From positions 12,689 to 65,171 of the forward strand of contig JAZJZK010000050.1 in the NCBI GenBank assembly GCA_040389905.1: 52,483 nt of DNA. Reading direction: 5' to 3'. The notes below the pieces were generated by a model. That model saw only the letters and a list, made by a program, of their open reading frames with translations, was not told the DNA's origin and did not search any database. The translations under genes and the position numbers were made by a program. Numbering within the stretch: position 1 is the stretch's first letter; each line of letters starts with the position of its first letter. Source of the stretch: Gemmatimonadota bacterium. GTDB lineage: Bacteria > Gemmatimonadota > Gemmatimonadetes > Gemmatimonadales > Gemmatimonadaceae. Positions 1-52,483 of this stretch are shown here, one piece after another.

Positions 1-302
1 GCTGTTCCCGTAGTCCTCCGTGTCCTCTGTGTCCTCTGTGGTTCATTTGCAGTTCGACTGAACGAACAACGAACCATTAACCACAGAGGACACAGAGGAC
101 ACAGAGAACTGCGGCAACGCGATAAATGTTTCTCCGTGGCCTCCCTGTCTCCTTGATTGCTGTTCCCGTAGTCCTCCGTGTCCTCTGTGTCCTCTGTGGT
201 TCATTTGCAGTTCCGCAGTCCGTTGCGGCGAACTCGCGGCAGGTGTCCTCTATCCTGTTTTCCTCTGCGTTCCTCTGCTCCTCTGCGCCCTCTGCGGTTC
301 AC
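1..302. repeat. Cluster of CCTCTG(C/T)G-periodic palindromic repeats (BIME-like mosaic)
   Basis: 55-bp exact direct repeat at 1-55 and 159-213; inverted arm aaccacagaggacacagaggacacagag at ~79-107; related arm cctctgcgttcctctgctcctctgcgccctctgcggt at ~262-298. Confidence 0.85.
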
Positions 303-306
303 ACGC

Positions 307-1005
307 CTACGACACCGTAAGCCTGTATCCAATTCTCGAAATCGTCTCGATAACTTCCCCGTCATCCGCGCCCGGGCTCAGCTTTCTTCGCAACTCCGCG
401 AGATGCGTGTCGATCGTCCGGCTCGTCACGTCATGCTGGTATCCCCACACTTCTTCGAGGAGGTCGCGCCGACTGATCACGATGCCCGGCCGCTTGAGAA
501 AGGCGACCAGCAGATCGAACTCCTTCGGCCGCAATGTGAGCGATCGTCCCGCGCGGCGCACCATGCGCGTGGAAAGCTCGACTTCGATGTCGCCGCTCCG
601 GTAGCCTTCGCGCGGCGTGGCCTGTCCGCGGTTCTTCGCGACCTGAATGCGCACGCGGTCGAGCGTGGCGATGAATCGCTCCTCATCGAACGGCTTCAAT
701 AAATAGTCGAACGCCGAGACGCCGAAGGCTTCGAGGGCGTACTGGTCGTAGGCGGAGACGAAGGTAACGAGCGGCGCATTCGGGCCTCCGATCGCGCGCG
801 CCACGTCCATCCCGTCCAGCTCGACCATCTTGATGTCGAGAAACACCAAGTCGGGAACATGCGCTCGAATCTGCCGGACCGCCTCCGGCCCATCTTCGCA
901 CTCCGCAACGACCAGAAAGTCGGCATGCGTCGCCAGCAGCGTGCGCAAGCGTCGGCGTGCCAGGTGCTCGTCGTCGACGATGATCGTTCGCACCGGCGTC
1001 CCCAT
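307..1005 (-). CDS. Response regulator: LytTR-type receiver plus OmpR/PhoB-type winged-helix domain
   Basis: Receiver IVDDE..LDIKM..SAYDQYALEAF..DYLLKPF; C-terminus LRPKEFDLL..SRRDLLEEVWGY..SRTIDTHLAELRRKL..IGYRL. ATG at 1005 overlaps the kinase stop (TAATG). Confidence 0.9.
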   Translation of the reverse strand: MGTPVRTIIVDDEHLARRRLRTLLATHADFLVVAECEDGPEAVRQIRAHVPDLVFLDIKMVELDGMDVARAIGGPNAPLVTFVSAYDQYALEAFGVSAFDYLLKPFDEERFIATLDRVRIQVAKNRGQATPREGYRSGDIEVELSTRMVRRAGRSLTLRPKEFDLLVAFLKRPGIVISRRDLLEEVWGYQHDVTSRTIDTHLAELRRKLSPGADDGEVIETISRIGYRLTVS

Positions 1006-2093
1006 TACGCGGCCGGCTCGAGGATGGTGGTGAGGGGCACTGAGACTCGGCATACCGTTCCTCCTGTGGTCACGCGCTCGAGCGCAAAGGTGTGATCATC
1101 GCCATAGAGTTGCCGCAGCCGGGCTTTCGTCGACGAGAGACCGATGCCGTCGCGCACGACGCCGTCGTCCGGAATGCCCGCACCGTTGTCGCGCACGAAG
1201 AGCTGAAGGCGTGTACCATCGCGCACGGCGCCGATCTCGATCAATCCGGCCGTTGGACGGCGAGATGTCCCGTGACGAATGGCGTTCTCGACCAAGGGCT
1301 GGAGCAGGAGGTGCGGAACGCGCGCGTCGACGACACGCGGATCGACTTGAAACTGCACGCTCAGCCGCGGGCCAAAGCGCGCTTCCTGGAGCTCGACGTA
1401 CTTCTCGAGAAAGGAAAGCTCCTTCGCCAACGAGGTCTCAGCCTGGTTGCCATCCTGGAGCACGTGTCGCAACAGATCGCTCAACTTCGCCAGCAATCGC
1501 TCCGCCTGCACAGGCTCGTCGCGCACGAGCGCCGAAATGGCGTGGAGCGTATTGAAGAGAAAGTGCGGCTGCAGCTGGGAGCTCAGCACGTGCAGTCGTG
1601 CCTCGGCGAGCTGGGTGAGGAGTACGGCCTCGTTCAGCTCGCGGTTCCGTGATTCCACGGCATAGAGGACTGCCTGTGCGATCGCGATGACACTCACGTA
1701 CGTCAGGATATTGGCGGTCACGTAGCCAATCGTGGCCAATCGCGCGGCACCGAGCATCGTCTGCTTCGGGAAACCCCCGACGAGTTTTTCGGCGATGCCC
1801 ATCATCACGCCACCGATAAGGACGAAGGCGAGCGCCCCTGCGAGATGGGCCGCGATCGCGCGCCGCCGCCGCTCATCGGTGAAACGAAACTGCCGAGCCA
1901 GGATCGCCATGCCTGGCGTCAGGATGGCGCAGGGGGCGAACGATGCAAAAGTGTGGGCGAACACCTGGTACACTGCCACGTTCCCGCGCACCGCTCCCTG
2001 AATGGCGAACAGCGTCGCAAGAACGGACCAGGCGGCCACGTTCACGAGCATCCACTTCCACGGGCGACGGACCCACGGTGCTTCGATTGTCAT
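1005..2093 (-). CDS. LytS/YehU-family sensor histidine kinase
   Basis: N-terminal TM helices; QLQPHFLFNTLHAI H-box; LLQPLVENAIRHG; DNGAG; GIGL. Confidence 0.92.
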   Translation of the reverse strand: MTIEAPWVRRPWKWMLVNVAAWSVLATLFAIQGAVRGNVAVYQVFAHTFASFAPCAILTPGMAILARQFRFTDERRRRAIAAHLAGALAFVLIGGVMMGIAEKLVGGFPKQTMLGAARLATIGYVTANILTYVSVIAIAQAVLYAVESRNRELNEAVLLTQLAEARLHVLSSQLQPHFLFNTLHAISALVRDEPVQAERLLAKLSDLLRHVLQDGNQAETSLAKELSFLEKYVELQEARFGPRLSVQFQVDPRVVDARVPHLLLQPLVENAIRHGTSRRPTAGLIEIGAVRDGTRLQLFVRDNGAGIPDDGVVRDGIGLSSTKARLRQLYGDDHTFALERVTTGGTVCRVSVPLTTILEPAA

Positions 2094-2407
2094 CTAGCGT
2101 CGGATCAGGGAGATGATTCGCCCGCCGCCATAGTCGTAGCTCGTGCTGAGAACGCGGCGATCGGCCTGACTCAATGTGACGGTTACGATCGCTGAAGGAT
2201 ACGCGACAGACACAACCCATCTTGGTGTGAGAACGAAACGACGGCGGACGCACCATGTCCAAGTATGACGCTCAGTAGTGCGGAGCAGGTTGCTCTTGAC
2301 GTCAGGGATTTGTTCGAGTTCGGCCTGCCGAGGCACCGCAGTCTTTCGGTAACCGGAGCGACGTTTTCGCTATTCCGTTTCATTCGATGCGTTGTATCAT
2401 GCCGTGT

Positions 2408-2782
2408 ATGGGAATCTTCCGCATAACGATGGCGATCGAAAATCCACTCACCCCCGGAATCCTCCACGAGATACCACTCGCGATGGTGGATACCGGCAGC
2501 GAGTACACCTGGGTACCAAGGTCGGCGCTCGAAGCCGCGGGCATCGCACCGTTGCGCACCGCACGCTTCATCGCGGCTGATGGCCGCGCACTGGAGCGCT
2601 GGACCGCGTTTGCAAACGTCTATGCCGGTGGCACCTCTGCGCCGGACATCGTCGTCTTCGCGGAGGCGGGAGACCTCACCTTACTTGGCGCTCGTGCGCT
2701 CGAAGGTCTGAACCTGAGAGTCGATAGCGTCGCGAAGATGTTGGTACCTGCTGGACCAGTGCCTGCGGCGGCCGCTGCCTAG
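2408..2782 (+). CDS. Clan AA (retropepsin-like) aspartic protease
   Basis: VDTGSEYTWVP catalytic motif and LLGARALEGLNL. Start chosen 7 nt after a TATCAT -10-like box. Confidence 0.85.
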   Translation: MGIFRITMAIENPLTPGILHEIPLAMVDTGSEYTWVPRSALEAAGIAPLRTARFIAADGRALERWTAFANVYAGGTSAPDIVVFAEAGDLTLLGARALEGLNLRVDSVAKMLVPAGPVPAAAAA

Positions 2783-2802
2783 CTCCAATGCTGTTCAATT
2801 AG

Positions 2803-3032
2803 GAACTGCAGCAAAGCACAAAGCTTCACCGCAGAGGACGCAGAGAGGTCGTGCGCACCCTGAGCAACTTCCGAGCGCCGGACCGCAGAGGGCGCAAAGG
2901 ACTACGCGATAACCCGTACCGCCCCCAAGTCCGTTCCGCATTCCTTTGCGCCCTCTGCGGTCCGCCGCACTCACGCGTGCTCGGAGGGCAGGATCTCTGC
3001 GTCCTCTGCGGTGAGCTTTGTCGTTGCTGTTC
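2803..3032. repeat. Nested inverted repeats of the ACCGCAGAG family (long imperfect hairpin)
   Basis: Outer arms caccgcagaggacgcagag / ctctgcgtcctctgcggtg; inner arms cggaccgcagagggcgcaaagga / tcctttgcgccctctgcggtccg. Confidence 0.85.
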
Positions 3033-3082
3033 GGCTATTGACCATCGAACGCGTGCCGAGGCACCTCGTACTCCGGCGGCAG

Positions 3083-3114
3083 GTGCAGATCTCTCGGCTC
3101 CGCTCGGGATGACA
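3083..3114. repeat. REP-like half element (…GCTCGGGATGACA family)
   Basis: gtgcagatctctcggctccgctcgggatgaca matches the right arm of the element at 11681-11770. Confidence 0.75.
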
Positions 3115-3201
3115 GCGCTAACTGAACCGTAGTGTGCCTAGCTCGACGGTGTGACGCAGGACACTGGCGTGTGCAAGCCGGTCTGGTAGCTTTGCCGACT
3201 T

Positions 3202-6200
3202 ATGTGGCGTTCGATACGCGAGTCGGTCCGCAGACACGCACATCTTCTCGTGTGCGCGAGCCTCATGTTGTCCGCCGTCTGCGGCGATCCCGTTGGGCCC
3301 GGGATCAACCCACAGGGGCTCCGCGCATCGTTCAACTTCGCGCCGACATTTCCAGCAGGTGCGGCCGCCGCGCTGCACGCCGCCGCCATCGACGTCGATA
3401 ACGTCCACATCATCATCCGCCGCCTCGACGGCGCGGTCGTCCTCGATACCATCATCCAGTTCCCGGCGGGCGTCAACGAGGTCTCCCTCGAGGCGTCCGT
3501 CCTCGTTCGCGGCGCATCGGAGCAGTTCTCCGCAATGATCCAGCTGCGGAGCGGCACGATGACGCTCTTCGAAGGCACGCAGCAGATCGAAGCACGAGCG
3601 GGCGTTGTTGCGCCGCAGACCGTTGCCGTCACGACGCATTACGCCGGCCCCGGCGCGACGGCCACGAGGGTGACCATCGCGCCACGATCTCTCCCACTCG
3701 TGCCGGGCGCGACCGTACAACTTGTGGCGACAGTTGCCGATGCGGCCGGGACGACGTTCTCGGGCGTACCACTCGCCTGGACGTCGAGCGATCCCACCGT
3801 CGCGACCGTGTCATCGTCTGGACTCGTTACGGCGCTGAACAAGCGCGGGAGCACCAATCTCGTTGTCTCGACGCTGTCCAACCTCACGGATCAGGTTTCC
3901 GCTTCGGTGACGCTGCCGCCGTCGGTGAGCAGGATCATCAGCGGTGGCGGCCAGACTGCACGCGTCGGTTCCACATTACCACAACCGCTGGTCGTCGAGG
4001 TCGACGCAGCGGACGGCGTCCCCAGCGCTGGAGTGGCCGTGACCTTCCGGCCACTGTCCCCCAACGCCACGGTGTCACCCGCCAGCGGCACGACGGATGC
4101 GAGCGGACGCGTGAGCACCACGCTCACCCTTGGTGGCAGTATTGGCGCGCAGTCGTTCGAGGTCGCGGCCACGGCACTCCCAACGCTGACGGTCTCCGCG
4201 ACGGCGACACCCGGGCTGCCAACAAAGATCACGGTGGTCGGCGGGTCGGGGCAGCGCGACACCGTAGGCAAGCCGCTCGCGCTACCACTCGTCGTTCGAG
4301 TGACGGACGACTTCGGGAATAGCCTCCAAGGGATTCCGGTGTCCTGGACGCGCAATGGCGGATCTGGGGCCGTCAGCGCGGCGTCGAGCGTAACCGACGC
4401 GACCGGTCAGGCGAGCGTGACGTACACCTTGGGCTCGACCGCCGGAAACGAGAGCATTGTCGCGGCACTCGACGGAGGAGCGTCGGCGACCTTCGGTGCC
4501 ACCGCCCTTGCGCGCCCGCCCACCAACATCGTCGCAACGACCGCGACGACTCAGTCTGGGACCGTCGGCACGACGGGGTTGACGCTCAGCGTGTTGGTCA
4601 CCAATGACCTCGCCCAGCCTGTATCCGGCGTCGTCGTTTCGTGGGATGCCGCAGGAAAAGCGACAGTCGCGACCGCGACCACCGTCACCGGCCCCGATGG
4701 TCGCGCATCCAACACAGTTACGTACGACACGACGATTGGTCCCGCAACGGTCGTTGCATCATTCGGCGGGAGCGCGCAGGTTCAGTTCAACCTCACTGCC
4801 GTTGCCGGTCAGCCGACGCAATTCCTGGTCGACGCTGGCGACAGGCAATCCGCCAATGCTGGAAGCACGCTGCCCGTTCGGCCGGCGGTTCGTGTGCTCG
4901 ACGCCCGCAATAATCCTGTCGGCGCAGCGGTGACGTTCACGGTCACAGGAGGCGGGGGCACGGTGACCGGCAGTCAGGCATTCACTGACTCCACCGGCGT
5001 CGCGAGCGTCGGCAGTTGGACGCTTGGTCCAGCGGGGCCACAGTCGCTGAAAGCAACCTACGGCTTCTTCTTGATTGAGTTTACGGCGACCAGCACGCCG
5101 GTCGGCCCGCCACAACTTGCCGTCACGATTCAGCCGAACACATCGCAACAGAATGCCACGCCGTTGACGACAAACCCGCACGTCCAGCTCGAGGACTTTG
5201 CGGGAGCGCCGCTCACGACGTCCGGAATCCCGGTCACCGTTGCGCTCTCGTCGAGCGGTCAAACACTCGGCGGAGCGCTCACCGTCAACACCAATGCGAG
5301 TGGCGTTGCGGTGTTCAGCGGCCTCTCGATACTGGGAAGCGTCGGCAGCAATCAGATGGTGTTTACGTCGCCCGGATACACGAGCGCGACGTCGGCACCC
5401 TTCTCGATTACGCCTGGTGCTCCATCGCAACTGGTCGCCGTTACCTCGACCCTCTTCACCGGAGCGGCTGGCTCGACGGCGTCACCGACACCGGCCGTTG
5501 CGCTGAAGGACGTCTCCGGCAATCCAATCGCCGGCGAGACCGTGACGTTCGCACCGGCCAGCGCGGCGAGCGGCACCGTGACGGGCGGCTCCGCGGTCAC
5601 GAATGCGAGCGGGACGGCGAGCCCGACGTCATGGACGCTGCATGGCACCGCAGGAAAAGACTCCCTCATCGCGACGTACGGCTCGGTGAGTGGTAGCCCC
5701 ATCACATTTGTCGCGACCACCGGTAGCACCGCGGCCTATTTCTACATCGCCAGTGGCAATGGACAGACTGGCGTCACGGGCCAGCCGCTTGCCGCGCCGC
5801 TCGTCGTCGAGGTGCAGGACGCCTCCGAGAACCTCGCGTCTGGCGTCACCGTCACCTTCACCGTCACGGGTGGTGGTGGTTCGCCCGCCACGCAGGACGT
5901 CGTCACTGGGGCGAACGGCCGAGCAAGCTTCACATGGACGCTCGGAGCGCCGGGGCCGCAGTCGGTCACGGCATCGACCGGTAGCCTCAGCGTCCAATTC
6001 ACAGCGACGAGCACACCGGCGGCACCGCCTCAACTGGCCGTCGCCGTCGAGCCGAACTCCACCATACAGAACGCGACGGCGTTTTCGACGAGTCCACAGA
6101 TTCAGCTCAAGGACAACGCAGGCGCCATCGCGACCACATCCGGCGTGCCGGTCACCGTCTCCCTGGCGTCGGAGAGTCAAAACCTCGTTGGCACTCTCAC

Positions 6201-9200
6201 GGTCAACACCAACGCGAGCGGCATTGCGGTCTTTAACGGCCTGTCGATCCTTGGCAACGTCGGCACCACGCAAATGGTGTTTACGTCAAGCGGCTACACG
6301 AGTGCCACGTCCGCGTCGTTCACGATTACGCCGGGCGCTCCGTCCCAGCTCGTCGCGCTCACGCCGACATCGATGAGCGGGACGGTCGGTGCGGCCGCCT
6401 CGCCCCTTCCCTCGGTTGCGCTCAAGGACGTTTCTGGAAATGGCATTGCGGGGCAAACGGTCACCTTTGGGGCAACGAGTAGCGCGAGCGGCACGGTAAC
6501 GGGCGGGGCTGCGGTCACGAATGCCGATGGCGCAGCGAGCCCGACGTCCTGGACCTTTGATGTCGCGCCCGGCAAGGACACCCTCCTCGCGACGTTTGGA
6601 TCGGTTGCCGGAAGCCCGATTTCGTTCGTCGCGACGACCAGCACCGGCGCGGCGACCCAGCTCGTTGTGATCAGCGGAAACGCCCAGACCGCCGTGTCGG
6701 GCCAGCCGCTCGCCGCGCCACTCGTTGTCGAGGCGCGGGACGCGCTCGGCAATCTCGTCTCTGGCGTGACGGTGACGTTCGCCGTCACGGGCGGAGGCGG
6801 ATCACCGAGTTCGCAGAACGTGGTAACGGGCAGCGACGGGCGGGCGAGTTTTACGTGGACGATGGGGGTCGCCGGGCCCCAGTCACTGACCGCGTCAGCA
6901 GCGAGCCTCAGCGCGTCCTTCACCGCGACGAGCACCCCGGCAGGCCCGCCACAACTGGCCGTCTCCACACAACCGAACGCCACACAGCAGAACGCCACGC
7001 CGTTCACGACGAACCCGCAGGTCCAGGTCAAGGACAACGGCGGCGCGCTCGTGACGACCGCCGGCGTGCCTGTGACCGTTTCGCTCGCGACGACTGGCCA
7101 AACACTCAGCGGCACAGTCACGGTCAATACGAACGCGAGTGGCATCGCGGTGTTCACCGACTTGTCGATTCTTGGGACCGTCGGCATCAACCAGATGGTG
7201 TTTGCGTCGTCTGGATATACGAGCGTCACCTCCGCGTCCTTCACGGTGACCGCGGGCGTTGCCTCGCAGCTCGCTGCGGTCACATCGACCTCGCTGACGG
7301 GCACGGTCGGGTCGGTCGCCTCACCGATACCGAGCGTCATACTCAAGGACGTTTCGGGGAACCCGGTCGCCGGCCAGACAGTCACCTTCACTCCCGCGAG
7401 CCCTGCGAGCGGCACAGTGTCCGGCGGCTCGGCCATCACGAACTCAAATGGAACGGCGAACCCCGCCTCCTGGACGTTTGATGGAACGGCAGGAAAGGAC
7501 ACGCTCCTCGCGACGTACGCCAGTGTAAGTGGCAGCCCGTTGGCGTTCATCGCCACAACGGTGAGCGGCGCCGCGACGCAACTCCTGATAATCAGTGGGA
7601 ACAACCAGACCGGCATCACCGGCCAGCCACTCGCTGCCCCATTGATCGTCGAGGCCCGGGATGCGCTCGGCAATCCGGTGTCCGGCGTGACGATCGGATT
7701 CGCGGTCACGGCCGGCGGTGGCACGCCGGCGACGCAGAGCGTCACGACCATCAGCGATGGACGCGCGAGCTTTACGTGGACGCTGGGTTCGGTGGGGACG
7801 CAGGCTCTGCGTGCGTGCCTGCCGTCATGTTCCGCGCAGGTGACATTCAATGCGCTGGCGATCCCTGTTGGCGCGGACGCAATCTGGACCGGCTCAACCA
7901 GTACCGACTGGTCCACGGGCACGAACTGGAATCCGGCGGTGGTCCCGAGTTCGACGTCCAAGGTCTTCGTGCCAACGGGTACGACCTTCGCGCCAACGCT
8001 GTTTTCTGCCGCTTCGCTCACGGACCTCACAATGGCCAGTGGCACGACGCTCACCGTCGGCTCGCAGTCGCTCAGCGTCTCGGGCAGCCTGTTGGCCGCG
8101 GGTTCGTCGATCGTCGGCACGGGAACCGTCACGATGACGGGGAATGGCAAGCAGCTCGCCGGAGCGCTTCCGAACCTTGTCGTGACTGGAGGCGGTGTCA
8201 TCACCGCCAGCGGAACGACTTCGATCACGGGCACGATGACGGTGACCGGCGGCTCCGTGTTCGATGCGGGTGCGGCCACCACGACGATTTCCGGCGCGCT
8301 CACCTTTCCGAATAGCGCGAACTCGCGGCTCCGCATGTTGAACGCGTCGGCGCGCGTCGTGGTCGGGGGCGATGCGTACTTCAATGCGGTCGACATGGGG
8401 GACGGTGAGCTCACCGCGGGGGTGCTCGAGATCAAGGGCAACTTCACCGCCGAACGCGATCGCTTCCAGGCGTTCCGGGCGAGCGGCACGCACCTGACGA
8501 AGTTCACGGGGACGGCCGCCCAGGTGATCTACTTCTACTATGCGCGCGATGACCGCTCCCGCTTCCAGAACGTCGAGTTCGCAAACGCTCAAGGCATTCA
8601 GTTCAATTCCGAGGTGGTCGCCGCAGGGGATGCGACGGTGCTCGGTAGCACGGCGCTGACGGGAGCGCGTCTGTGGGTGGGGCGACTCCTGTCCACCGCG
8701 AGCGCGACGACACTCGGTGGCTTGACGGATGTCGTGGTGTACAGCGGCGATGGCGCGTTCCCACTGATGAGTGGCGTGGCGCCCCCCGCCCTCTATCTCG
8801 CCACCGGATCTGTGGTGAGTACGCCCGCTGGTTCGACAACCCTTCCCGGCGCGCTCATTGTCAATTCGGCTACAACACTCGACATCGGTGCCAACACGCT
8901 CACGGTCAATGGCGCCCTTACCTATTCGAGCAGCAGCAACGCGCGCCTGCGCATGAACCATCCGTCCGGGCGCATGATCGTGAACGGCGATGCGTACTTC
9001 AACGCCGTGGACATGGGGGACGGCGACCTGACGGCGGGCGTCCTCGAGCTCCGAGGCAATGTCACCGTGGAGCGCGATCGCTTCCAGTCGTTCCGCGCCG
9101 GCGGAACGCACCTGACAAAGATCAATGGTACGACGCCGCAGGCGATCTACTTCTACTATCCGCGCGATGATCGCTCGCGTTTCCAGAATGTGGAATTCGC

Positions 9201-11298
9201 GAATCCAGCTGGAATCACCTTCAACAGTGAAGTCGTCGCACGTGGCGATGCGGCGCTCCTTGGCTCCACCGCGCTGGCTGGTGGGCGACTCTGGGTCGGT
9301 GGCTTGTTGTCGAGCGTGGCCGGCACCTCGATGGCCAGCCTGGCCGATGCGGTCGTGTACGCGAGCGGCGTGTTTCCGCTGATGTCGGGCGCCGCGCCTC
9401 CCGCGCTCTATCTCGCAACCGGAACAGTCGTCTCGGCACCGGCGGGGTCCACCACGCTGCCCGGTGCGCTCATCGTGAACAGCGGTACCACGCTCGACAT
9501 TGGCGGGAGCACGCTGACCGTCAATGGTGGCCTGACCTACGCGAGCAGCAGCAACGCGCGACTGCGCATGACCAACCCTGCCGGTCATTTCATCGTGAAG
9601 GGCGACGCGTACTTCAACGCCGTCGACATGGGGGACAACGACCTGACCGCCGGCGTGCTCGAGTTCAGGGGTAACGTCACGGTGGAACGCGATCGCTTCC
9701 AGGCCTTCCGCGCGACTGGCACACACCTGACCAGGATCAACGGCACGACACCGCAGGCGCTCTACTTCTACTATCCGCGCGACGACCGCTCCGGTTTCGC
9801 GAATCTCGAGCTCTCGAACCCAGCGGGGGTTTCGTTCTCGAGCGAGGTCGTCGCGCGCGGTAACGTGACGCTCACTGGAACCACGCCCGTGAGCGGCGGC
9901 AGGTTGTGGGCCGGCGGTCTGCTCTCGAGCGTCGCCGGAACGTCACTGGCGGGCGTCACGGACGTCGTGATTTACGGCAACGGCGTCTTCCCGCTCATGG
10001 CCGGCGTCGCACCGCCCGCGTTGTATCTCGCGACGGGAACGTTGATCACCGCACCGGTTGGCACGACCACGCTGCCGGGCGCACTCGTCGTGAACAGCGG
10101 CACGACGCTCGACATCGGTGGTAGTACGCTCACCGTCAGCGGCGCGCTCACCTACTCCAATAGCAGTAACGCCCGGCTGAAGATGAACGACCCCGCTGGA
10201 CATCTCATCGTCAAGGGCGACGCATTTTTCAATGCCGTGGACATGGGTGACAACGACCTCACCGCCGGTGTGCTCGAACTGCGTGGGAACGTGACCGTCG
10301 AGCGCGATCGCTTCCAGGCATTCCGCGCGAGCGGTACGCACCTGACGAAAATCAACGGGACAACGGCCCAAGCGATCTACTTCTACTATCCGCGCGATGA
10401 TCGCTCACGCTTCCGGAATATCGAGTTCACGAATCCGGCGGGAGTGACGTTCAATAGTGAGGTCGTTGCGTCAGGATCAGCGTCCGTGACCGGTTCGACG
10501 AACCTCGCCGGTGGGCGACTCTGGGTCGGCGCGCTCCTGGCGAGTGGGACAAATACGTCCCTCTCTGGTCTGACGGATGCCGTCGTGTATTCCGGAACGG
10601 GCGTCTTCCCATTGATTTCCGGCGGCGCACCGCCGGCACTCTACCTCGCCACGGCCTCGACGATTCCCGTACCCGCGGGATCCACGGTGTTCCCCGGCAA
10701 TCTCATCGTCAACACCGCGACGGTACTCGACATCGGCGCCAATTCGCTGACCGTGAACGGCTCGCTCGAATACTCGAACTCGAGCAACGCGCGGCTGAAG
10801 ATGAACGACGCGGCCGGACGTTTCACGGTCAAAGGTGACGCGTTCTTCAACGCCGTCGACATGGGCGATGGTGACCTCACCGCGGGTGTTCTGGAAGTCA
10901 GGGGCAACTTCACCGTCGAGCGCGATCGCTTCCAGGCGTTCCGCGCCACGGGCACGCACCTCACGAAGTTCACCGGCACGGCCGCGCAGGGGATCTACTT
11001 CTACTATTCGGCGGACGATCGCTCGAGATTCCAGAATGTCGAAATGGCGAATTCGAGCACCGCGGGAATCACCGGTAATTCTGCGATTCGAGCGGGGGGC
11101 AACATGCTTCAGTCCGGACGCCTGCTCATGAACTCGTCGCTCTCCATCGGAGCCGCTTTGAACCTCGGCGCCACCTCGAACACGACCGCAGCGAATGGCG
11201 TGACGGCGGCATCGTGCACCGCGGCCCCCGGCGCGACGTATTCGGGCTTCACCTGCGGCGCGAGCGTCCAGGGTGCGCGCGCGGCGCGACGGCCCTGA
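3202..11298 (+). CDS. Giant surface protein A (2698 aa): putative lipoprotein, Ig-like (Big) stalk, five ~205-aa C-terminal solenoid-like repeats
   Basis: Signal ending LSAVC; WTSSDPTVATVSSSGLVTA (Big_2-like); repeated SGNxQTG..PLVVEV..GVTVTF modules; five NAVDMGD..ERDRFQ repeats starting at 8383, 9001, 9616, 10231, 10849. Confidence 0.9.
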   Translation: MWRSIRESVRRHAHLLVCASLMLSAVCGDPVGPGINPQGLRASFNFAPTFPAGAAAALHAAAIDVDNVHIIIRRLDGAVVLDTIIQFPAGVNEVSLEASVLVRGASEQFSAMIQLRSGTMTLFEGTQQIEARAGVVAPQTVAVTTHYAGPGATATRVTIAPRSLPLVPGATVQLVATVADAAGTTFSGVPLAWTSSDPTVATVSSSGLVTALNKRGSTNLVVSTLSNLTDQVSASVTLPPSVSRIISGGGQTARVGSTLPQPLVVEVDAADGVPSAGVAVTFRPLSPNATVSPASGTTDASGRVSTTLTLGGSIGAQSFEVAATALPTLTVSATATPGLPTKITVVGGSGQRDTVGKPLALPLVVRVTDDFGNSLQGIPVSWTRNGGSGAVSAASSVTDATGQASVTYTLGSTAGNESIVAALDGGASATFGATALARPPTNIVATTATTQSGTVGTTGLTLSVLVTNDLAQPVSGVVVSWDAAGKATVATATTVTGPDGRASNTVTYDTTIGPATVVASFGGSAQVQFNLTAVAGQPTQFLVDAGDRQSANAGSTLPVRPAVRVLDARNNPVGAAVTFTVTGGGGTVTGSQAFTDSTGVASVGSWTLGPAGPQSLKATYGFFLIEFTATSTPVGPPQLAVTIQPNTSQQNATPLTTNPHVQLEDFAGAPLTTSGIPVTVALSSSGQTLGGALTVNTNASGVAVFSGLSILGSVGSNQMVFTSPGYTSATSAPFSITPGAPSQLVAVTSTLFTGAAGSTASPTPAVALKDVSGNPIAGETVTFAPASAASGTVTGGSAVTNASGTASPTSWTLHGTAGKDSLIATYGSVSGSPITFVATTGSTAAYFYIASGNGQTGVTGQPLAAPLVVEVQDASENLASGVTVTFTVTGGGGSPATQDVVTGANGRASFTWTLGAPGPQSVTASTGSLSVQFTATSTPAAPPQLAVAVEPNSTIQNATAFSTSPQIQLKDNAGAIATTSGVPVTVSLASESQNLVGTLTVNTNASGIAVFNGLSILGNVGTTQMVFTSSGYTSATSASFTITPGAPSQLVALTPTSMSGTVGAAASPLPSVALKDVSGNGIAGQTVTFGATSSASGTVTGGAAVTNADGAASPTSWTFDVAPGKDTLLATFGSVAGSPISFVATTSTGAATQLVVISGNAQTAVSGQPLAAPLVVEARDALGNLVSGVTVTFAVTGGGGSPSSQNVVTGSDGRASFTWTMGVAGPQSLTASAASLSASFTATSTPAGPPQLAVSTQPNATQQNATPFTTNPQVQVKDNGGALVTTAGVPVTVSLATTGQTLSGTVTVNTNASGIAVFTDLSILGTVGINQMVFASSGYTSVTSASFTVTAGVASQLAAVTSTSLTGTVGSVASPIPSVILKDVSGNPVAGQTVTFTPASPASGTVSGGSAITNSNGTANPASWTFDGTAGKDTLLATYASVSGSPLAFIATTVSGAATQLLIISGNNQTGITGQPLAAPLIVEARDALGNPVSGVTIGFAVTAGGGTPATQSVTTISDGRASFTWTLGSVGTQALRACLPSCSAQVTFNALAIPVGADAIWTGSTSTDWSTGTNWNPAVVPSSTSKVFVPTGTTFAPTLFSAASLTDLTMASGTTLTVGSQSLSVSGSLLAAGSSIVGTGTVTMTGNGKQLAGALPNLVVTGGGVITASGTTSITGTMTVTGGSVFDAGAATTTISGALTFPNSANSRLRMLNASARVVVGGDAYFNAVDMGDGELTAGVLEIKGNFTAERDRFQAFRASGTHLTKFTGTAAQVIYFYYARDDRSRFQNVEFANAQGIQFNSEVVAAGDATVLGSTALTGARLWVGRLLSTASATTLGGLTDVVVYSGDGAFPLMSGVAPPALYLATGSVVSTPAGSTTLPGALIVNSATTLDIGANTLTVNGALTYSSSSNARLRMNHPSGRMIVNGDAYFNAVDMGDGDLTAGVLELRGNVTVERDRFQSFRAGGTHLTKINGTTPQAIYFYYPRDDRSRFQNVEFANPAGITFNSEVVARGDAALLGSTALAGGRLWVGGLLSSVAGTSMASLADAVVYASGVFPLMSGAAPPALYLATGTVVSAPAGSTTLPGALIVNSGTTLDIGGSTLTVNGGLTYASSSNARLRMTNPAGHFIVKGDAYFNAVDMGDNDLTAGVLEFRGNVTVERDRFQAFRATGTHLTRINGTTPQALYFYYPRDDRSGFANLELSNPAGVSFSSEVVARGNVTLTGTTPVSGGRLWAGGLLSSVAGTSLAGVTDVVIYGNGVFPLMAGVAPPALYLATGTLITAPVGTTTLPGALVVNSGTTLDIGGSTLTVSGALTYSNSSNARLKMNDPAGHLIVKGDAFFNAVDMGDNDLTAGVLELRGNVTVERDRFQAFRASGTHLTKINGTTAQAIYFYYPRDDRSRFRNIEFTNPAGVTFNSEVVASGSASVTGSTNLAGGRLWVGALLASGTNTSLSGLTDAVVYSGTGVFPLISGGAPPALYLATASTIPVPAGSTVFPGNLIVNTATVLDIGANSLTVNGSLEYSNSSNARLKMNDAAGRFTVKGDAFFNAVDMGDGDLTAGVLEVRGNFTVERDRFQAFRATGTHLTKFTGTAAQGIYFYYSADDRSRFQNVEMANSSTAGITGNSAIRAGGNMLQSGRLLMNSSLSIGAALNLGATSNTTAANGVTAASCTAAPGATYSGFTCGASVQGARAARRP

Positions 11299-11318
11299 AA
11301 ACGCGCCTCGCTTGACGG

Positions 11319-11621
11319 CTACGGCTGGGCTTTCTGCTTCGCAGCCCAGCTCTCCGCGAGGGCCTTCTCCTTCGAGAGCGTGACGACCGCACCATTCACC
11401 GTGATCCTGATGAACGGGCTATAGTGATATCCGCCCACCAGCACGGCACGCGTCGTCCGTGAGAACACTCGCCCCGATCTCGATATCTCGTAGAGCTCTT
11501 CATACCCTGCGAGCGGTACCCGCTCCTCGAGCTCCGCATTCTTCTGCGCTCGGCTGGAGTTCTCCTTCTCGATCTTGCGCCGCCGGTTGGCGTGGTGGTT
11601 ACGGCTGTCGCGTTGGCCCAT
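11319..11621 (-). CDS. Small NUMOD4-like protein without HNH domain
   Basis: VPLAGYEELYEISRSGRVFS resembles the NUMOD4 consensus; TAGCTT 5 nt before the ATG. Confidence 0.7.
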   Translation of the reverse strand: MGQRDSRNHHANRRRKIEKENSSRAQKNAELEERVPLAGYEELYEISRSGRVFSRTTRAVLVGGYHYSPFIRITVNGAVVTLSKEKALAESWAAKQKAQP

Positions 11622-11680
11622 GACGCAAGCTAGCTCGTGTCCGTCCTGAAACTGCCATTTCTGGAGCGCATCGCCCTGAA

Positions 11681-11770
11681 TGTCATCCCGAGCGCACTCG
11701 AGGGATCTGCACGTTCAGTCTGGGTTTGTGGTGCAGACCCCTCGACTCGCTTCGCTCGCTCGGGGTGACA
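11681..11770. repeat. Complete REP-like palindrome
   Basis: Terminal arms tgtcatcccgagcg / cgctcggggtgaca; inner arms tcgagggatctgcac / gtgcagacccctcga. Confidence 0.85.
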
Positions 11771-11805
11771 ACTCTTGAATTGAATTAGCATTTTCAGGAT
11801 ACGCA

Positions 11806-12459
11806 CTAGCTCACTGGACGGCTGCCAGCGTGCCACAGTATAGCAAAGAAGTGGCAACAGCTCCCAGCCGCCACAAAGGCGTGCCAGAGTGCGTGGCCGT
11901 ACTTGATTCGCGTATCGGTCACGTAGAACGCCACGCCTGCTGTGTAGCACAGTCCCCCCGCCGCGAGCCATGCGACGCCGGACGGCGACACGTGCGCGAG
12001 AAACGGCCGGACCGCCACCACGATGAGCCAGCCCATCCCCAGATAAAGAATCGTCGACAGTCGGGGAAAGCGCATCCCTATCGTCCACTTGGCGATCACG
12101 CCCAGCGCGGCGAGCACCCAGATGATCGTGAGCATCGACCAACCCCAGGGTCCGCGAAGGGGACCGAGCATGAACGGCGTGTAGCTACCGGCGATGAGGA
12201 GGTAGATCGCGGAGTGGTCGACGACGCGTAGTGCCTGCTTGAATGGACCGGGCTTCCACGCGTGGTAGAGTGTGGACGCGAGGTACAGGAGAATCAGCGT
12301 CGCGCCGAACACAGCACCGCCGACGATGAACCACGTATCGTCGCGACGCACCCCGGCAACGACGAGCACCGGCAACGCGATGATGCTGCCGACCAGTGCG
12401 GCCCCATGGACGACGCTGTTGGCGATCTCTTCGCCGGTGGACTGTGGTCGCGAACCCAT
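11806..12459 (-). CDS. Hemolysin III (PAQR/TrhA) family membrane protein
   Basis: EEIANSVVHG, ASTLYH, DHSAIYLLIAGSYTPF, HALWHAFV; seven hydrophobic segments. Upstream extension of the ORF is not gene-like. Confidence 0.93.
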   Translation of the reverse strand: MGSRPQSTGEEIANSVVHGAALVGSIIALPVLVVAGVRRDDTWFIVGGAVFGATLILLYLASTLYHAWKPGPFKQALRVVDHSAIYLLIAGSYTPFMLGPLRGPWGWSMLTIIWVLAALGVIAKWTIGMRFPRLSTILYLGMGWLIVVAVRPFLAHVSPSGVAWLAAGGLCYTAGVAFYVTDTRIKYGHALWHAFVAAGSCCHFFAILWHAGSRPVS

Positions 12460-12528
12460 ATTCGAAATGTAAGGACCTGCCCTTCCGCTCGTTTCTCGCC
12501 TGACCGAGGCGAAGGCTTTTGCACGTTG

Positions 12529-12637
12529 TGTCGCCCTTGAGCGAAGCGAAGGGCCCGCACCTCCAGATCCGTTGGGCAGTTCCGTTGTTCCTCTGCGAAC
12601 CTCTGCTCCTCTGCGACCTCTGCGGTAAGAATGACAA
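12529..12637. repeat. Composite REP (TGTCGCCC..GAAGGGCCCGCAC plus CTCTGCG array ending GAATGACA)
   Basis: First part matches 24769-24800 and 22857-22918; second part is the reverse complement of ~21302-21350. Confidence 0.8.
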
Positions 12638-12768
12638 CGCCTCTGTCCTTGCCGTGAGGCCTGCCCACGGTCACCGCAAGCCGGACACCGCTCGCCGTGC
12701 AGCGTGACAGCCAGCGGTCGACGAGACAGATTAACAGCCCCGTGAATGACTCCCGCCAACGCAGAACC

Positions 12769-14244
12769 ATGACGCGAACACTCAGCACGATCGCCCTCCT
12801 CGCGACCTCGGCGCTTCTGAACACCGCGCAGGGACAGGACGCCGCAACCCTCGCGCGCATTCGTGACGAAGGGATGAACCGTTCGCAGGTGATCGAGCTC
12901 TTCAGTCACCTGACCAACGTCATCGGACCGCGCCTGACCGGAAGCCCCGCCTTCAAGCAGTCCGTCGATTGGTCGGTGGCAAGGCTCAAGCAGTACGGCC
13001 TCTCGAACGTGCACATCGAAGCCTGGCCGTATGGCAAGGGATGGACGCTCGAGAAACTCACGCTCGAGATGACCGAGCCGCGTTACTTCCCCATCGTGGG
13101 ATACCCGGAAGCATGGACGCCGTCGATGCCGCGCGAGGTAGTTGGTAGACCGGTCTACATCGGCGACCTCGCCAACGTCGACGCGGTGAAGGCAAAAGCG
13201 TCCGAGCTCCGCGGCGCGATTGTTCTCGCGACCAAACCGCAAGACGCCTTCATCACCAAGGACCGCCTCCAGCCCTCTGAGAGCGACACGCCGGTACCCA
13301 TCGGCGCACCGCGCGCCAACGTTGCCGCTGGCCCGGGTCCTCGCGCACAACTGCAGCAGACGCTGCACGACCTCGGCGTCGCCGCGGTGCTTCGTCCAAC
13401 GGAGGGCACCGACGGCACGATGTTCGTTCTCGGAAGCCGTACCGCATCGCCAGAGAATTCCGTTCCATCGATCATCGTTTCTGCAGAACACTACAATCTG
13501 CTGGTGCGCGGACTGCAGGCCGGCTCGCCAATCGCGCTGCGCGTCAATGTGCAGACGCGCTATTACACCGCGGATACGAACAGCTACAACGTCATTGCCG
13601 AAATCCCGGGGACGGACGCGCAGATCGGCGATGAGGTCGTGCTCATCGGAGCCCATATCGACTCGTGGCATTCCGCCACTGGCGCAACTGACAATGCCGA
13701 TGCCGTCGCGGAATTGATCGAGGCCATGCGCATCCTGAAAACACTCGGGATTGCACCAAAGCGAACCATTCGCGCCGCCATCTGGGGTGGCGAGGAACAG
13801 GGGCTGCTCGGCTCAAAGGCGTACGCGCAGCAACACTATGCTGGCGACGCCAACGCAAAGGCGCGCGAGAAGTTTTCAGTCTACCTGAACAACGATCCCG
13901 GCACGGGTCCGATCTATGGGTGGTACTCGGAGGGGAACGCGCCCGCGAAGGCGCTGTTCGACGCATGGCTCGCGCCGCTCAAGGACGTCGGTGCCCGTCG
14001 CAACATCATCGAGAAGATCGGCAACACCGATCACCTCTCGTTCATCGCACTCGGCCTGCCCGGCTTCAACAGCCTTCAGGACTACACGGCGTACGACACG
14101 CGCATGCACCACACGAACGTGGATTTCTACGAGCGAGTGAAGACGGATGAGCTGAAGCAGGCGTCGGTCGTCCTCGCCGCATTCGCGTACCAGGCGGCGA
14201 TGCGCGCGGAGAAGTTTCCGCGGGCGGCAGCACCGGTACCTTAA
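12769..14244 (+). CDS. Secreted M28-family metallopeptidase
   Basis: Signal peptide; GAHIDSW, GATDNA, GGEEQGLLGS, TDHLSF, HHTNVD metal-ligand motifs. Confidence 0.92.
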   Translation: MTRTLSTIALLATSALLNTAQGQDAATLARIRDEGMNRSQVIELFSHLTNVIGPRLTGSPAFKQSVDWSVARLKQYGLSNVHIEAWPYGKGWTLEKLTLEMTEPRYFPIVGYPEAWTPSMPREVVGRPVYIGDLANVDAVKAKASELRGAIVLATKPQDAFITKDRLQPSESDTPVPIGAPRANVAAGPGPRAQLQQTLHDLGVAAVLRPTEGTDGTMFVLGSRTASPENSVPSIIVSAEHYNLLVRGLQAGSPIALRVNVQTRYYTADTNSYNVIAEIPGTDAQIGDEVVLIGAHIDSWHSATGATDNADAVAELIEAMRILKTLGIAPKRTIRAAIWGGEEQGLLGSKAYAQQHYAGDANAKAREKFSVYLNNDPGTGPIYGWYSEGNAPAKALFDAWLAPLKDVGARRNIIEKIGNTDHLSFIALGLPGFNSLQDYTAYDTRMHHTNVDFYERVKTDELKQASVVLAAFAYQAAMRAEKFPRAAAPVP

Positions 14245-14327
14245 GGAGGCGCGGACAGTGCGGTCGCTCGCGCCGACGCGAGCTGTGATCTAGCGGCACG
14301 CCAGATCACAGCTAGGTTCCACCACCT

Positions 14328-17300
14328 ATGTCGCGTCAAACGGCAGCGACCCGTACACGTGCTCACGTTCGACTCGCCCTCTGCGCGAGCCTGCTATTGT
14401 CTGCCGTGTGCGGCGATCCCGTTGGCCCAAGCCGCGCGCCATCCCAGATGGGCGCCGCATTTTCATTTGTTCCGGAGCTCCCGCCCGGCGCGTCAGCCGC
14501 GCTCCACGCGGCGGCTATCGATGTCGACAACGTCCACATCGTCATTCGTCGCCTGGACGGGACCGTCGTCCTGGACACGGTCGTGCAGTTTCCCCCGGGC
14601 GTCAATGAGATCTCGTTTCAGGCCACCGTCCCTGTCCGCGGTCTCTCCGAGCAGTTCTCCGCGCTGATCCAATTGCGCAGCGGCGCCGTGTCCCTGTTCG
14701 AAGGAACGCAGCAGATCGACGCGAGGCCCGGCTCGAACAATTCACAGAATGTCACGGTCACCACGCGATACTCCGGCCCAGGTGCCACCGCCACCAGGGT
14801 CACCATCACGCCACGCAGCACGCCGCTGAGTCCCGGCGGCACCGTTCAACTCACTGCTGCCGTCACGGATGCCGCGGGAACGGTATTCAGCGGCGTGCCG
14901 CTGACATGGACGTCGAGCGACCCAACCGTTGCCACGGTCAGTTCCACCGGGCTCGTCACGGCGCTCAACAAGCGCGGTTCGACGAATCTCGTCGTTACCC
15001 TGCTCTCCGGCCTGAGCGATCAGGTCTCGGCGTCAGTCACGCTACCGCCTGCCGTGACGCGCCTGATCAGCGGCGGAAGCCAGAGCGGACGCGCGGGGGA
15101 GTCACTCGCACAGCCGCTCGTGGTGGAGGTTGACGCGGCGGATGGTGTGCCGAGTGCCGGTGTGACGGTAAACTTCCGCGCGACCGCGGGCGGTGGGAGC
15201 GTCGCGCCGGCATCGGCCGTGACGGATGCGAACGGACGCGCGAGCACGACGCTCACGCTCGGTGGTCAGGTGGGCTCGCAGACGTTCGAGGCGACCGCGA
15301 CGGCGTTGGCGCCCATCTCCGTATCCGCGACCGCCACGACCGCCCCAGCCGCGCAGATTGCCGGCGTCAGCGGCTCAGGGCAGTCTGATACGACTGGCAA
15401 GCGGCTCTCGCTGCCTTTCGTGGTCCGCGTGACCGACCGATTCGGGAACGCGGTCAGCGGCGCCGACGTGACGTGGGTGCGTACCAGTGGATCCGGCGTC
15501 CTCGAATCTTCATCGACCACGACCGACGCCACTGGCACGAGCGGAGTCGCGTACACGCTCGGGAGCGCGGCGGGCACGGAGACGATCGTCGCCTCCATCG
15601 CCGCTGGTGCCAGCACGTCGTTCAGCGCGACGGCGGTTGCCCGTCCTGCCTCGACAATCCGCGCGACGATGGCAACGTCCTACTCAGGACGCGCTGGTGA
15701 TCCAGGGCCCACCCTTGGCGTCATCGTCGTCGACGGTATAGGCGTTCCCGTCGCTGGCGTCCCGATCACGTGGAGCGCGACGGGTGGAGCCACGCTTGCC
15801 GGTCCTTCCACGATCACGGGGTCTGACGGGCGTACATCGAACACAGCGACGTTTGGTGCACAGGCCGGCGCGTCGACGATCACGGCGTCACTCAACGCCT
15901 CGGCCAGCGTTCAGTTCGAGTTGGTTTCGGTCGCGGGGCCACCCGCGGACATGGTCATCGTCGCGGGCGACAGGCAAACCGCAAACGCCGGCTCGGCAGT
16001 CGCCATCAGGCCTGCGGTGAGCGTGTTCGACGCGAATGGCAATCCCATCACGTCGGGGGCCGTCAACTTCGACGCAGTGGCTGGAGGCGGCACGGTCACG
16101 GGCAGCCCGGCCACCGTCGATGGCTCGGGAGTCGCAACGGTCGGTTCATGGATCCTTGGACCGGCAGGACCGCAGGCCCTTGTCGCATCGGCCGGCTCCC
16201 TTTCGGTGACCTTCACCGCAACGAGCGCGCCGGTCGGCCCACCAAAACTGGTCATCGCCACGCAACCCAGCCCGACGCTGCAAAACGGCGCGGCGTTCGC
16301 GACGCAGCCGCAGGTACAGCTCACGACCAGCGCAGGCGCGCCCGTGAATGCATCCGAGGTGCCGGTCACCGTTGCACTCGCGTCGAGCGGCCAGACGCTG
16401 GGCGGTTCGCTGACGGCATACACGAACTCGAACGGGCTCGCTGTTTTCAACGGCCTATCGATGCTCGGCAGCGTCGGCACCAACCAGTTGGTGTTCACGG
16501 CCTCGGGATATGCGAGTGCGACATCGGTCACGGTCTCGATGACCGCCGGTGCTCCTTCGCAGTTGATCGCCCTGTCACCGACATCGCTCACTGGTACAGT
16601 CGGCACGGCGGCGTCGCCCGTTCCGACGGTGGCGCTGAAGGACGCATCTGGGAATCCAGTGGCCGGGCAGACCGTAGCCTTCGCTGCGGCAAGCGCCGCA
16701 AGCGGCAGCGTGACAGGCGGTTCAGTCGTCACGAATGCGAACGGTACGGCGAGCCCGACATCGTGGACGCTCGATGCCGTACCGGGTAAGGATACGTTGC
16801 GCGCATCCTTCGCCTCTGTCAGCGGCAGCCCGGTGACGTTCATCGCGACCACGTCCAGCGGTGCTGCTACCCAACTCGTCGTTGTCAGTGGAAACGGACA
16901 GACCGGGCTCGCCGGCCAAACGCTCACGTCGCCCCTTGTCGTGGAGCTCCGTGATGCACTGAATAACCCGGTGCCGGCGGTGAGCGTGACGTTCACCGTC
17001 ACCGGCGGCGGTGGAACACCGACGTCGCAGAACGTGGCCACGGGAGCGGACGGCCGAGCGAACTTCAGCTGGACGCTCGGTCCGGCTGGACCGCAGACGC
17101 TGTCCGCTACGGCGGGCGCGCTCACCGCGCAGTTCACCGCGACCAGCACACCGGCGAGTCCGCCGCAGCTCGCCGTCTCTGTCCAACCGAACGCCTCGCA
17201 ACAGAACGCGACGCCATTCACGACCAATCCACAGGTCCAGCTCAAGGACAACGCCGGTGGCATCGTGACGACGGCCGGCGTGCCCGTCACCGTCGCACTT

Positions 17301-20300
17301 GCGACGTCGGGCCAAACACTCGGTGGCACGCTCACCGCGCCTACCAACTCGAGCGGCATCGCCGTCTTTACAGATCTCTCGATCCTCGGCACCGTCGGCA
17401 CCAATCAGATGGTGTTTACGTCGGCCGGGTATACGAGTGCAACGTCGGCCACGTTCACGATTACCGCCGGCGCACCGTCGCAGCTCACCGCCGTGACGCC
17501 GCTGACTTTCTCGGGAGTTGCCGGCTCGGCGGCAGCGCCAACGCCGGCCGTCTCGCTGGCCGATGTATCCGGCAACCCGATCGCGGGCCAGACGGTCGTC
17601 TTCGCGGCAGCCAGTGCAGCGAGCGGCACCGTGACAGGCGGAAGCGCCGTCACCAACGCAAGCGGTGCGGCGAGTCCCGCCTCCTGGACTCTCGACGCGG
17701 TGGCGGGCAAGGATACGCTGCGCGCGACCTTCGGCGCGGTGAATGGAAGTCCGGTCTTGTTCGAGGCGACAACGACGAGTGGCGCCGCCACGCAGATCGT
17801 CATCGTCAGCGGCAACAATCAGACGGGAACCACGGGCCAGCCATTGGGTGCGCCATTGATCGTCGAGGCGCGGGACGCCAACGGCAACCCGGTATCCGGC
17901 ACCAACGTCACGTTTACCGTCTCGGCCGGTGGTGGCACGCCTACCTCGCAAACCACGTCCACGTCGAGTGGGCGCGCTAGCTTTACATGGACATTAGGCG
18001 GGGTCGGCAACCAATCGCTCCAGGCATGTCTCTCGACGTGCGCTGCACAGGTCACGTTCTCGGCCGTCGCCATTCCCGTCGGCGCCGACGCCATCTGGAC
18101 GGGCTCGACGAGCACCAGTTGGCAGGTCGGGGCGAACTGGAATCCCGCCGTGGTCCCCGGTAGCACGTCGAGTGTGTTCATTCCGTCGGGAACCGCCAAT
18201 GCACCCGCGCTGTCGAGTGCCGTTTCGGTCGCGAATCTCTCACTCGCGAGCGGCGCTTCGCTGAGCATCGGCGCCCAGAATCTCGACATCTCGGGCAACC
18301 TGATCGCATCCTCGGCGGCGATCACCGGCTCCGGACTCGTGCGAATGACGGGCTCCGGCAAGCAATTGGCAGGGGCTATTCCCGCGCTCACCATCGACGC
18401 CGGTGGAAGCGTCACCGCCGTTGCGACCACAACGATTTCCGGCGAACTCTATCTCGCGAACGGCACCTTCGACGCCGGCGCCGTGAGCACGACGGTGCTT
18501 GGCAACCTCACGCTGCCCACAACGTCAGGCTCGCGCCTCAGGATGACGAATGCGTCCGCGTCGGTGACCGTCACCGGCAATGCGTACTTCAACAGCGCGG
18601 ACATGGGCAACGCGGACCTGACCGCGGGTGTGCTCGAGTTACGCGGCAATTTCATCGCCGAACGAAACTACTACCAGAGTTTCCGTGCGTCTGGGTCGCA
18701 CACGACACGGTTCAACGGCACCGGCTCGCAGAGCGTGTCGGTCTACTTCACCGGCGCTGGTGAATCGCGCTTCCAGAACGTGGAAGTCAGCGGGACCGCG
18801 ACCTTGAGCGGAGGCCGGTTCCCAGTTGGCGGACTGCTCACCACCACGGCCGGTACGTCGCTTGGTGGCCTGGCCGATGCCGTTCTCTATGGCAGCGGCG
18901 CGAACTTCCCACTGATCAGCGGCGGGCCGCCCCCGGCACTGTACCTCGCATCGGGTGGAACGGTAACACTCCCGAGTGGCGCGACGACGTATCCGGGCTC
19001 GCTGATCGTCAACAGCGGTACCACGCTCGACATCGGCGGGAATTCTCTCACGATCAACGGCGCGCTCACGTACGAAACGACGAGCGGCGCGCGGTTGAAG
19101 ATGACGAATTCCGCGGCACGCTTGATCGTCAAGGGCGACGCGTACTTCAACGCCGCGGACATGGGCGATGGCGACCTCACCGCCGGCATCCTCGAGCTGC
19201 GTGGCAACTTCACCGCAGAGCGGAATTACTACCAGAGCTTCCGTGCGAGCGGAACGCACGTCACGAAGTTCGCTGGGAGTGGGCCCCAGCGCATCTCCGT
19301 CTACTACACAGGCACAGGGGAATCGCGCTTCAGGAACGTGCAGCTCACCGGGGCGACGCTGACCGGCGGGCGCATTCCGGTTGCCGGCGTTCTGACGACG
19401 GATGGTAGCTCATCACTTGCTGGCGTGGCCGACGTCGTGGTCTACGGGAGCGGCACGACCTTCCCGCTTGTCGCAGGCGCACCGCCGCCGATGATATATC
19501 TCGCTTCCGGCGGAACGATCAACGCGCCCGCCGGGTCGGTGACCTATCCGGGGAACGTCACGGTGAACTCGTCAACGACGCTCGACATTGGCGCCAACGC
19601 GCTCACGATCGATGGTTCGTTGACATACGAGACCGTCAGCGGCGCGCGATTGAAGATGACGAACGCCGCGGCTCACTTGCTCGTCAAGGGTGATGCCTAT
19701 TTCAACGCCGCGGACATGGGCGACGCCGATCTCACCGCCGGCACCCTCGAGCTCCGCGGCAACTTCACCGCAGAACGGAACTACTACCAGTCCTTCCGTG
19801 CGACGGGTGCGCATCTCACGCAGTTCACGGGCGGCGGGCGGCAGAACATCAACATCTACTATACCGGTGCCCCACACTCTCGCTTCCACAACGTGCAGGT
19901 CACGGGCACGACGTCGCTCGGCGGCGGCCGGGTCACCGTCGGCGGACTGTTGACGACCGACGCCGCGACCTCGTTGGCTGCGATTTCAGACCTCGTCGTG
20001 CTGGAGAGCGGCGCGACCTTCCCGCTGATCGCCGGCGCGCCGCCACCGATGGTCTATCTCGCCTCGGGCGGGACGATCAACGCGCCCACCGGAAGCGCGG
20101 TACTGCCCGGCCCACTCACGGTGAATGCAGGGACGACCCTCGATATCGGCGCCAACTCGCTGACGCTCAACAGTTCGCTCACGTATGAAACGGTCAGCGG
20201 CGCGCGCCTGAAGATGACGAACGCCGCCGCTCGGCTCACCGTGCTGGGCGATGCGTACTTCAATGCCGCCGACATGGGCGACGGAGACCTTACCGCTGGG

Positions 20301-21263
20301 GTGCTCGAGCTGCGCGGCAACTTCACGGCAGAGCGGAACTACTACCAGAGCTTCCGCGCTTCTGGAACGCATCTCACGAAGTTTGCAGGAAGCGGGACAC
20401 AGACCGTCTCGACGTACTATCCGGAGAAGGATCATTCCCGTTTCAACAATGTGCTGGTCACAGCAGGCGCGACCCTCGCTGGCGGGCGGTTCCCGGTGGC
20501 GGGCCTCATCACGACCGACGCGGGAACGTCGCTCGCAGGCGTCTCGGACGTGGTCGTGCACGAACCTGGCGCCACCCTCCCTCGCATGAGCGGACAGGCT
20601 CCGCCCATCGTCTATCTGGCGTCTGGCGGAACCATCTCCGCGCCTGCCGGTGCGTCGATTCTGCCGACGACGTTGAATGTCAACTCCGGTACGACGCTCG
20701 ACATCGGCGCCAACACGCTGACGATCACCGGTGGGCTCAACTACGAAACCAACAGCGGCGCGCGACTCAAGATGAATGATGCTGCCGGCCGGCTCATCGT
20801 CGAGGGAAGCGCCTTCTTCAACGCGAGCGACATGGGCGATGGCGACCTCACGGCGGGAACGCTCGAATTGCACGGTCATTTTACCGCCGAACGCAACTTC
20901 TACCAGAGCTTCCGCGCGTCGGGGACGCATCTCACGAAGTTCAACGGCGGCGCGCAACAGAATGTCTCGTTCTACTATCCGACTCTCGCGTATTCGAAAT
21001 TCCAGTTTGTCGAGTTCGTGAATTCGAGCGCGAATGGGGTGCAGGCCGCGAGCGGGATCGTGATCGGAGCAGATGCGGCGCAGAAGGGCCGGTTCGCCAC
21101 GGGCTCGCCGCTCACGGTCGGCGGTGCGCTCACACTGGGACCGACGTCCGTTACGAACGCCACCGGTGGCGTGACGGCAGGTTCGTGCAGTGCGTCGCCC
21201 GGTGCATCGTATACCGGGTTCAGTTGTGGGGTGCCGAATGCAGCGTTGAGAGGTCGGCAATAG
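14328..21263 (+). CDS. Giant surface protein B (2311 aa), paralog of 3202-11298
   Basis: Same LSAVCGDPVGP N-terminus and Ig stalk; five ~186-aa N(A/S)xDMG..ERN(Y/F)YQ repeats starting at 18591, 19149, 19704, 20262, 20820. Confidence 0.9.
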   Translation: MSRQTAATRTRAHVRLALCASLLLSAVCGDPVGPSRAPSQMGAAFSFVPELPPGASAALHAAAIDVDNVHIVIRRLDGTVVLDTVVQFPPGVNEISFQATVPVRGLSEQFSALIQLRSGAVSLFEGTQQIDARPGSNNSQNVTVTTRYSGPGATATRVTITPRSTPLSPGGTVQLTAAVTDAAGTVFSGVPLTWTSSDPTVATVSSTGLVTALNKRGSTNLVVTLLSGLSDQVSASVTLPPAVTRLISGGSQSGRAGESLAQPLVVEVDAADGVPSAGVTVNFRATAGGGSVAPASAVTDANGRASTTLTLGGQVGSQTFEATATALAPISVSATATTAPAAQIAGVSGSGQSDTTGKRLSLPFVVRVTDRFGNAVSGADVTWVRTSGSGVLESSSTTTDATGTSGVAYTLGSAAGTETIVASIAAGASTSFSATAVARPASTIRATMATSYSGRAGDPGPTLGVIVVDGIGVPVAGVPITWSATGGATLAGPSTITGSDGRTSNTATFGAQAGASTITASLNASASVQFELVSVAGPPADMVIVAGDRQTANAGSAVAIRPAVSVFDANGNPITSGAVNFDAVAGGGTVTGSPATVDGSGVATVGSWILGPAGPQALVASAGSLSVTFTATSAPVGPPKLVIATQPSPTLQNGAAFATQPQVQLTTSAGAPVNASEVPVTVALASSGQTLGGSLTAYTNSNGLAVFNGLSMLGSVGTNQLVFTASGYASATSVTVSMTAGAPSQLIALSPTSLTGTVGTAASPVPTVALKDASGNPVAGQTVAFAAASAASGSVTGGSVVTNANGTASPTSWTLDAVPGKDTLRASFASVSGSPVTFIATTSSGAATQLVVVSGNGQTGLAGQTLTSPLVVELRDALNNPVPAVSVTFTVTGGGGTPTSQNVATGADGRANFSWTLGPAGPQTLSATAGALTAQFTATSTPASPPQLAVSVQPNASQQNATPFTTNPQVQLKDNAGGIVTTAGVPVTVALATSGQTLGGTLTAPTNSSGIAVFTDLSILGTVGTNQMVFTSAGYTSATSATFTITAGAPSQLTAVTPLTFSGVAGSAAAPTPAVSLADVSGNPIAGQTVVFAAASAASGTVTGGSAVTNASGAASPASWTLDAVAGKDTLRATFGAVNGSPVLFEATTTSGAATQIVIVSGNNQTGTTGQPLGAPLIVEARDANGNPVSGTNVTFTVSAGGGTPTSQTTSTSSGRASFTWTLGGVGNQSLQACLSTCAAQVTFSAVAIPVGADAIWTGSTSTSWQVGANWNPAVVPGSTSSVFIPSGTANAPALSSAVSVANLSLASGASLSIGAQNLDISGNLIASSAAITGSGLVRMTGSGKQLAGAIPALTIDAGGSVTAVATTTISGELYLANGTFDAGAVSTTVLGNLTLPTTSGSRLRMTNASASVTVTGNAYFNSADMGNADLTAGVLELRGNFIAERNYYQSFRASGSHTTRFNGTGSQSVSVYFTGAGESRFQNVEVSGTATLSGGRFPVGGLLTTTAGTSLGGLADAVLYGSGANFPLISGGPPPALYLASGGTVTLPSGATTYPGSLIVNSGTTLDIGGNSLTINGALTYETTSGARLKMTNSAARLIVKGDAYFNAADMGDGDLTAGILELRGNFTAERNYYQSFRASGTHVTKFAGSGPQRISVYYTGTGESRFRNVQLTGATLTGGRIPVAGVLTTDGSSSLAGVADVVVYGSGTTFPLVAGAPPPMIYLASGGTINAPAGSVTYPGNVTVNSSTTLDIGANALTIDGSLTYETVSGARLKMTNAAAHLLVKGDAYFNAADMGDADLTAGTLELRGNFTAERNYYQSFRATGAHLTQFTGGGRQNINIYYTGAPHSRFHNVQVTGTTSLGGGRVTVGGLLTTDAATSLAAISDLVVLESGATFPLIAGAPPPMVYLASGGTINAPTGSAVLPGPLTVNAGTTLDIGANSLTLNSSLTYETVSGARLKMTNAAARLTVLGDAYFNAADMGDGDLTAGVLELRGNFTAERNYYQSFRASGTHLTKFAGSGTQTVSTYYPEKDHSRFNNVLVTAGATLAGGRFPVAGLITTDAGTSLAGVSDVVVHEPGATLPRMSGQAPPIVYLASGGTISAPAGASILPTTLNVNSGTTLDIGANTLTITGGLNYETNSGARLKMNDAAGRLIVEGSAFFNASDMGDGDLTAGTLELHGHFTAERNFYQSFRASGTHLTKFNGGAQQNVSFYYPTLAYSKFQFVEFVNSSANGVQAASGIVIGADAAQKGRFATGSPLTVGGALTLGPTSVTNATGGVTAGSCSASPGASYTGFSCGVPNAALRGRQ

Positions 21264-21301
21264 CCGAGGCTCTTGGGCTCTGGATGAAGGGACACCGCCG
21301 G

Positions 21302-21447
21302 TGTCATTCTTACCGCAGAGGGCGCAGAGGAGCAGAGGTACGCAGAGGAACTGCAACTGAAGGTGCGGGCCACCCCGAGCGAGCCTCCCGCCGTTCCGCT
21401 CTTCCTCTGCGTTCCTCTGCTCCTCTGCGCCCTCTGCGGTAAGATGA
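21302..21447. repeat. Long inverted repeat of the ACCGCAGAG family between convergent genes
   Basis: tcttaccgcagagggcgcagaggagcagaggtacgcagaggaa pairs with ttcctctgcgttcctctgctcctctgcgccctctgcggtaaga. Confidence 0.88.
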
Positions 21448-21498
21448 AAAGACGCTGTACCCTTTTCGAGATGCCTGTCGCGGTCGCGATGATCCGTC

Positions 21499-22815
21499 CT
21501 ATCGCCGCTTCGTCACTAACACGATCACCCGATCTGGCGAATCGGGACTCGCCGGTGGCAATATCAACGTCACTCCGGAAGCATTCTGGCTGAACTCGAC
21601 CGCCGCCCCACCAACGAGTGCAGACGCCTTCACGACCGACGCCCCGACATCCGGCAGCGCCAGCAGTCGATCGGGCCAATTGAGCACGTGCACGAACACC
21701 GTGTCACCCCGGCGCGTCGTAGCGCCCCACTCACGCGGCGTGATCGGTCCACCACGCGTCTTGTAGATGGACGTCCCGTATGTCTTGAGCCAATTTCCCA
21801 TGGCGCGAAGCCGTTCTGCGGCTTCCGGCTGGATCGTACCGTCCGGCCGAGGACCGATGTTCAGCAAAAGGTTGGAGCCGTGGCCGGCGGCGCGAACCAG
21901 GTAGCCGATCAAGTCATTGAACGACTTGAAGCGTGTGTCCGTGATGTTGAATCCCCACGCACCGTTCATGGTCAGTGATGTCTCGAGCGGAAGCGCGCCA
22001 ATCTCCTTCGTGTTGAATCCCGCGGTGTTGGCGCCCGGTAAGTCCTGCTCGAAGGTTTGCACGTCTTCTCCGGGCTTTGGCGCCTTATGATGGTTCGGCA
22101 CAATGAGCGCGCTCGGCTGCAATCGATGGATCAATGCATAGGTGCGATCGAGCCGCCAATCGGCGTCGGGCTTGTCCCACATCCCATCGAACCAGATGCC
22201 CCCGATCGGCCCGTAGTGCGTTAACAACTCCTCCAGCTGTACGTCCATGAAGTCGAGGTACCGTGTCCACTCGCCGGCCTCGGCGCGGCCGGTGCTCTTC
22301 CCCGTTCTGCCGCGTGGCCAGTAGTCTGGATGATGCCAGTCGAGCTGCGAATAGTAGAAGAACAGCTTGATCCCCTGGGCCGCGCACTCATCGGCGAGCT
22401 CCTTCATGGGGTCGCGCTTGAACGGCGTGAAGTCCACGATGTTGTATCGCGACGTCTTCGTGGCGAACATCGAAAACCCGTCGTGATGACGCGAGGTGAT
22501 CGTGATGTATCCGACGCCGGCGGTCTTCGCGAGCGAGACCCACTCGCGTGCGTTGAACTTGACTGGGTTGAACGCCGACGCGAGCCATTCGTACGTGCCC
22601 ACCGGGATGGCTTTCTGCTCCATCACCCACTCGCCCGCGGCGAGCTGGCTATAGACGCCCCAGTGCACGAACATTCCGAACTTGGCGTCGCTGTACCACT
22701 CGCGCGCCGCCAGCCGCTCGGCGGAGACCGTCTCTTGCGCGCGCGCCGGCGAGCCACCCAGCAGCACTGCGCCACAAACGGTCAGCCAGAAACTCGCCAT
22801 TCTGCGACGGAACAT
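21499..22815 (-). CDS. Alpha-L-fucosidase (GH29), exported
   Basis: AKFGMFVHWGVYS, TSRHHDGF, YYSQLDWHHPDY, GIWFDG nucleophile, NLLLNIGP; GGAGA RBS before ATG 22815 (alternative start 22827). Confidence 0.93.
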   Translation of the reverse strand: MFRRRMASFWLTVCGAVLLGGSPARAQETVSAERLAAREWYSDAKFGMFVHWGVYSQLAAGEWVMEQKAIPVGTYEWLASAFNPVKFNAREWVSLAKTAGVGYITITSRHHDGFSMFATKTSRYNIVDFTPFKRDPMKELADECAAQGIKLFFYYSQLDWHHPDYWPRGRTGKSTGRAEAGEWTRYLDFMDVQLEELLTHYGPIGGIWFDGMWDKPDADWRLDRTYALIHRLQPSALIVPNHHKAPKPGEDVQTFEQDLPGANTAGFNTKEIGALPLETSLTMNGAWGFNITDTRFKSFNDLIGYLVRAAGHGSNLLLNIGPRPDGTIQPEAAERLRAMGNWLKTYGTSIYKTRGGPITPREWGATTRRGDTVFVHVLNWPDRLLALPDVGASVVKASALVGGAAVEFSQNASGVTLILPPASPDSPDRVIVLVTKRR

Positions 22816-22856
22816 GATATTCTCCATAGTGATTTGGCTGCATCACCCGCTCGTTT

Positions 22857-22918
22857 TGTCGCCTGCCTGCCCTCGAGGAGCGCAAGCGACGAAGGGAGCG
22901 AAGCGAAGGGCCCGCACG
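22857..22918. repeat. REP-like element
   Basis: Begins tgtcgcc, ends gagcgaagcgaagggcccgcac as at 12529-12560. Confidence 0.7.
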
Positions 22919-22967
22919 TGCTGTTGCGTCGCTCTCCGCTGTTGACAACGCGCCCAATTGTACGCCG

Positions 22968-24737
22968 ATGACCTCCTACTCGTTAGACGCTAGCCGACGC
23001 GCCGTACGCGGACTCGCGCTGGCGCTCGCGCTGAGCGCCTGCGGCGACGGCGCGCCGCAGCCCACGACGACCACCACCACGCCCGTCATTCCGCCGGTCA
23101 CGCTTCCGACCGCGGCGTCGCTCACCGTGAAGGGAGGCGACTCACAGACCGGCGCCGTGAACAGCGCGCTGGCCAATACCTTGACCGTCAAGGCGCTCTC
23201 GTCGAGCAACGTTCCGGTCGCGGGCGCCGAAGTGAATTTCGTCGTGATGGCCGGCGCGGCCACCGTCGCGCCGGCAACGGCCCTGACCGACGCGAGTGGT
23301 CTGGCGTCCACCAAGGTCACATTGGGCACAACGGCCGGCCCCGTGCAGGTCAATGCCACGGTGAAGGGCACCGCGCTGACGGCGACCTTTCGCGCAACGA
23401 GCATCATTCCGGAGCCTGATTCGACGTCCACGGCAACGGTCTACAACCCCGACTGGACGGAAGCGACGCACGGAAAAGTCACCCCCAATTACGCGGCCGT
23501 GTTTCCACAGGCTGCCGTCAACACCATCGAGATCACGATGACGACGACGAATTGGGCGAGTATCCGAGCGAACATGGTCACGCTGTACGGCTACGACTTT
23601 GGCGGGCGCGCCGGTGGCGCCGGTGCCTTCCCCGAGGACGACCCCGACTACGTCGCCCTGACGATCAAGCACAACGGAAAGCTCTGGAAAAAGGTCGGTT
23701 TCCGGCTGAAGGGCAATTCGACGTTGGCCACCGCTTGGGCCTCGGGGAACTACAAGCTGCCCTTCCGTCTCAAGATGAACGAGTGGGAGGACACGTATCC
23801 CGCGATCAAGAACCAGCGCTTCTTCGGGTTCAAGGAGATGTCCTTCTCACCGGGCCGGTCGGATCCGTCGCTCATTCGTGAGAAGAGTTCGGCGGACATT
23901 CTTCGTCTCGCGGGCGTGCCATCGGCGCAAACCGCGTTCTACCGCGTGTTCATCGATTTCGGCGTCGGCCTCAAATACTGTGGCGTCTACACGATGGTGG
24001 AAGTCATCGACGACACCATGGTGAAGGACCAGTTCGGCGAGGACAAGGGCAACATCTACAAGCCGGAGTCGGCGTTGCGCGTGTTCATCGAAGGCGACTT
24101 CGAGAAGAAGAACAACAAGACGAGCGACTACTCCGACGTGCAGGCGGCGATTACGGCGCTCAACAATCCGCTGCGGCTGACCAACGCCGCGCAGTGGCGT
24201 GCGAACCTCGAGGCGGTGTTCAACGTGGACCACTTCCTCAAGTGGCTTGCGGCGAACAACGCCATCGTGAACTGGGACAGTTATGGCGCCATCGGCCACA
24301 ATTACTATCTGTACAACTCGCCCACGAAGAAGCTCATGTGGATTCCGTGGGACCACAACGAAGCGATGACGGGCAGTCCGGGGATCACGGCAACCGTCGG
24401 TGGCGCGCCGGGATCGATGGCAAATCGCGGGTTGTCGCTGAGCATGAACGAGGTGTCCGCCAGTTGGCCGCTCATTCGCTTCCTCATCGATGACGCGGTC
24501 TATGCCGCGCAGTACAAGGCGCACCTGAAAGCGTTCAACACAAACGTGCTGGTTCTCGCCAACGTCAATGCGATGTTCGACAAGTACACGGCGCTCATCG
24601 CGCCGTTCGTCGTCGGCGCGAACGGCGAGCAGCCTGGCTACACCTACACCAGCGCCGGCGCGTTCACCCAGGCGCTTCCGGACCTCAAGGCGCACATCCA
24701 GAATCGGAAGACGCTTGTTTCGACCTACGTACCCTAG
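22968..24737 (+). CDS. CotH-family kinase lipoprotein with an N-terminal Ig-like domain
   Basis: Lipobox LSAC; one Big-like module; GFRLKGNST, NWDSY..HNYYLY, WIPWDHN. Confidence 0.88.
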   Translation: MTSYSLDASRRAVRGLALALALSACGDGAPQPTTTTTTPVIPPVTLPTAASLTVKGGDSQTGAVNSALANTLTVKALSSSNVPVAGAEVNFVVMAGAATVAPATALTDASGLASTKVTLGTTAGPVQVNATVKGTALTATFRATSIIPEPDSTSTATVYNPDWTEATHGKVTPNYAAVFPQAAVNTIEITMTTTNWASIRANMVTLYGYDFGGRAGGAGAFPEDDPDYVALTIKHNGKLWKKVGFRLKGNSTLATAWASGNYKLPFRLKMNEWEDTYPAIKNQRFFGFKEMSFSPGRSDPSLIREKSSADILRLAGVPSAQTAFYRVFIDFGVGLKYCGVYTMVEVIDDTMVKDQFGEDKGNIYKPESALRVFIEGDFEKKNNKTSDYSDVQAAITALNNPLRLTNAAQWRANLEAVFNVDHFLKWLAANNAIVNWDSYGAIGHNYYLYNSPTKKLMWIPWDHNEAMTGSPGITATVGGAPGSMANRGLSLSMNEVSASWPLIRFLIDDAVYAAQYKAHLKAFNTNVLVLANVNAMFDKYTALIAPFVVGANGEQPGYTYTSAGAFTQALPDLKAHIQNRKTLVSTYVP

Positions 24738-24768
24738 TCGTGGTGCGCTATTCGCCGTTCCGCTCGTT

Positions 24769-24800
24769 TTGTCGCCCTGAGCGGAGCGAAGGGCCCGCAC
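24769..24800. repeat. REP-like element between convergent genes
   Basis: ttgtcgccctgagcggagcgaagggcccgcac abutting the stop codon at 24801. Confidence 0.75.
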
Positions 24801-25271
24801 CTACGACAGCAACTGAATCAGCGCCCGCAGCACGACGAACGTCAGCGCCGCTCCCGCTGCGGCCAGAACCAACAGCACCGCGAAAACAACAATCAGGAGC
24901 GCGCGACTACCCGCCCGCGTCGCGACTGGCGCCTCGAGATACTGCTCCAGCAGCGCCACGTTCTTGCTGTTGGACTTCCAACCGGCGTCGAAGAGATCGC
25001 CGAGCAGCGGAACGGAGCCGACGACCGTATCGATCGCGACGTTGCCGAGCATCCGTAGCACGACTGCACGCGAGGCGCCGAGTCGAATGCCGGTCAGGAC
25101 GATGTAGCCTGATAGCGCCGCACCCGCCACGTCCCCGAAGCCTGGTATCAGCCCGAGAACTGGGTCGAGTCCGATGCGGAGACTCGTCCCGGGAACTCCG
25201 ATTGCGCTGTCAAGCGCATTCGCGAGCGCGCGGACGCTGCCGAGCCGGCGGTCAGGAAGTTGCGGATTCAT
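24801..25271 (-). CDS. DUF4112 family membrane protein
   Basis: LDSAIGVPGT..IGLDPVLGLIPGFGD..RMLGNVAIDTVVGSVPLLGDLFD..KSN. Confidence 0.88.
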   Translation of the reverse strand: MNPQLPDRRLGSVRALANALDSAIGVPGTSLRIGLDPVLGLIPGFGDVAGAALSGYIVLTGIRLGASRAVVLRMLGNVAIDTVVGSVPLLGDLFDAGWKSNSKNVALLEQYLEAPVATRAGSRALLIVVFAVLLVLAAAGAALTFVVLRALIQLLS

Positions 25272-25370
25272 GCGGGTAGCCCACGCACAGAGCGGTCCAC
25301 CTTTCGTTTCTCTGGCGTCTGGTGAGAATACGACAACAATAGCGATTCATTCGACCTTGGCGGGTGCACC

Positions 25371-26906
25371 ATGAGCGACGACCCCAAGCCCGCGAGCGGG
25401 CCCGATCTGGCCACGGGTATCTCCAGCGATACCATCCTCGAGGGACAGAGCCTCGCGGGGCGGGTCGGCGACGACGCGGTACTCCTTGCCCGCTCCGGCG
25501 GGCGCTGCTTCGCCATCGGAGCCACCTGCACACACTATGGTGGTCCGCTCGCTGAGGGCATCGTCGTCGACGGAACCGTGCGATGTCCATGGCATCACGC
25601 GGCATTTCGTCTCGACACCGGTGACGCCATCCGCGCGCCCGCGCTTGATGCGCTTCCCTGCTGGCAGGTGGAGGAGTCGAACGGTGTCGTTCGCGTGCTC
25701 GGACGCGCCGCGGAGCCCTCGACCACGCGGCCAACCACAACCGCCGCGCATCCGCGCTCTGTTGTCATCATCGGCGCTGGCGCGGCTGGAATCGCGGCAG
25801 CAATCGAGCTGCGAAAAGAGGGGTACGAGGGGAGCATCACGATGGTTGACTCTGACCCCAACGCGCCCGTCGATCGCCCGAACCTCTCCAAGGACTACCT
25901 CGCAGGGACCGCGCAGGAAGAGTGGGTCACGCTTCGGCAGCCGGAGTTCTTTCGGGAGAAGAACATCACGTTGACGCGGGCTCGCGTGATTGAGCTCGAC
26001 ACGAGCGCACGACGACTGCAACTGGAAGACGCAAGCAGCGTTGAGTACGACGCGCTGCTCATCGCCACCGGTGCCTCGCCGATTCAACTGCCGCTACCCA
26101 ACGACGCGCATCTCCCGATGTATACGCTCCGATCACTCGCGGACAGCCGCGCAATCATCCACGCCGCCGAGCGCGCGGGAAGTGGGGCTCGCGTCGCGAT
26201 ACTTGGCGCCAGCTTCATCGGGCTCGAAGTCGCGGCCTCGCTTCGCGCGCGCGGCCTCGACGTGCACGTCGTCGCGCCGGAGACTCGCCCCCTCGAGCGC
26301 GTCCTCGGCCCCGAACTCGGCGACTGGCTGCACCGGTTGCACGCCGAGCATGGCGTGGTCTTCCACTTGGGCGAGAAGCCGCGGGAGTTGGTCGCGACTG
26401 GTGTTGTGCTCGAAAGCGGCGGTCATGTGGATGCGTCGTTCGTCGTCGCCGGAGTCGGGGTGCGACCGAACGTCGAGCTGGCCGAGCGCGCCGGAATTCA
26501 CGTCGACAAGGGCGTGGTGGTGGATGCGCGGTTCCGAACGAGCGCGTCGGGAGTGTTCGCGGCGGGCGACATCGCGCGCTTTCCGGATGCGCATTCAGGT
26601 CAGGCGATTCGCGTCGAGCATTGGGTGGCGGCGGAACGACAGGGCCAGGCAGCCGCGCGGAGCATGCTCGGCTCGGACGCGCGCTTTACAGAGGTTCCGT
26701 TCTTCTGGAGCGCTCACTACGACGCGACCGTCTCCTACGTTGGCCATGCGGAGCGCTGGGACGCCATCGAGATCGACGGCTCGCTCGATCAGCGCGATTG
26801 CGCGGTACGGTACGTGGCTGGTGGAAAGACGCTCGCGGTGGCGACGCTTGGTCGGGACCGCACGAGTCTCGAGGCCGAGCTGTCCATGGACCGATCTGCG
26901 GGATGA
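25371..26906 (+). CDS. Rieske [2Fe-2S] / FAD-dependent pyridine nucleotide oxidoreductase fusion
   Basis: CTHYGGPL..CPWH Rieske ligands; GAGAAG; DRPNLSKDYL; GASFIGLE; FAAGDIA; RVEHW; VPFFWS. Confidence 0.93.
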   Translation: MSDDPKPASGPDLATGISSDTILEGQSLAGRVGDDAVLLARSGGRCFAIGATCTHYGGPLAEGIVVDGTVRCPWHHAAFRLDTGDAIRAPALDALPCWQVEESNGVVRVLGRAAEPSTTRPTTTAAHPRSVVIIGAGAAGIAAAIELRKEGYEGSITMVDSDPNAPVDRPNLSKDYLAGTAQEEWVTLRQPEFFREKNITLTRARVIELDTSARRLQLEDASSVEYDALLIATGASPIQLPLPNDAHLPMYTLRSLADSRAIIHAAERAGSGARVAILGASFIGLEVAASLRARGLDVHVVAPETRPLERVLGPELGDWLHRLHAEHGVVFHLGEKPRELVATGVVLESGGHVDASFVVAGVGVRPNVELAERAGIHVDKGVVVDARFRTSASGVFAAGDIARFPDAHSGQAIRVEHWVAAERQGQAAARSMLGSDARFTEVPFFWSAHYDATVSYVGHAERWDAIEIDGSLDQRDCAVRYVAGGKTLAVATLGRDRTSLEAELSMDRSAG

Positions 26907-26927
26907 TTGAAGCGGCGCAAACGTGTG

Positions 26928-27347
26928 TCACACGCGCTGCGTCTTCCGCGGTCGTCCACCCTTGGCGCCATTCGCCTTTGCAGCGAGTTGTTTGGCGTCG
27001 GACTTCGACGCGCCCCCCCTCTTGCCGTTGGCCGCGGCAGTCATCGCCTGGACGAGCCCGCGGACGCTGTAGTCGGCATCGAGCGCCGGCACGCGCACGG
27101 TGATGCCGTCGGCGCCAAGTTCCACCGTGGCGAGTTGCGCCCCCGTCGCGCCCGCGAGGTGCGGCAGCGCAGACCGGGGGACGCCGACGACGTATCCGTT
27201 CGCGAGGGTCAGCACGAGCCTGTGGCCGGCGCGATCGTATCGGACGGCGGTGGCCCAGAGGCCCTCGGCCCGCTCGTAGAGAGCGCGCACTTCGGCTTGG
27301 TCGATCTGCCGCTCGAGTTCCGCGTCACTGAGTCGCTTAGTCGTCAT
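26928..27347 (-). CDS. DUF2442 family protein (putative antitoxin)
   Basis: AVRYD..LVLTLANG..LAGATGAQLATVEL..LDADYSVRGL..GGASKSDAK..AKANGAKGGRPRK. Confidence 0.8.
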   Translation of the reverse strand: MTTKRLSDAELERQIDQAEVRALYERAEGLWATAVRYDRAGHRLVLTLANGYVVGVPRSALPHLAGATGAQLATVELGADGITVRVPALDADYSVRGLVQAMTAAANGKRGGASKSDAKQLAAKANGAKGGRPRKTQRV

Positions 27348-27489
27348 GGTAGTGTGACCATCCAGCGAGAAGGGTGTCGCGGTGCGCTTCGACGAGCCGC
27401 ACCGCCGTCCGGGTATCGATCGCGCTATCGAGCGCTTTGGCGATCGAGCGAACGGTGGCGAGCCGGGAGTCGGACGTGAGCGGGTTCAT
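27337..27489 (-). pseudogene. 50-codon chimera: DUF4112 N-terminus fused to a DUF4160-like C-terminus
   Basis: Manual translation MNPLTSDSRLATVRSIAKALDSAI-DTRTAVRLVEAHRDTLLAGWSHYHDD; stop overlaps the DUF2442 start region. Confidence 0.65.
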
Positions 27490-27596
27490 GCTATCCGGCA
27501 CAGCACGGAGCGTTCCGCGCGCCAGCGTTGAATGCAGTGACTGGCGCGACTACTTCCCGTCAGTCTGATCCTTCAATCTCATCGCGCTGTCCCCCG

Positions 27597-28892
27597 TCAC
27601 GGCGGGTCGCCGTACATCCGCCGCCTCTTTCCCCAAACCATCACTTCGGCGAGACTGAGGACTTCCTGGTTCCGGTACTGGACGACATAGACGAATCGTC
27701 CGTCGACGTCGGCATACAGATTGGTGCCCGCTACGTCGAAGTTCTGGTGCGTCGGCACCCCGACCTTTGCGTACGCCTCGAAGGTCTGCGACATGCTCGG
27801 CCACCCTTCTGTCCGCGTCACGTACACACGCGTGGGGGCAAGGCGAGTGTTGCAGCAATCCGTCCTATTGTAGACGACGATGCTGTCGATCGCAAAGTTG
27901 TCGCCGAGGTCCACCATCCACCACTCTTGCCTTCCGGCGCCGGTGTGCGTGACCGATCCACGGAAGAAGTCGCCATCGATATTGCCGTCCACGGCGCGGT
28001 CGGCCGACCCCCCATAATCAGTGCTCGATTGGACGGCTCGCTTGCCTTGTGAGAGGTTCATCGACAGACGTCGCGGAGGCTCGGGCGGCGTCGGAGTGAT
28101 GTCCGGCGGAGGCGTGGGCGTTGGCGCCACCTGCCTGGTACTCGGCGTCCCCATCACCTCCACTTCGGCGAGGCTCAGATGGGTCGCCAAACCCATCAGG
28201 TAGACGTACACATACCGACCGTGAACGACCGCATGCGATGCAACGTCGACCTTCTTCTGCTGCGGAATGATACCGATGTATGACCGGTACGCGATGGTGC
28301 TCAATGGCGCCGGCCACACTTCATGTGACGTCACGACGACAGACACGTTCAAACGTTCCGAACAACAGTCCGTGCGATTGTGCAGGATGATGCTCTCGAT
28401 CAGGTACTCACCGCCGAGGTCAACCATCCACCAAGCGCCCTTCTCGTTTGCCGTGTGCGTCACCGAGCCGTTGTTGAATACGCCGTCCGTACGGCCATCC
28501 ACGGCGCGCGAGGCGTCCCCACCAAACTCCGTGCTGGATTGCACGGCTCGCTTTCCGAGCGCGACGTTCTGCGCCGCTGTTGCCACACCCGGCTCGTTTG
28601 TCAGATAGGTGCAATGCTTTTGAACGCCTGGTGCCGGGTCGCCAAAAACGGCATTGCTGCAACTGACGGAGTCGGTGGCGATACTGCCTGCGTAGCTGGT
28701 CTCGATGCCATAGCGCACCCGCCGAGTTCCGGGGATCCGGCAGATGCTGCCCTCCGTAGCGCACTGTACCCACACCGGTGTCCAGCCCTGCTGCGCCGCA
28801 TTGGATGGTGGAACAGCTACCGCGTCGGTCGCAGTGAGCGCGAGCATGGTCAGCGAGAATGCGACCTTCGACACTACGCGCTGTGCGGCCAT
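27597..28892 (-). CDS. Secreted protein with two F-type lectin (fucolectin/discoidin) domains and a Cys-rich N-terminal module
   Basis: Two copies of GKRAVQSS..RAVDG..SVTHT..WWMVDLG..NRTDCCxxRL..LSLAEV; N-terminal CSNAVFGDPAPGVQKHC; AGGAG RBS. Confidence 0.88.
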   Translation of the reverse strand: MAAQRVVSKVAFSLTMLALTATDAVAVPPSNAAQQGWTPVWVQCATEGSICRIPGTRRVRYGIETSYAGSIATDSVSCSNAVFGDPAPGVQKHCTYLTNEPGVATAAQNVALGKRAVQSSTEFGGDASRAVDGRTDGVFNNGSVTHTANEKGAWWMVDLGGEYLIESIILHNRTDCCSERLNVSVVVTSHEVWPAPLSTIAYRSYIGIIPQQKKVDVASHAVVHGRYVYVYLMGLATHLSLAEVEVMGTPSTRQVAPTPTPPPDITPTPPEPPRRLSMNLSQGKRAVQSSTDYGGSADRAVDGNIDGDFFRGSVTHTGAGRQEWWMVDLGDNFAIDSIVVYNRTDCCNTRLAPTRVYVTRTEGWPSMSQTFEAYAKVGVPTHQNFDVAGTNLYADVDGRFVYVVQYRNQEVLSLAEVMVWGKRRRMYGDPP

Positions 28893-28976
28893 CGTCGGCT
28901 CCTGATTGTAGAGTACGCCTGCTGCAATAGCATACACAGCCGTAGTTCGCAAGTTCCCGGCGCTGCTCGCGTGGCG

Positions 28977-29555
28977 TCAACCGCGGCTACGCGAGGCGAC
29001 CAGCGCCGCGGCGCGGTCTTGCCACTTTTTCGTCTGACAGGATTTGAGCAGCGCGTCCCACGTGTCCGGCGGGTCTCCCTTGTCGAGCATCCCAGCGAAG
29101 ACGCGGTAGGCGTCCGTCGGACTCCCGTACGTTCGCAGCGTTTGGTCGTCATTCACCCACGCGTACACGATGATCTTCGCGGATGAGTGAAACCGAAAAA
29201 AGAGCCGGAATCTGCCGGCCTCGAACTTCGCGCGAAACCAATGAGCGCGTGTGCTGCCAAGCGTGGAGCCCTGGCGATACTCTGCACGATTCGGATTGTC
29301 GGGGATTTCCTCGAACATTAGTTGGTGGAGCGAACGCAGGACCTTGGCATTCGACGTGGCCGGCGTCCCACGCTGCCTCCCAGCATCTGCGATGCGGCGC
29401 TTGTTGTCGAGTTCCGCGGCGGTTGTCAAACGCTCGAGCTGATCCAGCAGGTGCTCATGAAAGAACAGCGTCCACCCCTTTACAGTGATCGGCGGGGCGC
29501 CGGAGCTCGGATCGGACTTATTCTCCTTCGCTGGCTTCCGCGAGCGCTCTGGCAT
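28977..29555 (-). CDS. yhaV: YhaV-family RNase toxin
   Basis: GWTLFFH, EYRQGSTLG..HWFRAKF..RFRLFFRFHS..IIVYAWVND..TLRTYGS.TDAY.VF..ML..GDPP..W. Confidence 0.9.
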   Translation of the reverse strand: MPERSRKPAKENKSDPSSGAPPITVKGWTLFFHEHLLDQLERLTTAAELDNKRRIADAGRQRGTPATSNAKVLRSLHQLMFEEIPDNPNRAEYRQGSTLGSTRAHWFRAKFEAGRFRLFFRFHSSAKIIVYAWVNDDQTLRTYGSPTDAYRVFAGMLDKGDPPDTWDALLKSCQTKKWQDRAAALVASRSRG

Positions 29556-29569
29556 CAGCCGACGTCTCG

Positions 29570-29923
29570 CTAGAGCGCGACGGGGCCAGTGATCGGTTCG
29601 TCATGATCTACCCGCGACCCTCCCGCGAAAGATCGGATGCGCGCGAGGAGCTCTCTCGGAATGCCACGCACGCGGTCGGCATTCTCGGTCATGTCAGCCG
29701 CAAGCAGATTGAGAAATGCGCCGAGCACTGGGTCGTCGGCGTCGTCCTGCACCGCCTTGCGAATGACGGCGTGATCGCCTTCGATGACGTACTCGAGCTC
29801 ATCGCCGGGAGCCACCTGTAGCGCCTTTCTGACCCCGCTCGGCAGTGTTGTCTGCGACTTCGTCGTGAGCTTGCTGCGGAGCCGAGAAGCTTTCGTCGAA
29901 GGATGTCCGAAGTTGGTCGCCAT
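29570..29923 (-). CDS. prlF: PrlF (SohA)-family antitoxin
   Basis: AbrB-like SKLTTKSQTTLPSGVRKAL; DDPVLGAFLNLLAADM; directly upstream of yhaV; GGAGG RBS before ATG 29923. Confidence 0.88.
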   Translation of the reverse strand: MATNFGHPSTKASRLRSKLTTKSQTTLPSGVRKALQVAPGDELEYVIEGDHAVIRKAVQDDADDPVLGAFLNLLAADMTENADRVRGIPRELLARIRSFAGGSRVDHDEPITGPVAL

Positions 29924-29958
29924 AGGAGCCTCCATCGAGAATGCGTTTGTCTTACAGA

Positions 29959-29980
29959 AGGTAAGGCAAATGCATTACCT
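29959..29980. promoter_or_regulatory. Putative PrlF operator palindrome
   Basis: AGGTAAGGCA-AA-TGCATTACCT, 9 of 10 positions symmetric, ~36 nt upstream of the antitoxin start. Confidence 0.55.
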
Positions 29981-30056
29981 CAGGCAAGTGCGGATTGCTC
30001 AGCCGCCAAGTTCGTTGACTCAGCGGAGGGCGCCCGGATGCGACTCCGGATTCACG

Positions 30057-30330
30057 CTAAGCGGCCGGCCACTGATAGAGAAACTTCTGAAATCCGGCAA
30101 ACACTCTACCGATGTCGTCAGGTCTGCCGAGGTCCTTCAGGGCGTCCGCAATCGAGTTCTGATACTTGAGACGCAGCAGCGGTGTGAGCTTCTCCTGATC
30201 CAGTTCCTGCACACCCTCCCTCACGTAGTGTGATAGCACGAAGTCCAGAAAGACCTGTTGCTTGCTGTTGAACTGGGTGCTGATCAACAGGCTGGCCTTT
30301 GACGCGCGGTTCTCGCGGACGGCCGTGACC
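30057..30330 (-). pseudogene. C-terminal fragment of a type I restriction R subunit (EcoEI_R_C-like)
   Basis: RENRASKA..KQQVFLDFVLSHYVREGVQELDQEKLTPLLRLKY..FAGFQKFLY; in-frame stop just upstream; rest of gene absent. Confidence 0.78.
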
Positions 30331-30650
30331 TATCCCCGTCGGTCAAGCAGCGCATCCGGAAGCATTTCACCGACCGGCCTGAGCTTCGGGTGCGCAGTTT
30401 CATCTCCATCCCGTTGGCGCCACCGCCGGGGGACGGCGACCCAATCGCCGTGCTGAACGTGCATCGCAGTCGTCCCGGCATGCTTCGGGATACCAACCCG
30501 GAGCAGCACTTTACCCCTGTCGTCAGTCCACTGCTCCGAATTCTCACCCGCGTCTTGATCGAGCTGCTGCGGCTCGAGGACACCCTAAGTGGCGGGCCCA
30601 CACCGGCCGGTGCCGAGACGGAGGACCTTCCGGGTGGGGCGGCTACCTGA
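30327..30650 (+). pseudogene. C-terminal fragment of a GAF-like protein
   Basis: RSFISIPL..PIAVLNVH strand pattern; no credible 5' end. Confidence 0.4.
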
Positions 30651-30871
30651 CACTGGCCGTGAGGCTTCATCAATGACGTACGAGGCTCCCGCCGTTCCGT
30701 CCGCAGCCGGTCTCCACCTAGCGTCCGACAACGAGCGAGCAGATGAGGGCACATGTCGCTCGTAAGTTGTCACCCCTATTCGACTTCGGGGTATTTGAAC
30801 AGGACCCTCAGTCTCGACCGTGGTGTCAATTGTTGCACGGTCCCGTGCTGTATCCAAGTCATCTGACGCTG

Positions 30872-30899
30872 TTGACAGGCCGTACGGGGTGCCTAACTT
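30872..30899 (+). promoter_or_regulatory. Putative sigma70 promoter
   Basis: TTGACA-N16-TAACTT. Confidence 0.45.
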
Positions 30900-30953
30900 G
30901 CCCCCATTAGCGTTCGCTGCGCCTACGCTGAGTCTTTTCTCAGGAGAAGCACT

Positions 30954-31160
30954 GTGTCGCACACCCCGCGCACCATCGCGAACTTCCGAAAGGCCGAGAG
31001 CCGTGCATTGGAGACGTTCCGCCGCGTACGCGAGCAGGGACCGTCCTCCATGGTTGTTCGTAACAAGACAGACGCGCGCCAAGTCGATCCGCATCGCCAG
31101 CCCGGTCGTTCCGACGTTTCGAATGGTGGCGATTCCAGCGTGGTGCGGGGCAAGCGCTAG
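30954..31160 (+). CDS. Hypothetical 68-aa basic protein
   Basis: AGGAG 7 nt before GTG and an upstream promoter-like motif; no family recognised. Confidence 0.4.
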   Translation: MSHTPRTIANFRKAESRALETFRRVREQGPSSMVVRNKTDARQVDPHRQPGRSDVSNGGDSSVVRGKR

Positions 31161-31234
31161 CGCCAACCCGGATCGAGCGGCGTCTTCACCTTCACCGATC
31201 ACGAGCGCGCTGACGTTCGGCGGGGCCTGATAGG

Positions 31235-32077
31235 TCACCCCAACGTCACGTCCGCCGTCATACGGCGCCCTCCATCCGGCCCACCTGCGCACAGCGTTGC
31301 CCCGCTCGGCGTCGGCGTCATGGACAGCACTGCCTCTTCGCCCGCGAATAAGGGACGGTACGCGCGGAACCGAAACCCCGCGACCGGTCGGCCCGTGTGA
31401 TGGCGCTGAAACAGGTCGAGCAGCAGCGTCGCAAGCAGTGGCCCGTGAACCACGAGACTTGGATACCCCTCGACTGCCGTTGCGTACGGTACGTCATAGT
31501 GTATTCGGTGGCTGTTGTACGTGAGCGCAGAAAAGCGGAACAAGAGCACTGCGTCCGGCCGCACGACGCGCTCCATCTCCGAGCGCTCGCACTCCTCGTG
31601 AGAGGATGACGCCACTGGCGCTCCGGCGACTGGTTTCTCCTGGTACACGAGGTCCTGCGCCTCCCGGATCGCGACGCCGTTCGCGGTGGAGATTTCGTGA
31701 TCGATCCTCACGAAGACCAACGGACCGGCCCTTCCCTGCTTCTGCGTGATCTCGGAGATGGTGGATCGCCGCTCCATCATCTCCCCAACGCGAATGGGCT
31801 TCAGGAACTCGATCGCGCTGCCGGCCCACATGCGCCGAGGAAGATCGATGGGCGGGAGAAAGTCTCCGCGTCGCGCGTGCCCGTCGGGACCAAGCGTGGA
31901 CTGCGACGCACGCTCCGCGAAATGCAGCCAATGGCCGAGCGGAGGAAGGGTGTCGTCGGGCCACGGTGGGTTGACGTGATCGAGCAGTGCCGCCAGCCGC
32001 TGGATGGCCGAGCCCGACACGACATCGCGCGCGCTCTTTTCTCTGCCGACCCAGTCGTGGAATGACGGATCGCTCAC
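31235..32077 (-). CDS. MaoC/HTD2-type hydratase (itaconyl-CoA or mesaconyl-C4-CoA hydratase-like)
   Basis: LPPLGHW, DGHARRGDFLPP..PRRMWAG, LFRFSALTYNSHRIHYD..Y..VEGYPSLVVHGPL. Confidence 0.9.
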   Translation of the reverse strand: MSDPSFHDWVGREKSARDVVSGSAIQRLAALLDHVNPPWPDDTLPPLGHWLHFAERASQSTLGPDGHARRGDFLPPIDLPRRMWAGSAIEFLKPIRVGEMMERRSTISEITQKQGRAGPLVFVRIDHEISTANGVAIREAQDLVYQEKPVAGAPVASSSHEECERSEMERVVRPDAVLLFRFSALTYNSHRIHYDVPYATAVEGYPSLVVHGPLLATLLLDLFQRHHTGRPVAGFRFRAYRPLFAGEEAVLSMTPTPSGATLCAGGPDGGRRMTADVTLG

Positions 32078-33231
32078 GCGAACTCCGCGCGGATTGCCGC
32101 GCCGTGTTCATCCAGCGCGGGCACGATGGCTTCCGTCGTCGGCGTGCTCGTGTCTCGCACGGGAGGGGCAACCGCGAGAATGTCACCCGACGCGCTCTTC
32201 AGGGTGCGGCGGCGCAACTGCGGATGGCTGGAAAGATCCGCCACGGAGTTGACCCTGCCGAATGCTGTACGCGCGACAGTCAGGCGACGGATAGTCTCGC
32301 CGGTCGCCAACTCGCGAAAGACGTCGCCGACCGCCGCATCGAGGTCGGTCCTGTTGCGCACGCGGTCGCTGTTCGTGCGGAAGCGCTCGTCCTTCGCGAG
32401 CTCCGGTCGTTCGAGCACGCCATCGCAGAACTGTGTCCACTCGCGGTCATTCTGAATGGCAATGACGAGCTGCGTTCCGTCGCCGGTTTCATAAGCGCCA
32501 TACGGCGCAATTGACGGATGACTCAGTCCAACGCGCGCTGGTGCGGCACCGCCGTACTCGTAGTGGAGCAAAGGCACGGTCATCCAATCGGCAAGGGCGT
32601 CGAACAGCGACACGGCTATTCCGGCCCCGAGGCCGGTGCGCGCTCGCCTGAGGAGCGCTTCGAGAATTGCCGAGTACGCGTTGAGACCGCAGGCGATGTC
32701 TGCCACCGAAACGCCGACCCGACCGGGTCCGCCGGCATCGCCGGTGATGGACGCCAGGCCGCTCTCGCATTGAATGAGGAGGTCGTACGCCTTCAAGTCG
32801 CGATAGGGCCCGCTCTCTCCGTAGCCGCTGATGTCGCAGGTGATGAGTCTCGGATGCTCCGCGCGCAGCGCGCCGGAATCGAAGCCCGCGCGCGCTGCGG
32901 CGCCCGGCGCCAGGTTCTGGACGAAGACATCAGCACGCGCGACGAGCCGCCGGAGGAGCGCGGCATTGGACGGAACACTGAAGTCCAGCACCAGTGACTC
33001 CTTTCCGGCGTTGAGCCAGACGAAGTACGCGCTTTCGCCATGCACGACATCATCGTACGCCCGAGCGAAGTCTCCTCCCGGGCGCTCGACCTTGATCACT
33101 CGTGCTCCGGCCTCCGCGAGGCGGCGGGTGCACAGTGGCGCGGCCACTGCCTGTTCGATGGCGACGACAAGTATGCCTTCGAGCGGGGCGGGAACAGCAG
33201 ATCCTTCGCTCTCGCTCAGGATGACAACCAT
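32074..33231 (-). CDS. Family III (CaiB/BaiF) CoA-transferase, itaconate CoA-transferase-like
   Basis: PLEGILVVAIEQAVAAP, GARVIKVERP.GDFAR, KAYDLLIQCESG, ADIACG; ATG overlaps the upstream TGA. Confidence 0.9.
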   Translation of the reverse strand: MVVILSESEGSAVPAPLEGILVVAIEQAVAAPLCTRRLAEAGARVIKVERPGGDFARAYDDVVHGESAYFVWLNAGKESLVLDFSVPSNAALLRRLVARADVFVQNLAPGAAARAGFDSGALRAEHPRLITCDISGYGESGPYRDLKAYDLLIQCESGLASITGDAGGPGRVGVSVADIACGLNAYSAILEALLRRARTGLGAGIAVSLFDALADWMTVPLLHYEYGGAAPARVGLSHPSIAPYGAYETGDGTQLVIAIQNDREWTQFCDGVLERPELAKDERFRTNSDRVRNRTDLDAAVGDVFRELATGETIRRLTVARTAFGRVNSVADLSSHPQLRRRTLKSASGDILAVAPPVRDTSTPTTEAIVPALDEHGAAIRAEFA

Positions 33232-33491
33232 CAGAACGACTTCGGAAGGCCCAGCACGTTCGTCGCCACGTGCGACAGGATCGAATTGGTCGAGATTGGT
33301 GCGATCTGACAGAGAGGCGTTTCCCGGAATTTTCGCTCGATGTCGTCCTCCTCGGCAAAAGGGAACCCGCCGTGCGTCTGCATGCACGTGTCGGCAGCAA
33401 ACCATGATACCTCCGACGCGAGCAGCTTCGCCATCTTCGCTTCCGTGCCGCCTCGAGGTAGCGGTGCGCCAGGCGATTGAACGAAAGCCAA
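33231..33491 (-). pseudogene. Decayed duplicate of the 3' end of the acyl-CoA dehydrogenase at 40587-41747
   Basis: MAKLLASEVSWFAADTCMQTHGGFPFAEEDDIERKFRETPLCQIAPISTNSILSHVATNVLGLPKSF aligns with the intact copy with several substitutions. Confidence 0.9.
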
Positions 33492-33564
33492 TGCCGCGAA
33501 AGTCCGCGAAGCTTTCTTGATTGCCCGCCGCAGGGTCCGCGGTAGATTCGTCCACGGGGGTTCT

Positions 33565-33930
33565 GTGCCGACCTCGTCCGCGACCAGCTACAGACATCGC
33601 TCGGCGCCACCTACACCATCGACCGCGAGTTGGGCGGCGGCATGTCGCGGGTGTTCCTCGCGGAAGAGACGCGCTTTCACCGCCGCGTTGTCATCAAGCT
33701 GCTCCTTCCGAGCTCGCGGCGGGACTCTCGGCCGAGCGGTTCGAGCGGGAGATGGCACTCGCCGCCGGCCCGCAGGAGCCGCACATCGTGCCCGTGCTCG
33801 CGGCGAGCGAGGCCGACGCGGGCTGCCGTGGTACACGATGCCCTATGTGGAAGGGGAGAGCCTCCGCAAGCGCATCGAGCGATGCCCCATGCTGACGCTG
33901 GAGGCTGTCTCGATACTGCGGGATGCGACA
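33565..33930 (+). pseudogene. Frameshifted N-terminal fragment of a Ser/Thr protein kinase
   Basis: Across three frames: YTIDRELGGGMSRVFLAEE..VVIKLL / ELAAGLSAERFERE..PHIVPVL / LPWYTMPYVEGESLR. Confidence 0.85.
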
Positions 33931-34001
33931 GGCGGGCATACGCTCACCGGGCTATCTGCTCCGCAAGTTTCTCTGCCGAGGCGCACATAAACCGGCGGTC
34001 C

Positions 34002-35237
34002 TCATCCTTCGAGTCGCTGGGCCTCTCGCCAACGTCTCGGCGTCGTCGAGGAGAAATCGAACTGTCCGGGTCGCCCGTACCCTAGCATCACGCGAACCCA
34101 CTCGTCCGCCAGTTCGTCGTCGCTGAAGTTCCAAGGCGTGGTCGGCTCAACGTTTGGCGCGTCGGCATACAGACTTTCGGCGGTAGCGGACCACAGTAGG
34201 TATTCGTTGGCGAAGATCTCAATTCCGGCCAATCGGTCAAATAGCTGACGGTTCATCTCGAAGTGGAAGAACGCCTCACCCAAGTCGGCGAGATTCGCCC
34301 TCACTTCGGGATCGCTGTATTCGCTGAACCCACCGGAAGCTGCGAGCAGGCTAAGCGGATCAGGACGCACTGATGCGGATGAGCCGCGAACAGGCTGGGT
34401 CTCTTCAAGCCAGAACGCCGTGGCGAGGCACGAACCGCTTCCACACGAGGACAAAGCTCGCGCCGGAGAGTTATTGCAGATTGCCACATGCCAATGACTG
34501 TGCTCCCTTCTCGTCAATTTGGCGACGGACAACACTGCGCGGAGATGCGGAAGGTCACGGAGTAACGCGGGCGCTCGCAGCCTGAGCACGAATGAGAGAT
34601 TCGTTAGAAGTGCGTCTCGCTCGTGCATGAACTCGAGCCGTCGCAGCCGTTCTTCGACCGCCGCGAAGGATCGCCCCATCAGGCTTTCGAGCTCGGAGCC
34701 CCATCGCGAGAAGAAGGCTGCTTGCTCGGCATCGCTCAACGGGATCTGCAGATACTGGAATCGTGCGGCGAGCCCTTCCGGACTGTCCAACGTGACGCGC
34801 AGGTTCTCCCGATCAAATACCTCAATTGTCCTACTGGCCGTGGCCCGACCGCTGGCGAGTAACTTCTGACGCTCTGTGACAGTGAGCTTCACGTTGGTCA
34901 TGAAGACGAAGACTTGGAACTCACCGGCGCGCTCGAGCGCCTCCTTCAGATCGGATGCAAATTTACCCCGCACCCAGCTCATGTCGCCGGCCGAGTCCTT
35001 AGGAGAGTTCCTGAATCCGATGGCGCCGACGGCGCGCTCGCCATTCGTGAACGTGGCCTCTAGATCGCGCGCACCGTCGGGACCGCCCATCGGCTGACGA
35101 GGTTGCACGTTCGTAAATCGACGGTCGAGGGAAAGTATCTGGACGCAGAGTCGCTCTCTCGCAGGCTGGTCGCCGTTCAGCCAATTCCGGAGTCGTTCGT
35201 CCGTGAGCTTCGGTTGGCCGTCAGGATCAGGAGGCAT
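34002..35237 (-). CDS. Hypothetical protein with a restriction-endonuclease-like N-terminus
   Basis: ERLCVQIL..PMGGPDGARD, KFASDL, FVFMTN, FDRENLR pattern seen in REase-like effector domains; intact 411-aa ORF. Confidence 0.6.
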   Translation of the reverse strand: MPPDPDGQPKLTDERLRNWLNGDQPARERLCVQILSLDRRFTNVQPRQPMGGPDGARDLEATFTNGERAVGAIGFRNSPKDSAGDMSWVRGKFASDLKEALERAGEFQVFVFMTNVKLTVTERQKLLASGRATASRTIEVFDRENLRVTLDSPEGLAARFQYLQIPLSDAEQAAFFSRWGSELESLMGRSFAAVEERLRRLEFMHERDALLTNLSFVLRLRAPALLRDLPHLRAVLSVAKLTRREHSHWHVAICNNSPARALSSCGSGSCLATAFWLEETQPVRGSSASVRPDPLSLLAASGGFSEYSDPEVRANLADLGEAFFHFEMNRQLFDRLAGIEIFANEYLLWSATAESLYADAPNVEPTTPWNFSDDELADEWVRVMLGYGRPGQFDFSSTTPRRWREAQRLEG

Positions 35238-35559
35238 AAGCGAGGAAGGGGAGGGTCGTAGGGGCCCAGCTCGTCAACCGTCGTACCGAACAGCGAAAGG
35301 TCGGCACATCGGCGCGAACGGCAAGAGGGCCGACCATCATCTGGCCGACCCCGGCGCGCCTCCCACTACGCCCTTGTTCGTAGGATGGGGCGCCTATTCG
35401 TCGTCGGTGTCCGTGGTCGGTGACTCCTCGAGCGCGCGCTTTCCTGCCTCGGTGATCTCGAAGCACACGGCGCGCGATGCGCTGGCGGTACTGGCGCTGG
35501 CGCCGCTCATGAGACGAGTTCGCCGCGCAGTAACGCGCGGAGGTCGCGGAGTCGCCCGA

Positions 35560-36327
35560 TGAAGTGCTCCACGTCCAAGCAGGGCCCTCGTTGTCCATGT
35601 TCGCGCACGTCGGGCACCACGTCATGCTCGATGAGGACCAAACCTTTGGGATGCTCGCGTGGCCGCACTCGGGGTTCCATGTCCATACGGCAGCCTGGAT
35701 CCCTGAGGATGATCGGCCTTCGCGAAACGTCGCGCGCGCTACGGCGCCCGGAATCCGGTCGCGCTGGAGCGGCTCACTTATGACCCGACCGCGAAGGCCG
35801 TGACCTACCGCTCCGACAAGTCCGAGGGCCCCACCGCGGGCACCGAGACCGCCGACCCGCTGGAGTTTCTCGCGCGGGTGCTGACCCACATCCCGGACAA
35901 GGGGCAGGTGACCACGCGGTACTGCGGGTGGTACGCCAATCGGCCGCGCGGGATGCGGCGCCGACCGCGGTGATCGACCAGATCCTGGCGCACCTCCGCA
36001 CCCGTGCCGCCGCCGAGGCGCGGCCCGGCGCGCGGCGTCCGCCCTCGATCGGCGCGTCAGTCGCTCGTGGCGCGCGTCGACGACCGGCCGCGAGCACCGC
36101 GCCCCCTGAACGTTCCCCGCGCGCGCCGGCGTAGAGCGGGGCCGTTCGTCGTGCGCGGCGGTCCCGAATCGGGCCTGCGCCAGAAGGGCAGCCACTCGCG
36201 GCGCGGCGGACCGAACGCGCCGCGAGCCGAGCAGACGGACGAAGAGCTCCGCCCGGACCATGCGCGGCGGCATAGCGCGTCGCGCCGCGTCGCGCGATAC
36301 TTCGACGTCCCCGATTGAAATTCCTAT
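35560..36327 (+). mobile_element. Degraded IS91/ISCR-family (Y2 transposase) element ending in an oriIS-like motif
   Basis: WPHSGFHVH; LERLTYD..VTYRSDK..DPLEFLARVLTHIPDKGQVTTRYCGWYAN; VIDQILAHL; GATTGAAATTCCTAT at 36313-36327. Confidence 0.85.
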
Positions 36328-36570
36328 CCCCAACAACGACTGCTGTTTCTGCGGACGACTCGTTGTCGCGCCAAGACACAAGGTGAGCTCGACCAGATTG
36401 TTCCTAAGTTGCAATATTCCCATACTCGTGCCAATCTAACTCAAGCGAATCGTGCCGTGCCGAAACCGAACGCACCACGTGGATCGCGCTGTTTGCCGTG
36501 CGGACGCTCGCACGATATGCGGTGACGCTCGGTCCCATCATCTCAGCGCTGTCACGTATTTACGAGACAA

Positions 36571-38400
36571 ATGAGAGAGCGAGGACAAACATTGACGCGA
36601 CTACTGTATCTTTGTGTCGGGTTTGCAGCCGCCGTCGGTTGCGACCAGTCGTCTTCAACGCCTGGTCCGGTCGCGCCTTCAAGGCCCGTGGCTGTTACGC
36701 ACCTCACGGTCTTCACTGATCCGTCGTCGACGGCGCTTGCAGTGGCACGCTCACCAGACGCGCAGCAGCTCCTGTTTGTTGGCAGAAGAGACGTTCTTGG
36801 CTCACCAGCAGTGATCGTGCAAGCGATTGTCCGTTTGCAGGACTCCGGCAAGCTTGCTTGGATCACGTACGACAAGTCGGGCGCTCCGCTCGGGATAGTT
36901 GATCAAGATGGCAACCAAGCAGTGTTCGAATTGAGTACTGACGGCTCTCGCTCAGTGACCTTCATTTCGAGAGACGGGCGAGTACAGGTCAGTGCGCCGT
37001 TTGCCTTGCCGAACTCGCAGTCTTCATCTCTTGTCACAGGAAACAATGGAGCGCCGCCTGTTTCACTGACGCTCGCCGCGTCGGTCGTCAAGGCCTCCGC
37101 GTGTGAGACGATCAGCACACTTGCGGGCGCCCTTTGTCCATCAAATCAAGCAGCGGCAACTGCACTATTGGTGGCATGCCTAAGGATTCCTGCGCCCACC
37201 CTATTCAAGATCGAGTGCGAGGGCCTTGTGGCTGTCTTCATAGCTGCTTGCAAGATTGTCGCGATCGGTAATCCGGGAAGCGATCAACTACCACCAGGGG
37301 CACCCGGACCCTCGGTCTGCGATGAGAACTCAGATCGCCAGCCACCCCCTCCGCCGCCCCCATGCGTGGCTCGCGTCGGGCTGATGGATCTATATGACCC
37401 CAATACTCCGAACGTATTGTCCGTTGCCGCCGAGGCACGTTCCCTGGCGTTTTCTGTGGTTCCGCAGGGGTCGGGAGGTTGTGGCTGGACTGCAGCAAGC
37501 CTTGCGCCTTGGATGACCATTAAGGGGAGCGGAAGCGGCAACAGTTTTGGCGGCATTCTACTGGTGGATGTTTCCGAAAACTCTGGCAATGCTCGAACAG
37601 GCACGTTGGTGGTCGCTGGACAAGCAATTACGGTAAATCAGGCCGCGTGTACTGGTGCTGGAGACGTTGCTTGTCCTATAATCGCAGTTTCGTGCCTCGA
37701 CAGTCCGAAACAGCTATGTGGGATCGACATCGTGACAGGATTCTCTGCGTTGTTTGTAAACGATCCTGGCCTTGCTCCGATCTCCCAGTCGATCCGTGTG
37801 ACGAACGCAGGCAGCGGACTGCTCTCCGGCCTCTCGATCGAAGTCTATTATTCTCAAGGAGTTCCGCATTGGCTTGATGCCTCGTTAGACGCCAATCGCG
37901 CGCCAGCGACAATCGTCCTTAGGCCAGTGTCGCCTTTGGTCTTGCCTCCTTTGACCGCCTATTCGGCACTCGTTATCGTTAGGTCGACGCCGGCAGTGAA
38001 GAAAAGCCCAACTTATATTAGTACCGCTATCATCTCGCCCAATGCTCCGTCGGCAATTGCGTTGCAGAATGGGGTGCCGGTGCAAGCAACCAGTGGGCCG
38101 CCGCTGTGCACCTTCGCAAGCGTTGCATGCCGGTATTACAGCATAGTAGTGCCCGCTAACGCTACGGAGCTTACAACATCCGTCATGGGCGGAATGGGCG
38201 GCTCGATCCAGGTCCACGCCATCAGCCGCTATTCGGGAATCCCCTGGGCGCCCTCCTGTTCTGCGGGTCTAGTCTCACCAGGTACAGCCAGCTGCACAAT
38301 TCGAGAGCTAGTCGCTGGCACGTACATCATCAACTTTCAGGCCGACTTTCCGGCGTTAGGTTCTGGCGAATCGTTCCTGCTAACGGCCCAGTTTCGGTAG
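36571..38400 (+). CDS. Putative lipoprotein with BACON-like and PPC-like domains
   Basis: Lipobox AVGC; CGWTAAS.APWMTI..ARTGTLVVAGQAITVNQA; LQNGVPV..YYSIVVPANATEL; visibly lower GC than flanks. Confidence 0.72.
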   Translation: MRERGQTLTRLLYLCVGFAAAVGCDQSSSTPGPVAPSRPVAVTHLTVFTDPSSTALAVARSPDAQQLLFVGRRDVLGSPAVIVQAIVRLQDSGKLAWITYDKSGAPLGIVDQDGNQAVFELSTDGSRSVTFISRDGRVQVSAPFALPNSQSSSLVTGNNGAPPVSLTLAASVVKASACETISTLAGALCPSNQAAATALLVACLRIPAPTLFKIECEGLVAVFIAACKIVAIGNPGSDQLPPGAPGPSVCDENSDRQPPPPPPPCVARVGLMDLYDPNTPNVLSVAAEARSLAFSVVPQGSGGCGWTAASLAPWMTIKGSGSGNSFGGILLVDVSENSGNARTGTLVVAGQAITVNQAACTGAGDVACPIIAVSCLDSPKQLCGIDIVTGFSALFVNDPGLAPISQSIRVTNAGSGLLSGLSIEVYYSQGVPHWLDASLDANRAPATIVLRPVSPLVLPPLTAYSALVIVRSTPAVKKSPTYISTAIISPNAPSAIALQNGVPVQATSGPPLCTFASVACRYYSIVVPANATELTTSVMGGMGGSIQVHAISRYSGIPWAPSCSAGLVSPGTASCTIRELVAGTYIINFQADFPALGSGESFLLTAQFR

Positions 38401-38403
38401 CTT

Positions 38404-39445
38404 TCATTTCATTGTCCGCTCCGATGGTGTCAATGGCTGCGGATTGGCTGACGGTGTCGAAGCAGAAGAGTACGGATCCTTGCCCGGGTACATGCCGCTC
38501 GCCTGGAACCAGATCTGCTTCGCCACAGTGTCGACCTTATCCACGTCGCGCACGACCCATGATCCCCAGGTGATCTGCTTCTTCGCCTTGCCGGTCACCC
38601 CACCATAGAGATAGAGGTGGTTCCAGCCGTCGCGCTCGGACATCCACACGACCTCGCATCCGTGGGCGATGTCGAAGCGGTATCTCTTCGCCGAATACTC
38701 GAAGAAGGTCGGTGACTGTTCGTCGATCACGGCGCGCGCCTTTCCCGATGCGGCGTCGATCTCGATGACGCGATACACCTGATGCCCGCGCTGATTGTAT
38801 TCGAACACCATCGCTCGACCATCCTTTCGCCAATTGAGCGGCGTGACGTCATACGCATTCGGAAGAGCGCGTTGTCGACGGCAATCTGTCGCTTGCTCTC
38901 GAGCTCGAAAAGACGGGCAGCTCGACGTCGAGCACGTCGCCGGGCTTGTTGTAGAGTCGCGAGGAGTGTTTCGGCTGGACCTGATCCTCGGGAGACGACT
39001 CGACGTAGTACACCTCTCGGCGGAATCCGGGACGAACGCGATAGGCAGCGATCCGCTTCGAGTGGGGCGACCATGCTATGGAGCGCATGGCGTACGCATT
39101 GCCTTCACTGCCATCGGTGCTGAGGAAGAAGCCGTCCTTCGCGCCGACCCTCTTCACATGGATGTTGAAGTTGCGGACTGACGCATCCCACTGGCTGTCG
39201 GGTGAGACGCGCGGCGGAACGTTGTCGTTGGGCAACACGCCGTAGAGTCCACCACAGAAATCGCGTCCAGGCCCCTGACCGCCCGCCGCCGGTGCCGGGG
39301 CGCAGCGATAGTCGCTGAGCGTACAGCGGAAGCGAACGCTGTCGGGCGAGAATGTGATCGCCGAGCGGTCGCCGGCGAATGTGAGGTTGTTGAGCGGCAG
39401 TGAGTCGGCGATGATCGGGCGCTTCAGGATCGTGGTTAGCGACTG
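38404..39445 (-). pseudogene. Internal fragment of a dipeptidyl-peptidase IV (S9B) gene, frameshifted
   Basis: [63 protein letters not shown]; lacks N-terminus and catalytic domain. Confidence 0.85.
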
Positions 39446-40412
39446 GCCGGCGCGGAAGCAATGAGTTCTCGATCGAGGCGGCGGTGATCGCCAAGCGGCT
39501 CGAGGGTGTCCCCGTGAGGGTGATGTGGACACACGAGCAGGACTTCGCGCACGACAACTACCGTTCGAACGGGTGGCACTTCCTTACCGCGGGGCTCGAT
39601 GGCGCCGGAAAGGTCGTGGCGCTGCACGACGCGTTCGTGAAGATGCAGGGTGGTCCGGGAGACATGAGCGCGAGCGGCTTTCCGTTCACGGCGATCCCGG
39701 GATCGAAGGTCGTGTCGAGCAAATTGCCGGCGGGTATTCCCACGGGATGCTGGCGCTCGCCTGGCGAGAACGGGAACACGTGGGCCACGCAGTCGTTCGT
39801 CGACGAGCTCGCTCATACGGCGGGCCGAGGCCCCAAGGCATTCGCGCTCGACTTGCTCCACGCGGTTCCCGCTGGCGCGGCCGGCCGCGGCTTCAATAGC
39901 GCGAAGATGAAGGCGGTGCTCGAGCTCGCGACGGAGAAAGCCGGCTAGGGTCGTTCGCGGCCGCGCGGTCACGGGCAGGGCCTGGCGATCACGCATACGA
40001 ACAACGCGTACGTCGCGATCGTCGCGGATGTGACGGTGAGTCGCGCTGGCGAGCTCGCGATCACGCGACTCATCGCGGCTGTCGACTGCGGCACCGTCAT
40101 CAACCTCAGTGCGGCAGAGAGTCAGGTGCAGGGCGCCATCTCGACGGCATCAGCGCGGCGTGGTTCCAGAAGATTCTCATCGAGCGCGGCGCGGCCGCGC
40201 AAACAAACTTCCACGAATACCCGATGCTGCGCATGCAGCACTCGCCGCCTGTCGTCGACGTTCATTTCGTCAAGTCGACAGCTGCGCCGACTGGATTGGG
40301 TGAGCCCGGGCTCCCCGCGGCGGCGCCCGCGGTGTGCAACGCGATCTTCGCGGCGACGGGCAAGCGAATTCGCACGCTGCCAATCACAGACGTCGATCTG
40401 AAGTGGGCGTGA
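39445..40412 (+). pseudogene. C-terminal fragment of a xanthine-dehydrogenase-family (IorB-like) molybdopterin subunit
   Basis: PVRVMWT, IPTGCWRSPG, QSFVDELAH, in-frame TAG at 39946-39948, [13 protein letters not shown], frameshift, [23 protein letters not shown]. Confidence 0.88.
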
Positions 40413-40528
40413 GAATCACCGCATGATGAGCCATACCCGTCGATCGTCAGCGTCGCTCTGGGCGAATGATGACCCGCGGGCTAAACTAACCGCCAAGGCG
40501 TTCCAGCGATTCCGCGCCCGCCACAACG

Positions 40529-40576
40529 GCAGATCCCTCGCTTTCGCTCGGGATGACAACCGCGCTCGGGACGACA
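40529..40576. repeat. REP-like half element with partial tandem duplication
   Basis: gcagatccctcgctttcgctcgggatgacaaccgcgctcgggacgaca; counterpart at 33197-33226. Confidence 0.75.
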
Positions 40577-40586
40577 ACCGGTATCA

Positions 40587-41747
40587 TCAGAACGACTTCG
40601 GAAGGCCCAGCACGTTCGTCGCCACGTGCGACAAGATCAGGTTCGTCGAGATCGGTGCGATCTGATAGAGACGCGTTTCCCGAAATTTTCGCTCGATGTC
40701 GTACTCCTCGGCGAACGCGAACCCGCCGAACGTCTGCATGCACGTGTCGGCAGCAAACCATGATGCCTCCGACGCGAGCAGCTTCGCCATGTTGGCTTCC
40801 GTGCCGCACGGTGTGCCGTCGTCGAACAGGCGCGCCGCCTGGTTCACCATGAGCGACGCGGCGTGGGTCTGCACGAATGCACGCGCGAGCGGAAACTGGA
40901 CGCCCTGGTTCTGTCCGATCGCGCGGCCGAACACCTGTCGCTCGCTGGCATACCGGCTTCCGTGGTCGAGAAAGAATCGCGCGTCGCCGATGCATTCCGC
41001 GGCGATCAGGATTCGTTCGGCGTTCATGCCGTCGATGATGTAGCGGAACCCCTGTCCCTCCACGCCGATGCGATTCGCCACCGGCACGCGAAGGTCATCG
41101 AAGAACAGTTCCGTCGTGGCGTGATTGATCATCGTGCGGATCGGCCTGATCGTGAGGCCGTTGCCGACCGCCTGCCGGAGATCCACCAGCAGCACGCTCA
41201 TGCCATCGGTCGGCTTCGCGACGGACTCGCGCGCGCTTGTGCGGACGAGCAGCACCATGAGATCTGAATGCTCCGCTCGCGAGATCCACACCTTCTGGCC
41301 GCTGACGACATAGTGTTCACCGTCGCGACGCGCGAACGTCTCGATCCGTGTCGTGTCGGTTCCGCTGGTCGGTTCGGTCACCCCGAATGCCTGAAGCCGA
41401 AGGTCGCCGCGAGCGATCGCCGGTAGATACGCCGCCTTCTGCTCCTTGCTCCCGTGCCGCAGCAGGGTGCCCATGGTGTACATCTGCGCATGACAGGCAC
41501 CACCATTGCACCCCGAGCGATGAATCTCCTCGAGAATGGCGCTCGCGACGGCAAGGCCGAGCCCCGACCCACCGTACTCCTCGGGAATGAGGACGGACAG
41601 GAAGCCGGCGGCGGTGAGCGCACGGACGAACTCCGTGGGATACTCGCGAGCGACGTCGAGCGCCCGCCAGTACGGTCCGCCGAACCCGGCGCACAGCGCG
41701 CGTACCGCGTGGCGGATCTCGAGATGATCGGAGACTTCCAGGTTCAT
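40587..41747 (-). CDS. Acyl-CoA dehydrogenase
   Basis: IPEEYGGSGLG, GVTEPTSGTD, GQKVWIS, MNAERILIAAE, RQVFGRAIGQNQ, QTFGGFAFAEEY; ATGA overlap with the ALDH gene. Confidence 0.94.
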   Translation of the reverse strand: MNLEVSDHLEIRHAVRALCAGFGGPYWRALDVAREYPTEFVRALTAAGFLSVLIPEEYGGSGLGLAVASAILEEIHRSGCNGGACHAQMYTMGTLLRHGSKEQKAAYLPAIARGDLRLQAFGVTEPTSGTDTTRIETFARRDGEHYVVSGQKVWISRAEHSDLMVLLVRTSARESVAKPTDGMSVLLVDLRQAVGNGLTIRPIRTMINHATTELFFDDLRVPVANRIGVEGQGFRYIIDGMNAERILIAAECIGDARFFLDHGSRYASERQVFGRAIGQNQGVQFPLARAFVQTHAASLMVNQAARLFDDGTPCGTEANMAKLLASEASWFAADTCMQTFGGFAFAEEYDIERKFRETRLYQIAPISTNLILSHVATNVLGLPKSF

Positions 41748-43234
41748 CGGATCGAGAACGGATCGGGAGATGTCAATCCCAGGCTCGTCCAGACGGTCTT
41801 CGTCGAAAGGAACTCGTCGATCGCGTGCAAACCGTTCTCCCGCCCGTATCCGCTCGCCTTGCGACCACCGAATGGCGCCATGAAGCTGACCGCCCGGTAA
41901 GTGTTGATCCACACCATGCCAACGTCGAGATCGTCGGCCATCCGGTGCATGCGTCTTACATCCTCCGTCCAGACACCGGCCGCGAGTCCATACGGATTGT
42001 CATTGGCGATCGCGAGCGCGTCCTCCTCGTCGTCGAACGCGATCACCGACAGTACGGGCCCGAAGATCTCCTCACGGGCGATGATCATGTCGTTGGTCAC
42101 GTTGGTGAAGATGGTGGGCTCCACGAACAGCCCCGAGCCACATCCGTCCACAGTCGCCGGCCCTCCACCGAGACGCACCGTTGCGCCTTGCTGCTTCCCC
42201 GACGCCACATAGCCCAGCACCTTCGCATGCTGTGGTGGCGTCGTGATTGGACCGACCTGAGTGTCGTCACGCATCGGATCACCGAGCTGCGCGCGCCGCG
42301 CGAATGCCACGAGTTCGTCGACGAACTCGTCGTGAATGGAGCGCTGAACGAGGAGACGCGATCCGGCGATGCACGTCTGCCCGCTCGCGGCAAAGATGCC
42401 GGCGACCGCACCCTTCACTGCGTCGTCGCGCCGCGCATCCGCGAACACGATGTTCGCGGACTTTCCGCCGAGCTCCATCAAGGTCGGCGTGAGGTTGCGC
42501 GCCGCAGCTTCGGCGACCCGTCGTCCTGTCGACTCACCGCCGGTGAAGGCCACCTTCCGTATCTCCGGATGCGCGACCAGAGGTGCGCCCGCCTCATCAC
42601 CGAGACCGGTGATGACGTTGATCACGCCGGCGGGAAAGCCTGCTTCCTCAGCGAGATGCACGAGCTCCAGCGCAGATGCCGACGTGAACTCCGACGGTTT
42701 CCAAACGACCGTGTTCCCCGCGGCCAGTGCGGGCGCGAGCTTCCACGTGGCCAGGAGGAGCGGTGAGTTCCACGGCGTGAGGATGGCCACCGGCCCGAGT
42801 GGCTCGCGCTTTGTGTAGGTGAAGTAGCCCGGCTTGTCGAGCGGAAGCACCGACCCTTCGATCTTGTCCGCGAGGCCACCGAAGTATTCCCACCATCGCG
42901 GGATGTATCGGAGCTGCGCGCGCATCTCCGTAATGAGCTTGCCGTTGTCCGTGACTTCGATTTCGGCCAGTCGATCCGCATCGCGCGCGATGAGCGCGCC
43001 CAGACGTACGAGGAGGCGGCCGCGATCGCTCGGCGTCATCTTACGCCACGATGGATGCCGGAATGCTCGCTGCGCCGCCAGCACTGCGGCGTTCACGTCG
43101 TCCGCGTCGCAGCGCGGCACCGACGCCCACACTTTACCCGAGAATGGGTTGACGGAGTCGAGACGCCGGCCACTCGCGGCCTCGCACCATTCGCCGTCGA
43201 TGTAGGCGCGGTAGTGGGTGGGTTCAGTGATCAA
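41744..43234 (-). CDS. NAD(P)-dependent aldehyde dehydrogenase
   Basis: PWNSP, KPSE, FTGG, ELGGKS, GQTCIAGSR, EEIFGPV, SGYGRENG. Confidence 0.95.
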   Translation of the reverse strand: MITEPTHYRAYIDGEWCEAASGRRLDSVNPFSGKVWASVPRCDADDVNAAVLAAQRAFRHPSWRKMTPSDRGRLLVRLGALIARDADRLAEIEVTDNGKLITEMRAQLRYIPRWWEYFGGLADKIEGSVLPLDKPGYFTYTKREPLGPVAILTPWNSPLLLATWKLAPALAAGNTVVWKPSEFTSASALELVHLAEEAGFPAGVINVITGLGDEAGAPLVAHPEIRKVAFTGGESTGRRVAEAAARNLTPTLMELGGKSANIVFADARRDDAVKGAVAGIFAASGQTCIAGSRLLVQRSIHDEFVDELVAFARRAQLGDPMRDDTQVGPITTPPQHAKVLGYVASGKQQGATVRLGGGPATVDGCGSGLFVEPTIFTNVTNDMIIAREEIFGPVLSVIAFDDEEDALAIANDNPYGLAAGVWTEDVRRMHRMADDLDVGMVWINTYRAVSFMAPFGGRKASGYGRENGLHAIDEFLSTKTVWTSLGLTSPDPFSIR

Positions 43235-43811
43235 GGACGCTCACCTCTTCGAGGCCGAGCGACCGTCGGAACCTCGACTTCAGCGTTACGCCATCACGCT
43301 CCGGTAGCACCCTCGGCTCGTCGCGCGACTCGATGCGGATGCGCGCGAAGAGCGGCCCGCGGCGTTCGTGCATCGCCGCTCGGAATTCCTGAAGTTGCTC
43401 ACCGTCTTCCACGTCGTGCACCAGCGCTATGCCGCACGCTGTCGCGACGTTCTGGAGACGCGCGCGGCCGGCGGTGTGGCTCGGCTGCATTCCCGTCTCA
43501 CCGTAGTGACCGTTGTCCAACACCGCGATGGCGAGATTTGGGGGGTTCCGGTGCGCCACGGTCGCCAGCGATCCCAGGCCCATGAGCATTTCGCCATCGC
43601 CCGTCACCACGAGGACCTTCCGCTTCGGCTGCGCGAGCGCGAGACCGAGTCCCACCATGACGGCTCCACCCATCGCGCCCCACAAGTAGAAATTTTCGTC
43701 GGAATCACCCGCCGCTGCGACGTCCCATGTCGGAGAACCGAGTCCAGAGACGACGAGCAGGTCCGGTCTCTCGCGGAGAAGCGTGGCGATCACATCTCGG
43801 CGGTTGAGCAT
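43224..43811 (-). CDS. TPP-dependent decarboxylase beta subunit (ComE / phosphonopyruvate decarboxylase-like)
   Basis: FYLWGAMG; GDGEMLMGLGSL..LDNGHYGETGMQ TPP-binding motif. Confidence 0.9.
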   Translation of the reverse strand: MLNRRDVIATLLRERPDLLVVSGLGSPTWDVAAAGDSDENFYLWGAMGGAVMVGLGLALAQPKRKVLVVTGDGEMLMGLGSLATVAHRNPPNLAIAVLDNGHYGETGMQPSHTAGRARLQNVATACGIALVHDVEDGEQLQEFRAAMHERRGPLFARIRIESRDEPRVLPERDGVTLKSRFRRSLGLEEVSVLDH

Positions 43812-43813
43812 GA

Positions 43814-44359
43814 TCACCAACGCTTTTTCCCAATGAGACATTGCGACAACAGGACGGCCACGCCCACCGATTTCGTAAACGCCGTGTCGATGGCCGCCGC
43901 GACAACACCCTCCACCTCGTCTTCCGTTTCCACACGCGAGACGTGCACGTCGCACAAGCGAAGCACGTCGGGGGTCATTGTGCCCATGGGGACCTGCCAT
44001 GGATTGAACTCCTCCCACTCGCCACGCATGGTCACCAGCGTGAGGAAGGGGAAACGGCAGGTCTTGATGAGCGACAGCATGTTGATGCAATTCCCGACAC
44101 CGCTGGATTGCATGAGGAGCGCCGCGCGGTCGCCACCGAGCCACGCCCCCGCGGCGAGTGCCACACCTTCCTCTTCGGTGGTCAGCAGCACGTCGTCGAT
44201 TTCGCTGTCGTCGCGGCAGCGCTGAATCAGGCGCGCATGGCCGGCGTCCGGTACATAGCCCACCTGCTTGATTCCGCCCGCCTTGAAACATGCGAAGATC
44301 TGGTCGGGCCACGCCGCCTCGACAGGCGAGCGAAGTTCGTCAGGTTGACGGGTCTGCAT
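43814..44359 (-). CDS. TPP-dependent decarboxylase alpha subunit (ComD-like)
   Basis: YVPDAGH, TTEEEGV, MQSSGVGNCINML, MRGEWEEFNPWQVPMG. Confidence 0.9.
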   Translation of the reverse strand: MQTRQPDELRSPVEAAWPDQIFACFKAGGIKQVGYVPDAGHARLIQRCRDDSEIDDVLLTTEEEGVALAAGAWLGGDRAALLMQSSGVGNCINMLSLIKTCRFPFLTLVTMRGEWEEFNPWQVPMGTMTPDVLRLCDVHVSRVETEDEVEGVVAAAIDTAFTKSVGVAVLLSQCLIGKKRW

Positions 44360-44380
44360 GTGGGGGACTAGGTTCGCGGA

Positions 44381-45697
44381 ATGTCCGCACAATTGCAAGG
44401 CAGTTTGGCCCGCGAACTCGCCGGTTGGTGCAGGCGTCTCACTGTCGCAGATGACGTTGCCGAGCGCGGCCAGATGTTGCTCGCAGACTTCACGGCGTGC
44501 ATGCTCGGCGGGCTCGACGAGCCAGTGAGTCGTTCGACCATGCGTGCACTCGGCCCGGATCGCGGTGCGGAATCGACCGCGTGGATCATGGGCACGAGCG
44601 GCCACGCGCTGGAGTTGGATGACACGCATGAAGAATCCAGCCTGCACGCGGGCACCGTTATCTGGCCGACGGTGTTGGCGCTCGCTCCCGAGTGCGGCGC
44701 GTCGTGCACCGATGCGCTCCGCGCAGCCGTCGTCGGCTACGATGTCACGTCGTTCCTCGGCAAGCTCGCCGGGGCGAAGGCAACCTACGAGCACGGTTTT
44801 CATCCCACGGGCGTCTACGGCGCGGTCGGTGCGGCTGCCGCAGCTGGATGTCTCCTGAATCTCGACGAAGACGCACTCGTCTCGGCAATGGGCATCGCGT
44901 GCTCGCTCGCCAGCGGCACGCTCGCGTTCCTCGCCGATGGAAGCTGGACGAAGCCGATGCACGCGGGCGCGGCAGCGGCACATGGCATTCGAGCCGCGCG
45001 ACTCGCGCAGGAAGGATTCCACGGTCCCGAGAGTGCGCTCGATGGAGCGGCTGGCCTGACGTGGGCATTTGCCGGCCAGCGAATCGAACGGGATGCACTT
45101 GCCCTTCCCGCGTTCGGAAGCGGCATTCGCGAAACCAGCATCAAGCTCTATCCCTGCTGCCGGTACAATCACGGACTCCTCGACCTGCTTCGGCCCGAAT
45201 CGGTGGGCGTGCTCGACCCGTCAACGATCGAACGCATCACGTGTACGGTGCTGTCGGGGGGATTCCTGCTTGTCGCCTCGCCCGCAGCGGACAAGGTCGT
45301 GGTGAGCAATCAGGTCGCAGCGCAATTCAGCGCGCCCTTCGGTGCTGCGCTCATGCTGACGCGGCACTCCGCGACGCTCCGAGAGTATCGCCAGGCATCG
45401 GTTCTCGGACCGGAATTGCGTCCGCTGATGGAGCGCGTCGAGTGTGTCACCTCGGACGAGCTCGATCGCGCCTACCCGGGCAAGTGGGGAGCCGCCATTT
45501 CGATCACGCTAAACGACGGACGACAGATCGAGCGATCGACACCATTCATGCGAGGAAGCCCGCACGCGCCGCTGACCTGGGATGGGTTGCAGCAGAAGAT
45601 GGCCGACCTGATTGGGGCGTCACTTGCCGCGGATGTGGTGCGGTACGCTCGGTCTTTCGCCGGGCCACAGGCCCCAATCACATTTCCGATTGAATAG
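44381..45697 (+). CDS. MmgE/PrpD family protein
   Basis: HALELDDTH..LHAG, GFHPTG, TKPMHAG, IKLYPCCRYNH, AQFS.PF, RGSP. Confidence 0.93.
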   Translation: MSAQLQGSLARELAGWCRRLTVADDVAERGQMLLADFTACMLGGLDEPVSRSTMRALGPDRGAESTAWIMGTSGHALELDDTHEESSLHAGTVIWPTVLALAPECGASCTDALRAAVVGYDVTSFLGKLAGAKATYEHGFHPTGVYGAVGAAAAAGCLLNLDEDALVSAMGIACSLASGTLAFLADGSWTKPMHAGAAAAHGIRAARLAQEGFHGPESALDGAAGLTWAFAGQRIERDALALPAFGSGIRETSIKLYPCCRYNHGLLDLLRPESVGVLDPSTIERITCTVLSGGFLLVASPAADKVVVSNQVAAQFSAPFGAALMLTRHSATLREYRQASVLGPELRPLMERVECVTSDELDRAYPGKWGAAISITLNDGRQIERSTPFMRGSPHAPLTWDGLQQKMADLIGASLAADVVRYARSFAGPQAPITFPIE

Positions 45698-45720
45698 GCT
45701 TCATCGCGCACTGATGACTC

Positions 45721-48700
45721 CTAGATTCGCAATTCAGACTTCATGAGCGCGACTGGCTCAAGCGTCGGAACAGGACTGCCACGCCCTTTTGAACTCGTGT
45801 GTCCCAATACGGCCCGCTCCTTCCACAGCGAGTACACCGCCGGAATTACGATCAGGGTCAACAGCGTACTCGAGATCATTCCACCGACCATCGGCGCCGC
45901 AATTCGCTTCATCACGCTGGCGCCGGTCCCATTTCCCCAGAGGATGGGCAACAGGCCGGCCATGATGGCGGTCACCGTCATCATCTTCGGGCGAACGCGT
46001 TCGACCGCGCCCTCAACGATCGCGTCGTAGAGGTCGCGCACCGTCGGCATTCGTCCGTCCGCGGCGCGCGTTGTGAGTTGCTGCTTCCACGCGTTGTCCA
46101 GATAGATCAGCATGACCACGCCCGTTTCTGCTGCCACTCCGGAGAGCGCGATGAATCCAATCGCTACCGCGACGGACCAGTTGTAGCCGAGCGCCCACAC
46201 GAACCAGATACCGCCCACGAGTGCGAACGGCAGTGACAACATCACGATGAGCGTTTCGCCAACGCTCTTGAAGTTGAAGTAGAGCAGCAGGAAGATGATC
46301 GCGAGCGTGGCCGGTATGACGAGCCGCATGCGCTCCGCGGCGCGCTGCATGTACTCGTATTGCCCGCTCCAGACGATGGAGTAACCCGGCGGCAGCTTGA
46401 CCATGTCGCTCACGGTCTTCTGTGCCTCCGCCACGTAGCTGCCGATATCTCGGCCTGCCACATCGACGTAGACCCACGCCGTCGGCATCGCACCTTCCGT
46501 GCGGACGACCATCGGCCCGGCAACCTGCTTGATGGTGGCGAGCTGACCGAGTGGCACCTGCGCAGTGCCGACGGACATCGCCGAGCCTCCTGCACCGCCT
46601 GCTTTCATTGACGGGCTGTCGGCGGACCTCGGCGCGGCTGCGCCGACGTCGTGATTCACGGGCACGAGCACCGAGGCTAGTCGTTCTGGCGTGTCGCGAA
46701 GTTCCTGCGGATAGCGCACCCGGACGCCGTACCGCTCGCGCCCCTCGACCGTCTGCGTGATTGTCATGCCTCCGATTGCGGTTGCGATCACGGCCTGCAC
46801 ATCCGCGATGTTGACGCCGTGGCGCGCAGCGGCTTCGCGGTTGATGTCGATGTCCAGGTAGTACCCGCTCACTGCACGCTCGGCGAATGCGCTCCGCGTC
46901 CCCGGGATACCCCGCACGCCTTGCTCTATCTCCTTACCGATCCGTTCCAGCTCCGCGAGGTCCGGTCCGAATACCTTGATGCCGACCGGAGTTCGGATCC
47001 CGGTGGCGAGCATGTCGATGCGCCCGCGAATCGGCATCGTCCAGGCGTTCGTCACGCCCGGCATCTTTGTCGCCGAGTCCATTTGTGCGACGAGCCGATC
47101 GTACGTCATTCCCGATCGCCACTGGGCCTTCGGCTTGAGCGTGACCGTCGTCTCGAACATGTCGAGACCCGCGGGATCGGTGGCCGTTTCGGCGCGTCCC
47201 GCCTTGCCCCACACGTGGTCCACCTCGGGGAATGTCTTGAGAATCGCGTCCTGTTGCCGCAGCACCTCCCGTGCGCGCGCGACAGGAATACCGGGCAACG
47301 TGGTCGGCATGAAGAGAATCGTCCCCTCTTCGAGCGGTGGCATAAACTCGCTGCCGAGTCGCGTCCACGGTATCCAGGTGAGGATGAGCGCAACGACAGC
47401 CGCCGTGATCACGGGCCCGCGCGACGCGAGCACGAAGCTGATGACCGGGCGATAGAGCCGGATCAACAGGCGGTTCACTGGATTCGCCCGTTCACGGTAG
47501 ATCTTTCCGCGCACGAAGAGACCCATCATGACTGGCACGAGCGTCAGCGACAGCACACTCGCCGCGGCCATGGAGAAGGTCTTCGTGAACGCGAGCGGCT
47601 TGAACAGCCGGCCCTCCTGGCCCTCGAGCGTGAAGACGGGAATGAACGACACCGTGATGATCAGGAGCGACACGAACAACGCCGGCCCCACTTCTTTCGC
47701 GCTCTCTGCGACAATCCGCCAGCGTTCCTCGGTCGTGAGGCTCGACGAGTTGAACGACGTCGATTCGATGGCCGTCGCGTCCTGCTTCGCCAACGCGGCG
47801 CGCTCGAGGTGCTTATGCAGGTTCTCGATCATCACGATCGCCCCGTCGATCATGGCGCCGATGGCAATGGCGATCCCGCCGAGTGACATGATGTCCGCGC
47901 CCACGCCCACCCAACGCATCGCGATGAACGCCATCAGGATGCCAACCGGCAATGTGAGGATCGCCACCAGCGCCGAGCGTGCATGCAGCAGGAACACGAT
48001 GCAGACGAGCGCGACGATGATCGATTCCTCGAGCAGCTTGCCCTTGAGATTCTCGATGGCTTGCTCGATCAGTTCACTGCGGTCGTACATAGGCCGCGCG
48101 ACGACGCCCGCCGGCAGTCCCTTTCCCACCTCCGCGAGCCTGGCCTTCACGTTGGTGATCGTGGTGAGCGCATTCTGGCCAAAGCGCATGATGACGATGC
48201 CGCCAACGGCGTCGCCGCGCCCGTCGAGGTCAGAGACGCCGCGGCGGATCGCTGGTCCCACTGCGACGCGTCCGAGCTCTGCAACGCGAATCGGCGTCCC
48301 CTCTTTCGTCGCGCCCACGACGACGTTCTCGATGTCGCCGATGGATCGGAGATAGCCGAGCCCACGCACCATGTACTCGCGCTCGGACAGCTCCATGGTC
48401 ATCGCGCCCACGTCGTTGTTCGCCGACTGGATGGCGCTCATGACCTTCGTAACGGGAATGCCGTAGGCCAGCAGCTTGGCCGGATCGATGTCCACCTGGT
48501 ACTGCTTCTCGAACCCGCCCACCGACGCGACCTCCGACACGCCCGGGACGGCGGTCAACGCGTAGCGCAGATACCAGTCCTGGAGGCTGCGCAGCTCGGC
48601 GAGATTCAAGCGGCCCGATGTATCCTCCAACGCGTATTGATACACCCACCCGAGTCCCGTCGCGTCGGGGCCTAGCGTCGGCTTCACCGCCGCTGGAAGC

Positions 48701-49059
48701 GTGCCCTGTACGCCGTTCAGGTACTCGAGCACGCGAGAGCGAGCCCAGTACAGGTCGGTGCCGTCGTCGAAGATGATGTACACGAACGAAACGCCGAAGA
48801 ACGAATATCCGCGCACCGTGCGTGCGCCGGGTACTTTCAGCATTTCAGCGGCGATCGGATACGTGACCTGATCTTCGACGATCCGCGGCGCCTGTTCATT
48901 GTAGTCCGCCTGCACGATGACCTGCACGTCGGAAAGCTCCGGTAGCGCTTCGAGCGGTGTGCGTCGCACCGCGAACACGCCACCAAGCAGCGCCGCTACC
49001 GTGAGGAGGAGAACGACGAGCTTGTTCCGCACCGCCCACTCGATGATTCGCGTGAGCAT
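45721..49059 (-). CDS. cusA: Heavy-metal RND efflux permease, CusA/SilA type
   Basis: SDVQVI, LYWARSRVLEYL, LGPDATGLGWVYQY, IMSLGGIAIAIG, WTMPIRGRIDMLATG, RVRPKMMT. Confidence 0.93.
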   Translation of the reverse strand: MLTRIIEWAVRNKLVVLLLTVAALLGGVFAVRRTPLEALPELSDVQVIVQADYNEQAPRIVEDQVTYPIAAEMLKVPGARTVRGYSFFGVSFVYIIFDDGTDLYWARSRVLEYLNGVQGTLPAAVKPTLGPDATGLGWVYQYALEDTSGRLNLAELRSLQDWYLRYALTAVPGVSEVASVGGFEKQYQVDIDPAKLLAYGIPVTKVMSAIQSANNDVGAMTMELSEREYMVRGLGYLRSIGDIENVVVGATKEGTPIRVAELGRVAVGPAIRRGVSDLDGRGDAVGGIVIMRFGQNALTTITNVKARLAEVGKGLPAGVVARPMYDRSELIEQAIENLKGKLLEESIIVALVCIVFLLHARSALVAILTLPVGILMAFIAMRWVGVGADIMSLGGIAIAIGAMIDGAIVMIENLHKHLERAALAKQDATAIESTSFNSSSLTTEERWRIVAESAKEVGPALFVSLLIITVSFIPVFTLEGQEGRLFKPLAFTKTFSMAAASVLSLTLVPVMMGLFVRGKIYRERANPVNRLLIRLYRPVISFVLASRGPVITAAVVALILTWIPWTRLGSEFMPPLEEGTILFMPTTLPGIPVARAREVLRQQDAILKTFPEVDHVWGKAGRAETATDPAGLDMFETTVTLKPKAQWRSGMTYDRLVAQMDSATKMPGVTNAWTMPIRGRIDMLATGIRTPVGIKVFGPDLAELERIGKEIEQGVRGIPGTRSAFAERAVSGYYLDIDINREAAARHGVNIADVQAVIATAIGGMTITQTVEGRERYGVRVRYPQELRDTPERLASVLVPVNHDVGAAAPRSADSPSMKAGGAGGSAMSVGTAQVPLGQLATIKQVAGPMVVRTEGAMPTAWVYVDVAGRDIGSYVAEAQKTVSDMVKLPPGYSIVWSGQYEYMQRAAERMRLVIPATLAIIFLLLYFNFKSVGETLIVMLSLPFALVGGIWFVWALGYNWSVAVAIGFIALSGVAAETGVVMLIYLDNAWKQQLTTRAADGRMPTVRDLYDAIVEGAVERVRPKMMTVTAIMAGLLPILWGNGTGASVMKRIAAPMVGGMISSTLLTLIVIPAVYSLWKERAVLGHTSSKGRGSPVPTLEPVALMKSELRI

Positions 49060-49064
49060 GGCCG

Positions 49065-50282
49065 TTACTCCTTCGCCTTCGGCGCTATGGGCACCGGCTT
49101 GGGAGGCGTCGTCATTTCCATGCCTGGCATGTTGCCCATGCCCCCGAGCGCCTTGCCGAGATTCGACTCGGCGTCCACCAGGAAGGTGGCCGATGCCACG
49201 ACCGTCTCCCCTGCCGATAGCCCTCGCAACACCTCGATGCGGTCGTCGTTCGTTGTGCCTAGCGCAACTTCCCGCGGCGTGAGCTGGTTGTTCGCCTCAC
49301 GGACGAAGACGATGCTCCGCTCTCCAGTGGAGAGGACCGCCGAGCGAGGAACGGTGAGTACATTCGAGCGAGCGCGTCCGGCAATCACGATAGTGGCGTA
49401 CATCCCGGGCTTGAGCGTGAGGTTGGGATTGGCCAGCACGACGCGCACGCGCACCGTGCGAGTCTCCGCGCTCAGCGTCGGGTAGATGTAGGAGATGCGC
49501 CCCATTCGGTGCTCGCCCGGAAGTGACGCGAAGTCAGCCCTGACACTCGCGCCGATCAGGACGGCGGACAGATCCTGCTCGAACACCTCGCCCTCCACCC
49601 ACAACGTGCCGAGGTCGGCCACCTTGTAGAGCGCCTCGCCGGCCATGACTTTTTGGCCAGCAAGGACGTTCTTCTCCAACACGTATCCGCCCGCCGGTGC
49701 GCGCAGGGTGAGTGTCTTCCGCGCTTGGCCGCTCTGTTCGATCGCGTTGATTTCGTCCGCCGGAATATCCCAGTAGGCGAGCCGGCGTCGCGCCGACGAA
49801 ACGAGATCATCAGCACCCTGCCGCGTATCGCTGCTGGCGGCTGACACACTGCCTTGCAGCCGCTTCGCCAACAGGAGCTCTTCCTGTGCCGACACCAGCA
49901 TCGGCGAGTAGATCGTGAGGAGCGGCTGACCTTGGCCCACGAGCTGGCCGGTCGCGTTCACGAACAACCGATCGACGAAGCCGTCTACCTTCAGGGCAAT
50001 CGTTCGCACACGGGTCTCGTCGAACGTCACCTGACCAACGGTCCGGACCTCCTTCGCCAGTGAACCCAGTGTGACGGCAGCGTACGTCACGCCGATGCGT
50101 TGCGCGTCCGCTGCGGTGAGCATGACGGCCGCCCCGTGAGTCGCGGCAGCACTCGCGGAGCCACTGCCCTTCGTCGCGGTCGTTGCCGCCGGGATCTCCT
50201 TCGTACGCGTCGCGAGATACACGACGCCGACGGCGACGACGAGCACCACGCCGTACGCCGCGCTTCTGAGTATACGTGTCAT
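49065..50282 (-). CDS. cusB: RND membrane fusion protein, CusB-like
   Basis: IYSPMLVSAQEELL, YIYPTL..ETRTVRVR, LKPGMY, FLVDAESN; Met-rich C-terminus. Confidence 0.88.
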   Translation of the reverse strand: MTRILRSAAYGVVLVVAVGVVYLATRTKEIPAATTATKGSGSASAAATHGAAVMLTAADAQRIGVTYAAVTLGSLAKEVRTVGQVTFDETRVRTIALKVDGFVDRLFVNATGQLVGQGQPLLTIYSPMLVSAQEELLLAKRLQGSVSAASSDTRQGADDLVSSARRRLAYWDIPADEINAIEQSGQARKTLTLRAPAGGYVLEKNVLAGQKVMAGEALYKVADLGTLWVEGEVFEQDLSAVLIGASVRADFASLPGEHRMGRISYIYPTLSAETRTVRVRVVLANPNLTLKPGMYATIVIAGRARSNVLTVPRSAVLSTGERSIVFVREANNQLTPREVALGTTNDDRIEVLRGLSAGETVVASATFLVDAESNLGKALGGMGNMPGMEMTTPPKPVPIAPKAKE

Positions 50283-51658
50283 CGCACGGCCTCACGAGTT
50301 GACGGCAGCGACGGGGCAACCGACGCGGATGTGTGATTCGCGTCGAACAGCGCGATGCCAACGAGCATCTCGAGCTCTGCCCATGCCTTTCCTTCCTCCG
50401 CGTACAGTGCGTACAACTCCTGGCTGTACTTGTTGACGGTCATGCGGTCATCGAGCAGCGTCATGAAGGGAATCGTCCCCACGCGATAGGCGGCGAGGGC
50501 GGACGTCACGGTTGCCTCTGCCTGCGGCAGCACCGTCGTTCGATAGAGCTGCGCGAGGGTGCGCGCCCGCATCAGCGCCGCGTACGCCTCGCCGATCTTG
50601 CCGCGCGTCTCGGCACGCATCGCCGCGACGTCCGCCTGTGCCATCTGCTTCATAGCGCCCGCCTCTTCTCGCACCTGGAACTGCCGCGAGCGAGCGAAGA
50701 TCGGCAGGGATGCCCCGAACATGAGGCTTCCCATGCGGTCAGTTCCGCCCATCTCGTTGCCCTGCTGGCCGTACTGCACTCCCACCAGGACGTCGGGGAA
50801 GATCTCCTTCCGCGCGAGTTGTGCCGACGCATCCGCCGCCCGCAGTTCATCGAGTCCGGCGCGAATCATCGGGCGTGCGTCTCGCGCCACCGAGTCCAGC
50901 CACGCACGCGTGGGTATCACATCGGGAAAGGCCGGGAGCACTGGGGTGCCAGCATCGACGGACGGGCCGCGGTCGAGCAGCGCATCGAGGCGCGCGATCA
51001 TCGACTGCCGCATGGCTTGCATCCGCAAGGTGTCTTCCACCATGCGAGCGATCTCCACGCGAGCACGAAGCACGTCGGTCTGGCGGCCCTCTCCTACGCG
51101 GTACATCGACTCCGCCGTTGCCGCGATGTCCCGCAGTAATCGCAAGGATTCGCGAGATACGTCGAGCGCGCGCTCGGTCGCGTAGAGATCGTAGAACGTC
51201 ATCGCCGTCTGGCTCCGAAGCTCCCACCACACGTCTTCGCCGCGGAATGCCGTTGCCGACGCACGTGCGCCCGCCGCCCGGCCTGCGAGCGCGAGCTTTC
51301 CGCCGAGCGGAAGCATCTGCATGAGCTGCAGTTGGGTCATGCCGAGGGTCGGCATCGGCGCCAGACGCGGCAGTGTGTAGTTCATGAATCCGAACTGCAG
51401 TTGTGGATCGGGAGGTCGCGACGCTCCCGCCACGCGCGCCAGTGCCGCGTGCGTCAGCGAGCGCGCCGCAGCGATGCGTGGATTGGCGGCTTGCACCTGG
51501 CCATAGAGGTTGCCGAGCAGCAGCGGCGGCACGACCATCCCAGCCGGAACGGCAGGCGACTGCGCAGCGGCGCTGTACGTCGGCAACGCCATCGCGACGA
51601 CGAACACGAGTGGCATGACGCTCGCGCGGCGTTTGGCACGCCGGTCAATGTCAGACAT
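50279..51658 (-). CDS. TolC-family outer membrane efflux protein
   Basis: ANPRI..A..PDP, Q.LPLGGKL, LPIF, LPQA..AYRVG; position upstream of cusB. Confidence 0.88.
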   Translation of the reverse strand: MSDIDRRAKRRASVMPLVFVVAMALPTYSAAAQSPAVPAGMVVPPLLLGNLYGQVQAANPRIAAARSLTHAALARVAGASRPPDPQLQFGFMNYTLPRLAPMPTLGMTQLQLMQMLPLGGKLALAGRAAGARASATAFRGEDVWWELRSQTAMTFYDLYATERALDVSRESLRLLRDIAATAESMYRVGEGRQTDVLRARVEIARMVEDTLRMQAMRQSMIARLDALLDRGPSVDAGTPVLPAFPDVIPTRAWLDSVARDARPMIRAGLDELRAADASAQLARKEIFPDVLVGVQYGQQGNEMGGTDRMGSLMFGASLPIFARSRQFQVREEAGAMKQMAQADVAAMRAETRGKIGEAYAALMRARTLAQLYRTTVLPQAEATVTSALAAYRVGTIPFMTLLDDRMTVNKYSQELYALYAEEGKAWAELEMLVGIALFDANHTSASVAPSLPSTREAVR

Positions 51659-51760
51659 TTCCTGTACCCCTCCCAAGGAGCGCCCGGCCAATGCGGCGAA
51701 GCGCGTCTCATCCGCTCAGCTCACCGCGTCCGCGCCGAAGAGCGTGTTGCGCGGTCGAGG

Positions 51761-52135
51761 CTACGCGCGCGGAGGAGGAATCTCGGGCGCGAACGAAGGC
51801 CCGATTGGTCGGCGAAGCGGCTCGGTTGCGCGTTGAACACTCACACGCGGGAGCGTGTCCACGCAGGCCACGCTTGGCACAGCCTCCGCGGTTGTGCATC
51901 CGGCCATCGAGACGCACGAACCGGGCGACCACGGAGTCTCGCACGGCGATGGCTCACCTTGCGCGTTGTGCGCACTGGACGCGACGTCATGCAGTGAACC
52001 GGTCATCGCCATGGCGTCCATTCCATGCATGGCACGCATCGCGCACAGCGTCCCGCTCCCCAGCAGCGAGAATTGCAGAAGAAAGGCGCTCAAGAGCGCA
52101 GCGACGAAACGGCGAGTCAGGGACGTTGGACGCAT
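51761..52135 (-). CDS. Small exported Met/His/Cys-rich protein with Pro-rich C-terminus (CutF/DUF2946-like leader)
   Basis: Hydrophobic signal; CAMRAMHGMDAMAM; CVSMAGC; ends APEIPPPRA; first gene of the efflux operon. Confidence 0.65.
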   Translation of the reverse strand: MRPTSLTRRFVAALLSAFLLQFSLLGSGTLCAMRAMHGMDAMAMTGSLHDVASSAHNAQGEPSPCETPWSPGSCVSMAGCTTAEAVPSVACVDTLPRVSVQRATEPLRRPIGPSFAPEIPPPRA

Positions 52136-52388
52136 CGGGATCCAGGACAACAATGACCTGGATTCAATGTACCACAGACGCAATCGGAACCGGGTCAGGA
52201 AAGATCAGCACGGTCGCGTCAGCATTGTTGACCGTAGAAGCGTTCTGATGTGCCGTGTGTCGGCGATTCGTGCCGAATCAACAGGAACGGATACGTGGGA
52301 GTTTGTGGAGTCAGCCTCGGCGAAGTCCCGCGCTCTGGAGAGCCCAGTGTACCAACCGGCGCGCCAGGGGGAAGCGGGAACAAGGGAA

Positions 52389-52419
52389 ACGCCCGGAGAA
52401 TCGCTGATTCTCCGGGCGT
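52389..52419 (-). terminator. Hairpin downstream of the tRNA
   Basis: Perfect 14-bp stem acgcccggagaatc / gattctccgggcgt with 3-nt loop; only a short T run on the minus strand. Confidence 0.6.
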
Positions 52420-52428
52420 CACCATCAG

Positions 52429-52483
52429 TAGCAGGGGCGGGACTCGAACCCGCGACCCCGGCATTATGAGTGCCGTGCTCTAA
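52429..52483 (-). tRNA. tRNA with CAT anticodon (elongator Met or Ile2), 5' end outside window
   Basis: Minus strand: AGAGC-A-CGGCA-CTCATAA-TGCCG-GGGTC-GCGGG-TTCGAGT-CCCGC-CCCTGCT-A; lacks initiator GGG/CCC pairs; no encoded CCA. Confidence 0.92.

What the first reader, a model, noticed from the sequence alone, without database searches (positions are those of the whole stretch)
31235..45697. Itaconate/methylsuccinate-like CoA module extended by a ComDE-like decarboxylase and ALDH: candidate new 2-oxo-acid catabolic route
Seen: decarboxylase alpha, beta, ALDH and acyl-CoA dehydrogenase are coupled by overlapping or abutting stops and starts; CoA-transferase and MaoC hydratase follow in the same way; MmgE/PrpD is divergent. 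Known: hydratase, acyl-CoA dehydrogenase, MmgE/PrpD and family III CoA-transferase co-occur in the Pseudomonas aeruginosa itaconate operon, whereas ComDE-type enzymes are normally tied to sulfopyruvate or phosphonopyruvate metabolism. Inference: a substituted 2-oxo-acid (for example methyl- or methylene-2-oxoglutarate, or a sulfonated analogue) is decarboxylated, oxidised to the acid, CoA-activated, dehydrogenated and hydrated. No citramalyl-CoA lyase is visible in the window.
Basis: partly seen in the sequence, partly recalled or inferred. Interest (0 to 1): 0.72.

Follow-up and report, generated by a model that had tools for sequence, protein, structure and literature searches.

The report
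Decarboxylase feeder for methylsuccinate breakdown
A two-piece thiamine enzyme that databases label a sulfonate or phosphonate decarboxylase sits, here and in several unrelated bacteria, beside genes resembling the known methylsuccinate-breakdown set and likely supplies that acid from a methyl-branched glutamate-like compound, but in this genome a 7-kb insertion cuts the operon in two and no final lyase gene was found.

Summary
All seven genes are real and intact, but not contiguous. [quoted passage not shown] A 95%-identical strain has them adjacent. No CitE-type lyase was found in this 85%-complete genome.

The link recurs: 8 of 15 inspected plasmid loci carry decarboxylase + ALDH + dehydrogenase + CoA-transferase (Bosea in the same order, plus lyase). 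Genomes with the decarboxylase usually hold this dehydrogenase (29/38 against 44/163; 45/50) but rarely Xsc (7/50) or PEP mutase (0/50). The enzyme misses ComDE and Ppd cut-offs and is 34-37% identical to roseobacter ComDE. Neighbours (aspartate-type transaminase, oxoprolinase, glutamate dehydrogenase family, IDH) make 2-oxoglutarate-like acids.

Best reading (0.55): methyl-2-oxoglutarate → methylsuccinate semialdehyde → methylsuccinate → citramalyl-CoA; no activity is shown. Against: most copies stand alone (7/80 near the dehydrogenase), and the nearest solved fold is an imino-acid decarboxylase. The scan reported this idea before on another genome (e1-5077633). It is a new variant of a known pathway.

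The parts
44381..45697 (+). MmgE/PrpD protein, 438 aa; likely epimerase of a 2-substituted succinate
   Evidence: PF03972/PF19305. IDS-epimerase H85, H99, Y145, H150, K198, K266 kept; D88 is E. Long branch outside the two clades that sit beside Mcd-like genes.
43814..44359 (-). ThDP decarboxylase alpha (PYR) subunit, 181 aa
   Evidence: TIGR03845 117 bits against cut-off 147.95; invariant TTEEEG glutamates; nearest folds AzcBC and RhiEF.
43224..43817 (-). ThDP decarboxylase beta (PP) subunit, 197 aa, with GDG-X26-N motif
   Evidence: PF02775; TIGR03846 142 against 221.5; 35-37% identical to roseobacter ComE. The motif definition is recalled.
41744..43234 (-). Aldehyde dehydrogenase, 496 aa; likely (methyl)succinate-semialdehyde dehydrogenase
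   Evidence: PF00171; below every cut-off among the 25 of 43 NCBIfam families shown, SafD 264 against 700; 52-62% identical to ALDHs beside the decarboxylase elsewhere.
40587..41747 (-). Acyl-CoA dehydrogenase, 386 aa, Mcd-like
   Evidence: 63-70% identical to ACADs in Ich/Ict/Ccl clusters, 79% to Sphingobium; desulfinase model 188 against 600.
33452..40524 (.). Insertion of about 7.1 kb: kinase fragment, 411-aa unknown ORF, IS91-like transposase remnant (35719-35970), 609-aa BACON-domain ORF, DPP-IV and molybdopterin-enzyme fragments
   Evidence: absent in L153; one 7,236-nt contig at even depth in run X1.
33229..33451 (-). Decayed duplicate of the ACAD 3' end (223 nt, 92%)
   Evidence: 7 synonymous against 8 non-synonymous codon differences from the intact copy.
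33193..33229 (-). Dispersed short repeat read in frame as the CoA-transferase N-terminus; second copy at 40525-40561
   Evidence: D4; 103 short-blastn hits in the genome; also at the CoAT start in L153.
32074..33231 (-). Family III CoA-transferase, 385 aa, Ict-like
   Evidence: PF02515; 49-64% identical to transferases of the linked clusters; 41 synonymous against 26 non-synonymous changes versus L153.
31235..32077 (-). MaoC-type hydratase, 280 aa, Ich-like
   Evidence: Its only PDB hits are 8HUC and itaconyl-CoA hydratase 8KHG, E 5e-60.

Best explanation
The window holds a once-continuous operon, now split by a 7-kb insertion, whose two-subunit thiamine enzyme likely decarboxylates a methyl-branched 2-oxoglutarate to methylsuccinate semialdehyde, which the aldehyde dehydrogenase would oxidise to methylsuccinate for a predicted epimerase, CoA-transferase, dehydrogenase and hydratase to convert to citramalyl-CoA. 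Shown: the genes, their coupling, the insertion, the continuous form in a 95%-identical strain, recurrence of the linkage, and genome-level co-occurrence. Established elsewhere (PMC12290011): Msi, Ict, Mcd, Ich and Ccl degrade both methylsuccinate isomers via mesaconyl-C4-CoA and (S)-citramalyl-CoA to acetyl-CoA and pyruvate. Inferred: that the window's four CoA-module proteins do the same; that the decarboxylase substrate is 3- or 4-methyl-2-oxoglutarate (4-methylene or 4-hydroxy-4-methyl analogues would give itaconate or citramalate and enter the same module); and that it comes from methyl(pyro)glutamate through the oxoprolinase, racemase and transaminase genes seen in fuller clusters. In this genome the last step and the amino-acid entry genes were not found, so the route is probably incomplete here.
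For: Linkage: 8 of 15 inspected plasmid loci have alpha-beta + ALDH + ACAD (63-79%) + CoAT (Sphingobium, Mesorhizobium, Deinococcus, Ralstonia, Sinorhizobium, Bosea, C. necator N-1, Haematobacter), and 6 of these 8 have a CitE-type lyase. Bosea reads alpha-beta-ALDH-ACAD-CoAT-MaoC-lyase-pyruvate carboxylase. In an evenly drawn order sample, 3 of 38 alpha genomes have the ACAD about 1.2 kb away with ALDH, CoAT and MaoC. A 35%-identical alpha paralogue sits in the same module in G095. Co-occurrence: ACAD in 29/38 alpha genomes against 44/163 without (Fisher p 3e-8), 9/10 against 94/291 (p 4e-4) and 45/50; Xsc 7/50 and PepM 0/50. Upstream neighbours: aspartate-type transaminase (596 against cut-off 617), PxpA/PxpABC in 5 of 15 plasmid loci and 3 of 9 further loci, Glu/Leu/Phe/Val dehydrogenase and Asp/Glu racemase, IDH, aconitase and RraA/HMG-aldolase-like genes. 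MaoC's only PDB relatives are Ich. PrpD keeps the catalytic His and Tyr of the two-base epimerases.
Against: No activity is shown for any member. Only 7 of the 80 best alpha loci have a 63-68% ACAD within 10 kb, 2 an ALDH and none a PrpD (many loci are short). None of 40 ACAD loci from the window's own family has alpha or beta nearby, nor do any of 80 ALDH metagenome loci. The window's beta nests (SH-aLRT 98) among mostly stand-alone copies, not with the Bosea or Mesorhizobium copies. Some copies lie in unrelated settings such as xanthine/urate clusters. The co-occurrence tests do not control for kinship or genome size. The ACAD and PrpD could not be compared directly with PA0879 or PA0881, and the PrpD falls outside the Mcd-adjacent clades. 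No lyase, LamB/PxpA, DAO-like or VOC partner was found in G000.
Confidence: 0.55

Rival explanations
1. The family is a broad 2-oxo(di)acid decarboxylase, perhaps acting on plain 2-oxoglutarate, that is recruited into many catabolic clusters. The methylsuccinate module is one client among several and says little about the preferred substrate.
For: Most copies stand alone among housekeeping genes. Contexts vary: purine, amidohydrolase, monooxygenase, UbiA/DHQS clusters. Oxoprolinase, glutamate dehydrogenase family and IDH genes all yield unbranched 2-oxoglutarate as well (established knowledge). Three-domain ThDP enzymes take its place in 5 of 40 family ACAD loci.
Against: Stand-alone genomes still hold the Mcd-like ACAD in 45 of 50 cases. 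Plain succinate would need no epimerase, dehydrogenase or hydratase, yet these genes are translationally coupled here and in Bosea.
Confidence: 0.2
2. Like AzcBC, the enzyme decarboxylates a cyclic alpha-imino acid (a methyl-pyrroline-2-carboxylate made by a D-amino-acid-oxidase-like enzyme). The ALDH would make a methyl-lactam, the PxpABC/LamB complex would open it, and transamination would give methylsuccinate semialdehyde.
For: The top Foldseek match is the TPP-dependent alpha-imino acid decarboxylase AzcB/AzcC (9U8Q/R/S; TM 0.72, 24% identity). DAO-family and Pxp genes recur beside it. The ALDH scores highest against betaine-aldehyde models.
Against: 24% identity does not fix a substrate, and RhiEF scores almost as well. 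The linked transaminase is class I aspartate-type, with Asp/Glu racemase-family genes in two loci. The window has no oxidase or lactamase between decarboxylase and CoA module.
Confidence: 0.1
3. It is a true sulfopyruvate or phosphonopyruvate decarboxylase, or acts on a longer sulfur or phosphinate analogue of 2-oxoglutarate, and the CoA module handles the heteroatom acid.
For: Best NCBIfam hits are TIGR03845/TIGR03846; database names say so. One Bradyrhizobium locus has a cysteine-dioxygenase-family gene nearby.
Against: All curated cut-offs are missed. Identity to roseobacter ComDE is 34-37%, and that enzyme lies outside the clade. Xsc 7/50, PepM 0/50, and neither over cut-off in G000. The ALDH is not SafD and the ACAD not the desulfinase. 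Lyase and pyruvate carboxylase in fuller clusters point to citramalyl-CoA.
Confidence: 0.08
4. Whatever the family does, this genome's copy is a decaying relic that no longer works as a pathway. This is compatible with the best explanation.
For: Insertion inside the operon, no lyase found, no LysR gene where 1 kb of LysR separates the arms elsewhere, a higher non-synonymous share in CoAT (41:26) than in ACAD (34:10) or ALDH (60:14), and a 20-nt frameshift deletion in the MaoC of strain L153.
Against: All seven frames are open. The upstream arm is under purifying selection. The genome is 15% incomplete and holds one HMGL-like gene that was not tested.
Confidence: 0.4

Closest known systems
P. 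aeruginosa PA0878-PA0883 / C. necator itaconate-methylsuccinate cluster (Ich, Mcd, Msi, Ict, Ccl; PMC12290011, PMC9875883)
   Same: MaoC whose only PDB relatives are Ich, an ACAD 63-70% identical to those of five-gene-type clusters, a family III CoA-transferase and an MmgE/PrpD with the two-base residues.
   Different: Adds a split ThDP enzyme and an ALDH upstream; no Ccl found; the MmgE lies outside the Mcd-adjacent clades; the operon is split by an insertion.
Sulfopyruvate decarboxylase ComDE (M. jannaschii, as cited in PMC12141560; roseobacter comDE, Leisingera locus L108)
   Same: Separate PYR and PP subunits from adjacent genes; best NCBIfam hits.
   Different: Below cut-offs; 34-37% identity; separate clade; L108 sits among TRAP, HisD-like dehydrogenase and alpha-hydroxy-acid oxidase genes, which I read from memory as a DHPS/sulfolactate cluster, whereas ours sits among dicarboxylate genes.
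Phosphonopyruvate decarboxylase RhiEF (PDB 9IZ3/9IZ4)
   Same: Heterodimeric ThDP decarboxylase fold (TM 0.70; beta E 2.5e-19).
   Different: About 21% identity for alpha; no PEP mutase in 50 of 50 genomes tested; catabolic, not biosynthetic, context.
AzcB/AzcC alpha-imino acid decarboxylase (PDB 9U8Q/R/S)
   Same: Closest solved fold to alpha (TM 0.72); shows that this split family takes substrates without sulfonate or phosphonate.
   Different: 24% identity; known to me only from the PDB title (no paper found).

Membership tests
Itaconate/methylsuccinate degradation cluster | Itaconyl-CoA hydratase (Ich) homologue | tested here: met
   8KHG, E 5e-60, residues 2-248; hydratase motif aligned.
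Itaconate/methylsuccinate degradation cluster | (S)-citramalyl-CoA lyase (CitE family) in the cluster or genome | tested here: not met
   No PF03328 match and no tblastn hit with three cluster lyases; genome 84.6% complete. Present in 6 of 8 full plasmid clusters.
Itaconate/methylsuccinate degradation cluster | ACAD orthologous to Mcd (PA0879 / E6A55_22600) | tested here: inconclusive
   63-70% identical to ACADs of clusters with Ich, Ict and Ccl; the characterised sequences were not held, so no direct comparison.
Methylsuccinate isomerase (Msi) | Catalytic His and Tyr plus carboxylate-binding His, Asp/Glu, His, Lys, Lys | tested here: met
   H75, E78, H89, Y136, H141, K191, K255; same nine-site pattern as 22 of 23 PrpDs beside family ACADs, the 23rd being truncated.
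Methylsuccinate isomerase (Msi) | Membership of the Msi clade (authors' HMM score above 550) | tested here: inconclusive
   HMM not available. The protein is 27-35% identical to Mcd-adjacent PrpDs and on its own long branch, so it probably falls below the cut-off.
Itaconate/methylsuccinate degradation cluster | Activity on methylsuccinate or itaconate CoA esters | not testable with these tools
   Needs enzyme assays.
Sulfopyruvate decarboxylase ComDE | TIGR03845 / TIGR03846 curated cut-offs | tested here: not met
   117 against 147.95 and 142 against 221.5.
Sulfopyruvate decarboxylase ComDE | A sink for sulfoacetaldehyde (Xsc or SafD) | tested here: not met
   Xsc 294 against 676 in G000, over cut-off in 7/50 alpha genomes; window ALDH 264 against SafD 700.
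Phosphonopyruvate decarboxylase Ppd/RhiEF | TIGR03297 cut-off and PEP mutase in the genome | tested here: not met
   113 and 61 against 312.5; PepM 42 against 320 in G000, 0/50 genomes.
Split (PYR + PP) ThDP decarboxylases | Adjacent PYR subunit with conserved Glu and PP subunit with GDG-Xn-N motif | tested here: met
   beta follows alpha in 80 of 80 loci.
3-Sulfinopropanoyl-CoA desulfinase | NF042439 cut-off | tested here: not met
   188 against 600.

The most novel reading that the evidence does not exclude
A widespread, mislabelled subfamily of split ThDP decarboxylases (an estimated 4,300 genome contigs match its motifs) is a branched-2-oxoglutarate decarboxylase. With its ALDH it forms the first aerobic natural route that makes methylsuccinate, itaconate or citramalate from methyl-, methylene- or hydroxymethyl-type glutamates and their lactams, and explains why soil bacteria keep methylsuccinate-specific enzymes.
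Probability: 0.45. Interest if true: 0.75.

Novelty: new variant of a known kind. Interest (0 to 1): 0.55.

Why it matters
PMC12290011 reports methylsuccinate isomerase in 1.56% of GTDB species, yet names only anaerobic itaconate reduction by gut bacteria as a natural source of methylsuccinate. A decarboxylase-ALDH feeder would supply an aerobic source and a catabolic route for branched glutamates. It would also correct the 'sulfopyruvate/phosphonopyruvate decarboxylase' label on thousands of proteins, which can inflate sulfonate and phosphonate pathway counts in metagenomes. Two small proteins and a handful of substrates test it. This particular copy is a poor model; the Bosea and Mesorhizobium clusters are more complete.

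Tried and rejected
Contiguity of all six minus-strand genes: rejected. Insertion as assembly error: rejected for run X1, which is not independent. The PrpD's 16-residue N-terminal shortfall as recent decay: rejected, an 88%-identical relative shares it. ALDH as a marker of the cluster: 0 of 80 metagenome loci had alpha; they carry lactonase-like, hydroxyacid-dehydrogenase and other PrpD genes. Rfam: no match in 29000-47000. Promoter and terminator scan of 43900-44900: none. PADLOC: no hit for 4 proteins. Expression: no RNA holder listed. The careful beta tree did not finish, so the quick tree is used; alpha, ACAD and PrpD trees are FastTree only. Paper searches listed no paper describing this feeder; subscription journals are largely missing from the library. 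No residue-level test of sulfonate or phosphonate binding was possible; the RhiEF passages read give no such residues. Supplementary file 1 of PMC12290011 was unreadable and one spreadsheet too large; they may bear on Msi membership. No complex prediction was run, since alpha/beta would pass by likeness to solved pairs.

Full report
1. Observation. On the minus strand, alpha (44359-43814), beta (43817-43224), ALDH (43234-41744) and ACAD (41747-40587) overlap by 4, 11 and 4 nt. PrpD (44381-45697) is divergent, 21 nt from the alpha ATG. The CoA-transferase (33231-32074) and MaoC (32077-31235) are coupled to each other but lie 7,356 nt downstream, behind a 223-nt, 92%-identical copy of the ACAD 3' end. 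That copy differs from the intact gene at 7 synonymous and 8 non-synonymous codons. Between them are an IS91-like Y2_Tnp remnant, DPP-IV and molybdopterin-enzyme fragments, a stretch 70-74% like four other loci of the genome that I read as a kinase fragment, and two unrelated ORFs. Contigs of run X1, possibly the source sample, tile the region at depth 12-17 without mismatch. Metagenome contig L153 (94.6% identical) has ALDH-ACAD-CoAT-MaoC adjacent, with a 20-nt deletion in its MaoC. The organism is probably a Gemmatimonadaceae member; this is inferred from G056 (same family as G000) pairing with a named MAG.

2. The CoA module. The MaoC's only PDB relatives are 8HUC and itaconyl-CoA hydratase 8KHG (E 5e-60). 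The ACAD is 63-70% identical to ACADs in clusters that also hold Ich-, Ict- and Ccl-like genes, and 79% to Sphingobium, with which it forms a supported clade. The characterised PA0879 and PA0881 sequences were not held, so orthology is by proxy. The PrpD keeps IDS-epimerase H85, H99, Y145, H150, K198 and K266, with Glu for D88; PMC12290011 ties the His/Tyr pair to two-base epimerisation. Its nine-site pattern equals that of 22 of 23 PrpDs beside family ACADs, but it sits on a long branch outside both such clades. No CitE-family lyase was found in the 84.6%-complete genome; one HMGL-like gene exists. PMC12290011 treats an Ich homologue without a lyase as probably serving another pathway, while passages of PMC13491972 report multiple functional Ict, Ich and Ccl homologues in C. 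necator.

3. The decarboxylase. It has the split PYR/PP layout; beta follows alpha in 80 of 80 loci. It misses the ComD, ComE and Ppd cut-offs and is 34-37% identical to roseobacter ComDE, which lies on a long branch outside the clade (quick and FastTree trees only). An AlphaFold model of alpha (pLDDT 82) matches the alpha-imino acid decarboxylase AzcBC best (TM 0.72, 24%), then RhiEF. The family is large: all 8,000 scored candidates passed E 1e-20, and about 4,300 genome contigs are estimated to match its motifs. It is patchy among kin: 2 of 100 relatives have this type and 9 have a 33-36% paralogue.

4. Linkage, for. I inspected 15 plasmid loci, hand-picked by genus from 57 alpha and 72 beta records. 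Of these, 13 have the ALDH, 8 have ALDH + ACAD + CoAT, 6 of those 8 a lyase, and 5 a PxpA gene. Bosea F3-2 repeats the window's order and adds lyase and pyruvate carboxylase; C. necator N-1 also has both. In 201 genomes drawn evenly from the order of G390, 38 have alpha and 73 the ACAD; 29 of 38 overlap, against 44 of 163 (p 3e-8), and 3 of 38 are about 1.2 kb apart with ALDH, CoAT and MaoC. In 301 genomes of the family of G388 the figures are 9 of 10 against 94 of 291 (p 4e-4), with one pair 12 kb apart. In the genomes of the first 50 of the 80 best alpha loci, the ACAD is in 45, Xsc over cut-off in 7 and PEP mutase in 0. Kin are not independent, genome size was not controlled, and group searches scored only 6-9 ACAD candidates per genome. 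G226 and G536 are unpublished and enter only the tallies 43/300 and 103/301.

5. Linkage, against. Among the 80 best alpha loci, only 7 have a 63-68% ACAD within 10 kb, 2 an ALDH, 2 a MaoC and none a PrpD; most stand among housekeeping genes. Of 43 of 300 family relatives with the ACAD, 40 were fetched; none has alpha or beta, and 5 have a three-domain ThDP enzyme. None of 80 ALDH metagenome loci has alpha. The window's beta groups with mostly stand-alone copies, so the operon looks like a mosaic. Two loci place alpha-beta-pxpABC in purine clusters.

6. Mechanism. Genes upstream in fuller clusters mostly make 2-oxoglutarate-like acids: an aspartate-type transaminase, oxoprolinases and Asp/Glu racemase-family genes, a Glu/Leu/Phe/Val dehydrogenase, IDH, aconitase and RraA/HMG-aldolase-like genes, and an alpha-hydroxy-acid oxidase. 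Genes downstream are those of C5 branched diacid breakdown. The simplest bridge is non-oxidative decarboxylation of 3- or 4-methyl-2-oxoglutarate to methylsuccinate semialdehyde, oxidation to methylsuccinate, epimerisation, CoA transfer, dehydrogenation to mesaconyl-C4-CoA and hydration to citramalyl-CoA. The last four steps are established for the pseudomonad enzymes (PMC12290011) and inferred here; the first two are inferred from context only. I put this at 0.55, a generalist or plain 2-oxoglutarate decarboxylase at 0.2, an imino-acid route through a lactam at 0.1 and a sulfur or phosphorus substrate at 0.08. Separately, there is about a 0.4 chance that this copy no longer works as a pathway: it is split, lacks a lyase and entry genes, and CoAT shows more non-synonymous change (41:26) than ACAD (34:10) or ALDH (60:14).

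7. Novelty. Searches listed no paper on this feeder. 'Thiamine' does not occur in PMC12290011 or PMC13491972 and occurs once, in a medium recipe, in PMC9875883. What I saw: PMC12290011, parts 1, 3 and 4 of 9, term passages, a supplement search and part 2 of supplementary file 3; PMC9875883, PMC13491972 and PMC12141560, passages only; all others as listings; AzcBC from PDB titles only. The scan reported the same idea for another genome (e1-5077633); I had stated my reading before seeing it, and it is not independent support. Notes e1-3106688 and e1-5214458 show the split enzyme in other settings and fit the generalist rival; I did not test them.

8. Verdict. A real, recurring but unproven extension of the known methylsuccinate pathway, present here in a disrupted copy. 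New variant of a known kind; interest 0.55.

Noticed in passing
window:44360-44380: Only 21 nt separate the divergent alpha and PrpD start codons, so each promoter must lie inside the other gene. A 93%-identical contig of run X2 spans the junction. Five pairs of top PrpD and top alpha homologues share contig lengths, which suggests the pairing recurs.
   Followed up: partly
window:33193-33229 and 40525-40561: A dispersed short repeat (103 blastn hits in the genome) is read in frame at the CoA-transferase N-terminus, also in L153, and marks the end of the duplicated stretch.
   Followed up: partly
G000:C23:241-2101 (L096): A second, 36%-identical split ThDP pair followed by a cyclase-family gene; the same trio occurs in relatives G055 and G051.
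   Followed up: partly
L245:5341-11719 and L246:3173-14322: alpha-beta-pxpABC lies inside a xanthine dehydrogenase / urate oxidase cluster in two genomes; not explained by the best reading.
   Followed up: no
L109 and L235 (Bradyrhizobium plasmids from peanut nodules): Racemase, transaminase, PxpABC with biotin carboxylase, CoAT, Ich-like gene, Glu/Leu/Phe/Val dehydrogenase, ALDH and alpha-beta, with no ACAD. This would fit 4-methyleneglutamate to itaconate; that peanut makes 4-methyleneglutamine is recalled, not checked.
   Followed up: partly
L172, L175, L202, L208: The same ALDH subfamily recurs with metallo-beta-lactamase-fold genes, a 3-hydroxyisobutyrate-dehydrogenase-family gene, a CMD-family gene and PrpDs lacking the catalytic Tyr; possibly a lactone-entry pathway.
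   Followed up: partly
window:34002-35237: Intact 411-aa ORF inside the insertion with no Pfam, NCBIfam or PADLOC hit.
   Followed up: partly
window:28977-29935: PrlF/YhaV-type toxin-antitoxin pair just downstream of the cluster.
   Followed up: no
window:3202-21263: Two very large Ig-repeat (Big_1) proteins of 2,698 and 2,311 aa.
   Followed up: no
window:45721-51691: CusA/CzcA RND efflux operon convergent on the PrpD gene.
   Followed up: no
L099:13265-13651: A short ORF resembling, by eye, the window's IS91-like remnant lies beside the G095 cluster.
   Followed up: no
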